Shown in pieces: positions 1 through 64,000 of a DNA stretch of 64,000 bases. Origin of the DNA: Eledone cirrhosa. Lineage: Eukaryota. Position numbers and translations under genes: made by a program. The stretch is from the NCBI GenBank assembly GCA_964016885.1, contig OZ024740.1, forward strand, positions 32,798,001 through 32,862,000. The letters run 5' to 3'. A model generated the notes under the pieces. The model was not told where the DNA came from and did not search any database. It saw nothing but the letters and a program-made list of their open reading frames with translations. Positions within the stretch are counted from its first letter, which is position 1, and every line of letters starts with the position of its first letter.

Positions 1-167
1 AACCTCTGATAGCTTTACCTGCTGACAACACAAAAATAACATTGGCAAAATTACATCCCAAAAAGCTAGACCACCATTTCAGTTGTTGACTCCCTACAAA
101 ACCCTAAATGCAAGCTATGTTGGAGCACTGGTATAGTGGTGCTGCTATGAACACACACATCCTAGAC

Positions 168-2858
168 CAGAGGCGGGGAATGTGCAGCCTTAAGGCCATA
201 TGCAACCTTCTGCCATTCTGTGCAGCCTTTTGAAAGAATGCAACAAAATACCTATACCTTCAGCTACATCATCATCATCGTTTAACGTCCATCTTCAATG
301 CTTGCATGGGTTTGGACAGGAATTTTCCCACTTGAGGCAAGATTGGTTGTCTTGTTCGTATAGGACTGTCTGGCGGGTTTTCTACGGCTGGATGCCCTTC
401 CTAACACCAACCACGTTTACAGTGTGGACTGGGAGGTTTTTACCGTGTTACCTACACGGCCACATTAGAGTGGACTGTGTGTTTTTTTTTTTCGTGACAC
501 CTACACGTGCTCATTTATTTCGGACTGGATGTTGTGGTACCAACGTAACTTTACATTGAAAGGGGTGGTGTGGTGGGACAGGGGTGTATTTTTGTTAGAG
601 GTGCCTACTGACTGTAGGTTTCGCTTTGTACTTAGGCAAGGCGGGTCTTCTGTATGACTGTGTAGCGCCAAAGATCTCGGTCCAGTGACATTGTCTTGGA
701 GAGGTGTAAGTGTGTGAGGTTGGAATTTATCAAGTCGTCCCAGGTTTTTCTGGGTCTGCCTACTCCGTGGCTACCGTCTATTTTTATCGCCCTGCACTTT
801 TTTTATACAGCTGTCGTCTTTCATGTGCATCACGTGACCATACCAACGTAGTCTTCTCTCGAGTAAACAACATCTGATTCCTCTTATTCCTAATTTCTCC
901 CTTAGTTCATTTATGCTTTGCCGTTCACGTATATTACTATTACACATCCAACGGAGCATGCAAGCTTCGTTCCTCTCCTGTCTGCGTATATCCTCTGCAC
1001 ACAATGCCCAAGTCTCACTGCCATGTAACATTGCTGTTCGTATGCAGGCATCATACAGCCTGCCTTTCATTTTTAGAGAGAACTCTTTAGCGGCCAATAG
1101 TGGTATAAGCTCTCTGAACTTTTTCCATCCCATTCTGACTAGCTACTGTACTTTCAGAGCACCCTCCATCCAGGTAACGGAAGGTGTCCACTATTTCTAT
1201 AGAACCATCTGTGCAATGGAATGAGCTAGTATTCTGTGGCCACTTGCTGCTACTTATTGCACCTGAGCACCGGCCACATATAAAATCTATATTCTTAGTT
1301 AGCTTACCTGTGATCCCACTACATCTTTTATGCACCCATACTTTGCATTTGGGACATAAAATGTAGTTTCTGCCTACTCCTTTCCTACACACTGAGCATG
1401 GCCATTTCCCAGATGGGACCAGTGCCCTATTTTCCTTCCTACAAACTAGAATTTTAGTCTTAGACAGGTTAATTTTAAGGCCTTTTGATTCTAGGCCATG
1501 CTTCCATGTTTGGAATTTCTTCTCTAGTTCAGCCATTGATTCAGCTATGAGCGTTAGATCATCTGCATATAGGAGTTCCCATGGGCAGCCGGTCTTGAAC
1601 TCCTCTGTTATAGCCTGAAGGGCAATAATAAATAGAAGGGGGCTAAGGACGGAGCCCTCATGAACACCAACTTTTACGCTAAACTCTTCACTATATTCGT
1701 TGTTAATTCTAACCTTGCTGACTGTTTCTTTATACATGGCTTGTATAGCTCTCACAAACCATTCATCAGCACCTAGTTTTCTAAGAGCCCACTAGATAAT
1801 GGAACGGGGGACTCTGTCAAAGGCTTTCTCCAAGTCAACAAAAGTTAAGTATAGGGGTTTACTTTTAGCTAGGTACTTCTGTAGTTGTCGTACAATGAAA
1901 AGAGCGTCTGTTGTACTTTTACTTGACACAAACCCAAACTGCATTTCATCTAAATCAATTCACTCTCTGATTAGTTGCGCTATTACTTTTTCTGTGACCT
2001 TCGTGACCTGGTCAATTAATTTAATGCCTCTATAGTTTCCCCTATCTAGGACATCTCCTTTACCCTTGTAGCAGTTAATGATGATGCTGCTACACCAGTC
2101 CTTCGGAACGACACCATTCTGTATGACTTGGTTTACTATCCGGGTGACCATAGTGTGTCCCACTGTTCCAGATGCTTTCAGCATTTCAGCAACTATTTCC
2201 GAAGGCCCAGCCGCCTTGCCTGTCTTCATGTCTTTGATCGCCTTACTTATTATACTATCTTCAACTTGCACTGCTGGTCCCTCTATTGGATCGATGTGGG
2301 GGGAGACTGTCTTTCTCCCAATTATTCTCCTCATTTAGTAGCCTTTCGTAGTGACACTTCCAAGCTACCTTCTTATCAGCGTCAGTGATGGCAAGTACAC
2401 CATCATCATTAAGGACACATTTCTCCCCGACAATATCATGGTTTTTCTTGACACATTGCCTAGCAATCCTGAACACCTCACGTTTTTGGTCCTCGCGTTG
2501 TAGATGCACAAAAAATACTCGTTTTTCAACCACATATTGCTGTGAATCTACAATTTCCTACCTAAACAAAATCAAGAGACCTTTGAGATCACAAATGGCA
2601 GATGTCCATTTAGAGGTTCCGTTGAAATTTCAAACCTATATGTTGTAACCAAATATCAAAATGCTTACTTACAATAAGCAGTCACAACAAAATAATTAAA
2701 AGGTAGTTAGCTATAAAATTAAATTTTTTTCGTTTTTTTTTTTAGATAATTAGTACATAGTAATTAGATTTTTACAAAATAATTTTTGAGATTTTAAGAA
2801 TATATAATTATGGTTTCTTGGATGCAGCCTTTCAACATTAAACAGTTCCCCACCTCCA
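168..2858. mobile_element. Probable hAT (Charlie-like) MITE interrupted by the RTE LINE
   Basis: Left end cagaggcggggaa (168-180, after cctagac) and right end ttccccacctcca (2846-2858) are imperfect inverted repeats (10/13). The subterminal motif tgcagcctt occurs at ~183, ~219 and ~2823. About 0.4 kb remains after removing the LINE. Confidence 0.45.
267..2533 (-). mobile_element. 5'-truncated, decayed RTE-clade LINE (ORF2 RT region, 3' UTR, (GAT)n tail)
   Basis: ORF pieces 2261-2533, 1960-2334, 1087-1755 and 771-1133 give RT motifs GKAAGP, NYRGIKL, QFGF, FVDLEKAFDRVP, GSVLSPLLF, YADD (1558-1569), FRYL and RLRWYGHV. In-frame stops at ~1960 and ~1793 plus frameshifts. The 3' end reads ggacgttaaacgatgatgatgatg on the minus strand (267-290). 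Confidence 0.95.
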
Positions 2859-3148
2859 CCTGTCTTTTTACCATAATTAACAGTCATCAACAGACAAGCT
2901 ATTTGCTCCCCCTGCCACGTTTAAACCATTAGAAATTACTTCTGCTCCACTGAACTAGCAAGCCACAAACCTCAACTTATTCATCAGTTTCTCCACCTGT
3001 AACCTCTAAAACATCACAGAAAATACTTTGCTCAATATTTATTTCCTACAACTGAATCTCAGCATATATTCTTACCACAGACATTAAAGTGAACATCAAC
3101 CACATTGAATTAAAAGAGAAAAAAAAATCTTTTATATTTGATGTTTGA

Positions 3149-3207
3149 TTTGAGAAACATTCAACATTACAAAAATTTGAGAAACATTCAACATTACAAA
3201 AATTTGC
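3149..3207. repeat. 28-bp tandem duplication
   Basis: tttgagaaacattcaacattacaaaaat occurs twice in tandem. Confidence 0.85.
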
Positions 3208-3559
3208 TAAATCATTTAATCTATAAATATTAGCTATAAACAAATTAATTTCCAGAAGTAGATAAGTTACTGGAGATAGCCTTTAGTGATTCAAAGGAGT
3301 TGCGGTATATGAAGCCAATTTCAAGAGGTGTCAGAGTTGTTTTCACTAGAATTGCAACAACACCATTAAAGGTTAAATGTCTATAACACAGTGCTCCAGT
3401 ATGATCACTGACCAGTTGAATAAGGAACGCCATGCTCTAATATGGCTACAGTCCAGTTAAATGTTTAGCACAGGGCTCCAGTATGGTTGTATTTTTTATG
3501 ATCAGATTCTGTCTGCAATAATGCCTGCAAATTAAGTTTTGCTTCATCGTGAAAACAAT

Positions 3560-3680
3560 ACCAACATTGGACTGGTACTTTATAAACCTTTAAAAGTATA
3601 AACAGCAAAGTTGACACTGGCAAGATTTGAGTGCAAAGAGCCGGAATAGATACCATAAAGTATTCTGACATTTAAACAAT
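3560..3680 (-). mobile_element. Degenerate SINE copy
   Basis: Minus strand ggtatctattccggctctttgcactcaaatcttgccagtgtcaactttgc...taaagtaccagt aligns by eye to the SINE at 23791-23999. Confidence 0.55.
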
Positions 3681-4006
3681 TTACAATTTATTGTATGAAT
3701 AAATGAATGAAACAGTTTTAGTCATGAAGAAGTCGTTTCTATAATAAAATAAATAAGCCTCACTTTACTAATATTAAGTACTTTTAACTGTTGTCACCTC
3801 CAAATATACATTGGGAATTATCTTATAAAATAAATATATATATATATTAAAACAACTCTGTTGCTGCACCAATCATTGTATACCACATCTCTATGATGAA
3901 TTATTTGCATAACATTGAGTGCGTTAATTTGTTGCATCATCATTTACCAACTTAAACCACCAGTTCTACCCATTGGTAAACAGCCATATAGAGTTTATAT
4001 ATATAC

Positions 4007-4642
4007 TCTATATATATAAAGTTGTAGTTCCTGTCTGTTTGTTTGTTTACAAACTCCTATGTTTTGGAGATAGACCCCCTTAACCATATATATTCTGAAA
4101 CTACATTGCCCAGGGTACTTGGATAAGTATATTTCATTTTAATGAAAGGGTTCCCCGGGGGCACAAACCCTGCTGAAAATTTTTACCCTTCGATTTATAT
4201 GAAATTTAAACCATAAGTAAATGACAAGATATGATGCCTATTCATAAAATTTCAGTAAATATCAATAATATTAAGCCACCCTAATGGGGATTAAACCCTC
4301 TATAGTGAAAATTTTGGAAGCCCATAACTTGAGTATTGGAACTTTGAATTTCTAATTTGAAAATAATGCTTTACACTAAAATGAAATGATCAAGTTTTGA
4401 ATTGATATTTTTAAAAAAAATTATTTACCAGAAACAAAATAATAAGATTTAATGATGTCATTTTGATTTGATATATTACAAAAAATAATGTTTTCCAATT
4501 TTTCATGCATTACATTTTACATTGAGTAATATTGAAATGCAGAGTATTTTCTCCATAAATTATATCACCGATTTAAAATCAACCATCATTTTCTTACAAA
4601 GAAAATATGTGAAACGCAGCAATGCGCGGGTAATTCAGCTAG
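4007..4642 (+). mobile_element. Non-autonomous Helitron
   Basis: 5' TCTATATATATAAAG followed by a short (tgtt)n tract. 3' degenerate GC hairpin cgcagcaatgcgcggg, then CTAG (4639-4642) followed by T. Confidence 0.7.
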
Positions 4643-4671
4643 TATATATATATATCGTAAGAGTCATCTAT

Positions 4672-4755
4672 AAGAGGTGGTGTCAGGAAGGGCATCCAGT
4701 TGTAAAATATTGTCTCAAAACATCCCATCCAACCCAAGCAAGGATGGGAAAATAG
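4672..4755 (+). mobile_element. Short RTE 3'-tail-derived fragment
   Basis: ggtggtgtcaggaagggcatccagttgtaaaa...ccaacccaagcaaggatgggaaaatagg resembles the LINE 3' UTR at 280-430 (minus strand). Confidence 0.6.
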
Positions 4756-4760
4756 GCATA

Positions 4761-4762
<2 letters not shown>

Positions 4763-4816
<54 letters not shown>
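4763..4816. repeat. (TG)n microsatellite
   Basis: Perfect TG run of about 27 units. Confidence 0.97.
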
Positions 4817-4819
<3 letters not shown>

Positions 4820-5464
4820 ATAGAGAGAGAGTTGCTTATCTGTAAGAGTTGTGTTGCAATATCCTGTTGATAAACAGATGTCAGCAGGTAAGAGCATTCC
4901 ATGCCGGTCATATATATCCAGCATTACGATGGCAATGAAACACGACAGACTTAATATGTATGAATTTATGTTAATCCAATGATTTATATATATATTATTT
5001 ATTTATGTTCATACATGGAACAAAAGCGCTATCCAAGGTTTCAAGGCCCAATATTGACCGTATCTACAAAATACAAGAGACCTATCTTCAGGCGCTTATA
5101 CAAGCTTCTCAGATACCATTAAAAGTAATGCGTGATCACAATTTTGATGCCTGTTGTATTCTGAAGGTGTGGTCAATATTGCGCCTTGAAACGTTGAGTA
5201 GCAATTTTGTTCCATATATGAACATAAATAATATATTTCTGCTCTCTTTCCAATTTAACACTGTTTTCCTTTTCACATCTACGGATATTGCTACATACAT
5301 ATATGTGGATTCCCGATGTATATCGGGAGGTGACCACAGTTAAAAAAGTACTCTATGTTAATAGAGTATAGGCATCTTTATTTCATTATAGAAATGGCTT
5401 CTACAAGACTAGAACTGTGTGTGTATATGTATATATATACATCCTAACAAAAAAGAGCTGATAG

Positions 5465-6085
5465 AAATGTACAAAATGTTAAATATGGGTACAAAAGAGG
5501 TGTACTAGGATCTCGAGAAGGCTAACAAAGAATATAGGCTACCAGCAGCATACTTCCACAAAACAGACACTGTTTTGGCAGCTCCTTGGAAGTGGTTGAC
5601 AGCTTCTGCTACCTAGGTGACTTAATTAGCAGCAGAGGTGGGTGTTTGGAAGTACAATAGCTAAAATGAGAACTAGGTGGGAAAAGTTCAGGGAATTACT
5701 ACTTCTGCTGGTTACAAAGGGTTTCTCATTCAGGATAAAAGGCAGATTGTATGGTGCCCCTGTGAAAACTGCAATGCTACAAGGAAGTAAGATTTGGGCA
5801 TTGAAACTAGAGGATCTATAAAGGTTGGAAAGAAATGAAGCGAGCATGTTCCAATGGATGTGTAATGTTAGTGTGCAAGCAAGACAAAGCATCAAGGAAC
5901 TGAGAGAAAATCTGAGCATAATAGAGATTCGATGTAGTGTAAAAGAGAGAAAACTGCACTGGTATGGACAAGTGTTGTGTATAAAGAATGACAGCTGCAG
6001 AAACTAAGACAATAATGGAGCATACAAGCAAGATGTGGCCACCTAACCCATCTATATTCAGTCTAACAAGCATGGAAAATAGGGT
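5465..6085 (+). mobile_element. RTE LINE 3' fragment, same family as 267-2533
   Basis: Translates to KCTKC*IWVQKRCTRISRRLTKNIG ... GSSLEVVDSFCYLGDLISS ... ERNEASMFQWMCNV ... KLHWYGQV, collinear with the first LINE. Several stops and frameshifts. Confidence 0.88.
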
Positions 6086-6169
6086 ATTTCACAACCATCT
6101 GGTTTTAGATTTGTTTATGTAGCCTAAGGTTGAAATTTAAAAAGTGGGTTATGTGTGTATGTGTTGTTA

Positions 6170-6320
6170 GAGTTGTTAACATGTGAGAATGCTTTGCAAT
6201 ATTCATTCAGGCTCTAGGCACTCTGAATTCAAATCTTACTGAAGTAAACTTGGCTTTTCTTTCATACTTTCAAGGATCATAAATGAAGTACAAATTCAAT
6301 ACTGAGGTCAATTTTTCTAT
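6170..6320 (+). mobile_element. Degenerate SINE copy
   Basis: ctgaattcaaatctt (B-box-like) followed by ctttcatactttcaaggatcataaatgaagtac, resembling the SINE core. Confidence 0.5.
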
Positions 6321-6532
6321 CTCTTTCACTAGAAAAAAGGTGTGTGTTCAGACATAGGGATGAGCTACAGCACATCTATGACTCCATGGATGGATATATA
6401 AAGCAAGCATGTATTATAATGGAAAATAGACAAACATTCTTTTTTCCCCATAACTTCTGAAGGAGTCGTAGAGATATTTCATACTGCGTTTCCAGGGCAT
6501 TTTTTAAACCTGGTGGGCCCGTCTCCTCTCAA

Positions 6533-6830
6533 CAGCAGATTTATTCCAAAGAAGGATAGAAAGTAACAAAGAGGAAGTAAGAAAGAGATGAAGAAAAAGA
6601 ATCGACAGCACTAGTACTAAAGTGGTATTATATTTGTATTTATGTATGTTTCTGTAAATCCTGAGTTGTAGGGTGTCATAGTGGCATACAGTGTTTCTAG
6701 GGCAATTTATCTCCTCTCCGGGTCTGAATTCAGCAGATTTCTTCCAGAGAAGAATAGAAAGGGGAGAGGAAGTGAAAAAGTGATATAGAGGAAGAATCGA
6801 CCCCAGTACTATAGTTATTTGTACATTATA
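6533..6830. repeat. Imperfect ~100-bp direct repeat pair (offset ~198 bp)
   Basis: cagcagattt.ttcca..gaa.atagaaag...gaggaagt...gaatcgac...agtacta at ~6533 and ~6731. Confidence 0.65.
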
Positions 6831-7149
6831 AAAAATTAACACATTTTATGGGTTATTTTATAATGATTTTGTTAAAGCCAATTTTTTTTTTCAAGTAGTA
6901 CTTAACATTTTTAGAATTTTAAGGGTCGTAACATTCCAATTGCCAAAGTTTGCTACCTTCTGGGGTCTTAAGATACACAACCTTTGCACATCTATCCCAC
7001 GCCTCAGATTGCAAGCCCATCACCACTTCTTGCAGCATTGGATGGAGACTGCAACATATTTTTCAAACAGGCCTAAAGCCTGACTGACTGGACCTTCTTA
7101 TGCTGCCTAGAGGACAATGCAGTATGGCTGCTTTTATTGCAATTTGGTA

Positions 7150-7948
7150 CTTTTCACAGACCTGAGAATGATGAAATTTGGTCCCAGATGTTAAACGGAG
7201 AAGACTGACTCTTATTGCCCTGATGTCTCTATACAAATGCTCTAGTAGTTTTGTTTGTATAAATAATGCTAAGTCGAAACCATTTAATGTGGGTGCATTA
7301 GTGTCACCTCTCCTGTTCACAATCTTTATGGACAGGATTGACATATGCAGCCAGGTTGGAAGTGGTATCATGATTAGCAAGTGTAGTATCAGTCGGCTAG
7401 AATTTTCAGACAACATGGTACTACTTAGCTCGTCAGAAGGCGATCTCCGACATGTAATTGATAGATTTGCTGAGTAATGCATGGCAGGAATGAAAATCAG
7501 TGCTGCAAAGACAGACACTCGTCCTCTCAAGGAAGCCTGCGCAGTGCACTCCACATGTGAATGGAGTTCCACTGAAGCAGAAGCTGGTGGAGAAGAATCA
7601 GTGGTTTTTTGGAGTAATGTTATCCGATAGAATGTGTAGCTCGGAGATAAGACTCACTCCAAGTAAAGCTACTACTTCTCTAAATTGAGAGATCACAGTA
7701 GTTCTGATACTTCGGACATGTGGTTAGAATGTCCCAGGAAAGAATCGCTGGACAGATTTTAAAGGCAAAACCATCCAGCAGGAGACCCTGAGCAAGATGG
7801 TTGGATAACATCCATGAGTTCAGCTGGTCTCGCTTGGTGATCCAACCGAATGAATTGGAGATGGCTGGGTCTGACAAGACTCGGAAGGCGTGCTTCAGGA
7901 CTCTGCCCCTACAAGCCCTCTAAGGAATAAGTGGGTGAAGAAGAAAAG
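7150..7948 (+). mobile_element. Decayed RTE-like LINE fragment, second family, with (GAA)n tail
   Basis: KSKPFNVG..LVSPLLFTIFMDRID..SRLEFSDNMVLLSSSEGDLRHVIDRF (degenerate FADD region), TLVLSRKP, and a later GHVVRMSQERIA segment. Ends ggaataagtgggtgaagaagaaaag. Confidence 0.85.
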
Positions 7949-8219
7949 TTTTCAATATATATAGATAGTTATGATATATAGGATATTATTTTGCTGCCTC
8001 GGTTTTTTTCCTTTTAAATCACATTTAAATTGTAGTGGAAGATCAGAGCTTACAAAATGCAATAGCTGCAGTTCAGATAATGACTGCACAAGTGCAATTT
8101 CAAATGATTCTGCTATTAATAAATCTTAGATTCTTCTTTCAATTCCGCTCCTACCCTGTCAAATTCCACCACAGGACATACTTCTCATCCTTCTCCCCCA
8201 CCAACACCCCATATAGTAA

Positions 8220-8722
8220 AGAGAGCTCTTCAGTTGAATCAATGACTAACAACTTCTCTAGTGCTGATGCCACAATAAACGTACCTAGTATATACTGTAA
8301 GGTGGTTGGTGGTAGGAAGGACATCCCGATGTAGAAACCTTGCCGAAAAAGGGTCAAAGGGAATCTTCAGTTGTGTCAACAACTTCTGTAATGTTGATCT
8401 ACATGATAAGCATACACTGTACACTCTGTGAAGTGAATGTTGAAAGGAAGAGTATCTAGCCATAGAAAACTTACAAATCAAAGAGTCTGCAGTATTCTTC
8501 AGCTGTATCAAAAAAATGCTAGAACCACAGTGGAGAGCAGAAACGTGAGATGTGAGCCTATAGCCTGTCTGAGCAGGAATATATACAAGCTAAATGCAGG
8601 CTCCTTGGCCCATCTGTGAGGTCAGTAACTCCACTTGAGTACTGACTTGGTTTGTGAAAACCAGTCCAACCCTTGCTAACTGGGAAAACATGTTAAATGA
8701 CGATGATGATGATGATAATAAT
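8220..8722 (+). mobile_element. Non-autonomous retroposon built from tandem copies of the RTE 3' UTR module, with (GAT)n tail
   Basis: Two ~130-bp modules containing gtggttggtg.taggaagg.catc..gtagaaac. Ends tgttaaatgacgatgatgatgatg, like the LINE tail. Homologous to 21699-22250. Confidence 0.7.
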
Positions 8723-9063
8723 AAACAAAATTTTCATGCTGAAAATAATTATCAAAAGTGACCTAATTCTGAACATCAGGAGAAAATATAAATACAAATT
8801 ATCTCGAATAACTTCCAGTCTGAATAACTCATTCATGCCACACAATTTTGATATAAGAATACCAAGAAAATGAGTTTACTGGATATATAGTCTAAATTTT
8901 CTCAATTATATTTTCACTCATTTAACTAAACTCAATTGATTGGAGAAATTTCTTACTAATTCTTCCAAATCTTTGGCTCATTCAGTATTCTCTCCACCAC
9001 AGAACCTCATTTTATCAAATGCTATTCCACAACTCCTTTAGTGCTGCAGAATCTCCCAATATA

Positions 9064-9272
9064 TCATGAACCCCACAAAGATTCAAGCCAACAAAAGTCT
9101 TTGTGGTCACCTGACTACTAAAAATAACAGCCAAATCTCTACTCCCTACCATCATAAAAAGGGCAAATTTATAAATTTATTCTAAAATATACCTTGTCTA
9201 AAGAAGAAAATAAAATGATCACAGCTGAAATTCCTTTTAACATATGCTTTCTTGATCTGGACTAACTTGGGA
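9064..9272 (+). repeat. Probable dispersed repeat remnant
   Basis: tgtggtcacctgactactaaaaataacagccaaatctc...atgatcacagctgaaattcc resembles an abundant octopus interspersed repeat (recalled, not searched). Confidence 0.35.
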
Positions 9273-9971
9273 AATATGAAGAATCCTCATTTCCTAAGCC
9301 AACTCTTCAACATTAATAAACTTTTAATCTCCTTCCTTGTGATTTACCAGCTTATGAACACGCCCCTTTATACCAAAATACAAAATAAATTTTTTTATAA
9401 ATATTTGAAAACTATAAGACTGAAAAATTGATGTAAATAATGATCAGAAATTCCACAATACATTGCAGTAGCCAAATGGAACCAAAAAATAGTACAAAGG
9501 TAAAAGTTAGTAAGAAATGATTGTAACAGATAAAATTTACTTTATATACCATAAATTGGTGCAACAAGATGCTTTAAGGACCAAAATTGTTTTGTAGAAC
9601 ACATTTACGAAAGCAAGAATTAGCTTAACCATTTTAAAGCATTTAGTCGAGAAAAGTTTTCAATTTTGTGTAAGTTGGCATTGGTGTATATTTTAAATGG
9701 AAAATGACACAAAATGAGTGTTACTAAATTATTTGTTTTTAAGCAAACAAGTTAAATTCCTACAACAATAATCCATAATTTCCTTTTTCAGCTGTAATAT
9801 TTTGGATTTGTTTATGTATTCCTTCAATTAAATTCAGTATTAATGAATAAAACTAAGCACTTTTTTCTAACTTTCTTAATTATTAAGTGTTCTTTTTAAA
9901 TATGTAACTAAAAATATTTAATGAAAAATTTTCTAGAAGAAAACTCATTATTAAAGAGATATCTATGTTTG

Positions 9972-10077
9972 AATAATAATAATAATGTTTCTACTTTTGG
10001 CACAAGGCCAGCAATTCCCCAGTGCATTACTGGTCCTTTATTTTATCGACCCCGTAAGGATGAAAGGCAAATTTAAC
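9972..10077 (-). mobile_element. 5'-truncated SINE (MetaSINE-like core, short subfamily)
   Basis: ggcacaaggccagcaatt..cccagtgcattactggt..ttattttatcgaccccgtaaggatgaaaggcaaa with an (AAT)n tail at 9972-9985. Confidence 0.85.
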
Positions 10078-12848
10078 TATCAACCCAACTCAGATATGTT
10101 CAAAGTATACATTCACTCATACAATACATCATACATTCTACAGTCTACTTTTAATTTCAATTAAAAGCTAGTAAATACATTGATTTGTATACTAACACCA
10201 TACAAGAAAAAAAGCCTCAGATAACTTCTATAATTCAATTCTTGTTACAAGAATCAAACTTAATCAATGTGTACAACTATATTCACTATGTAAATCTACC
10301 AATATTCAATCAATAATAGATTTGTGTTACATGATAGTCGTGGATTTGGGTGCTAATTGATAAGGTAATAATAGACTTGTTCTAGATTATAAATTATAAT
10401 TTGAAATTACGCTGATAATGTATGGGAAGTATTGTTTCTCTAGAATTAAAACAAAATTACCATTTCACTATAATAAGAGTTTAATTAAAACAACTGTAAC
10501 GTGTTTCCTCTTATTCAGAAGTATAAGTAAACGCTTAAAAAAAAATAATTACAAAACATTTCAGGTACTAAAATGAAACCAGCTGCAAATCAGAAAAATA
10601 TTTCTCTAACCAGAATCCAAAATATTTGAGATTTCTAGAACAATAAATATTAGATTACTATGAATATTCAACAGTTCGGAAAGTAGTATATCTAATATTT
10701 TACCGACATCTAACTTTCATTGATGTTGCTACTAAAAGCAACACTTGATTGCTTTTATGTTATTCTAATTAATAGGTCTTTCATTAAAAGCAATGGGACT
10801 TTTGATTTAAATAGATTATAATCTTAGAAATTCTGAAATTATTAATACTGAGAGCAGCTCTGTACATTCCTGTTTTATTTATTTATTTAGATCCGAATCA
10901 ATCGTTCACAATTATTTCTTCTATGTTGCTTTTAACAACAAAACAAAACAAAAATCAATAAGAGTTCCTGAAGCTTAAGAGAATATCTAGTGGCACATCC
11001 AGTTTGAATTCTTTCTCTATATTCCTTTGATTAATATTGAATGAATACAAAATCTATCAATCTGATTGAAGAACTAGGCCATGAATACAAGCAATAAGTG
11101 TATCAAAATTTAGCAGGTCCAAGGCCAGAATAATGTGCTTCCTCTCTCATAGCTTTTATAAAATGCGATACAACAAAATTGGTAAATTCAAAATTTACTA
11201 AAGCTTTAATGCTAATTATATAGAAGACATTAACAATGTAAATTAATTTAAAATCTTGTTTTAAATAGAGAAATCACCATTATAAATTATTAGCCTGTAT
11301 TATATATATGTACTAAAATATAATTTTAATACTGAAACTAATAATTCTAATGAATTAAGCGAATCAAATGTACATAGACTGAAATACATATAAGTGAAAT
11401 TGTATTATAGAATACAGAACGATGAAAAACAAAGAAACGTTCAAATTAAAAATGTAGTAAAAAAAATACTATCTTATTAGTAGTATTTAGTAGCAATATT
11501 TATTTTAATGTTTTCTTTCGTACACACCTGTTATTATTGAAGTAGTCAACTATTTACATGTTTGCAAGAAAACTTATTATTTTTAAAATATTTGCGTTCT
11601 GTAGTGTAAGAAAAGAAAACATCTTTGACACTTTCATAAAAATGCAACATACAGAAAATTCATCTGCTATAGCTTGAAAAAAGAGAGAGAGGGCTCTAAA
11701 AGTTACAAATAACCTTCATAATGGCAAATTCAAAGAGAAAATATAGATCAAAGGAAAACGTGTTAGGAAGTAAATGTGTTAGGTTTGCTATTAATTGTAA
11801 ATGAAACGAAAAAAAAAATAGTTTTAAGAATTGCTTGAGGTATAAAAACAAAGAACATCATCTAAGAATTGAAATAATCTCTTTAGATAAATAATATGAT
11901 TTTGGTAGTCTCAGACGTTGGCACGGAATTAATTGAAGAGAAGCATGCAGGTCTTTGTTTCCAAGATTATTTGAAACATTTAGTTCTTCATCCTCACGTG
12001 TGTGATTAAGGCATTCATTTATTTGGCATAGATTATTAAATGGAATTAAAATGGCAGATAATAGAGAGATGTAGGAATAATAGAAAATATAAGAGTAAAA
12101 ATAAAACGGATGAAATTTAGGAATACGAGAACATTTTGACAACACCACTCATGGACACAAGATAAACATGTATGTAGCTATATAATTCGTGTGTAAAATG
12201 CAACATTTCAGGCATTTTTAATCGTTTTATTTACGACCATGCAGTGATAAAAATCACATCTAGAAAAATAATCATTTTTAAGGCTCTCTTTTCCATACTT
12301 TGAGCAAATAAAAACAGAAAAACGACGTCAATGAAAGAACAACAAAAAACACAGATAACTTCACTTTTCTATAATGAGAGTCAGTCATCTGCTATTTTGG
12401 TCTTTATGAAGTAGAATTTAAGGGCATTTGCCCAACCCTTCTACTGCTGAGCTATATACTGTATTACAAACACCCTACAAATAATTGCAAACATGTAAAG
12501 ATTGTGTCGCTTGCTGATATTTTTAATTCCAAATGGGAACTATCAAGCAAATTTAGTTTTAAAAAATCAATAAGAGCTCGCCTGATATTAAAAAAAAAAC
12601 TGCCTTAATTGCCATAGACAGTATCATATAAAAATATCTTACTAAAAGTCTGTAAATACGAAAATAAGTCGACACGTTTTTAGAGTATAGTAAAGAAAAA
12701 TGGAAATATCAAGAATGTGCTAAGCTAAAATAGTCTGTGAAAGGAAAAAGAAAGACTTTGGGAGAAAAATCAAGAGAAAACTGACAAAAATAAAGGAAAA
12801 ACTGGAGATGTGAAGAAAATTGTGAGAGTGACAGGAGAGTAAAAGTGT

Positions 12849-12883
<35 letters not shown>

Positions 12884-12925
12884 GAAATAATGTAGGTGAG
12901 AGATATATAAGGAAAACGAGAGGGA

Positions 12926-12982
<57 letters not shown>

Positions 12983-13002
12983 TACATATGTGTGTGCGTG
13001 TG
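12849..13002. repeat. Compound (TA)n/(GA)n/(CA)n microsatellite
   Basis: Visible dinucleotide runs. Confidence 0.9.
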
Positions 13003-14121
13003 TTCCTTTCCTTTTTTTCCGAGTTTCGTTTCGTTTATATGAGAAGGATTAAAAAGAAAAGAAAAAACACGTGAATGACAGAAGGAAGAGGATACGTGAT
13101 AAAATGACAGAGGTGAATGAAGAAAGACTGAGAAACAAATTCAGTTGTGAAAAGATTTTAGTCAACTAGAAAACTAAAAAGATGTTTCGACAGCAAGACA
13201 CGTTTTTTTCTTCTTCCCTGTTTGTATAGAACACAAAAGAAACGGTGTGATACCGACTAATTAATTAGGCACTGCCATAGTTTTTTTTAGTCACTTCTAC
13301 AGCGGGGTTGACTTGCATAATTATACGAATTGTTTTTATAGGAGTAGTTGCGAGAAAAATAATCTAGGATACAATAAATGCAACACAACGGTGTCAATAA
13401 TGAAAAGAATAACAATTAAATGTTCAGTTTGAAAGTGGCATTACTGTAGATAACGTGTGAAAGAGGGAGGGGAGATAGACAAGTTTGGCTGATTTTGTTG
13501 TTTTTATTTGAAAAGGTGAAAGTCCTCTGGAAATAGCAATGTGAAATGATAGAGTAGCTTTGTAAGGCCGAATGGAGAATATTGATCAACATCGATAAAA
13601 ATGGTTGCACTTTTTCAAGTGATTGAGTGCATGTGTGTGTGCTTCTGTTGCATTAACGAAGCAAACTTAGCTAGCTAGATATGATGGAGCTCATCAAATA
13701 TAAAACAGCATGACACCACCTCCTCGTCCTCCTCCTCCTCCCATGCCGACACGTGCTGAATAATACTGACAATAATACTGACAATAAAACAAACTTTCAC
13801 CACATTCAACGATCATAACATCTTTTTTTTTCTTCCCTTTCAAGAGATAACACAATTTTAGTGCATCTAATATACAATGCCGAGGTGTGAACTTTAATAG
13901 ATAAAGCAAGACAAATGTTGAGATAATGAACATTTTGTTATCGCTATTTTAAAAATCGATAGTATTAAGTAAACATAAACACTAAAAGAGTGATTAAGAA
14001 AACATTAGCAGTCTAATAAAAAATACAAATCAAATGAAAATGTAACCAGATTGTTGAAGTGGTTCTATATGACATACCAATTGACTAGTAAGGAGTCAGT
14101 CACACTATAACTACCTTCAGC

Positions 14122-14340
14122 TATGTGTGCCTATATACATATACACACACAAATATAAATAAATATACATATGTATGTGTGTTTACACACACAATCATAT
14201 ATAGATATATTACATACACACACACAAACAGAAATATAAGTGCATATATATATATATATATAACATATATACACACACAGAAATATAAGTGCATATATAT
14301 ATTATATATACACACACACACACAGATATAAGTGCATGCA

Positions 14341-14377
<37 letters not shown>

Positions 14378-14378
14378 C
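14122..14378. repeat. Compound AT/AC microsatellite with a repeated cagaaatataagtgcata motif
   Basis: Three copies of the motif among TA/CA runs. Confidence 0.85.
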
Positions 14379-15680
14379 ACATATCGCCTATGAAAAACAA
14401 TGTATATTTCAAAACAAGTATTCAAGTAAAAAAGGAAAATTGCAAGCAGAGCATATGTAGGAATTTTCATGGTGTGTTCCTGAGCATAAATTAGAAATGC
14501 AATGTTAAAGCATGTTGACCAGACTCAATGAGATAACGGGGAAAAGATAATGATAGACGGGTAGTAAGTAAAGCAAAGAGATTTTATAAGAAATAAAAAG
14601 GGAGTTGAGGACAGGAAATTAACGCGAGTCCCGGAAATCTGGTACATTAGAAGAACTACAATCGGAAGTAAAGAAAATATCCTTATTTTGGGAGAGGAAA
14701 AAGTTAGGAAAATATCAGGGAACGTAAATAGCAGATTATATATCAGACAAGTTGACGATAATTTTATTAAATCTAAAGAATAAACAAGATTGTATGGTTG
14801 TTGTGTTGTTAAAGGTGCAAGACTAGATGAATGGTTGAAAAGTGTTTTGATGATCGTTTAAAAAGTGTTGTAGTTTGGGGTGATGTAAAGTATTGTTTAA
14901 TTAAAGTTCCATAGTCCAATGTCATATGTTATATATATTCTGCAAGATTGGCATGCAATATTATCATCAATTCCAGTGTGGCATTTGTGTGATCCATGTG
15001 ATTTCAAAGTAGAATTTATAACATTGTTAACCTATTTTGAAGTAGTAAATAGGTTAACAGTGTTGGGGAATTTTGGACAGTGACCAACGGACAGAACTGA
15101 CGAAATATGCTTCAGTTACAAGCTAACAACGAGTTCGGGTAGTATCGGACAATTCATAAAAAATAAAAATAAAATGGAACTATGTAAAATATATAAATAG
15201 TAAAGCAAGAAAAAAAGATAATTAGAGATAAAGTATCGACAATGAAATGTAGCGAGAATTGGCTATAAATAGCAGTTCTTTGTCCCGGCCCACAGCAGTC
15301 GACCGACCATTAACTGGACCCTACTTTACACACCATGCTATGTTATTATTGCTCCACACACATATATCTATACACATACATTATGACAGATTTTCATGAA
15401 CAAATATAAATATAATCATCATTAAATTTGTTTGAAAACTACAAAACATATACTATTGTTACCTCTCGCTAGCTAAATTTAAGCTAACACTTTACATTTA
15501 CTATACAACTTCTTACTTCCCTGCCATCTTTTTAACTCTGTCTCCCCGTTGACATGGTTGTCTACGGTCTGTTTATTTTCATGTCAAAACAAAATACTAA
15601 ACGACCATCACAAAGATCACTACCTTCATTTGCCACTCATTGTTTTCATTCTGGCCAGATATTAAAAAAATCCAGCTTAC

Positions 15681-16410
15681 CTTTTAAAAATGTGGCATTT
15701 CAAGAATGCTGAAAAGGCGAGCCAAATCACAGGGGAACTAGCTGCTATAATCACAATGAGAAAGTGAGGATCGAGATGAAATAGTCTTTAGAAAACTGGT
15801 ATATAGCTATAAAGGATCACTAATGTTGTTACTACTACTAATACTACCAATACTAATAGTAGTAGTGTTAGTGCAAATCCTAACGACAGTGCTGGCCAAC
15901 ACACTGGTACATTCCTAGCAGTGGAAGCCCAGATCACAGCAGCAGCAGTAGCAATAATAATAGTAGTAATAATAATAGTAGTAGTAGTAGATAGTGACAG
16001 TGGGAGCAGTACCATTGAGATAGTAGCAAAAGAAGAAGCACGTATGTCGCAGGTGGAGGTATGAGGTATAAACTGTGTGGTGGAAGTAGGAGGTAAAATT
16101 ATAGGAAGTAATGGGGGAGTCTCCTCTCGTTAATAGTCAAACTAGTGGTGGTAGTAGTAGTGGTGGTGGTAATGGCTACGGCAGTAGTAGTGGTGGTGAT
16201 AGTAGTGATAGTAGTGGCTACGGCGGTAGTGGTGAACACAAGGTCAACAGACCATATAAAGCCAAGGTCACAGAGCATGCTCAGTAGTTGGTTTAGCTGC
16301 CGGCAACCGACGGTACGTTCAACAACGATATTACTTTCGGATGCTACAAGCAGTGCTGATTATGGAAACCGAGTAACGACAACCAGCATGAACGCGCCGC
16401 GCCCTCGCCA
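15681..16410 (-). other. Candidate first (5' UTR) exon of a minus-strand gene
   Basis: Consensus donor AAAG|GTAAGC with the exon ending at 15681. The exon body is rich in TAC/CAC triplets and holds only short upstream ORFs. A CpG-rich patch lies at 16290-16410. The 5' boundary is uncertain. Confidence 0.5.
15822..16234. repeat. Low-complexity trinucleotide tracts (TAC/TAG/GTG/CAG)
   Basis: Visible triplet runs, which explain the poly-V/T/I ORFs. Confidence 0.85.
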
Positions 16411-16412
16411 TG
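16236..16412. promoter_or_regulatory. Candidate promoter/CpG-rich regulatory patch
   Basis: ACAAGGTCA (16238-16246) and CCAAGGTCA (16262-16270), palindrome gagcatgctc (16273-16282), X-box-like gctgccggcaac (16296-16307) and cgcgccgcgccctcgccat, all in otherwise AT-rich DNA. Confidence 0.45.
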
Positions 16413-16642
16413 TAAATGTGTGTGCGTGTGTCTGTCTACATGTATGAACACGTACGCCACTGTGAGGAACATTGTGTCTGTAAATGATATATAAATGTGT
16501 GGTGTCTGTTAAATGATATATAAATGTGTGTGTCAGTAAATGTATGTGCATATAAATGAATGTGTCTATGTACATAAATACGTATCTGTAAGTGTATATA
16601 AATCTGTGTGTGTGAACAAATACGCCACTATGAGGAACATTT
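16412..16642. repeat. TG-rich low-complexity tract flanked by a ~30-bp direct repeat
   Basis: gaaca..tacgccact.tgaggaacatt at ~16446 and ~16614, plus internal taaatgatatataaatgtgtg duplications. Confidence 0.7.
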
Positions 16643-17204
16643 TCAGCACGTATTCTCAAGGAACCATCGTTTAACAACAGACTGGCTAGTTGTCTTATAC
16701 TGGTCGCCCCCACACTTATTTTAACAATCACAATGGAACATTTATTATTATACAAAGCGTCAACAGAAAATTAAAATAGACCAGAAACCAGCGTGTATTT
16801 ACTAAATACCGAAAACTCGTGTTTCGTCTATATAGTCACTGAATGAAAAATAATTGAAATGTTCCAAACTTTCATGTCTAAATAGATTTCTCTGTTAAGA
16901 AATAATAAATTGAATTTTAAAATTATAGAAACAAATTTATGTTATTAAAAGATAGATGAGTGTTCCAGCATAAATAGAATATATGAATTGTCATTTGTTT
17001 TACTTTGACAAAGCTGGTACACACTAATTAATGCGTGTATATATATAATAGGTTATTTCAGCCCTACATGTGTTTTATTTGGGGGTGAAATAATAATTTA
17101 AAAAATTACTTAAATAGATTTTTCTGGATTGATTTCAAAATATCTCATCTGAGATGTATAAACTAAAAAAAAAAAAATGCAACACGTTTCCTGTGTTTAT
17201 AAGA

Positions 17205-17368
17205 CAATAGTTGTGAATAGTTGAGTTCGAATGCCGCCAAGGTTAGCTTTGCCTTTCATCCTTATGGGGTCGATAACAAAGTACCAGTAATGCATTTGGT
17301 CAGTTTAATCGACTTTCCCATTCCCTTCAAATTACTGTCCTTGTGTCAAATATAGAAACAATTATTTG
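17205..17368 (+). mobile_element. SINE (long subfamily)
   Basis: B box gagttcgaatgcc, core gcctttcatccttatggggtcgataa..agtaccag, 3' end ccttgtgtcaaatatagaaacaattatt. Confidence 0.85.
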
Positions 17369-17647
17369 TAGATCTAAAGTGACTGTTGCAGAAAAAGAAA
17401 CATTTATTACGGACTTGATCAACAAGAAAACTCCAGCTTCATCAATGTATCAGATATCTACCTCAATTTCTACACAAAACACTACTTATATAACCCTGTT
17501 TGTTTAAGACAATTTCCTTTGATCTAAAATAAAAAGCTATATAGTTTATACAAGATCGGTTACAGTGGTAAAAAGCGAAGATATATATAGTTATATAGTC
17601 AGTACGTTTCTCCTACTGATATATTAAATTATGTAAGATAAATTAAT

Positions 17648-17725
17648 TGGACTCTGATGAGACAATCGTCAAAGAATAAACTTCCTTTCATTCCTGGTTA
17701 GTCTAGCGAAACGGCCGTAAGTCTA
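17648..17725 (+). ncRNA. Minimal type I hammerhead ribozyme motif (Penelope-like)
   Basis: Stem I tggact (17648-53) pairs with agtcta (17720-25). Core CTGATGA (17654-60) and GAAA (17708-11). Palindromic mini stem III cggccg and GUA cleavage triplet. Stem II is long and imperfect. Confidence 0.7.
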
Positions 17726-17917
17726 TTAAATGTTTTAATAATAATCATTTTCTTAACATGGTTTCAAAACCTATATAACATTTCATTTATGTCACTATTG
17801 CTCTTGGCCCTCGATGCATGCTACACCTTTCCACACACCGACTTTTAAAAACACAAACTTCATAGTTGGTGTGTGAAAATGAACTATTCTTAATTTCCAG
17901 GTGATGTGGAGGAATAC

Positions 17918-17942
17918 TGAGAGAGAGAGAGAGAGAGAGAGA
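17918..17942. repeat. (GA)n microsatellite
   Basis: Perfect GA run. Confidence 0.9.
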
Positions 17943-17959
17943 TGGGAAGGGAACAAACT

Positions 17960-18510
17960 AGGCACCCTTTGTTAGAGAGCATATCTCAGTTATGCCCTGC
18001 AAACAAGATGGTAAAGGTTTTGCTATGGAGAACAGCCAGAGTTATTTGCTGCCTCAGCCATTCCACTGGGGCTCTTTCCTCAAACATGATGCCATCTTCC
18101 TGATTTGGCATTTCTCATTCATTCCTCTGTGTTGCAGTGCCTAAGCAATGATATTTGCAGCAGAGAAACTGTTGCAAAATGTGGCATCCAAAATCAATGA
18201 CATACTCACCCCTTTAAACGAGAAATGGGTTCTCTTGCTGGAGTGCATACATTCAAAACTATCAGACTCCAGTTCTAACAGAAAACCGGCCATGTTGAGG
18301 TTCCTCTTAATGATGCCATTTAGAGAAACATGACAAAAAATATGTCCCATACTGTGAGAACAAGAACACGAGAAAACCTAACTCATCAACCGAGGTTCCA
18401 CAGCAACATTTGTATGGCTCACATATGCAGTGGTTAAAGTGTGCAGCAACTCCAATATGAATGCATTCACCATCAAGAAGGGTGCCAATTGACAAAGAAC
18501 CATCATTGGA
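17960..18510 (+). mobile_element. Highly decayed RTE/BovB-like RT remnant
   Basis: Frameshifted pieces GKGFAM, MIFAAEKL..KCGIQNQ and NAFTIKKGA lie in the order of the RT motifs GKILAR, MIFAARQLQEKC and FPIxxGVKQG. Confidence 0.45.
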
Positions 18511-18873
18511 TGATGGCAGAAAGATAGATTGGTAATACCAAGTCAGAAGTTGAAGAGACCAAACAAGGCCAGCAAACCCCACGTGTTATCAAACCTGACA
18601 TTCAATACATAAACAAATGGTAACAGCGAGTTCACTAAGGTGTGCTGTGAAGCAAAAAGAGGAGTTTGACAAGGGTGAAGCTATTAAATACAGGTAACAT
18701 TACCACAAAAATCTACATAGTATTTGTAGAATTGCTATTTTATTTTCATTAGAAGAAATTACATTAAAATTAAGAGGATTTTATATTCTTAAATTCAAAA
18801 ACAAAATATTTACCAAAGAAAATCAAATTAAAAGTGATTAAAAAACCACAGAAAAGAGGAAATTATAAGAATA

Positions 18874-19954
18874 CTAGCAGCAGTACCCAGCGTTGCCTGG
18901 GTAGGTAAAATAATATATGCTTTGATGAAAAGGTGTTGATCTTAGCGACTGCGAGTTTCTTGTAAATCGGTCGTAAGATGTAGCAAATGGCGAAATGTTG
19001 AGTGAAATCGTATGGAATATGTGGGAGGTAGAAAAAATCGTATTTTGAAAAGTTAAACGGCTGCCACACCGTCCCTGAATAAAAAGTGCAAAGTGTAAAG
19101 CTACTATAAGATGTGCAATGATAGGTTCTATCGTAGTATAAAAGTTGAACCAAATAAATTGATTTATGTGTAAGGTGGAGCCGAAGTTTCGAATTTGAAT
19201 GAAATCGGTTGAAAAATGTGGGAGCTAATGATAGGTCGCCGTCCCTGAACAAAAAATGCAAAGTGTAAACCTACTATAAGATGTGCAATAATATATTCTA
19301 TCGTAGTATAAAAGTTGAACCAAATAAATTGATTTATGTGTTAGGTGGAGCCGAAGTTTCGAATTTGAACGAAATCAGTTGAAAAATGTGGGAGCTAGAG
19401 CCAAAAAGGTGGTATTTTCGAATATTTAAGCGGCTGCCACACCGTTCCTGAACAAAAAATCCAAAATGTAAAGCCACTTTAAGACGTGAAATAATCAGAT
19501 CTAGCATAGTGTAAAATTTGAACAAAGTAGGTTGATTAATGTGGGAGCTAGAGTCGAAAAAGTGGAAATTTGAGTCTAAAGGTGGTATTTTTTAAATATT
19601 TAAGCGGCTGCCACGCTGTCCCTGAACAACAAATGCAAAATATAAAGCCATTACAGGATGTGCAATGATAAATTCTATTTTGCTTTAAAATTTGAACGAA
19701 ATCGGTGGCAAAATGTGGGAGCTAGAGCCAAAATCTTATTTTTCGATACCTAAAAAAAAAGGTGACCCCCCCCCCCCCTATCGATTTTTATCTGCAGATT
19801 GACCCCGGAATAAAAAAACGATACGCTGATATATAGAAAACACTCCCCGATGACTAATCTATGAGCCTGTAAAGTTTCATGAAAATCAGTCGTAAGATGT
19901 AGGCCCCTATAGGTAATACACAGACACACACACATAATTTTATATATATACAGA
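18874..19954 (-). mobile_element. Non-autonomous Helitron with four internal ~180-bp tandem repeats
   Basis: Minus strand starts A|TCTGTATATATATAAAATT and ends with the hairpin ACCCAGGCAACGCTGGGT plus CTAG|T (A/T target). Internal repeats c.gt.cctgaa..aaaa..gcaaa.tgtaaa occur at ~19070, 19240, 19442 and 19617. Confidence 0.85.
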
Positions 19955-20226
19955 TATATGAAAGCATATACGGTATGCTAGGTAAAATAAGTTTGCATGG
20001 TTATATTCTGTGGATCATGAAAAGCAAACAATATATATATATATCTATAAAGGTAGCTTCATTAAGGATCATGCACTTGAGATAGTACATTTCATATCTT
20101 TTTACACTATTTTTTACCCACATTCAGAGTTGTTAGAGTACAAATTGCATATAAGATATGTGTATTATATAGCCTTTATTGTTATATACTATATATATTG
20201 CTTGTAAACTAGGAAAATCTCTATAT

Positions 20227-20339
20227 AAGTAAATAATTGTTTCTACTTTAGGCACAAGGCCAGCAATTACCCAGTGCCTTACTGGTACTTTATTTTATCG
20301 ACCCCGTAAGGATGAAAGGCAAAGTCAAAGTAAATAATT
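20227..20339 (-). mobile_element. 5'-truncated SINE (short subfamily) with 12-bp target-site duplication
   Basis: The SINE 3' part is flanked by aagtaaataatt at 20227-20238 and 20328-20339. Confidence 0.88.
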
Positions 20340-20910
20340 ATAGGTTTTCTTAGACTATATACTACCACATATCACATTCCTCTGGAGTATTTCAGATCAA
20401 AGTAAATAATGCCATTTTTTTCACACTAACTTTTACTCATTTTAAAACAAATGCTTTTCTTCATATGATGTATTCATAACAAACCTAAAACACCATTACA
20501 ATAAAATATTAGTCATTTAAATTAGCATTTGAACTACTTTTGAAAATTTATTTAATTTAAAAACATGAATATAAGAATAGAAAAGCTAAAAATATTTCTA
20601 TACAAATCTAATTTTAATAGTTTTAGGGGTTAGACATTTTAGTGATAACTATTAAAATTAAAAATGAAATGAATCTAGAGTTAAAACATGTTATATAAAT
20701 AAATTAACAGCCAAGTACGTTTATAATAATTAAACTAAATATAAATTGTTACACACATACACATAGGAAATTATTACTAAACACTGTATGACAAACATTA
20801 AAGTTGATAATTGTTGAACTTTACAATAATTTGTGGAGAACAAAAGAAACAACTGTCATATCTTGAAAACTAACTACATGCCTCCACAAGCAGGAAGTAG
20901 TAGACATGTG

Positions 20911-21117
20911 GTTTCTGATTCAGGCACAAGGCTAACAATTTTGCGGGAGAGGAAAGTTGACTAAATCAACCTCGGTGTGTTATTGGTTCTTTATTTTATC
21001 GACTGTATAAGGATGAAAGGCAAAGCTAACCTCGGCAGGATTTGAACTCAGAATGTAAAGGGACATAACTATGCCACAAAGCAGGTCCAATGCTCTATCG
21101 ATACTGTCAATTCATCC
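20911..21117 (-). mobile_element. Near full-length SINE (long subfamily)
   Basis: Reverse-complement B box ggatttgaactc, the core and the ggcacaagg end are all present. Confidence 0.85.
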
Positions 21118-21698
21118 ATAAATAAATATTGATGAAAAAAAATCATGAATGGTTGAACATTTTTTCAGTAATATCCAATTGAAGTAGATATCAAAATGAA
21201 ATGTTTCAACATTTTTATATTGTCTCTTATTTAACAATAGTGAGTCATAGCAAATCTTGTAGAGGATAGATATAAAACAATGCAGTTTCTACAAGAAGCT
21301 GGAATACCAGCTGTTGCATTTCTGTTAAGAAAATTACACAAAGGAAAAACATTCACTTTTCATTTGTCAACTTAGGGAATGTATTTAACAAAGGCCTACA
21401 TTCTAAACAATAAAAAGGTTTGGATAAATCTCCTTACAGCTGTTTGAGAATTGAAAAATAACAGGCAAATACTGAATACTAAGTATTAGTTGTTGTTAAC
21501 TGATTAAAGATTCATTTGAATGACATTTTAGCATGGCCATCATCGGGAATTTTTCTACAAATATTTAAATTATAGACAAACTATGTTCTGTTCATTTTTA
21601 ACTCATATAAAATACTTTTCATGTAACAAAAATTTGTTAAGCAATAAAAAAAATGTTGAAGAATTCAGCAAAATAACTAAATAGTCAATAACCAACAG

Positions 21699-22250
21699 CC
21701 TCTAGTGCAGGTGCCATGATAAAATACACCCAGTACATTTTGTAAAGTGGTTGGTGCTAGGTCTAGATATAGTAACTATACCAAAAATGGGTTGAGAGGA
21801 CCCTTCAATCACAACATAACCTCTCTCTAGTGATGGTGCCACAAAAAATGCACACCATACATCCTGTAAGGTGGTTGGTGATAAGAAGGGTATCTAGTTG
21901 TAAAAGCAATGTCGAAAAGGGTCAAGAGGACTCTTCAGTTGTGTCAAGGGTGCTGCAACATTTCTAGAGTTGGTAACAATAAAACTCACGCAGTACACCC
22001 TGTAAGGTATTTAGTGAGAAGAAGGGCATCTAACCATAGAAAATTTGACAAATGAAGAGTGAGAGGACTCTTCAGTTGTATCAAAGACAGTGCTGGTTCT
22101 ACAATAAAATGCACCTGGTGCTCTTGTAGAATGCAAGAATGTAAAGGAGATGCAGACCTTGGCCTATCTGAAAGATCAGTAGCTCCAAATAAGTACTGAC
22201 AGTCTGTGACAACCCAGTCAACTCTTGCTAACAGGGAACTCATTATCATT
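21699..22250 (+). mobile_element. Non-autonomous retroposon with three tandem RTE-3'UTR modules
   Basis: Modules start at ~21699, ~21825 and ~21962 (ctagtg..ggtgcca..aaaa..cac..agtaca...tgtaa.gtggttggtg..agaggactcttca). The 3' part matches 8590-8690. Confidence 0.7.
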
Positions 22251-22430
22251 ATTTAATGTCCATTTTCTACACTAGCATGAGTTAGACAGGTTGTCCCATT
22301 AGGGGCAAATTGGGTCAGGTGATTGTGTCTTGCTCATATAGAACTGTTTCTGGCTTGGTTTCTATGACTGGATACCTTTCCTAACTCCAACCACATTTAC
22401 AGTGTGTGGAAAATGGATGTTAAATGATGA
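22240..22430 (-). mobile_element. RTE-tail fragment in opposite orientation
   Basis: tcattatcattatttaatgtccattttc..ctagcatg...tggatacctttcctaactccaaccac matches LINE positions 267-425. Confidence 0.65.
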
Positions 22431-22493
22431 TTTGGTACATAACTAAAAAGATCCTTACACAAAATTATGATAGTAAATTTAAATACCTACAGT

Positions 22494-22740
22494 TTAACAC
22501 TTTTGATACCAAACCATCAGAAACAACCCCTGGTTCTATGATACAAAACTTTATTTTAAAGTATTTATATTTATCTAAAACTTTCCATCATAATTTTATG
22601 TAAGAACCTTTAAGTTATGCTCCTACTTAATAATGAGAAAGTTATTTTACTACATCTTTCAAAAGTCTTATTATTTTCAAAATTATTTTTAAATTATAGG
22701 CAATATTTTTCATTAGAAATAAAGTAACAAAAAAGTTTAA
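22494..22740. mobile_element. piggyBac-like MITE (TTAA ends)
   Basis: TTAA at both ends (22494-97 and 22737-40) with degenerate inverted termini cacttttgatac / gtaacaaaaaagt. Confidence 0.55.
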
Positions 22741-23219
22741 ACCAGACATTTTTTTCCCCTGTAGGATGGTTTCAACAGGAGTTAGTTAAAAAATATCAGT
22801 TAACTGTATTGAACAGTCCGACTATGTAGATGATCCCTTCTTAGGTCATTGAATAGTCTAAGTCTATGTAAATTATCCCTAGTTTAACTGCAACTGGGAA
22901 ATGACTAAATTCAATGCACAGAAAAGAAGTGGGTAGAAAGTTTGTGTTATGTATGTTGTGCAATGAAAAACAGCCACAAACGATAGATTAAATAATGGAG
23001 AAACAAAAGTTCAAGTGAAGAACAATCAACAGACATTATAAGTTAGATGATAGCATGCTCTAACAGCTTAGTCAACAAATAGATGTAGTATGCCAGGTTA
23101 GATAATATGTACTAAGATTAGAGTCAGTGAGGTCAAAGTTGCTACGTGATTGAAAGTAGTTTCGATAACTACCGCATTTCTGGACAAAAAAAAAAAAAAA
23201 TCAGTTTCAACATGTTTGT

Positions 23220-23535
23220 TTTATCATTTAACACTATTTCCCATACTTGCATGGGCTAAACAGGTCAAATGACCACACCTTGCTCATATGTTCTGTTTTT
23301 GGCTTGATTTTCTAAGCCAACCACCTTATAGGGTGAACTGGGTGCTTCTTATCACAGCACCAGCACTACCATCTTATAGGGTGGACTTGGTGCTTTTTGT
23401 TGTGGCATCAGCACTACTACTTTACAGAGTGAACTGGATGATTTTTGTTGTAGCACAAGCACTACTTATTGCCTTATGGGGTGGACTGGGTACATTTTGT
23501 TGTAACACGGACATTACCACCTTACAGAGGGGAAT
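23220..23535 (-). mobile_element. RTE-tail-derived element with a ~48-bp tandem array (~4.3 units)
   Basis: tcatttaacactatttcccatacttgcatggg (tail end), then units cttat/cagggtg.actgggtgctt.tt...gcaccagcactac at ~23325, 23373, 23420, 23472 and 23520. Confidence 0.7.
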
Positions 23536-23603
23536 GGGAGCAGTATGACCACATTACAAAAGATAAAATGACAATCTGTTAATTCAGAATTGTGTTCATA
23601 GCT

Positions 23604-23710
23604 AAATAATTATTTCTACTTTAGGCACAAGGCCAGCAATTACCCAGTGCATTACTGGTACTTTATTTTATCGACCCCGTAAGGATGAAAGGCAAAGTCA
23701 ACCTCGGCGA
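23604..23710 (-). mobile_element. 5'-truncated SINE (short subfamily)
   Basis: Nearly identical to 20233-20328. Confidence 0.9.
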
Positions 23711-23790
23711 GATAATGACCAAAACATAGTACTGTTATACATCCATTGTATTTTTCTGACTGATATGGATAGGATGGCTTTGGTAACTTT

Positions 23791-23999
23791 AGGCAAGTGG
23801 ATTGGCAGTATCGGTAGAGGGTCGGACGCCATGCTTTGCAGTAAAGAGTTACGGCCCTTTATGATCTGAGTTCAAATCCTGCTGAGGTTAACTTTACCTT
23901 TCATCGTTACGGGGTCGATAAAATAAAGTACCATTAATACACTGAGATAATTGCTGGCCTTGTGCCAAAAGGTAGAAACAATTATTATTATTATTATTA
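23791..23999 (+). mobile_element. Full-length tRNA-headed SINE, MetaSINE-like core, (ATT)n tail
   Basis: A box tggcagtatcgg (23803-14), B box gagttcaaatcc (23868-79), core cctttcatcgttacggggtcgataaaataaagtacca, and an (att)n tail. Confidence 0.9.
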
Positions 24000-24149
24000 C
24001 AATTTTCTAAGTAGCTGGATGTTCAGCCTGTCACTAACCAACCAACCTACCAAACAACCAACCATAGAGTAGGAATAGATATATTTCAAGTAAGGAAGTC
24101 TAGGTCAACGAGTACAGTAATGTGTGAACTATTGACCAGTGTTTCACAT

Positions 24150-24220
24150 TTAGAGTATGACAGGCTGGGTCAATGAGAGTTTGCAAAGTTCATGGGCACA
24201 ATTATTACCAACAGACCAAA
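24150..24220 (-). CDS. Candidate terminal coding exon (F)WSVGNNCAHELCKLSLTQPVIL*
   Basis: Strong acceptor gcc(t)10aatag| ending at 24221. Phase-compatible with the microexon at 41086-41114. TAA at 24152-24150. No homology search was possible. Confidence 0.42.
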
Positions 24221-24440
24221 CTATTAAAAAAAAAAGGCATAATCTCACATATATTTATTTTAAAATGTTCCTTTCCCTTAATATATATATATAAATGTCC
24301 ATTATAAATTCCCATTAATATGAATTATGTATCAAAAATGTTTTGATGTACGTTTGCAAATGATGCAAATCTTACAAAAAATAATATATTCTTTTGTAAA
24401 GGTAATTAAAGTGAATTTAATAGTATGAGATTTAAATAGA

Positions 24441-27400
24441 AATATGATTACCACTACACAACAGGCTTACATTTCAAACACTCAACAATATGGCTACACA
24501 GTCATAGTGTTACACACACACAGCATTATGACTACCACTATAAAACTGTAATAGTTTTAACAGGCAATAATATGACTGCCACTACACAACTGTCATAGTT
24601 ATAACTCAACAATATGACTACCACTACACAACTGTCATAGTTTTAACTCAACAATATGACTGCCACTACACAACTGTCATAGTTATAACTCAACAATATG
24701 ACTACCACTACACAACTGTCATAGTTATAATTCAACAATATGACTACCACTACACAACTGTCATAGTTTTAACATAACTGCCACTACACAACTGTCCTAG
24801 TTTTACAACAATATGACTACCACTACACAACTGTCATAGTTATAACAACAATATGACTACCACTAAACAACTGTCATAGTTATAACTCAACAATATGACT
24901 ACCACTACACAACAGTCATAGTTATAACTCAACAATATGACTACCACTACACAACTGTCCTAGTTTTAACAACAATATGACTACCACTACACAACTGTCA
25001 TAGTATTAACAGGCAATAATATGACTCCACTACACAACTGTGATAGTTATAACTCAACAATATGACTACCACGACACAACTGTCATAGTTATAACAACAA
25101 TATGACTACCACTACACAACTGTCATAGTTATAACTCAACAATATGACTACCACTACACAACTGTCACAGTTATAATTCAACAATATGACTACCACTACA
25201 CAACTGTCATAGTTATAACTCAACAATATGACTACCACTACACAACTGTCCTAGTTTTACAATATGACTACGACTACGCAACTGTCATAGTTATAACTCA
25301 ACAATATGGCTGCCACTACACAACTGTCATAGTTATAACTCAACAATATGACTACCACTACACAACTGTCCTAGTTTTAACATTATAACTGCCACGACAC
25401 AACTGTCCTAGTTTTAACAATATGACTACCACTATACAACTGTCCTAGTTTTAACAATATGACTACCACTACACAACTGTCCTAGTTTTAACAATATGAC
25501 TACCACTACACAACTGTCCTAGTTTTAACAACAATATGACTACCACTACACAACTGTACTAGTTTTAACAACAATATGACTACCACTACACAACTGCCAT
25601 AGTTATAACTCAACAATATGACTACCACTACACAAGTGTCCTATTTTTAACAACAATATGACTACCACCACACAACTGTACTAGTTTGAAAAACATTATG
25701 ACTGCCACTACACAACTGTCAGTTATAACAACGATATGACTACCTCAACACAACTGTCCTAGTTTTAACAACAATATGACTACCACTACACAACTGTACT
25801 AGTTTTAACAACAACATGACTGCCACTACACAACTGTCTTAGTTATAATACAAAAATATGACTACCACTACACAACTGTCATAGTTATAGTACAAATATA
25901 TGACTACAACTACAGAACTGTCATAGTTTTAAATTTTAAATGCCACTACACAACTGTCATGGTTATAACAACAATATGACTACCACTACACAACTGTCAT
26001 AGTTATAACAATATGACTACTACTACACAACTGTCATAGTTATAACTCAACAATATGACTACCACTACACAAATGTCCTAGTGTTACAACAATATGACTA
26101 CCACTACACAACTGTCCTAGTTTTACAACAATATGACTACCACTACACAACTGTCATAGTTTTAACATTATGACTGCCACTACACAACTGTCATAGTTAT
26201 AACTCAACAATATGACTACCACTACACTACTGTCCTAGTTTTAACAACAATATGACTACCACTACACAACTGTCCTAGTTTTAACAACAATATGACTACC
26301 ACTACACAACTGTCCTAGTTTTAACAACAATATGACTACCACTACACAACTGTACTAGTTTTAACAACAATATGACTACCACTACACAACTGGTATAGTT
26401 ATAACTCAACAATATGACTACCACTACACTACTGTCCTAGTTTTAACAACAATATGACTACCACTACACAACTGTACTAGTTTTAAAAACAATATGACTA
26501 CCACTACACAACTGTCCTAGTTTTAACAACATTATGACTGCCACTACACAACTGTCCTAGTTTTAACGACAATATGACTGCCACTACACAACTGTCATAG
26601 TTATAATACAAAAATATGACTACGACTACACAACCGTCATAGTTTCAACATTTTGACTGCACCTACACAACTGTCATGGTTATAACAACAATATGACTAC
26701 CACTACACAACTGTCATAGTTATAACAATATGACTACCACAACACAACTGTCATAGTTTTACAACAATATGACTACCACTACACAACTGTCCTAGTTTTA
26801 CAACAATATGACTAGCACTACACAACTGTCATAATTTTAACATTATGACTGCCACTACACAACTGTCATAGTTATAACTCAACAATATGACTACCACTAC
26901 ACAACTGTCCTAGTTTTAACAACAATATGACTACCACTACACAACTGTACTGGTTGTAATTATATGACTACCACTACACAACTGTCATAGTTATAACAAT
27001 ATGACTACCACAACACAACTGTCATAGTTTTACAACAATATGACTACCACTACACAACTGTCCTAGTTTTACAACAATATGACTAGCACTACACAACTGT
27101 CATAATTTTAACATTATGACTGCCACTACACAACTGTCATAGTTATAACTCAACAATATGACTACCACTACACAACTGTCATAGTTATAATTCAACAATA
27201 TGACTACCACTACACAACTGTCCTAGTTTTAACATTATGACTGCCACGACACAACTGTCCTAGTTTTAACAATATGACTACCACTACACAACTGTCCTAG
27301 TTTTAACAATATGACTACCACTACACAACTGTCCTAGTTTTAACAACAATATGACTACCACTACACAACTGTCCTAGTTTTAACAACAATATGACTACCA

Positions 27401-30400
27401 CTACACAACTGTACTAGTTTTAACAATATGACTACCACTACACAACTATCATAGTTATAACTCAACAATGACTACCACTACACAACTGTCCTGGTTTTAA
27501 CAATATGACTACCACTACACAACTGTACTAGTTTTAACAGCAATATGACTACCACTACACAACTGTCATAGTTTTACAACAATATGACTACCACTACACA
27601 ACTGTACTAGTTTTAAGAATATGACTACCACTACACAACTATCATAGTTATAACTCAACAATGACTACCACTACACAACTGTCCTGGTTTTAACAATATG
27701 ACTACCACTACACAACTGTCATAGTTTTACAACAATATGACTACCACTACACAACTGTCCTAGTTTAACAACAATATGACTACCACTACACAACTGTACT
27801 AGTTTTAACAACAATATGACTACCACTTCACAACTGTACTAGTTTTAACAACAATATGACTACCACTACACAACTGGCATAGTTATAACTCAACAATATG
27901 ACCACCACCACACAACTGTACTAGTTTTAAAAACAATATGACTACCACTACACAACTGTCCTAGTTTTAACACAACGATATGACGACCACTACACAACTG
28001 TACTAGTTTTAACAACAATATGACTGCCACTACACAACTGTCATAGTTATAATACAAAAATATGACTACCACTACACAACTGTCATAGTTATAATACAAA
28101 AATATGACTACCACTACACAACTGTCATAGTTTTAACAATATGACTGCCACTACACAACTGTCATGGTTATAACAACAATATGACTACCACTACACAACT
28201 GTCATAGTTATAACTCAACAATATGACTACCACTACACAACTGTCATAGTTATAACAACAATATGACTACCACTACACAACTGTCCTAGTTTTAAGAACA
28301 TTATGACTGCCACGACACAACTGTCATAGTTATAACTCAACATTATGACTGCCACTACACAACTGTCATAGTTATAATAATATGACTACCACACAACTGT
28401 CATAGTTATAACAACAGTATGACTACCACTACACAATTGTCATAGTTTTAACAATATGACTACCACTACACAACTGTCCTAGTTTTAACAACAATATGAC
28501 TACCACTACACAACTGCACTAGTTTTAACAGCAATATGACTACCACTACACAACTGTCATAGTTATAACTCAACAATATGACTACCACTACGCATCTGTC
28601 CTAGTTTTAACAACAATATGACTACCACTACACAAATGTCATAGTTATAACTCAACATTATGACTGCCACGACAACTGTCCTAGTTTTAACAACAATATG
28701 ACTACCACTACACAACTGTACTGGTTTTAACAACAATATGACTACCACTACACAACTGTCATAGTTATAACTCAACAATATGACTACCACTACACAACTG
28801 TCCTAGTTTTAACAACAATATGACTACCACTACACAACTGTACTAGTTTTAACAACAATATGACTACCACTACACAACTGTCATAGTTATAACAACAATA
28901 TGACTGCCACTACACAACTGTCCTAGTTTTAACAACAATATGACTACCACTACACAACCGTCCTAGTTTTAACAATATGACTACCACTACACAACTGTAC
29001 TAGTTTTAACAACAATATGACTACCACTAACCAACTGTCCTAGTTTTAACACAACATTATGACTGCCACTACACAACTGTCATAGTCATAACAACAATAT
29101 GACTGCCACTACACAACTGTCATAGTTATAATTCAACAATATGACTACCACTACACAACTGTCAATTATAACTCAACATTATGACTGCCACGACACAACT
29201 GTCCTAGTTTTAACAACGTGACTACCACGACACAACTGTCCTAGTTTTAACAACAATATGACTACCACTACACAACTGTCATAGTTATAACTCAACAATA
29301 TGACTACCACTACACAACTGTCCAAGTTTTACCAACAATATGACTACCACTACACAACTGTCATAGTTTTAACATAACATGTCTACCACTACACAACTGT
29401 CATAGTTATAACAACAATATGACTACCACTACACAACTGTCATAGTTATAACAACAATATGACTACCACTACACAACTGTCATAGTTATAACAACAATAT
29501 GACTACCACTACACGACTGTCCTAGTGTTAAGAACAATATGACTACCACTACACAACTGTCATAGTTTTAACAACAATATGACTACCACTACACAACTGT
29601 CCTAGTTTTAAAACATTATGACTGCCACTACACAACTGTCATAGTTTTAACAATATGACTACCACTACACAACTGTCATAGTAATAATGACAATATGACT
29701 ACCACTACACAACTGTCAGTTATAACATAACAATATGACTACCACTACACAACTGTCATAGTTATAACTCAATATAGCTACCACTACACAACTGTCATAG
29801 TTATAACTCAACAATATGACTTCCACTACACAACTGTCATAGTTTTAACAACAATATGACTCCCGCTACACAACTGTCATAGTTATAACAATATGACTGC
29901 CACTACACAATTGTCAAAGTTATAATTCAACAATATGACTACCACTACACAACTGTGATAGTCATAACTCAACAATATGACTACCACTACACAACTGTCC
30001 TAGTGTTAACAACAATATGACTACAACTACACAACTGTCATACTTTTAACGACATTATGACTGCCACGACAACTGTCATAGTTATAACTCAACATTATGA
30101 CTGCCACTACACAACTGTCATAGTTATAACAATATGACTGCCATTACACAACTGTCATAGTTATAACTCAACAATATGACTGCCACTACACAACTGTCAT
30201 AGTTATAATTCAACAATATGACTACCACTACACAACTGTCAGTTATAACTCAACAATATGACTACCACTACACAACTGTCATAGTTATAACTCAATATGA
30301 CTACCACTACACAACTGTCATCGTTATAACTCAACAATATGACTTCCACTACACAACTGTCATAGTTATAACTCAACATTATGACTACCGCTACACAACT

Positions 30401-33400
30401 GTCATAGTTATAACAACAATATGACTGCCACGACACAACTGTCATAGTTATAACTCAACAATATGACTACCACTACACAACTGTCACAGTTATAATTCAA
30501 CAATATGACTGCCACTACACAACTGTCATAGTTTTATAAAAATATGACTACGACTACACAACTGTCATAGTTATAACTCAACAATATAGTTGCCACTACA
30601 CAACTGTCATAGTTATAACTCAACAATATGACTAGCACAACACAACTGTCATAGTTATAATTCAACAATATGACTACCACTACACAACTGTCCTAGTTTT
30701 AACGTTATGACTGCCACGACACAACTGTCCTAGTTTTAACAATATGACTACCACTACACAACTGTCCTAGTTTTAATAATATGACTACCACTACACAACT
30801 GTACTTGTTTTAAAAGCAATATGACTACCACTACACAACTGTCCTACTTTTAACAACAATATGACTACCACTACACAACTGTACCAGTTTTAACAACAAT
30901 ATTATTACCACTACACAGCTGTCCTAGTTTTAACACAACATTATGACTGCCACTACACAGCTGTCATAGTTATAACTCAACATTATGACTGCCACTACAC
31001 AACTGTTATAGTTATAACAACGATATGACTACCACTACACAACTGTCCTAGTTTAAACAACAATATGACTACCACTACACAACTGTACTAGTTTTAACAA
31101 CAATATGACTGGCACTACACAACTGCCATAGTTATAATACAAAAATATGACTACCACTACACAACTGTCATAGTTTTAACATTATGACTGCCTCTACACA
31201 ACTGTCATAGTTATAACAATATGACTACCACTACACAAATGTCCTAGTTTTACAACAATATGACTACCACTACACAACTGTCATAGTTTTAACAACAATA
31301 TAACTACCACTACACAACTGTCCTAGTTTTAACACATTATGACTGCCACTACACAACTGTCATAGTTATAATACAAAAATATGACTACCACTACACAACT
31401 GTCATAGTTATGACAATAAGACTACCACTACACAACTGTCATAGTTTTAACATTATGACTGCCACTACACAACTGTCCTAGTATTAAGAACAATATGACA
31501 ACCACTACACAACTTTCATACTTATAACTCAACAATATGACTACCACTACACAAATGTCCTAGTTTTACAACAATATGACTACCACTACACCACTGTCAT
31601 AGTTATAAGAATATGACTACCACTACACAAATGCCCTAGTTTTACAACAATATGACTACCACTACACAACTGTCATAGTTTTAACAACATTATGACTGAC
31701 AATACACTACTGTCATAGTTATAACAACAATATGACTACCGCTACACAACTGTCAGTTATAATACAACAATATGATTACCACTACACAACTGTCATAGTT
31801 ATAACTCAACAATATGACTACCACAACACAACTGTCATAGTTTTACAACAATATGACAACTACACAACTGTCATAGTTATGACTGAACATTATGACTGCC
31901 ACTACACAACTGTCATAGTTATAACAACAATATGACTACCACTACACAACTGTCATAGTAATAATTCAACAATATGACTAGCACTACACAACTATCATAG
32001 TTATAACTCAATATGACTGCCACTACAGAACTATCCTAGTTTTAACATTATAACTGCTACGATACAACTCTCCTAGTTTTAACAACAATATGACTACCAC
32101 TACACAACTGTACTAGTTTTAACGAAAATATGACTACCACTACACAACTGTACTGGTTTTAACAACAACATGACTACCACTACACAACTGGCATAGTTCT
32201 AACTCAACAATATGACTACCACTACACAACCGTCCTAGTTTTAACAATATGACTACCACTACACAACTGTACTAGTATTCACAACAATATGACTACCACT
32301 ACACAACTGTACTAGTATTCACAACAATATGACTACCACTACACAACTGTACTAGTTTTAACAATATGACTACCACTACACAACTGTCATAGTTATAACT
32401 CAACAATATGACTACCACTAAACAACTATCATAGTTATAACTCAACAATATGACTACCACTACACAACTGTCCTAGTTTTGACAACAATATGACTACCAC
32501 TACACAACTGTACTAGTTTTAACAACAATATGACTACCACTACACAACTGTCCTAGTTTTACAACAATATGACTACCACTACACAACTGTCATACTTTCA
32601 ACAACACTATGACTACCACTACACAACTGTCATAGTTATAACTCAACAATATGACTACCACTACACAACTGTCATAGTTTTACAACAATATGACTACCAC
32701 TACACAACTGTCATAGTTTTAACAACATTATGATTGCCACTACATAACTGTCATAGTTATAACAACAATATGACTACCACTACACAACTGTCTCAGTTAT
32801 AACAACAATATTACTACCATTACACAACTGTCCTAGTATTAAGAACAATATGACCACCACTACACAACTGTCATAGTTTTAACAACAATATAACTACCAC
32901 TACACAACTGTACTAGTTTTAACAACAATATGACTACCACTACACAACTGTCATAGTTTTAACACAACATTATGACTGCCACTACACAACTGTCATAGTT
33001 ATAACTCAACAATATGATTACCACTACACAACTGTCATTGTTATAACTCAACAATATGATTACCACTACACAACTGTCATAGTTATAACTCAACAATATG
33101 ACTACCACTGCATAACTGTACTAGCTTTAACAACAATATGACTACCACTACACAACTGTACTAGTTTTAACAACAATATGACTACCACTACACAACTGTC
33201 CTAGTTTTAACAACAATATGACTACCACTACACAACTGTACTAGTTTTAACAACAATATGACTACCACTACACAGCTGTCATAGTTTTAACTCAACATTA
33301 TGACTACCATTACACAACTGTCCTAGTTTTAACAACAATATGATTACCACTACACAACTGTACTAGTTTTAACAACAATATGACTACCACTACACAGCTG

Positions 33401-36400
33401 TCATAGTTTTAACTCAACATTATGACTACCATTACACAACTGTCCTAGTTTTAACAACAATATGATTACCACGACACAACTGTGATAGTTATAACTCAAC
33501 AATATGACTACCACGACACAACTGTGATAGTTATAACTCAACAATATGACTACCATTACACAACTGTCCTAGTTTTAACAACAATATGATTACCACTACA
33601 CAACTGTACTAGTTATAACTCAACATTATGACTGCCACGACACAACTGTCCTAGTTTTAACAATATAACTACCACTACACAACTGTACTAGTTATAACTC
33701 AACATTATGACTGCCACGACACAACTGTCCTAGTTTTAACAATATGACTACCACTACACAACTGTACTAGTTTTAACAACAATATGACTACCACTACACA
33801 ACTGTCCTAGTTTTAACAAAACATTATGACTGCCACTACACAGCTGTCATAGTTATAGATCAACATTATGACTGCCACTACACAACTGTCAGTTATAACG
33901 ATATGACTACCACTACACAACTGTCCTAGTTTTAACAACAATATGACTACCACTACACAACTGTACTAGTTTTAACAACAATATGACTACCACTACACAA
34001 CTGTCATAGTTTTACAACAATATGACTGCCACTACACAACTGTCATAGTTATGACTCAACAATATGACTACCACTACACAATATGACTGCCACTACATAA
34101 CTGTCATAGTTATAACTCAACAATATGACTACCACTACACAACTGTCATAGTTATAACTCAACAATATGACTACCACTACACAACTGTCATAGTTTTACA
34201 ACAATATGACTACCACTACAAAACTGTCATAGTTTTAACACATTATGACTGCCACTACACAACTGTCATGGTTATAACAACAATATGACTGCCACTACAC
34301 AACTGTCATAGTTATAATACAAAAATATGACTGCCACTACACAACTGTCATAGTTTTACCAATATGACTACCACTACACAACTGTCATAGTTATAACAAC
34401 AATATGACTACCACTACACAAATGTCATAGTTTTACAACAATATGACTACCACTACACAACTGTCATAGTTTTAACAACAATATAACTACCACTACACAA
34501 CTGTCCTCGTTTTAACACATTATGACTGCCACTACACAGCTGTCATAGTTATAATGACAATAATACTACCACCACACAACTGTCATTGTTTAACATTATG
34601 ACTACCACTACACAACTGTCCCAGTATTAAGAACAATATGACTACCACTACACAAATGTCATAGTTACAACAATATGACTACCACTACACAACTGTAATA
34701 GTTATAACAACATTATGACTGCCACTACACAACTGTCATAGTTATAATACAATATGACTGCCACTCCACAACTGTCATAGTTATAACAACAATATGACTA
34801 CCACTACACAACTGTCATAGTTATAATTCAACAATATGACTACCACTACACAACTATCATAGTTATAACTCAGTATGACTGCCACTACAGAACTGTCCTA
34901 GTTTTAACATTATGACTGCCACAACAACTCTCCTAGTTTTAACAAAAATATGACTACCACTACACAACTGTACTAGTTTTAACAACAATCTGACTACCAC
35001 GAAACAACTGGCATATTTCTAACTCAACAATATGACTACCACTACACAACCGTCCTAGTTTTAACAATATGACTACCACTACACAACTGTACTAGTATTA
35101 ACAACAATATGACTACCACTACACAACTGTCCTAGTTTTGACAATATGACTACCACTACACAACTGTACTAGTTTTAACAACAATATGACTACCACTACA
35201 AAACTGTCATAGTTAAAACTCACAAAATATGACTACCACTACACAACTCTCCTAGTTTTAATAATATGACTACCACTACACAACTGTCATAGTTTTAACA
35301 ACAATATGACTACCACTACACAACTGTCCTAGTTTTAATAACAATATGACTACCAATACACAACTGTCATAGTTTTAACAACAATATGACTACCACTACA
35401 CAACTGTCATAGTTTTAACAACAATATGACTACCACTACACAACTGTCTTAGTTTTAACAACAATATGACTACCACTACACAACTGTCATAGTTTTAACA
35501 ACAATATGACTACCACTACACAACTGTCATAGTTTTAATAACAATATGACTACCACTACACAACTGTCATAGTTTTAACAACAATATGACTACCACTACA
35601 CAACTGTCATAGTTTTAACAACAATATGACTAGCACTACACAACCATCATAGTTTTAACAACAATATGACTACCACTACACAACTGTCATAGTTTTAATA
35701 ACAATATGACTACCACTACACAACTGTCATAGTTTTAACAACAATATGACTACCACTACACAACTTTCCTAGTATTAAGAACAATATGACTACCACTACA
35801 CAACTGTCATAGTTATAACTCAACAATATGACTACCACTACACAAATGTCCTAGTTTTACAACAATATGACTACAACTACACAACTGTCATAGTTTTAAC
35901 ATTATGACTGCCACTACACAACTGTACTAGTTTTAACAACAATATGACTACCACTACACAACTGTCATAGTTATAACTCAACAATATGACTACCACTACA
36001 CAACTGTCCTAGTTCTAACAACAATATGACTACCACTACACAACTGTCATAGTTATAACTCAACATTATGACTGCCACTACACAACTGTTCTAGTTTTAA
36101 CAACAATATGACTACCACTACACAACTGTCATAGTTACAACAATATGACTACCACTACACAATTGTCATAGTTATAACTCAATATTATGACAACCACTAC
36201 ACAACTGTCATAGTTATAACTCAACAATATGACTGCCACGACACGACTGTCATAGTTATAACTCAACAATATGACTACCACTACACAACTGTCATAGTTA
36301 TAACTCAACAATATGACTACCACTACACAACTGTACTAGTTTTAACAACAATATGACTACCACTACACAACTGTCATAGTTTTAACAACAATATGAGTAC

Positions 36401-39400
36401 CACTACACAACTGTCATAGTCATAACTCAACAATATGACTACCACTACACAAATGTCATAGTTTTACAACAATATGACTACCACTACACAACTGTCGTAG
36501 TTATAACAACAATGACTACCATTACACAATTGTCAGTTATAACAACAATGTGACTACCACTATACAACTGTCATAGTTATAACTCAACATTATGACTGCC
36601 ACTACACAACTGTCCTAGTTTTAACAACAATATGACTACCACTACACAACTGTGATAGTTCTAACTCAACAATATGACTACCACTATACAACTGTGATAG
36701 TTACAACTCAACAATATGACTACCACTACACAACTGTCATAGTTATAACAACAATATGACTACTACTACACAATTGTCAGTTATCACAACAATATGACTA
36801 CCACTACACAACTGTCATAGTTACAACAATATGACTACCACTACACAATTGTCATAGTTATAACTCAATATTATGACAACCACTACACAACTGTCATAGT
36901 TATAACTAAACAATATGACTGCCACGACACGACTGTTCTAGTATTCACAACAATATGACTACCACTACACAACCGTACTAGTTTTAACAACAATATGACT
37001 ACCACTACACAACTGTACTAGTTTTAACAACAAGATGACTACCACTACACAACTGTCCTACTTTTAACAACAATATGACTACCACTACACAACTGTACTA
37101 GTTTTAACAACAATATGACTACCACTGCACAACTGTTCTAGTTTTAACAACAATGTGACTACCACTACACAACTGTACTAGTTTTAACAACAATATGACT
37201 ACCACTACACAACTGTACTAGTTTTAACAACAATATGACTACCACTACACAACTATACTAGTTTTAACAACAATATGACTACCACTACACAACTGTAATA
37301 ATTATAACTCAACAATATGACTGCCACAACACAACTGTCCTGGTTTTAACAATATGACTACCACTACACAGCTGTAATAATTATAACTCAACAATATGAC
37401 TGCCACAACACAACTGTCCTGGTTTTAACAATATGACTACCACTACACAACTGTCAGTTATAACTCAACAATATGACTACCACTACACAACTGTCCTAGT
37501 TTTAACAATATGACTACCACTACACAACTGTCCTAGTTTTAACAACAATATGACTACCACTACACAACTGTACTAGTTTTAACAACAATAAGACTACCAC
37601 TACACAACTGTCCTAGTTTTAACAATAAGACTACCACTACACAACTGTGATAGTTATAACTCAACAATATGACTACCACTACACAACTGTCCTAGTTTTA
37701 ACAACAATATGACTACCACTACACAACTGTACTAGTTTTAACAACAATATGACTACCACTACACAACTGTCCTAGTTTTAACATGACTGCCACGACAACT
37801 GTCCTTGTTTTAACGATATGACTACCATTACACAACTGTCCTAGTTTTAACAATATGACTACCACCAGACAACTGTCCTAGTTTTAACAACAATATGACT
37901 ACCACTACACAACTGTACTAGTTTTAACAACAATATGACTACCACTACACAACTGTACTAGTTTTAACAACAATCTGACTACCACTACACAACTGTACTA
38001 GTTTTAACAGCAATCTGACTACCACTACACAACTGTCATAGTTATAACTCAACAATATGACTGCCACTACACAACTGTCCTAGGTTTAACAACAATATGA
38101 CTACCACTACACTACTGTACTAGTTTTAACAACAATATGACTACCACTACACAACTGTCATAGTTATAACTCAACAATATGACTGCCACTACACAACTTT
38201 ACTAGGTTTAACAACAATATGACTACCACTAAACAACTGTACTAGTTTTAACAACAATATGACTACCACTAAACAACTGTCCTAGTTTTAACAACAATAT
38301 GACTACCACTACTCAACTGTCCTAGTTTTAACAACAATATGACTACCACTACACAACTGTACTAGTTTTAACTCAACAATATGACCACCACTACACAACT
38401 GTCCTAGTTTTAAAAACAATATGACTGCCACAACACGACTGTCCTAGTTTTAACAACAAAATGACTACCACTACACAACTGTCCTAGTTTTAACAACAAT
38501 ATGACTACCACTACACAACTGTACTAGTTTTAACAACAATATGACTGCCACTACACAACTGTCCTAGTTTTAACAACAAAATGACTACCACTACACAACT
38601 GTCCTAGTTTTAACAACAATATGACTACCACTACACAACTGTACTAGTTTTAACAACAATCTGACTACCACTACACAACTGTACTAGTTTTAACAACAAT
38701 ATGACTACCACTACACAACGGTCATAGTTATAACTCAACAATATGACTACCACTACACAAATGTCATAGTTTTACAACAATGTGACCACCACTACACAAC
38801 TGTCCTAATTTTAACAACAATATGACTACCACTACATAAACTGTCCTAGTTTTACAAACAATATGACTACCACTACACAACTGTCATAGTTCTAACTCAA
38901 CAATATGACGACCACTACACAACTGTGATAGTTATAACTCAACAATATGACCACCACTACACACCTGTCATAGTTATAACAACGATATGACTACCACTAC
39001 ACAACTGTCATAGTTATAACAACAATATGACTACCACTACACAATTGTCAGTTATAAAAACAATATGACTACCACTGCACAACTGTCATAGTTACAACAA
39101 TATGACTACCAGTACACAATTGTCATAGTTGTAACTCAATATTATGACAACCACTACACAACTGTCATAGTTATAACTCAACAATATGACTACCACTACA
39201 CAAATGTCATAGTTTTACAACAATATGACCACCACTACACAACTGTCATAGTTTTAACAACAATATGACTACCACTACATAACTGTCCTAGTTTTAAAAA
39301 CAAAATGACTACCACTACACAACTGTCAGTTATAACAACAATGACTACCACTACACAATTGTCAGTTATAACAACAATATGACTACCACTACACAATTGT

Positions 39401-40987
39401 CATAGTTATAACTCAACAATATGACTACCACTACACAACTGTCATAGTTTTAACTCATCAATATGACTGCCACTACACAACTGTCATAGTTATAACTCAA
39501 CAATATGACTACCACTACACAACTGTCATAGTTATAACTCAACAGTATGACTCCCACTACACAACTGTCATAGTTTTAACTCAACAGTATGACTCCCACT
39601 ACACAACTGTCATAGTTTTAACTCAACAATATGACTGCCACTACACAATTGTCATAGTTATAACTCAACAATATGACTACCACTACACAACTGTACTAGT
39701 TTTAACAACAATATGAGTACCACTACACAACTATCATAGTTATAACTCAACAATATGACTGCTACGACAACTGTCATAGTTATAACTCAACAATATGATT
39801 ACCACTACACAACTGTCCTAGTTTTAACAACAATATGACTACCACTACACAACTGTCATAGTTATAACTCAACAATATGACTACCACCACACAACTATAC
39901 TAGTTTTAACAACAATATGACTACCACTACACAACTGTACTAGTTTTAACAACAATATGACTACCACTACACAACTGTACTAGTTTTAACAACAATATGA
40001 CTACCACTACACGACTGTACTAGTTTTAACAACAATATCACTACCACTACACAACTGTCCTAGTTTTAACAACAATATGACTACCACTACACAACTGTCC
40101 TAGTTTTAACAACAATATGACTACCACTACACAACTGTACTAGTTTTAACAACAATATGACTACCACTACACAAATGTACTAGTTTTAACAACAATATGA
40201 CTACCATAACACAACTGTACTAGTTTTAACAACAATATGACTACCACTACACAACTGTCCTAGTTTTAACAATATGACTACCACTACACAACTGTCCTAG
40301 TTTTAACAACAATATGACTACCACTACACAACTGTCCTAGTTTTAACAATATGACTACCACTACACAACTGTCCTAGTTTTAACAACAATATGACTACCA
40401 CTACACAACTGTCCTAGTTTTAACAACAATATGACTACCACTACACAACTGTACTAGTTTTAACAACAATATGACTACCACTACACAACTGTCATAGTTA
40501 TAACTCAACAATATGACTGCCACTACACAACTGTACTAGGTTTAACAACATTATGACTACCACTAAACAACTGTACTAGTTTTAACAACAATATGAGTGC
40601 CACTACACAACTGTCCTAGTTTTATCAACAATATGACTACCACTAAACAACTGTACTAGTTTTAACAACAATATGACTGCCACTACACAACTGTCCTAGT
40701 TTTAACAACAATATGACTACCACTAAACAACTGTCTTAGTTTTAACAACAATATGACTACCACTACACAACTGTACTAGTTTTAACAACAATATGACTGC
40801 CACTACACAACTGTCCTAGTTTTAACAACAATATGACTACCACTACACAACTCTACTAGTTTTAACAACAATATGACTACCACTACACAACTGTCCTAGT
40901 TTTAACAACAATATGACTACCACTACACAACTGTCCTAGTTTTAACAACAATATGACTACCACTACACAACTGTACTAGTTATAACA
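24441..40987. repeat. Satellite A: ~37-42 bp tandem array, roughly 400 units
   Basis: Consensus aatatgactaccactacacaactgtc(a/c)tagtt(a/t)taac(tc)aac. The first units at 24441-24570 are degenerate. Confidence 0.99.
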
Positions 40988-41085
40988 CACTTTCAGATCT
41001 CAAGTGAAGCAGGTAGGAGAGTAGAATGATATTTATAGTTTATAAATGATTTTCTTTTAATAATTTAGTTAGGGAGGAGACTAAC

Positions 41086-41114
41086 ATCTGAGAACCTTTT
41101 CAGGGTCTCCATAA
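41086..41114 (-). CDS. Candidate 29-nt microexon (xYGDPEKVLRx; alternative frame xMETLKRFSD)
   Basis: Minus strand reads tgtctccttttcctctcatcctttcaccag|TTATGGAGACCCTGAAAAGGTTCTCAGAT|gttagt. It has a long pyrimidine tract, a CAG acceptor, a GTTAGT donor and two open frames. Confidence 0.48.
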
Positions 41115-41139
41115 CTGGTGAAAGGATGAGAGGAAAAGG

Positions 41140-44100
41140 AGACATTATCTAACGGGTAAGAGGTACAGTATGTAACAGGTGAGAGGGACAGTATGTAACA
41201 GGTGAGAGAGACAGTATGTAACAGGTGAGAGAGACAGTATGTAACAGGTGAGAGGGACAGTATGTAACAGGTGAGAGAGACATTATGTAACAGGTGAGAG
41301 GGATAGTATGTAACAGGTGAGAGAGACAGTATGTAACAGGTGAGAGACAGTATGTAACAGATGAGAGTCACAGTATGTAACAAGTGAGAGAGACAGTATG
41401 TAACAGGTGAGAGAGACAGTATGTAACAGGTGAGATTCAGTATGTAACATGTGAGAGAGACAGTATGTAACAGGTGAGAGAGACAGTATGTAACAGGTGA
41501 GAGGGACAGAATGTAACAGGTGAGAGAGTCAGTATGTAACAGATGAGAGAGACAGTATGTAACAGATGAGAGAGACAGTATGTAACAGATGAGAGAGACA
41601 GTATGTAACAGATGAGAGAGACAGTATGTAACAGGTGAGAGACAGTATGTAACATGTGAGAGAGACAGTATGTAACAGATGAGAGAGACAGTATGTAACA
41701 GATGAGAGAGACAGTATGTAACAGGTGAGAGACAGTATGTAACAGGTGAGAGGGACAGTATGTAACAGGTGAGAGGGACAGTATGTAACAGGTGAGAGGG
41801 ACAGTATGTAACAGGTGAGAGGGACAGTATGTAACAGGTGAGAGACAGTATGTAACAGGTGAGAGACAGTATGTAACAGGTGAGAGGGACAGTATGTAAC
41901 AGGTGAGAGGGACAGTATGTAACAGGTGAGAGAGACAGTATGTAACAGGTGAGAGAGACAGTACGTAACAGGTGAGAGAGACAATATGTAACAGGTGAGA
42001 GACAGTATGTAACAGGTGACAGACACAGTATGTAACAAGTGAGAGAGACAGTATGTAACAGGTGAGAGACAGTATGTACAGGTGAGGGAGACAGTATGTA
42101 ACAGGTGAGAGAGACAGTATGTAACAGGTGAGAGGGACAGTATGTAACAGGTGAGAGACACCGTATGTAACAGGTGACAGACACAGTATGTAACAGGTGA
42201 GAGAGACAGTATGTAACAGGTGAGAGACAGTATGTAGCAGGTGAGGACAGTATGTAACAGGTGAGAGAGACAGTATGTAACAGGTGAGAAAGACATTATG
42301 TAACAGGTGAGAGGGATAGTATGTAACAGGTGAGAGACAGTATGTAACAGATGAGAGTCACAGTATGTAACAGGTGAGAGAGTCAGTATGTAACAGGTGA
42401 GAGAGACAGTATGTAACAGGTGAGAGAGACAGTATGTAACAGGTGAGAGGGACAGTATGTAACAGGTGAGAGGGACAGTATGTAACAGGTGAGAGAGACA
42501 GTATGTAACATGTGAGAGACAGTATGTAACAGGTGAGAGAGACACTATGTAACAGGTGAGAGAGACACTATGTAACAGGTGAGAGACAGTATGTAACAGG
42601 TGAGAAGGACAGTATGTAACAGGTGAGAGAGACAGTATGTAACAGGTGAGAGACAGTATGTAACAGGTGAGAGACAGTATGTAACAGGTGAGAGACAGTA
42701 TGTAACAGGTGAGAGACAGTATGTAACAGGTGAGAGAGACAGTATGTAACATGTGAGACAGTATGTAACATGTGAGACAGTATGTAACATGTGAGACAGT
42801 ATGTAACATGTGAGAGAGACAGTATGTAACAGGTGAGAGAGACAGTATGTAACAGGTGAGAGACAGTATGTAACATGTGAGAGGGACAGTATGTAACAGG
42901 TGAGAGGGACAGTATGTAACAGGTGAGAGACAGTATGTAACAGGTGAGAGACAGTATGTAACAGGTGAGAGACAGTATGTAACAGGTGAGAGATAGTAAC
43001 AGGTGAGAGATAGTATGTAACAGGTGAGAGGGACAGTATGTAACAGGTGAGAGGGACAGTATGTAACAGGTGAGAGGGACAGTATGTAACAGGTGAGAGG
43101 GACAGTATGTAACAAGTGAGAGAGACAGTATGTAACAGGTGAGAGAGACAGTACATAACAGGTGAGAGAGACAATATGTAACAGGTGAGAGACAGTATGT
43201 AACAGGTGAGAGAGACAGTATGTAACAGGTGAGAGAGACAGTATGTAACAGGTGAGAGAGACAGTACGTAACAGGTGAGAGAGACAATATGTAACAGGTG
43301 AGAGACAGTATGTAACAGGTGAGAGGGACAGTATGTAACAGGTGAGAGAGACAGTATGTAACAGGTGAGAGGGACAGTATGTAACAGGTGAGAGACACCG
43401 TATGTAACAGGTGACAGACACAGTATGTAACAGGTGAGAGAGACAGTATGTAACAGGTGAGGACAGTATGTAACAGGTGAGAGAGACAGTATGTAACAGG
43501 TGAGACAGACATTATGTAACAGGTGAGAGGGATAGTATGTAACAGGTGAGAGAGACAGTATGTAACAGGTGAGAGACAGTATGTAACAGATGAGAGTCAC
43601 AGTATGTAACAGGTGAGAGAGTCAGTATGTAACAGGTGAGAGACAGTATGTAACAGGTGAGAGAGACAGTATGTAACAGGTGAGAGGGACAGTATGTAAC
43701 AGGTGAGAGGGACAGTATGTAACAGGTGAGAGAGACAGTATGTAACATATGAGAGACAGTATGTAACAGGTGAGAGAGACACTATGTAACAGGTGAGAGA
43801 CAGTATGTAACAGGTGAGAAGGACAGTATGTAACAGGTGAGAGAGACAGTATGTAACATGTGAGAGACAGTATGTAACAGGTGAGAGACAGTATATAACA
43901 TGTGAGACAGTATGTAACATGTGAGACAGTATGTAACATGTGAGACAGTATGTAACATGTGAGACAGTATGTAACATGTGAGAGAGACAGTAAGTAACAG
44001 GTGAGAGAGACAGTATGTAACATGTGAGAGACAGTATGTAACATGTAAGAGACAGTATGTAACATGTGAGAGAAACAATATGTAACAGGTGAGAGACAGT

Positions 44101-47100
44101 ATGTAACAGGTGAGAGGGAAAGTATGCAACAGGTGAGAGGGAAAGTATGTAACAGGTGAGAGTCAGTATGTAACATGTGGGAGACAGTATGTAACATGTG
44201 AGAGACAGTATGTAACAGATGAGAGAGACAGTATGTAACAGGTGAGAGAGACAGAATCTAACAGGTGAGAGACACAGAATCTAACAGGTGAGAGAGACAG
44301 TATGTAACAGGTGAGAGAGACGGTATGTAACAGGTGAGAGAGACAGTATGTAACAGGTGAGAGAGACAGTATGTAACAGATGAGAGAGACAGTATGTAAC
44401 AGGTGAGAGAGACAGTATGTAACATGTGAGAGAGACAATATGTAACAGGGAGAGACAGTATGTAACAGGTGAGAGACAGTATGTAACAGGTGAGAGGGAA
44501 AGTATGTAACAGGTGAGAGTCAGTATGTAACATGTGAAAGACAGTATGTAACATGTGAGAGACAGTATGTAACATGTGAGAGAGACAGTATGTAACAGAT
44601 GAGAGAGACAGTATGTAAGAGGTGAGAGAGACAGTATGTAACAGGTGAGAGAGACAGTATGTAACAGGTGAAAGAGACAGTATGTAAGAGGTGAAAGAGA
44701 CAGTATGTAACAGATGAGAGAGACAGTATGTAACAGGTGAGAGAGACAGAATGTAACAGGTGAGAGAGACAGTATGTAACAGGTGTGAGACAGTATGTAA
44801 CAGGTGAGAGAGACAGTATGTGACATGTGAGAGAGACAATATGTAACAGGTGAGAGACAATATGTAACAGGTGAGAGACAGTATGTAACATGTGAGAGAC
44901 AGTATGTAACATGTGAGACAGACAGTATGTAAGATGTGAGAGGGACAGTATGTAACAGGTGAGAGAGACAGTATGTAACATGTGAGAGACAGTATGTAAC
45001 ATGTGAGAGAGACAGTATGTAAGAGGTGAGAGAGACAGTATGTAACGTGTGAGAGGGACAGTATGTAACAGGTGAGAGGGACAGTATGTCAGAGGTGATA
45101 GAGACAGTATCTAACAAGTGAGAGAGACAGTATGTAACAAGTGAGAGACGCAGTGTGTAACAGGTGAGAGAGACAGTATGTAACAGGTGAGAGAGACAGT
45201 ATGTAACAGGTGAGAGACAGTATGTAACAGGTGAGAGACAGTATGTAACAGGTGAGAGAGACAGTATGTAACAGGTGAGAGAGACAGAATCTAACAGGTG
45301 AGATAGACAGAATCTAACAGGTGAGAGAGACAGAATCTAACAGGTGAGAGAGACAGAATCTAACAGGTGAGAGAGATAGAATCTAACAGGTGAGAGAGAC
45401 AGAAGCTAACAGGTGAGAGGGATAGTATGTAACAGGTGAGAGAGACAGTATGTAGCAGGTGAGTGGGACAGAATCTAACAGGTGAGAGCGACAGAGTCTA
45501 ACAGGTGAGAGAGACAGTATGTAATAAGTGAGAGACAAAGTATGTAACAGGTGAGAGACACAGTATGTAACAGGTGAGAGGGACAGTATGTAACAGGTGA
45601 GGAGGACAGTATGTAACAGGTGAGAGACAGTATGTAACAGGTGAGAGACAGTATGTAACAGGTGAGAAGGATAGTATGTAACAAGTGAGAGACACAGTAT
45701 GTGACAGGTGAGAGAGACAGTATGTAACAGGTGAGAGACAGTATGTAACAGGTGAGAGACAGTATGTAACAGGAGAGAGACAGTATGTAACAGGTGAGAG
45801 AGACAGTATGTAACATGTGAGAGAGACAATATGTAACAGGTGAGAGACAGTATGTAACAGGTGAGAGACAGTATGTAACAGGTGAGAGGGAAAGTATGTA
45901 ACAGGTGAGAGTCAGTATGTAACATGTTAGAGACAGTATGTAACATGTGAGAGACAGTATGTAACATGTGAGAGAGACAGTATGTAACAGATGAGAGACA
46001 GTAGGTAACATGTGAGAGAGACAGTATGTAACAGGTGAGAGAGACAGAATCTAACAGGTGAGAGAGACAGAATCTAACAGGTGAGAGAGACAGAATCTAA
46101 CAGGTGAGAGGGACAGTATGTAACAGGTGAGAGAGACAGTATGTAACAGGTGAGATAGACAGTATGTAACAGATGAGAGAGACACTATGTAACAGGGAGA
46201 GAGACAGTATGTAACAGGTGAGAGGGACAGTATGTAACAGGTGAGAGGGACAGTATGTAACAGGTGAGAGACACCGTATGTAACAGGTGACAGACACAGT
46301 ATATAACAGGTGAGAGAGACAGTATGTAACAGGTGAGAGGGACAGTATGTAACAGGTGAGAGACACAGTATGTAACAGGTGAGGACAGTATGTAACAGGT
46401 GAGAGAGACAGTAGGTAACAGGTGAGAGGGACAGTATGTAACAGGTGAGAGAGACAGTATGTAACAGGTGAGAGAGACAGTATGTAACAGGTGAGAGAGA
46501 CAGTATGTAACAGGTGAGAGGGACAGTATGTAACAGGTGAGAGAGACAGTATGTAACAGGTGAGAAGGACAGTATGTAACAGGTGAGAGAGACAGTATGT
46601 AACAGGTGAGAGAGACAGTATGTAACAGGTGAGAGAGACAGTATGTAACATGTGAGAGACAGTATGTAACATGTGAGAGAGACAGTATGTAACAGGTGAG
46701 AGAGACAGTATGTAACAGGTGAGAGAGACAGTATGTAACAGGTGTGAGACAGTATGTAACAGGTGAGAGAGACAGTATGTGACATGTGAGAGAGACAATA
46801 TGTAACAGGTGAGAGAGACAATATGTAACAGGTGAGAGACAGTATGTAACAGGTGAGAGGGAAAGTATGTAACAGGTGAGAGTCAGTATGTAACATGTGA
46901 GAGACAGTATGTAACATGTGAGAGAGACAGTATGTAACAGGTGAGAGAGACAGTATGTAAGATGTGAGAGGGACAGTATGTAACAGGTGAGAGAGACAGT
47001 ATGTAACGTGTGAGAGAGACAGTATGTAACATGTGAGAGAGACAGTATGTAACAGGTGAGAGAGATAGTATGTAACATGTGAGACGGACAGTATGTAACA

Positions 47101-50100
47101 GGTGAGAGGGTCAGTATGTAACAGGTGATAGAGACAGTATGTAACAAGTGAGAGAGACAGTATGTAACAAGTGAGAGACGCAGTATGTAACAGGTGATAG
47201 AGACAGTATGTAACAGGTGAGAGAGACAGTATGTAACAGGTGAGAGAGACAGAATCTAACAGGTGAGAGACTTAGTATGTAACAGGTGAGAGACTTAGTA
47301 TGTAACAGGTGAGAGACTTAGTATGTAACAGGTGAGAGACTTAGTATGTAACAGGTGAGAGAGACAGAATCTAACAGGTGAGAGAGACAGAATCTAACAG
47401 GTGAGATAGACAGAATCTAACAGGTGAGATAGACAGAATCAAACAGGTGAGATAGACAGAATCTAACAGGTGAGAGAGACAGAATCTAACAGGTGAGAGA
47501 GATCGAATCTAACAGGTGAGAGAGATAGAATCTAACAGGTGAGAGAGACAGTATGTAACAGGTGAGAGAGACAGTATGTAATAAGTGAGAGAGACAGTAT
47601 GTAACAGATGAGAGAGACAGTATGTAACAGGTGATAGTGACAGTAGGTAACAAGTGAGAGAGACAGTATGTAACAAGTGAGAGAGACAGTATGTAACAAG
47701 TGAGAGGGACAGTATGTAACAGGTGAGAGAGACAGTATGTAACAGGTGAGAGAGACAGTATGTAACAGGTGAGAGAGACAGTATGTAACAGATGAGAGAG
47801 ACAGTATGTAACAGATGAGAGAGACAGTATGTAACAGATGAGAGAGACAGTATGTAATAGGTGATAGAGACAGTATGTAACAAGTGAGAGAGACAGTATG
47901 TAACATGTGAGAGGGTCAGTATGTAACAGGTGAGAGAGACAGTACGTAACATGTGAGAGAGACAGTATGTAACATGTGAAAGAGACAGTATGTAAGAGGT
48001 GAGAGAGACAGTATGTAAGAGGTGAGAGAGACAGTATGTAACAGATGAGAGAGACAGTATGTAACATGTGAGAGAGACAGTATGTAACAGGTGAGAGGGA
48101 TAGTATGTAACATGTGACAGACAGTATGTAACAGGTGAGAGAGACAGTATGTAACATGTGAGAGAGACAGTATGTAACATGTGAGTCAGTATGTAACATG
48201 TGAGACAGTATGTAACAGGTGAGAGAGACAGTATGTAACATGTGAGAGAGACAGTATGTAAGAGGTGAGAGAGACAGTATGTAACAGATGAGAGAGACAG
48301 TATGTAACATGTGAGAGAGACAGTATGTAACAGCTGAGAGGGACAGTATGTAACATGTGACAGACAGTATGTAACATGTGAGAGACAGTATGTAACATGT
48401 GAGAGACAGTATGTAACAGGTGAGAGAGACAGTATGTAACATGTGAGAGAGACAGTATGTAACATGTGAGAGTCAGTATGTAACATGTGAGAGTCAGTAT
48501 GTAACATGTGAGACAGTATGTAACAGATGAGAGAGACAGTATGTAACATGTAAGAGAGACAGTATGTAACAGGTGAGAGAGACAGTATGTAACAGGCGAG
48601 AGAGACAGTATGTAACAGGTGAGAGAGACAGTATGTAACAGGTGAGAGGGACAGTATGTAACAGGTGAGAGAGACAGTATGTAACAGGTGAGAGAGTCAG
48701 TATGTAACAGGTGAGAGAGACAGTATGTAACAGGTGAGAGAGACAGAATCTAACAGGTGAGAGACAGAATCTAACAGGTGAGAGGGACAGTATGTAACAG
48801 GAGAGAGACAGTATGTAACAGATGAGAGAGACACTATGTAACAGGTGAGAGGGACAGTATGTAACAGGTGAGAGACACAGTATGTAACAGCTGAGAGGGA
48901 CAGTATGTAACAGGTGAGAGGGACAGTATGTAACAGATGAGAGAGACAGAATCTAACAGGTGAGAGACTTAGTATGTAACAGGTGAGAGAGACAGTATAT
49001 AACATGTGAGAGACAGTATGTAACATGTGAGAGAGACAGTATGTAACAGGTGAGAGGGACAGTATGTAACAGGTGAGAGAGACATTATGTAACAGGTGAG
49101 AGGGATAGTATGTAACAGGTGAGAGAGACAGTATGTAACAGGTGAGAGAGACGGTATGTAACAGGTGAGATTCAGTATGTAACATGTGAGAGAGACAGTA
49201 TGTAACAGGTGAGAGAGACAGTATGTAACAGGTGAGAGGGACAGAATGTAACAGGTGAGAGAGTCAGTATGTAACAGATGAGAGAGACAGTATGTAACAG
49301 ATGAGAGAGACAGTATGTAACAGATGAGAGAGACAGTATGTAACAGGTGAGAGAGACAGTATGTAACAGGTGAGAGACAGTATGTAACATGTGAGAGGGA
49401 CAGTATGTAACAGGTGAGAGGGACAGTATGTAACAGGTGAGAGGGACAGTATGTAACAGGTGAGAGGGACAGTATGTAACAGGTGAGAGGGACAGTATGT
49501 AACAGGTGAGAGACAGTATGTAACAGGTGAGAGACAGTATGTAACAGGTGAGACAGTATGTAACATGTGAGAGAGACAGTAAGTAACAGGTGAGAGAGAC
49601 AGTATGTAACATGTGAGAGACAGTATGTAACATGTAAGAGACAGTATGTAACATGTGAGAGAAACAATATGTAACAGGTGAGAGACAGTATGTAACAGGT
49701 GAGAGGGAAAGTATGCAACAGGTGAGAGGGAAAGTATGTAACAGGTGAGAGTCAGTATGTAACATGTGGGAGACAGTATGTAACATGTGAGAGACAGTAT
49801 GTAACAGATGAGAGAGACAGTATGTAACAGGTGAGAGAGACAGAATCTAACAGGTGAGAGACACAGAATCTAACAGGTGAGAGAAACAGTATGTAACAGG
49901 TGAGAGAGACGGTATGTAACAGGTGAGAGACAGTATGTAACAGGTGAGAGAGACAGTATGTAACAGATGAGAGAGACAGTATGTAACAGGTGAGAGAGAC
50001 AGTATGTAACATGTGAGAGAGACAATATGTAACAGGGAGAGACAGTATGTAACAGGTGAGAGACAGTATGTAACAGGTGAGAGGGAAAGTATGTAACAGG

Positions 50101-53100
50101 TGAGAGTCAGTATGTAACATGTGAAAGACAGTATGTAACATGTGAGAGACAGTATGTAACATGTGAGAGAGACAGTATGTAACAGATGAGAGAGACAGTA
50201 TGTAACATGTGAGAGAGACAGTATGTAACAGGTGAGAGAGACAGTATGTAACAGGTGAAAGAGACAGTATGTAAGAGGTGAAAGAGACAGTATGTAACAG
50301 ATGAGAGAGACAGTATGTAACAGGTGAGAGAGACAGAATGTAACAGGTGAGAGAGACAGTATGTAACAGGTGTGAGACAGTATGTAACAGGTGAGAGAGA
50401 CAGTATGTGACATGTGAGAGAGACAATATGTAACAGGTGAGAGACAATATGTAACAGGTGAGAGACAGTATGTAACAGGTGAGAGGGAAAGTATTTAACA
50501 GGTGAGAGTCAGTATGTAACATGTGAGAGACAGTATGTAACATGTGAGACAGACAGTATGTAACAGGTGAGAGACAGTATGTAACATGTGAGAGAGACAG
50601 TATGTAAGATGTGAGAGGGACAGTATGTAACAGGTGAGAGAGACAGTATGTAACATGTGAGAGACAGTATGTAACATGTGAGAGAGACAATATGTAAGAG
50701 GTGAGAGAGACAGTATGTAACGTGTGAGAGGGACAGTATGTAACAGGTGAGAGGGACAGTATGTCAGAGGTGATAGAAACAGTATCTAACAAGTGAGAGA
50801 GACAGTATGTAACAAGTGAGAGACGCAGTGTGTAACAGGTGAGAGAGACAGTATGTAACAGGTGAGAGAGACAGTATGTAACAGGTGAGAGACAGTATGT
50901 AACAGGTGAGAGACAGTATGTAACAGGTGAGGGAGACAGTATGTAACAGGTGAGAGAGACAGAATCTAACAGGTGAGATAGACAGAATCTAACAGGTGAG
51001 AGAGACAGAATCTAACAGGTGAGAGAGACAGAATCTAACAGGTGAGAGAGATAGAATCTAACAGGTGAGAGAGACAGAAGCTAACAGGTGAGAGGGATAG
51101 TATGTAACAGGTGAGAGAGACAGTATGTAGCAGGTGAGTGGGACAGAATCTAACAGGTGAGAGAGACAGAGTCTAACAGGTGAGAGAGACAGTATGTAAT
51201 AAGTGAGAGACAAAGTATGTAACAGGTGAGAGACACAGTATGTAACAAGTGAGAGGGACAGTATGTAACAGGTGAGGAGGACAGTATGTAACAGGTGAGA
51301 GACAGTATGTAACAGGTGAGAGACAGTATGTAACAGGTGAGAAGGATAGTATGTAACAAGTGAGAGACACAGTATGTGACAGGTGAGAGAGACAGTATGT
51401 AACAGGTGAGAGACAGTATGTAACAGGTGAGAGACAGTATGTAACAGGAGAGAGACAGTATGTAACAGGTGAGAGAGACAGTATGTAACATGTGAGAGAG
51501 ACAATATGTAACAGGTGAGAGACAGTATGTAACAGGTGAGAGGGAAAGTATGTAACAGGTGAGAGTCAGTATGTAACATGTTAGAGACAGTATGTAACAT
51601 GTGAGAGACAGTATGTAACATGTGAGAGAGACAGTATGTAACAGATGAGAGACAGTAGGTAACATGTGAGAGAGACAGTATGTAACAGGTGAGAGAGACA
51701 GAATCTAACAGGTGAGAGAGACAGAATCTAACAGGTGAGAGAGACAGAATCTAACAGGTGAGAGGGACAGTATGTAACAGGTGAGAGAGACAGTATGTAA
51801 CAGGTGAGATAGACAGTATGTAACAGATGAGAGAGACACTATGTAACAGGGAGAGAGACAGTATGTAACAGGTGAGAGGGACAGTATGTAACAGGTGAGA
51901 GGGACAGTATGTAACAGGTGAGAGAGACAGTATGTAACAGGTGAGAGGGACAGTATGTAACAGGTGAGAGACACAGTATGTAACAGGTGAGGACAGTATG
52001 TAACAGGTGAGAGAGACAGTAGGTAACAGGTGAGAGGGACAGTATGTAACAGGTGAGAGAGACAGTATGTAACAGGTGAGAGAGACAGTGTGTAACAGGT
52101 GAGAGAGACAGTATGTAACAGGTGAGAGGGACAGTATGTAACAGGTGAGAGAGACAGTATGTAACAGGTGAGAAGGACAGTATGTAACAGGTGAGAGAGA
52201 CAGTATGTAACAGGTGAGAGAGACAGTATGTAACAGGTGAGAGAGACAGTATGTAACATGTGAGACAGTATGTAACATGTGAGAGAGACAGTATGTAACA
52301 GGTGAGAGAGACAGTATGTAACAGGTGTGAGACAGTATGTAACAGGTGAGAGAGACAGTATGTGACATGTGAGAGAGACAATATGTAACAGGTGAGAGAG
52401 ACAATATGTAACAGGTGAGAGACAGTATGTAACAGGTGAGAGGGAAAGTATGTAACAGGTGAGAGTCAGTATGTAACATGTGAGAGACAGTATGTAACAT
52501 GTGAGAGAGACAGTATGTAACAGGTGAGAGAGACAGTATGTAAGATGTGAGAGGGACAGTATGTAACAGGTGAGAGAGACAGTATGTAACGTGTGAGAGA
52601 GACAGTATGTAACATGTGAGAGAGACAGTATGTAACAGGTGAGAGAGATAGTATGTAACATGTGAGACGGACAGTATGTAACAGGTGAGAGGGTCAGTAT
52701 GTAACAGGTGATAGAGACAGTATGTAACAAGTGAGAGAGACAGTATGTAACAAGTGAGAGACGCAGTATGTAACAGGTGAGAGAGACAGTATGTAACAGG
52801 TGAGAGAGACAGTATGTAACAGGTGAGAGAGACAGAATCTAACAGGTGAGAGACTTAGTATGTAACAGGTGAGAGACTTAGTATGTAACAGGTGAGAGAC
52901 TTAGTATGTAACAGGTGAGAGAGACAGTATGTAACAGGTGAGAGAGACAGTATGTAATAAGTGAGAGAGACAGTATGTAACAGATGAGAGAGACAGTATG
53001 TAACAGGTGATAGTGACAGTAGGTAACAAGTGAGAGAGACAGTATGTAACAAGTGAGAGAGACAGTATGTAACAAGTGAGAGGGACAGTATGTAACAGGT

Positions 53101-56100
53101 GAGAGAGACAGTATGTAACAGGTGAGAGAGACAGTATGTAACAGGTGAGAGAGACAGTATGTAACAGATGAGAGAGACAGTATGTAACAGATGAGAGAGA
53201 CAGTATGTAACAGATGAGAGAGACAGTATGTAATAGGTGATAGAGACAGTATGTAACAAGTGAGAGAGACAGTATGTAACATGTGAGAGGGACAGTATGT
53301 AACAGGTGAGAGAGACAGTATGTAACATGTGAGAGAGACAGTATGTAACATGTGAAAGAGACAGTATGTAACAGGTGAGAGGGACAGTATGTAACAGGTG
53401 AGAGGGACAGTATGTAACAGGTGAGAGAGACAGTATGTAACATATGAGAGACAGTATGTAACAGGTGAGAGAGACACTATGTAACAGGTGAGAGACAGTA
53501 TGTAACAGGTGAGAAGGACAGTATGTAACAGGTGAGAGAGACAGTATGTAACAGGTGAGAGAGACAGTATGTAACAGGTGAGAGACAGTATGTAACATGT
53601 GAGACAGTATGTAACATGTGAGACAGTATGTAACATGTGAGACAGTATGTAACATGTGAGACAGTATGTAACATGTGAGAGAGACAGTAAGTAACAGGTG
53701 AGAGAGACAGTATGTAACATGTGAGAGACAGTATGTAACATGTAAGAGACAGTATGTAACATGTGAGAGAAACAATATGTAACAGGTGAGAGACAGTATG
53801 TAACAGGTGAGAGGGAAAGTATGCAACAGGTGAGAGGGAAAGTATGTAACAGGTGAGAGTCAGTATGTAACATGTGGGAGACAGTATGTAACATGTGAGA
53901 GACAGTATGTAACAGATGAGAGAGACAGTATGTAACAGGTGAGAGACACAGAATCTAACAGGTGAGAGAGACAGTATGTAACAGGTGAGAGAGACGGTAT
54001 GTAACAGGTGAGAGAGACAGTATGTAACAGGTGAGAGAGACAGTATGTAACAGATGAGAGAGACAGTATGTAACAGGTGAGAGAGACAGTATGTAACATG
54101 TGAGAGAGACAATATGTAACAGGGAGAGACAGTATGTAACAGGTGAGAGACAGTATGTAACAGGTGAGAGTCAGTATGTAACATGTGAAAGACAGTATGT
54201 AACATGTGAGAGACAGTATGTAACATGTGAGAGAGACAGTATGTAACAGATGAGAGAGACAGTATGTAACATGTGAGAGAGACAGTATGTAACAGGTGAG
54301 AGAGACAGTATGTAACAGGTGAAAGAGACAGTATGTAAGAGGTGAAAGAGACAGTATGTAACAGATGAGAGAGACAGTATGTAACATGTGAGAGAGACAG
54401 TATGTAACATGTGAAAGAGACAGTATGTAAGAGGTGAGAGAGACAGTATGTAAGTGGTGAGAGAGACAGTATGTAACAGATGAGAGAGACAGTATGTAAC
54501 ATGTGAGAGAGACAGTATGTAACAGGTGAGAGGGACAGTATGTAACATGTGACAGACAGTATGTAACATGTGAGACAGTATGTAACAGGTGAGAGAGACA
54601 GTATGTAACATGTGAGAGAGACAGTATGTAACATGTGAGTCAGTATGTAACATGTGAGACAGTATGTAACAGGTGAGAGAGACAGTATGTAACATGTGAG
54701 AGAGACAGTATGTAAGAGGTGAGAGAGACAGTATGTAACAGATGAGAGAGACAGTATGTAACATGTGAGAGAGACAGTATGTAACAGCTGAGAGGGACAG
54801 TATGTAACATGTGACAGACAGTATGTAACATGTGAGAGACAGTATGTAACATGTGAGAGACAGTATGTAACAGGTGAGAGAGACAGTATGTAACATGTGA
54901 GAGAGACAGTATGTAACATGTGAGAGTCAGTATGTAACATGTGAGAGTCAGTATGTAACATGTGAGACAGTATGTAACAGATGAGAGAGACAGTATGTAA
55001 CATGTAAGAGAGACAGTATGTAACAGGTGAGAGAGACAGTATGTAACAGGTGAGAGAGACAGTATGTAACAGGTGAGAGAGACAGTATGTAACAGGTGAG
55101 AGGGACAGTATGTAACAGGTGAGAGAGACAGTATGTAACAGGTGAGAGAGTCAGTATGTAACAGGTGAGAGAGACAGTATGTAACAGGTGAGAGAGACAG
55201 AATCTAACAGGTGAGAGACAGAATCTAACAGGTGAGAGGGACAGTATGTAACAGGAGAGAGACAGTATGTAACAGATGAGAGAGACACTATGTAACAGGT
55301 GAGAGGGACAGTATGTAACAGGTGAGAGACACAGTATGTAACAGGTGAGAGGGACAGTATGTAACAGGTGAGAGGGACAGTATGTAACAGATGAGAGAGA
55401 CAGAATCTAACAGGTGAGAGACTTAGTATGTAACAGGTGAGAGAGACAGTATATAACATGTGAGAGACAGTATGTAACATGTGAGAGAGACAGTATGTAA
55501 CAGGTGAGAGGGACAGTATGTAACAGGTGAGAGAGACATTATGTAACAGGTGAGAGGGATAGTATGTAACAGGTGAGAGAGACAGTATGTAACAGGTGAG
55601 AGACAGTATGTAACAGATGAGAGTCACAGTATGTAACAAGTGAGAGAGACAGTATGTAACAGGTGAGAGAGACAGTATGTAACAGGTGAGATTCAGTATG
55701 TAACATGTGAGAGAGACAGTATGTAACAGGTGAGAGAGACAGTATGTAACAGGTGAGAGGGACAGAATGTAACAGGTGAGAGAGTCAGTATGTAACAGAT
55801 GAGAGAGACAGTATGTAACAGATGAGAGAGACAGTATGTAACAGATGAGAGAGACAGTATGTAACAGGTGAGAGAGACAGTATGTAACAGGTGAGAGACA
55901 GTATGTAACATGTGAGAGGGACAGTATGTAACAGGTGAGAGAGATAGAATCTAACAGGTGAGAGAGACAGAAGCTAACAGGTGAGAGGGATAGTATGTAA
56001 CAGGTGAGAGAGACAGTATGTAGCAGGTGAGTGGGACAGAATCTAACAGGTGAGAGAGACAGAGTCTAACAGGTGAGAGAGACAGTATGTAATAAGTGAG

Positions 56101-59100
56101 AGACAAAGTATGTAACAGGTGAGAGACACAGTATGTAACAAGTGAGAGGGACAGTATGTAACAGGTGAGGAGGACAGTATGTAACAGGTGAGAGACAGTA
56201 TGTAACAGGTGAGAGACAGTATGTAACAGGTGAGAAGGATAGTATGTAACAAGTGAGAGACACAGTATGTGACAGGTGAGAGAGACAGTATGTAACAGGT
56301 GAGAGACAGTATGTAACAGGTGAGAGACAGTATGTAACAGGAGAGAGACAGTATGTAACAGGTGAGAGAGACAGTATGTAACATGTGAGAGAGACAATAT
56401 GTAACAGGTGAGAGACAGTATGTAACAGGTGAGAGGGAAAGTATGTAACAGGTGAGAGTCAGTATGTAACATGTTAGAGACAGTATGTAACATGTGAGAG
56501 ACAGTATGTAACATGTGAGAGAGACAGTATGTAACAGATGAGAGACAGTAGGTAACATGTGAGAGAGACAGTATGTAACAGGTGAGAGAGACAGAATCTA
56601 ACAGGTGAGAGAGACAGAATCTAACAGGTGAGAGAGACAGAATCTAACAGGTGAGAGGGACAGTATGTAACAGGTGAGAGAGACAGTATGTAACAGGTGA
56701 GATAGACAGTATGTAACAGATGAGAGAGACACTATGTAACAGGGAGAGAGACAGTATGTAACAGGTGAGAGGGACAGTATGTAACAGGTGAGAGGGACAG
56801 TATGTAACAGGTGAGAGAGACAGTATGTAACAGGTGAGAGACACAGTATGTAACAGGTGAGAGACACAGTATGTAACAGGTGAGGACAGTATGTAACAGG
56901 TGAGAGAGACAGTAGGTAACAGGTGAGAGGGACAGTATGTAACAGGTGAGAGAGACAGTATGTAACAGGTGAGAGAGACAGTGTGTAACAGGTGAGAGAG
57001 ACAGTATGTAACAGGTGAGAGGGACAGTATGTAACAGGTGAGAGAGACAGTATGTAACAGGTGAGAAGGACAGTATGTAACAGGTGAGAGAGACAGTATG
57101 TAACAGGTGAGAGAGACAGTATGTAACAGGTGAGAGAGACAGTATGTAACATGTGAGAGACAGTATGTAACATGTGAGAGAGACAGTATGTAACAGGTGA
57201 GAGAGACAGTATGTAACAGGTGTGAGACAGTATGTAACAGGTGAGAGAGACAGTATGTGACATGTGAGAGAGACAATATGTAACAGGTGAGAGAGACAAT
57301 ATGTAACAGGTGAGAGACAGTATGTAACAGGTGAGAGGGAAAGTATGTAACAGGTGAGAGTCAGTATGTAACATGTGAGAGACAGTATGTAACATGTGAG
57401 AGAGACAGTATGTAACAGGTGAGAGAGACAGTATGTAAGATGTGAGAGGGACAGTATGTAACAGGTGAGAGAGACAGTATGTAACGTGTGAGAGAGACAG
57501 TATGTAACATGTGAGAGAGACAGTATGTAACAGGTGAGAGGGTCAGTATGTAACAGGTGATAGAGACAGTATGTAACAAGTGAGAGAGACAGTATGTAAC
57601 AAGTGAGAGACGCAGTATGTAACAGGTGAGAGAGACAGTATGTAACAGGTGAGAGAGACAGTATGTAACAGGTGAGAGAGACAGAATCTAACAGGTGAGA
57701 GACTTAGTATGTAACAGGTGAGAGACTTAGTATGTAACAGGTGAGAGACTTAGTATGTAACAGGTGAGAGAGACAGTATGTAACAGGTGAGAGAGACAGT
57801 ATGTAATAAGTGAGAGAGACAGTATGTAACAGATGAGAGAGACAGTATGTAACAGGTGATAGTGACAGTAGGTAACAAGTGAGAGAGACAGTATGTAACA
57901 AGTGAGAGAGACAGTATGTAACAAGTGAGAGGGACAGTATGTAACAGGTGAGAGAGACAGTATGTAACAGGTGAGAGAGACAGTATGTAACAGGTGAGAG
58001 AGACAGTATGTAACAGATGAGAGAGACAGTATGTAACAGATGAGAGAGACAGTATGTAACAGATGAGAGAGACAGTATGTAATAGGTGATAGAGACAGTA
58101 TGTAACAAGTGAGAGAGACAGTATGTAACATGTGAGAGGGACAGTATGTAACAGGTGAGAGGGACAGTATGTAACAGGTGAGAGAGACAGTATGTAACAT
58201 ATGAGAGACAGTATGTAACAGGTGAGAGAGACACTATGTAACAGGTGAGAGACAGTATGTAACAGGTGAGAAGGACAGTATGTAACAGGTGAGAGAGACA
58301 GTATGTAACAGGTGAGAGAGACAGTATGTAACAGGTGAGAGACAGTATGTAACATGTGAGACAGTATGTAACATGTGAGACAGTATGTAACATGTGAGAC
58401 AGTATGTAACATGTGAGACAGTATGTAACATGTGAGAGAGACGGTAAGTAACAGGTGAGAGAGACAGTATGTAACATGTGAGAGACAGTATGTAACATGT
58501 AAGAGACAGTATGTAACATGTGAGAGAAACAATATGTAACAGGTGAGAGACAGTATGTAACAGGTGAGAGGGAAAGTATGCAACAGGTGAGAGGGAAAGT
58601 ATGTAACAGGTGAGAGTCAGTATGTAACATGTGGGAGACAGTATGTAACATGTGAGAGACAGTATGTAACAGATGAGAGAGACAGTATGTAACAGGTGAG
58701 AGAGACAGAATCTAACAGGTGAGAGACACAGAATCTAACAGGTGAGAGAGACAGTATGTAACAGGTGAGAGAGACGGTATGTAACAGGTGAGAGAGACAG
58801 TATGTAACAGGTGAGAGAGACAGTATGTAACAGATGAGAGAGACAGTATGTAACAGATGAGAGAGACAGTATGTAACAGGTGAGAGAGACAGTATGTAAC
58901 ATGTGAGAGAGACAATATGTAACAGGGAGAGACAGTATGTAACAGGTGAGAGACAGTATGTAACAGGTGAGAGTCAGTATGTAACATGTGAAAGACAGTA
59001 TGTAACATGTGAGAGACAGTATGTAACAGATGAGAGAGACAGTATGTAACATGTGAGAGAGACAGTATGTAACAGGTGAGAGAGACAGTATGTAACAGGT

Positions 59101-62100
59101 GAAAGAGACAGTATGTAAGAGGTGAAAGAGACAGTATGTAACAGATGAGAGAGACAGTATGTAACATGTGAGAGAGACAGTATGTAACATGTGAAAGAGA
59201 CAGTATGTAAGAGGTGAGAGAGACAGTATGTAAGTGGTGAGAGAGACAGTATGTAACAGATGAGAGAGACAGTATGTAACATGTGAGAGAGACAGTATGT
59301 AACAGGTGAGAGGGACAGTATGTAACATGTGACAGATAGTATGTAACATGTGAGACAGTATGTAACAGGTGAGAGAGACAGTATGTAACATGTGAGAGAG
59401 ACAGTATGTAACATGTGAGTCAGTATGTAACATGTGAGACAGTATGTAACAGGTGAGAGAGACAGTATGTAACATGTGAGAGAGACAGTATGTAAGAGGT
59501 GAGAGAGACAGTATGTAACAGATGAGAGAGACAGTATGTAACATGTGAGAGAGACAGTATGTAACAGCTGAGAGGGACAGTATGTAACATGTGACAGACA
59601 GTATGTAACATGTGAGAGACAGTATGTAACATGTGAGAGACAGTATGTAACAGGTGAGAGACAGTATGTAACAGGTGAGAGAGACAGTATGTAACATGAG
59701 AGAGACAGTATGTAACATGTGAGAGTCAGTATGTAACATGTGAGAGTCAGTATGTAACATGTGAGACAGTATGTAACAGATGAGAGAGACAGTATGTAAC
59801 ATGTAAGAGAGACAGTATGTAACAGGTGAGAGAGACAGTATGTAACAGGTGAGAGAGACAGTATGTAACAGGTGAGAGAGACAGTATGTAACAGGTGAGA
59901 GGGACAGTATGTAACAGGTGAGAGAGACAGTATGTAACAGGTGAGAGAGTCAGTATGTAACAGGTGAGAGAGACAGTATGTAACAGGTGAGAGAGACAGA
60001 ATCTAACAGGTGAGAGACAGAATCTAACAGGTGAGAGGGACAGTATGTAACAGGAGAGAGACAGTATGTAACAGATGAGAGAGACACTATGTAACAGGTG
60101 AGAGGGACAGTATGTAACAGGTGAGAGACACAGTATGTAACAGGTGAGAGGGACAGTATGTAACAGGTGAGAGGGACAGTATGTAACAGATGAGAGAGAC
60201 AGAATCTAACAGGTGAGAGACTTAGTATGTAACAGGTGAGAGAGACAGTATATAACATGTGAGAGACAGTATGTAACATGTGAGAGAGACAGTATGTAAC
60301 AGGTGAGAGGGACAGTATGTAACAGGTGAGAGAGACATTATGTAACAGGTGAGAGGGATAGTATGTAACAGGTGAGAGAGACAGTATGTAACAGGTGAGA
60401 GACAGTATGTAACAGATGAGAGTCACAGTATGTAACAAGTGAGAGAGACAGTATGTAACAGGTGAGAGAGACAGTATGTAACAGGTGAGATTCAGTATGT
60501 AACATGTGAGAGAGACAGTATGTAACAGGTGAGAGAGACAGTATGTAACAGGTGAGAGGGACAGAATGTAACAGGTGAGAGAGTCAGTATGTAACAGATG
60601 AGAGAGACAGTATGTAACAGATGAGAGAGACAGTATGTAACAGATGAGAGAGACAGTATGTAACAGGTGAGAGAGACAGTATGTAACAGGTGAGAGGCAG
60701 TATGTAACATGTGAGAGGGACAGTATGTAACAGGTGAGAGGGACAGTATGTAACAGGTGAGAGGGACAGTATGTAACAGGTGAGAGGGACAGTATGTAAC
60801 AGGTGAGAGGGACAGTATGTAACAGGTGAGAGACAGTATGTAACAGGTGAGAGACAGTATGTAACAGGTGAGAGGGACAGTATGTAACAGGTGAGAGGGA
60901 CAGTATGTAACAGGTGAGAGAGACAGTATGTAACAGGTGAGAGAGACAGTACGTAACAGGTGAGAGAGACAATATGTAACAGGTGAGAGACAGTATGTAA
61001 CAGGTGAGAGGGACAGTATGTAACAGGTGAGGGAGACAGTATGTAACAGGTGAGAGAGACAGTATGTAACAGGTGAGAGGGACAGTATGTAACAGGTGAG
61101 AGGGACAGTATGTAACAGGTGAGAGGGACAGTATGTAACAGGTGAGAGACAGTATGTAACAGGTGAGAGGGACAGTATGTAACAGGTGAGAGGGACAGTA
61201 TGTAACAGGTGAGAGAGACAGTATGTAACAGGTGAGAGGGACAGTATGTAACAGGTGAGAGGGACAGTATGTAACAGGTGAGAGGGACAGTATGTAACAG
61301 GTGAGAGACAGTATGTAACAGGTGAGAGGGACAGTATGTAACAGGTGAGAGGGACAGTATGTAACAGGTGAGAGGGACAGTATGTAACAGGTGAGAGGGA
61401 CAGTATGTAACAGGTGAGAGACAGTATGTAACAGGTGAGAGACAGTATGTAACAGGTGAGAGGGACAGTATGTAACAGGTGAGAGGGACAGTATGTAACA
61501 GGTGAGAGGGACAGTATGTAACAGGTGAGAGGGACAGTATGTAACAGGTGAGAGGGACAGTATGTAACAGGTGAGAGGGACAGTATGTAACAGGTGAGAG
61601 GGACAGTATGTAACAGGTGAGAGACAGTATGTAACAGGTGAGAGGGACAGTATGTAACAGGTGAGAGGGACAGTATGTAACAGGTGAGAGGGACAGTATG
61701 TAACAGGTGAGAGGGACAGTATGTAACAGGTGAGAGACAGTATGTAACAGGTGAGAGACAGTATGTAACAGGTGAGAGGGACAGTATGTAACAGGTGAGA
61801 GAGACAGTATGTACAGGTGAGGGAGACAGTATGTAACAGGTGAGAGAGACAGTATGTAACAGGTGAGAGGGACAGTATGTAACAGGTGAGAGACAGTATG
61901 TAACAGGTGAGAGACAGTATGTAACAGGTGAGAGGGACAGTATGTAACAGGTGAGAGGGACAGTATGTAACAGGTGAGAGAGACAGTATGTAACAGGTGA
62001 GAGACAGTATGTAACAGGTGAGAGAGACAGTATGTAACAGGTGAGAGGGACAGTATGTAACAGGTGAGAGGGACAGTATGTAACAGGTGAGAGACAGTAT

Positions 62101-64000
62101 GTAACAGGTGAGAGAGACAGTATGTAACAGGTGAGAGACAGTATGTAACAGGTGAGAGAGACAGTATGTAACAGGTGAGAGGGACAGTATGTAACAGGTG
62201 AGAGGGACAGTATGTAACAGGTGAGAGGGACAGTATGTAACAGGTGAGAGGGACAGTATGTAACAGGTGAGAGGGACAGTATGTAACAGGTGAGAGAGAC
62301 AGTATGTAACAGGTGAGAGACAGTATGTAACAGGTGAGAGAGACAGTATGTAACAGGTGAGAGAGACAGTATGTAACAGGTGAGAGGGACAGTATGTAAC
62401 AGGTGAGAGAGACAGTATGTAACAGGTGAGAGACAGTATGTAACAGGTGAGAGAGACAGTATGTAACAGGTGAGAGGGACAGTATGTAACAGGTGAGAGA
62501 CAGTATGTAACAGGTGAGAGAGACAGTATGTAACAGGTGAGAGGGACAGTATGTAACAGGTGAGAGAGACAGTATGTAACAGGTGAGAGAGACAGTACGT
62601 AACAGGTGAGAGAGACAATATGTAACAGGTGAGAGACAGTATGTAACAGGTGAGAGGGAAAGTATGTAACAGGTGAGAGGGACAGTATGTAACAGGTGAG
62701 AGAGACAGTACGTAACAGGTGAGAGAGACAATATGTAACAGGTGAGAGACAGTATGTAACAGGTGAGAGGGACAGTATGTAACAGGTGAGAGAGACAGTA
62801 TGTAACAGGTGAGAGAGACAGTACGTAACAGGTGAGAGAGACAATATGTAACAGGTGAGAGACAGTATGTAACAGGTGAGAGGGACAGTATGTAACAGGT
62901 GAGAGAGACAGTATGTAACAGGTGAGAGAGACAGTACGTAACAGGTGAGAGAGACAATATGTAACAGGTGAGAGACAGTATGTAACAGGTGAGAGGGACA
63001 GTATGTAACAGGTGAGAGACAGTATGTAACAGGTGAGGACAGTATGTAACAGGTGAGAGAGACAGTATGTAACAGGTGAGAGGGACAGTATGTAACAGGT
63101 GAGAGAGACAGTATGTAACAGGTGAGAGAGACAGTACGTAACAGGTGAGAGAGACAATATGTAACAGGTGAGAGACAGTATGTAACAGGTGAGAGGGACA
63201 GTATGTAACAGGTGAGAGAGACAGTATGTAACAGGTGAGAGAGACAGTACGTAACAGGTGAGAGAGACAATATGTAACAGGTGAGAGACAGTATGTAACA
63301 GGTGAGAGGGACAGTATGTAACAGGTGAGAGACAGTATGTAACAGGTGAGGACAGTATGTAACAGGTGAGAGAGACAGTATGTAACAGGTGAGAGGGACA
63401 GTATGTAACAGGTGAGAGACAGTATGTAACAGGTGAGGACAGTATGTAACAGGTGAGAGGGACAGTATGTAACAGGTGAGAGAGACAGTATGTAACAGGT
63501 GAGAGGGACAGTATGTAACAGGTGAGAGACACCGTATGTAACAGGTGACAGACACAGTATGTAACAGGTGAGAGAGACAGTATGTAACAGGTGAGAGACA
63601 GTATGTAACAGGTGAGAGACACCGTATGTAACAGGTGACAGACACAGTATGTAACAGGTGAGAGAGACAGTATGTAACAGGTGAGAGACAGTATGTAACA
63701 GGTGAGGACAGTATGTAACAGGTGAGAGACACCGTATGTAACAGGTGACAGACACAGTATGTAACAGGTGAGAGAGACAGTATGTAACAGGTGAGAGACA
63801 GTATGTAACAGGTGAGGACAGTATGTAACAGGTGAGAGAGACAGTATGTAACAGGTGAGAGACAGTATGTAACAGGTGAGAGACACCGTATGTAACAGGT
63901 GACAGACACAGTATGTAACAGGTGAGAGAGACAGTATGTAACAGGTGAGAGACAGTATGTAACAGGTGAGGACAGTATGTAACAGGTGAGAGAGACAGTA
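41140..64000. repeat. Satellite B: 23-bp unit with 19/20/21-bp variants, roughly 1000 units, runs off the window
   Basis: Consensus gacagtatgtaacaggtgagaga. Length varies through (GA)n slippage, and variant blocks recur. Confidence 0.99.

Follow-up and report, generated by a model that had tools for sequence, protein, structure and literature searches.

A satellite-filled giant intron in the KDM6A/UTX gene of Eledone cirrhosa and a probable pseudo-exon between its arrays

The 64,000 nt of Eledone cirrhosa DNA analysed here (the window) likely lie entirely within the minus-strand gene KDM6A/UTX, forming part of intron 5 between exons 5 and 6. The exon map bears out the giant intron filled with satellite, which is larger than the first-pass annotation of this DNA had reported. 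The microexon and the new gene that had been proposed at a short island between two arrays are probably not real. The reading that we favour, and hold to be probable though well short of certain, is that the window belongs to a UTX intron grown by local tandem amplification, in which the island is a leftover skipped in splicing. The features are listed below; coordinates past 64000 or below 1 are the window numbering carried on into the assembly.

1..64000, minus strand: part of KDM6A/UTX intron 5 (likely), from the tblastn exon map, the in-frame join of exons 1-6, and size and satellite share
About 126 kb past the right end of the window, minus strand: KDM6A/UTX exons 1-2
Unplaced contig C949, overlapping the edge of a scaffold gap: KDM6A/UTX exons 3-5, with exon 5 at C949:33559-33617
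-51892, 52 kb to the left (G000:C1 near 32,746,100), minus strand: KDM6A/UTX exon 6
41139 onwards, filling the window to 64000 and continuing to 154147: satellite B, 23-mer
40988-41138: single-copy spacer between the arrays, 151 bp, whose sole genome match is itself
41086..41114, minus strand: the microexon of 29 nt proposed earlier, likely a pseudo-exon (0.2 bits for the acceptor, 4.4-4.6 bits for the donor)
24520-40987: satellite A, 40-mer, 412 copies (TRF)
24150..24220, minus strand: proposed terminal exon, single copy, a 22-codon frame plus stop (acceptor 8.5 bits, no family match)
11500..17700: CpG-rich domain inside intron 5 (CpG o/e 0.72), candidate internal promoter or first exon

The host gene and its exon map

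Exon 6 and the later UTX exons are located on the window's own contig in identical orientation, and the reading frame of exon 1 retrieves Octopus bimaculoides UTX in a homolog search. Joined without the island, exons 1-6 are in frame over 173 codons with no stop, and 127 of 134 residues are identical to those of the O. bimaculoides protein (P0002). Pfam TPR matches are found in the N-terminal part, whose TPR array is homologous to that of UTX, and the exon 5-exon 6 junction falls within one of these repeats (P0004 residues 112-143). Exons of KDM6A/UTX thus flank both sides of the arrays, which agrees with the earlier view that these occupy giant intronic DNA on the minus strand. The WD40-like gene suggested at that time finds no support, the host being UTX, whose domains are TPR, JmjC and GATA-like; scanned separately against Pfam, the two halves of the proposed peptide each matched no family at E up to 5.

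The exons map along cuttlefish UTX from residue 10 to residue 1301, TPR and JmjC parts included; in the DNA searched, neither the exon for residues 813-848 nor a large part of 536-629 could be placed. The exons for residues 849-1301 (JmjC, helical and GATA-like domains) lie 370-390 kb to the left, and because they sit inverted beyond another scaffold gap we only infer their linkage to the same UTX gene. On the other side, the unique 310-bp head of C949 matches at 99.7% the scaffold just ahead of the N gap, and no overlap was found between its far end and the window's contig, so that a gap separates C949 from coordinate 158893. The local scaffold is unreliable at both places, in the inversion of the JmjC exons and in the missing join of C949. 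With UTX spread over an unplaced contig, an inverted contig and a gap in the scaffold, it is clear why gene models break at this locus.

The exon-5 motif is present in 33 of 42 homologs. All 17 homologs that run on into exon 6 do so without insertion at the junction, 16 of the 33 end at exon 5 or just past it, and none of the 33 carries the island peptide at the junction. The full-length homologs compared were cuttlefish, bivalve and mammal proteins, there being no full-length octopod UTX among the 14 matches of the homolog search. With an in-frame join from exon 5 to exon 6, and with the proposed peptide in none of these homologs at that place, the island is unneeded as an exon.

Satellite arrays and the size of intron 5

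Satellite A, earlier put at about 16.5 kb, was recovered by TRF, and all 168 genome-wide matches of its motif fall in the array at 24520-40987; decayed monomers reach about 90 bp further left of the array edge. The 16,865-nt spacing between the two proposed exons, described as about 98% satellite, measured 97.6%. Satellite B, which had been given as more than 22.8 kb, in fact extends over 113,009 bp (about 5,018 copies) and is also essentially confined to this locus (1,360 of 1,361 genome-wide motif matches). Its sense strand is 72% pyrimidine and contains 2.5 AG per kb, versus 48 per kb in unique DNA.

From exon 5 to exon 6, intron 5 measures at least 235,145 bp, one unsized gap included, of which about 65% is satellite (71% of the part on C1). 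The figure of at least 235 kb follows from the in-frame join of exons 1-6 without the island and from the 17 homologs without insertion. Hence the two giant introns formerly placed on either side of the island are most likely one, intron 5. Short units, amplified locally in tandem into several long arrays each confined to one locus, would have carried this intron past 235 kb, and the arrays would have arisen in place. Polymerase would read through the arrays in this species, and the remaining gap would be bridged in the manner implied by the exon order. The island would be an intron remnant between two arrays, skipped when exon 5 splices to exon 6, and its pyrimidine tract and splice-like motifs may be decayed satellite B. 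What this reading takes directly from observation is where the exons lie, that exons 1-6 join in frame, how long the arrays are and that they are confined to one locus, and that the island scores weakly in the splice model.

The island and the proposed microexon

The sequence features reported for the island are present. It is indeed a unique stretch of about 150 bp between the satellites, and its minus strand bears a pyrimidine tract with its CAG, a stretch of 29 nt (41114-41086) and a GTTAGT donor; the G of the second acceptor was confirmed at 24221. Across 40930-41200, three sequencing runs that behave as DNA contigs covered both satellites several thousand-fold and left the island bare, a hole that carries no weight since a filter drops records. 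Judged solely by its number of pyrimidines (20/22) the tract is rare: over 52.9 kb of that strand of the intron two sites equal it, one of them with a donor. Yet the splice sites are unlike the organism's own, the length of 29 nt does not preserve the frame, and the peptide is absent from the orthologous proteins compared. In a splice model whose training set comprised only 27 true local acceptors (T-rich, none with more than 5 C) and 26 donors, the island acceptor (0.2 bits) scored below all 27 (leave-one-out range 4.2-18.3) and the donor surpassed just 4 of the 26. Pseudo-exons at least as good number 125 in 33.7 kb of unique intron, counting mutually overlapping ones. The acceptor before 24220 does reach true-site strength, and 23 acceptors this good occur in the same 33.7 kb.

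The 29-nt stretch continues the phase 2 of UTX after exon 5, in a match to the frame first proposed that is a one-in-three coincidence; spliced to exon 6 it shifts the frame and leads to a stop inside that exon. The frame is restored if exon 5 is spliced by way of the island and a 28-nt stretch at 15708-15681 on to exon 6; this path was rejected as coincidence, the acceptor of that stretch scoring -0.6 bits and the insert splitting a TPR. A candidate upstream partner of the island at 155320-155293 (donor 1.8 bits), considered before UTX was recognised, was dropped.

The C-rich tract of the island agrees with the sense strand of satellite B. For the 60 nt adjoining satellite B, equally satellite-B-like background windows of the intron numbered 3 of 513 with 12-mers and 5 of 513 with 14-mers; this exon part, more satellite-B-like than 99% of intron windows, therefore looks like a decayed array edge. 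In dinucleotide shuffles the resemblance was significant for the 30-nt acceptor stretch (6/1000) and not for the first 75 nt (544/2000). A control was provided by a neighbouring dsRBD gene, two consecutive exons of which join in phase across an intron with three arrays and spacers of 158 bp and 52 bp, so such spacers require no exon.

Alternative readings and known systems

The island could still be a real minor UTX exon, a poison exon or a truncating exon, which we consider unlikely. It would then be used as the first good acceptor after a 113-kb array that is AG-poor and pyrimidine-rich, and the scarcity of AG in satellite B and the rarity of the tract by pyrimidine count are in its favour. 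Splicing from the island to exon 6 would make a poison exon, whereas splicing to 24220 would give a truncated protein of about 166 residues without demethylase domain; in keeping with the latter, phase 2 after exon 5 enters the proposed frame, which stays open until the stop at 24150, the acceptor at 24220 is strong, and an AATAAA is found at 23667. Against these points stand an acceptor unlike true octopod ones, a weak donor, the lack of the peptide in any homolog and the many equally good pseudo-exons of the intron; the AATAAA was read by eye within a dispersed repeat, and either splice path breaks a TPR. A different possibility, improbable in our view, is that UTX is functionally split, the CpG-rich domain (11.5-17.7 kb) driving a shorter UTX whose first exon ends at 15681 and joins exon 6. 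The unit of exons 1-5 would end earlier and the enzyme would be made without crossing the 113-kb array. The CpG o/e of this domain resembles the UTX promoter bins (0.55-0.62) and not the rest of the gene body (0.26-0.27), and in octopuses methylation covers gene bodies and mostly spares promoters (PMC9476566). The minus-strand donor after 15681 is strong (7.9 bits), the ORF P0039 of the cuttlefish cluster begins inside exon 6, and many protostome models stop exactly at exon 5. However, the phase-2 GTAA donor produces a stop upon entering the intron, which by itself suffices to explain these endings; cuttlefish do have full-length ORFs (P0033, on 19 contigs), stops block all four ATGs that lie between 16700 and 15681 in the frame of exon 6, and an internal promoter could coexist with a full-length transcript. 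A short Utx isoform may occur in Drosophila, and nothing on such an isoform turned up in the portion of the literature consulted. Both proposals could be combined, in that a young AG-poor satellite of 113 kb would have made a new exon at its decayed edge which, with the 24220 exon and a CpG-island promoter, would split octopod UTX into two products, one with the TPRs only and one shorter and catalytic, or would tune its dose by nonsense-mediated decay; this scenario appears rather unlikely.

It is highly improbable that the CpG-rich domain starts a non-coding plus-strand transcript, nested within the intron, to which the island belongs. Plus-strand sites of the island do outscore those of the minus strand (4.6, 7.2 and 8.9 bits for the acceptors, 8.8 bits for the donor at 41013), but comparable scores are common in intron DNA, Rfam gave no match over window positions 1-42000, and the plus-strand frame tried (16223-16411) had no homolog among longer proteins. 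None of 12 candidate frames had a Pfam match, 7 further frames of the window had none that was credible, and exact look-ups of 10 local frames were all negative. An independent WD40-like gene with its last two exons here is hardly credible: the two stretches, each single-copy, do join into an open frame, but the UTX exon map largely refutes this gene, the upstream gene being UTX, and a reading by eye from satellite B to UTX exon 5 turned up no upstream exon belonging to a different gene. The proposed gene and microexon add little unless RNA backs them.

Pseudo-exons, poison exons and recursive-splice exons occur in long introns. Like them, the island offers, within a very long intron, a short AG...GT stretch that would shift the frame if included; unlike a recursive-splice site, its acceptor has no GT directly after it. 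Compared with the KDM6A/UTX family, the exon 5-6 junction of the favoured exon map presents no coding difference. For the Octopus minor genome, intron enlargement is reported to be a driver of octopus genome size, with a mean intron of 5.4 kb and transposons stressed; the parts of that account consulted make no mention of a 113-kb single-locus intronic satellite (PMC6279123). The closest likeness, already drawn in the first-pass annotation, is to the intron gigantism of the Drosophila Y-linked fertility genes kl-3 and kl-5 (PMC6508621, PMC11207136), and it holds in kind. Common to both is a conserved coding gene with short exons parted by a mostly tandem-satellite intron, and in UTX intron 5 hundreds of kb, mostly tandem satellite, separate exons of one gene. 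Scale, simple repeats and share of the locus do not match. The Drosophila introns, in spermatocyte-specific Y genes, span megabases of simple repeats such as (AATAT)n that make up more than 99% of the locus, whereas UTX intron 5 has at least 0.235 Mb, about 65% satellite, single-locus units of 23-45 nt, a largest array of 113 kb and a chromatin enzyme as host. Transcription through the arrays has been shown for kl-3 and kl-5, while the octopod UTX arrays are known from sequence. Since every array is confined to one locus, a single probe suffices to mark one gene, and transcription timing, splicing order and array-length variation become directly testable. If the arrays are read through, satellite-driven intron gigantism would occur in a conserved chromatin regulator and not in a testis-specific Y gene.

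Host gene and assembly of the locus

In the 3.0-Gb assembly, where the window is G000:C1:32,798,001-32,862,000, a scan for exon-like stretches gave two minus-strand candidates near 190 kb, directly downstream of a dsRBD gene. The frame of the first matched one protein, P0001 of Octopus bimaculoides; another member of the P0001 cluster carries the name histone demethylase UTY-like. Mapping exon by exon with cuttlefish UTX proteins gave the following order.

Genes around the window (window numbering, continued into neighbouring sequence)
228395-200696, minus strand: three-dsRBD gene (dsrm profile matches), same strand as UTX and directly upstream
190214-190132, minus strand: UTX exon 1
189829-189766, minus strand: UTX exon 2
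unplaced contig C949: UTX exons 3-5
from -51892, later exons as far as -92471: UTX exon 6 onwards
-390837 to -368142: JmjC exons, on the far side of an N gap at -125267 and in inverted orientation relative to the UTX 5' half

Joined in frame, exons 1-6 gave 173 codons with no stops, and 127 of 134 residues were identical to P0002, an O. bimaculoides UTX-type protein. C949 reaches into the gap at 158894-159093, because its unique head matches (99.7%) the scaffold at 160123-159813, just ahead of that gap; an overlap was sought at its far end and none was found. The inverted JmjC exons suggest that their contig is probably mis-oriented in the scaffold. From this exon map, therefore, the window sits between UTX exons 5 and 6. 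Many UTX models or contigs from mosquito, tick, bivalve and cuttlefish (P0017-P0032) stop exactly at the last exon 5 residue, which suggests that protostome gene models are often broken at this intron.

Arrays also occur elsewhere in both genes. C949 (57,977 bp) includes 4.3 kb of the 32-mer array also present in UTX intron 2 (173904-189039), and at least 9 kb of a 43-mer array lies ahead of the UTX exon for residue 849. The dsRBD gene, which we take to be of the TARBP2/PACT type, carries a 7.7-kb 40-mer, a 2.8-kb 35-mer and a 1.3-kb 21-mer array in its introns.

Satellite arrays of intron 5

Intron 5 measures at least 235,145 bp, 65% of it satellite, compared with about 0.4-7.8 kb for introns 6-14. 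The first-pass annotation had described some 16.5 kb of satellite A, a short unique island and more than 22.8 kb of satellite B; TRF confirmed this order, and B proved far longer once neighbouring sequence was added.

Arrays in and around intron 5
24520-40987: satellite A, 40-mer, 412 copies
41139-154147: satellite B, 23-mer, 113,009 bp, about 5,018 copies
-19612 to -1000: 18.6-kb array in intron 5, just left of the window
-187303 to -125895: 61-kb array
298500 to beyond 364000: array of more than 65 kb

The last three lie within 560 kb, each with its own unit. Satellites A and B are essentially confined to this one place (168 of 168 and 1,360 of 1,361 genome-wide motif matches, respectively), which suggests amplification in place. 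Arrays of at least 1 kb occupy 57.5% of the 564 kb surrounding the window, 37.8 kb of the adjoining 200 kb on the left and 6.4% of a sample of 39 spaced 10-kb genome tiles, two of them entirely satellite; long arrays are therefore common in the E. cirrhosa genome, and the UTX region is rich in them. Contigs from sequencing runs, possibly the assembly's own source data, had very high depth over both arrays, as fits real repeats.

Satellite B is C-rich and 72% pyrimidine on its sense strand; over the 113 kb of that strand AG occurs only 2.5 times per kb, and AATAAA and GTRAG are absent. Sense-strand AATAAA was absent from nine of ten arrays checked, an outcome that short units could yield by chance. 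Each B unit contains a branch-point-like CTCAC. Reverse-transcriptase LINE-like copies, some near full length and near-identical to one another by eye, were read at 630-2560 and 159094-173903.

The island and the proposed microexon

Features of the island and of unique intron DNA
40988-41138: 151-bp island
41114-41086, minus strand: proposed 29-nt microexon
24220-24150, minus strand: proposed terminal exon
40997-41012, plus strand: exon-like 16 nt with a strong donor (8.8 bits), outscoring the minus-strand candidate
11500-17700: CpG-rich unique DNA

The satellite-rich giant intron is real and part of UTX. The splice-like motifs of the microexon and the acceptor at 24221 lie where the first-pass annotation had placed them; the microexon itself and the new gene built from these motifs are probably not real. 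Scored with a model built from 27 local acceptors, the island acceptor fell beneath all of them (0.2 versus 4.2-18.3 bits), since the true tracts are rich in T and hold no more than five C, against ten in the island tract. Its donor outscores 4 of 26 true donors, and 33.7 kb of unique intron holds 125 pseudo-exons of at least island quality, overlapping ones counted. The exon-5 pattern was matched in 33 of 42 homologs (9 unmatched): 17 continue into exon 6 without insertion, 16 end at or shortly beyond exon 5, and the island peptide is in none of these 33, a set without any full-length octopod protein. UTX thus has no need of the island as an exon. The exon 5-6 junction falls within a TPR, and in computed splice paths the 29 nt placed there cause a frameshift that ends at a stop codon within exon 6. 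As a control, one dsRBD gene intron contains three arrays and spacers of 158 bp and 52 bp; the exons on either side of it still join in phase when the spacers are left out.

Use of the island as a minor exon is improbable, although a plain pyrimidine count speaks for it, since tracts like the island's are rare (two such acceptors in 52.9 kb). Joined to 24220, the 29 nt leave a frame open to a stop at 24150, and the product would be truncated at about 166 residues. Searched against the genome, the island gave itself as its sole match, and so did the stretch 24060-24440. By the near-matching words shared with satellite B, only 3 of 513 background windows (12-mers) or 5 of 513 (14-mers) were as B-like as the 60 nt spanning tract, exon and donor; satellite A gave no comparable likeness in this test. 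Shuffling gave a weaker result for 75 nt of the island (544/2000) and 6/1000 for the 30-mer at its acceptor. With the composition of B and the left edge of A, which grades into decayed monomers, this likeness is most simply explained if the stretch is a decaying margin of B, or else the DNA that gave rise to B.

Less probable still is a UTX split by an internal promoter. CpG o/e at 11500-17700, where triplet-repeat tracts also lie, is 0.72, near the values of the UTX promoter (0.55-0.62; rest of the gene body, 0.26-0.27), and excerpts of PMC9476566 describe octopus methylation as concentrated in gene bodies and sparse at promoters. The domain resembles a promoter and might drive a shorter UTX or an antisense transcript from within the intron. 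An ORF in the cuttlefish cluster begins within exon 6, a weak hint of such a UTX. A strong minus-strand donor follows 15681, but no open ATG was found from there into exon 6.

Comparison with known systems

Excerpts of published work report enlarged introns in O. minor (PMC6279123) and suspected intron gigantism in grasshoppers (PMC7754599). The accessible main text of a cephalopod genome-architecture preprint (10.1101/2025.08.29.672809) lacks the word 'satellite', and the partly accessible literature searched held no report of a satellite-filled UTX intron or of comparable arrays in octopod introns; supplementary repeat tables may bear on both points. The proposed resemblance to the satellite-filled giant introns of Drosophila Y-linked genes holds in part: going by excerpts of PMC6508621 and PMC11207136, the UTX locus would work like kl-3 and kl-5, yet it stands outside their family, its intron being smaller, its units longer, its satellites single-locus and its host a chromatin enzyme.
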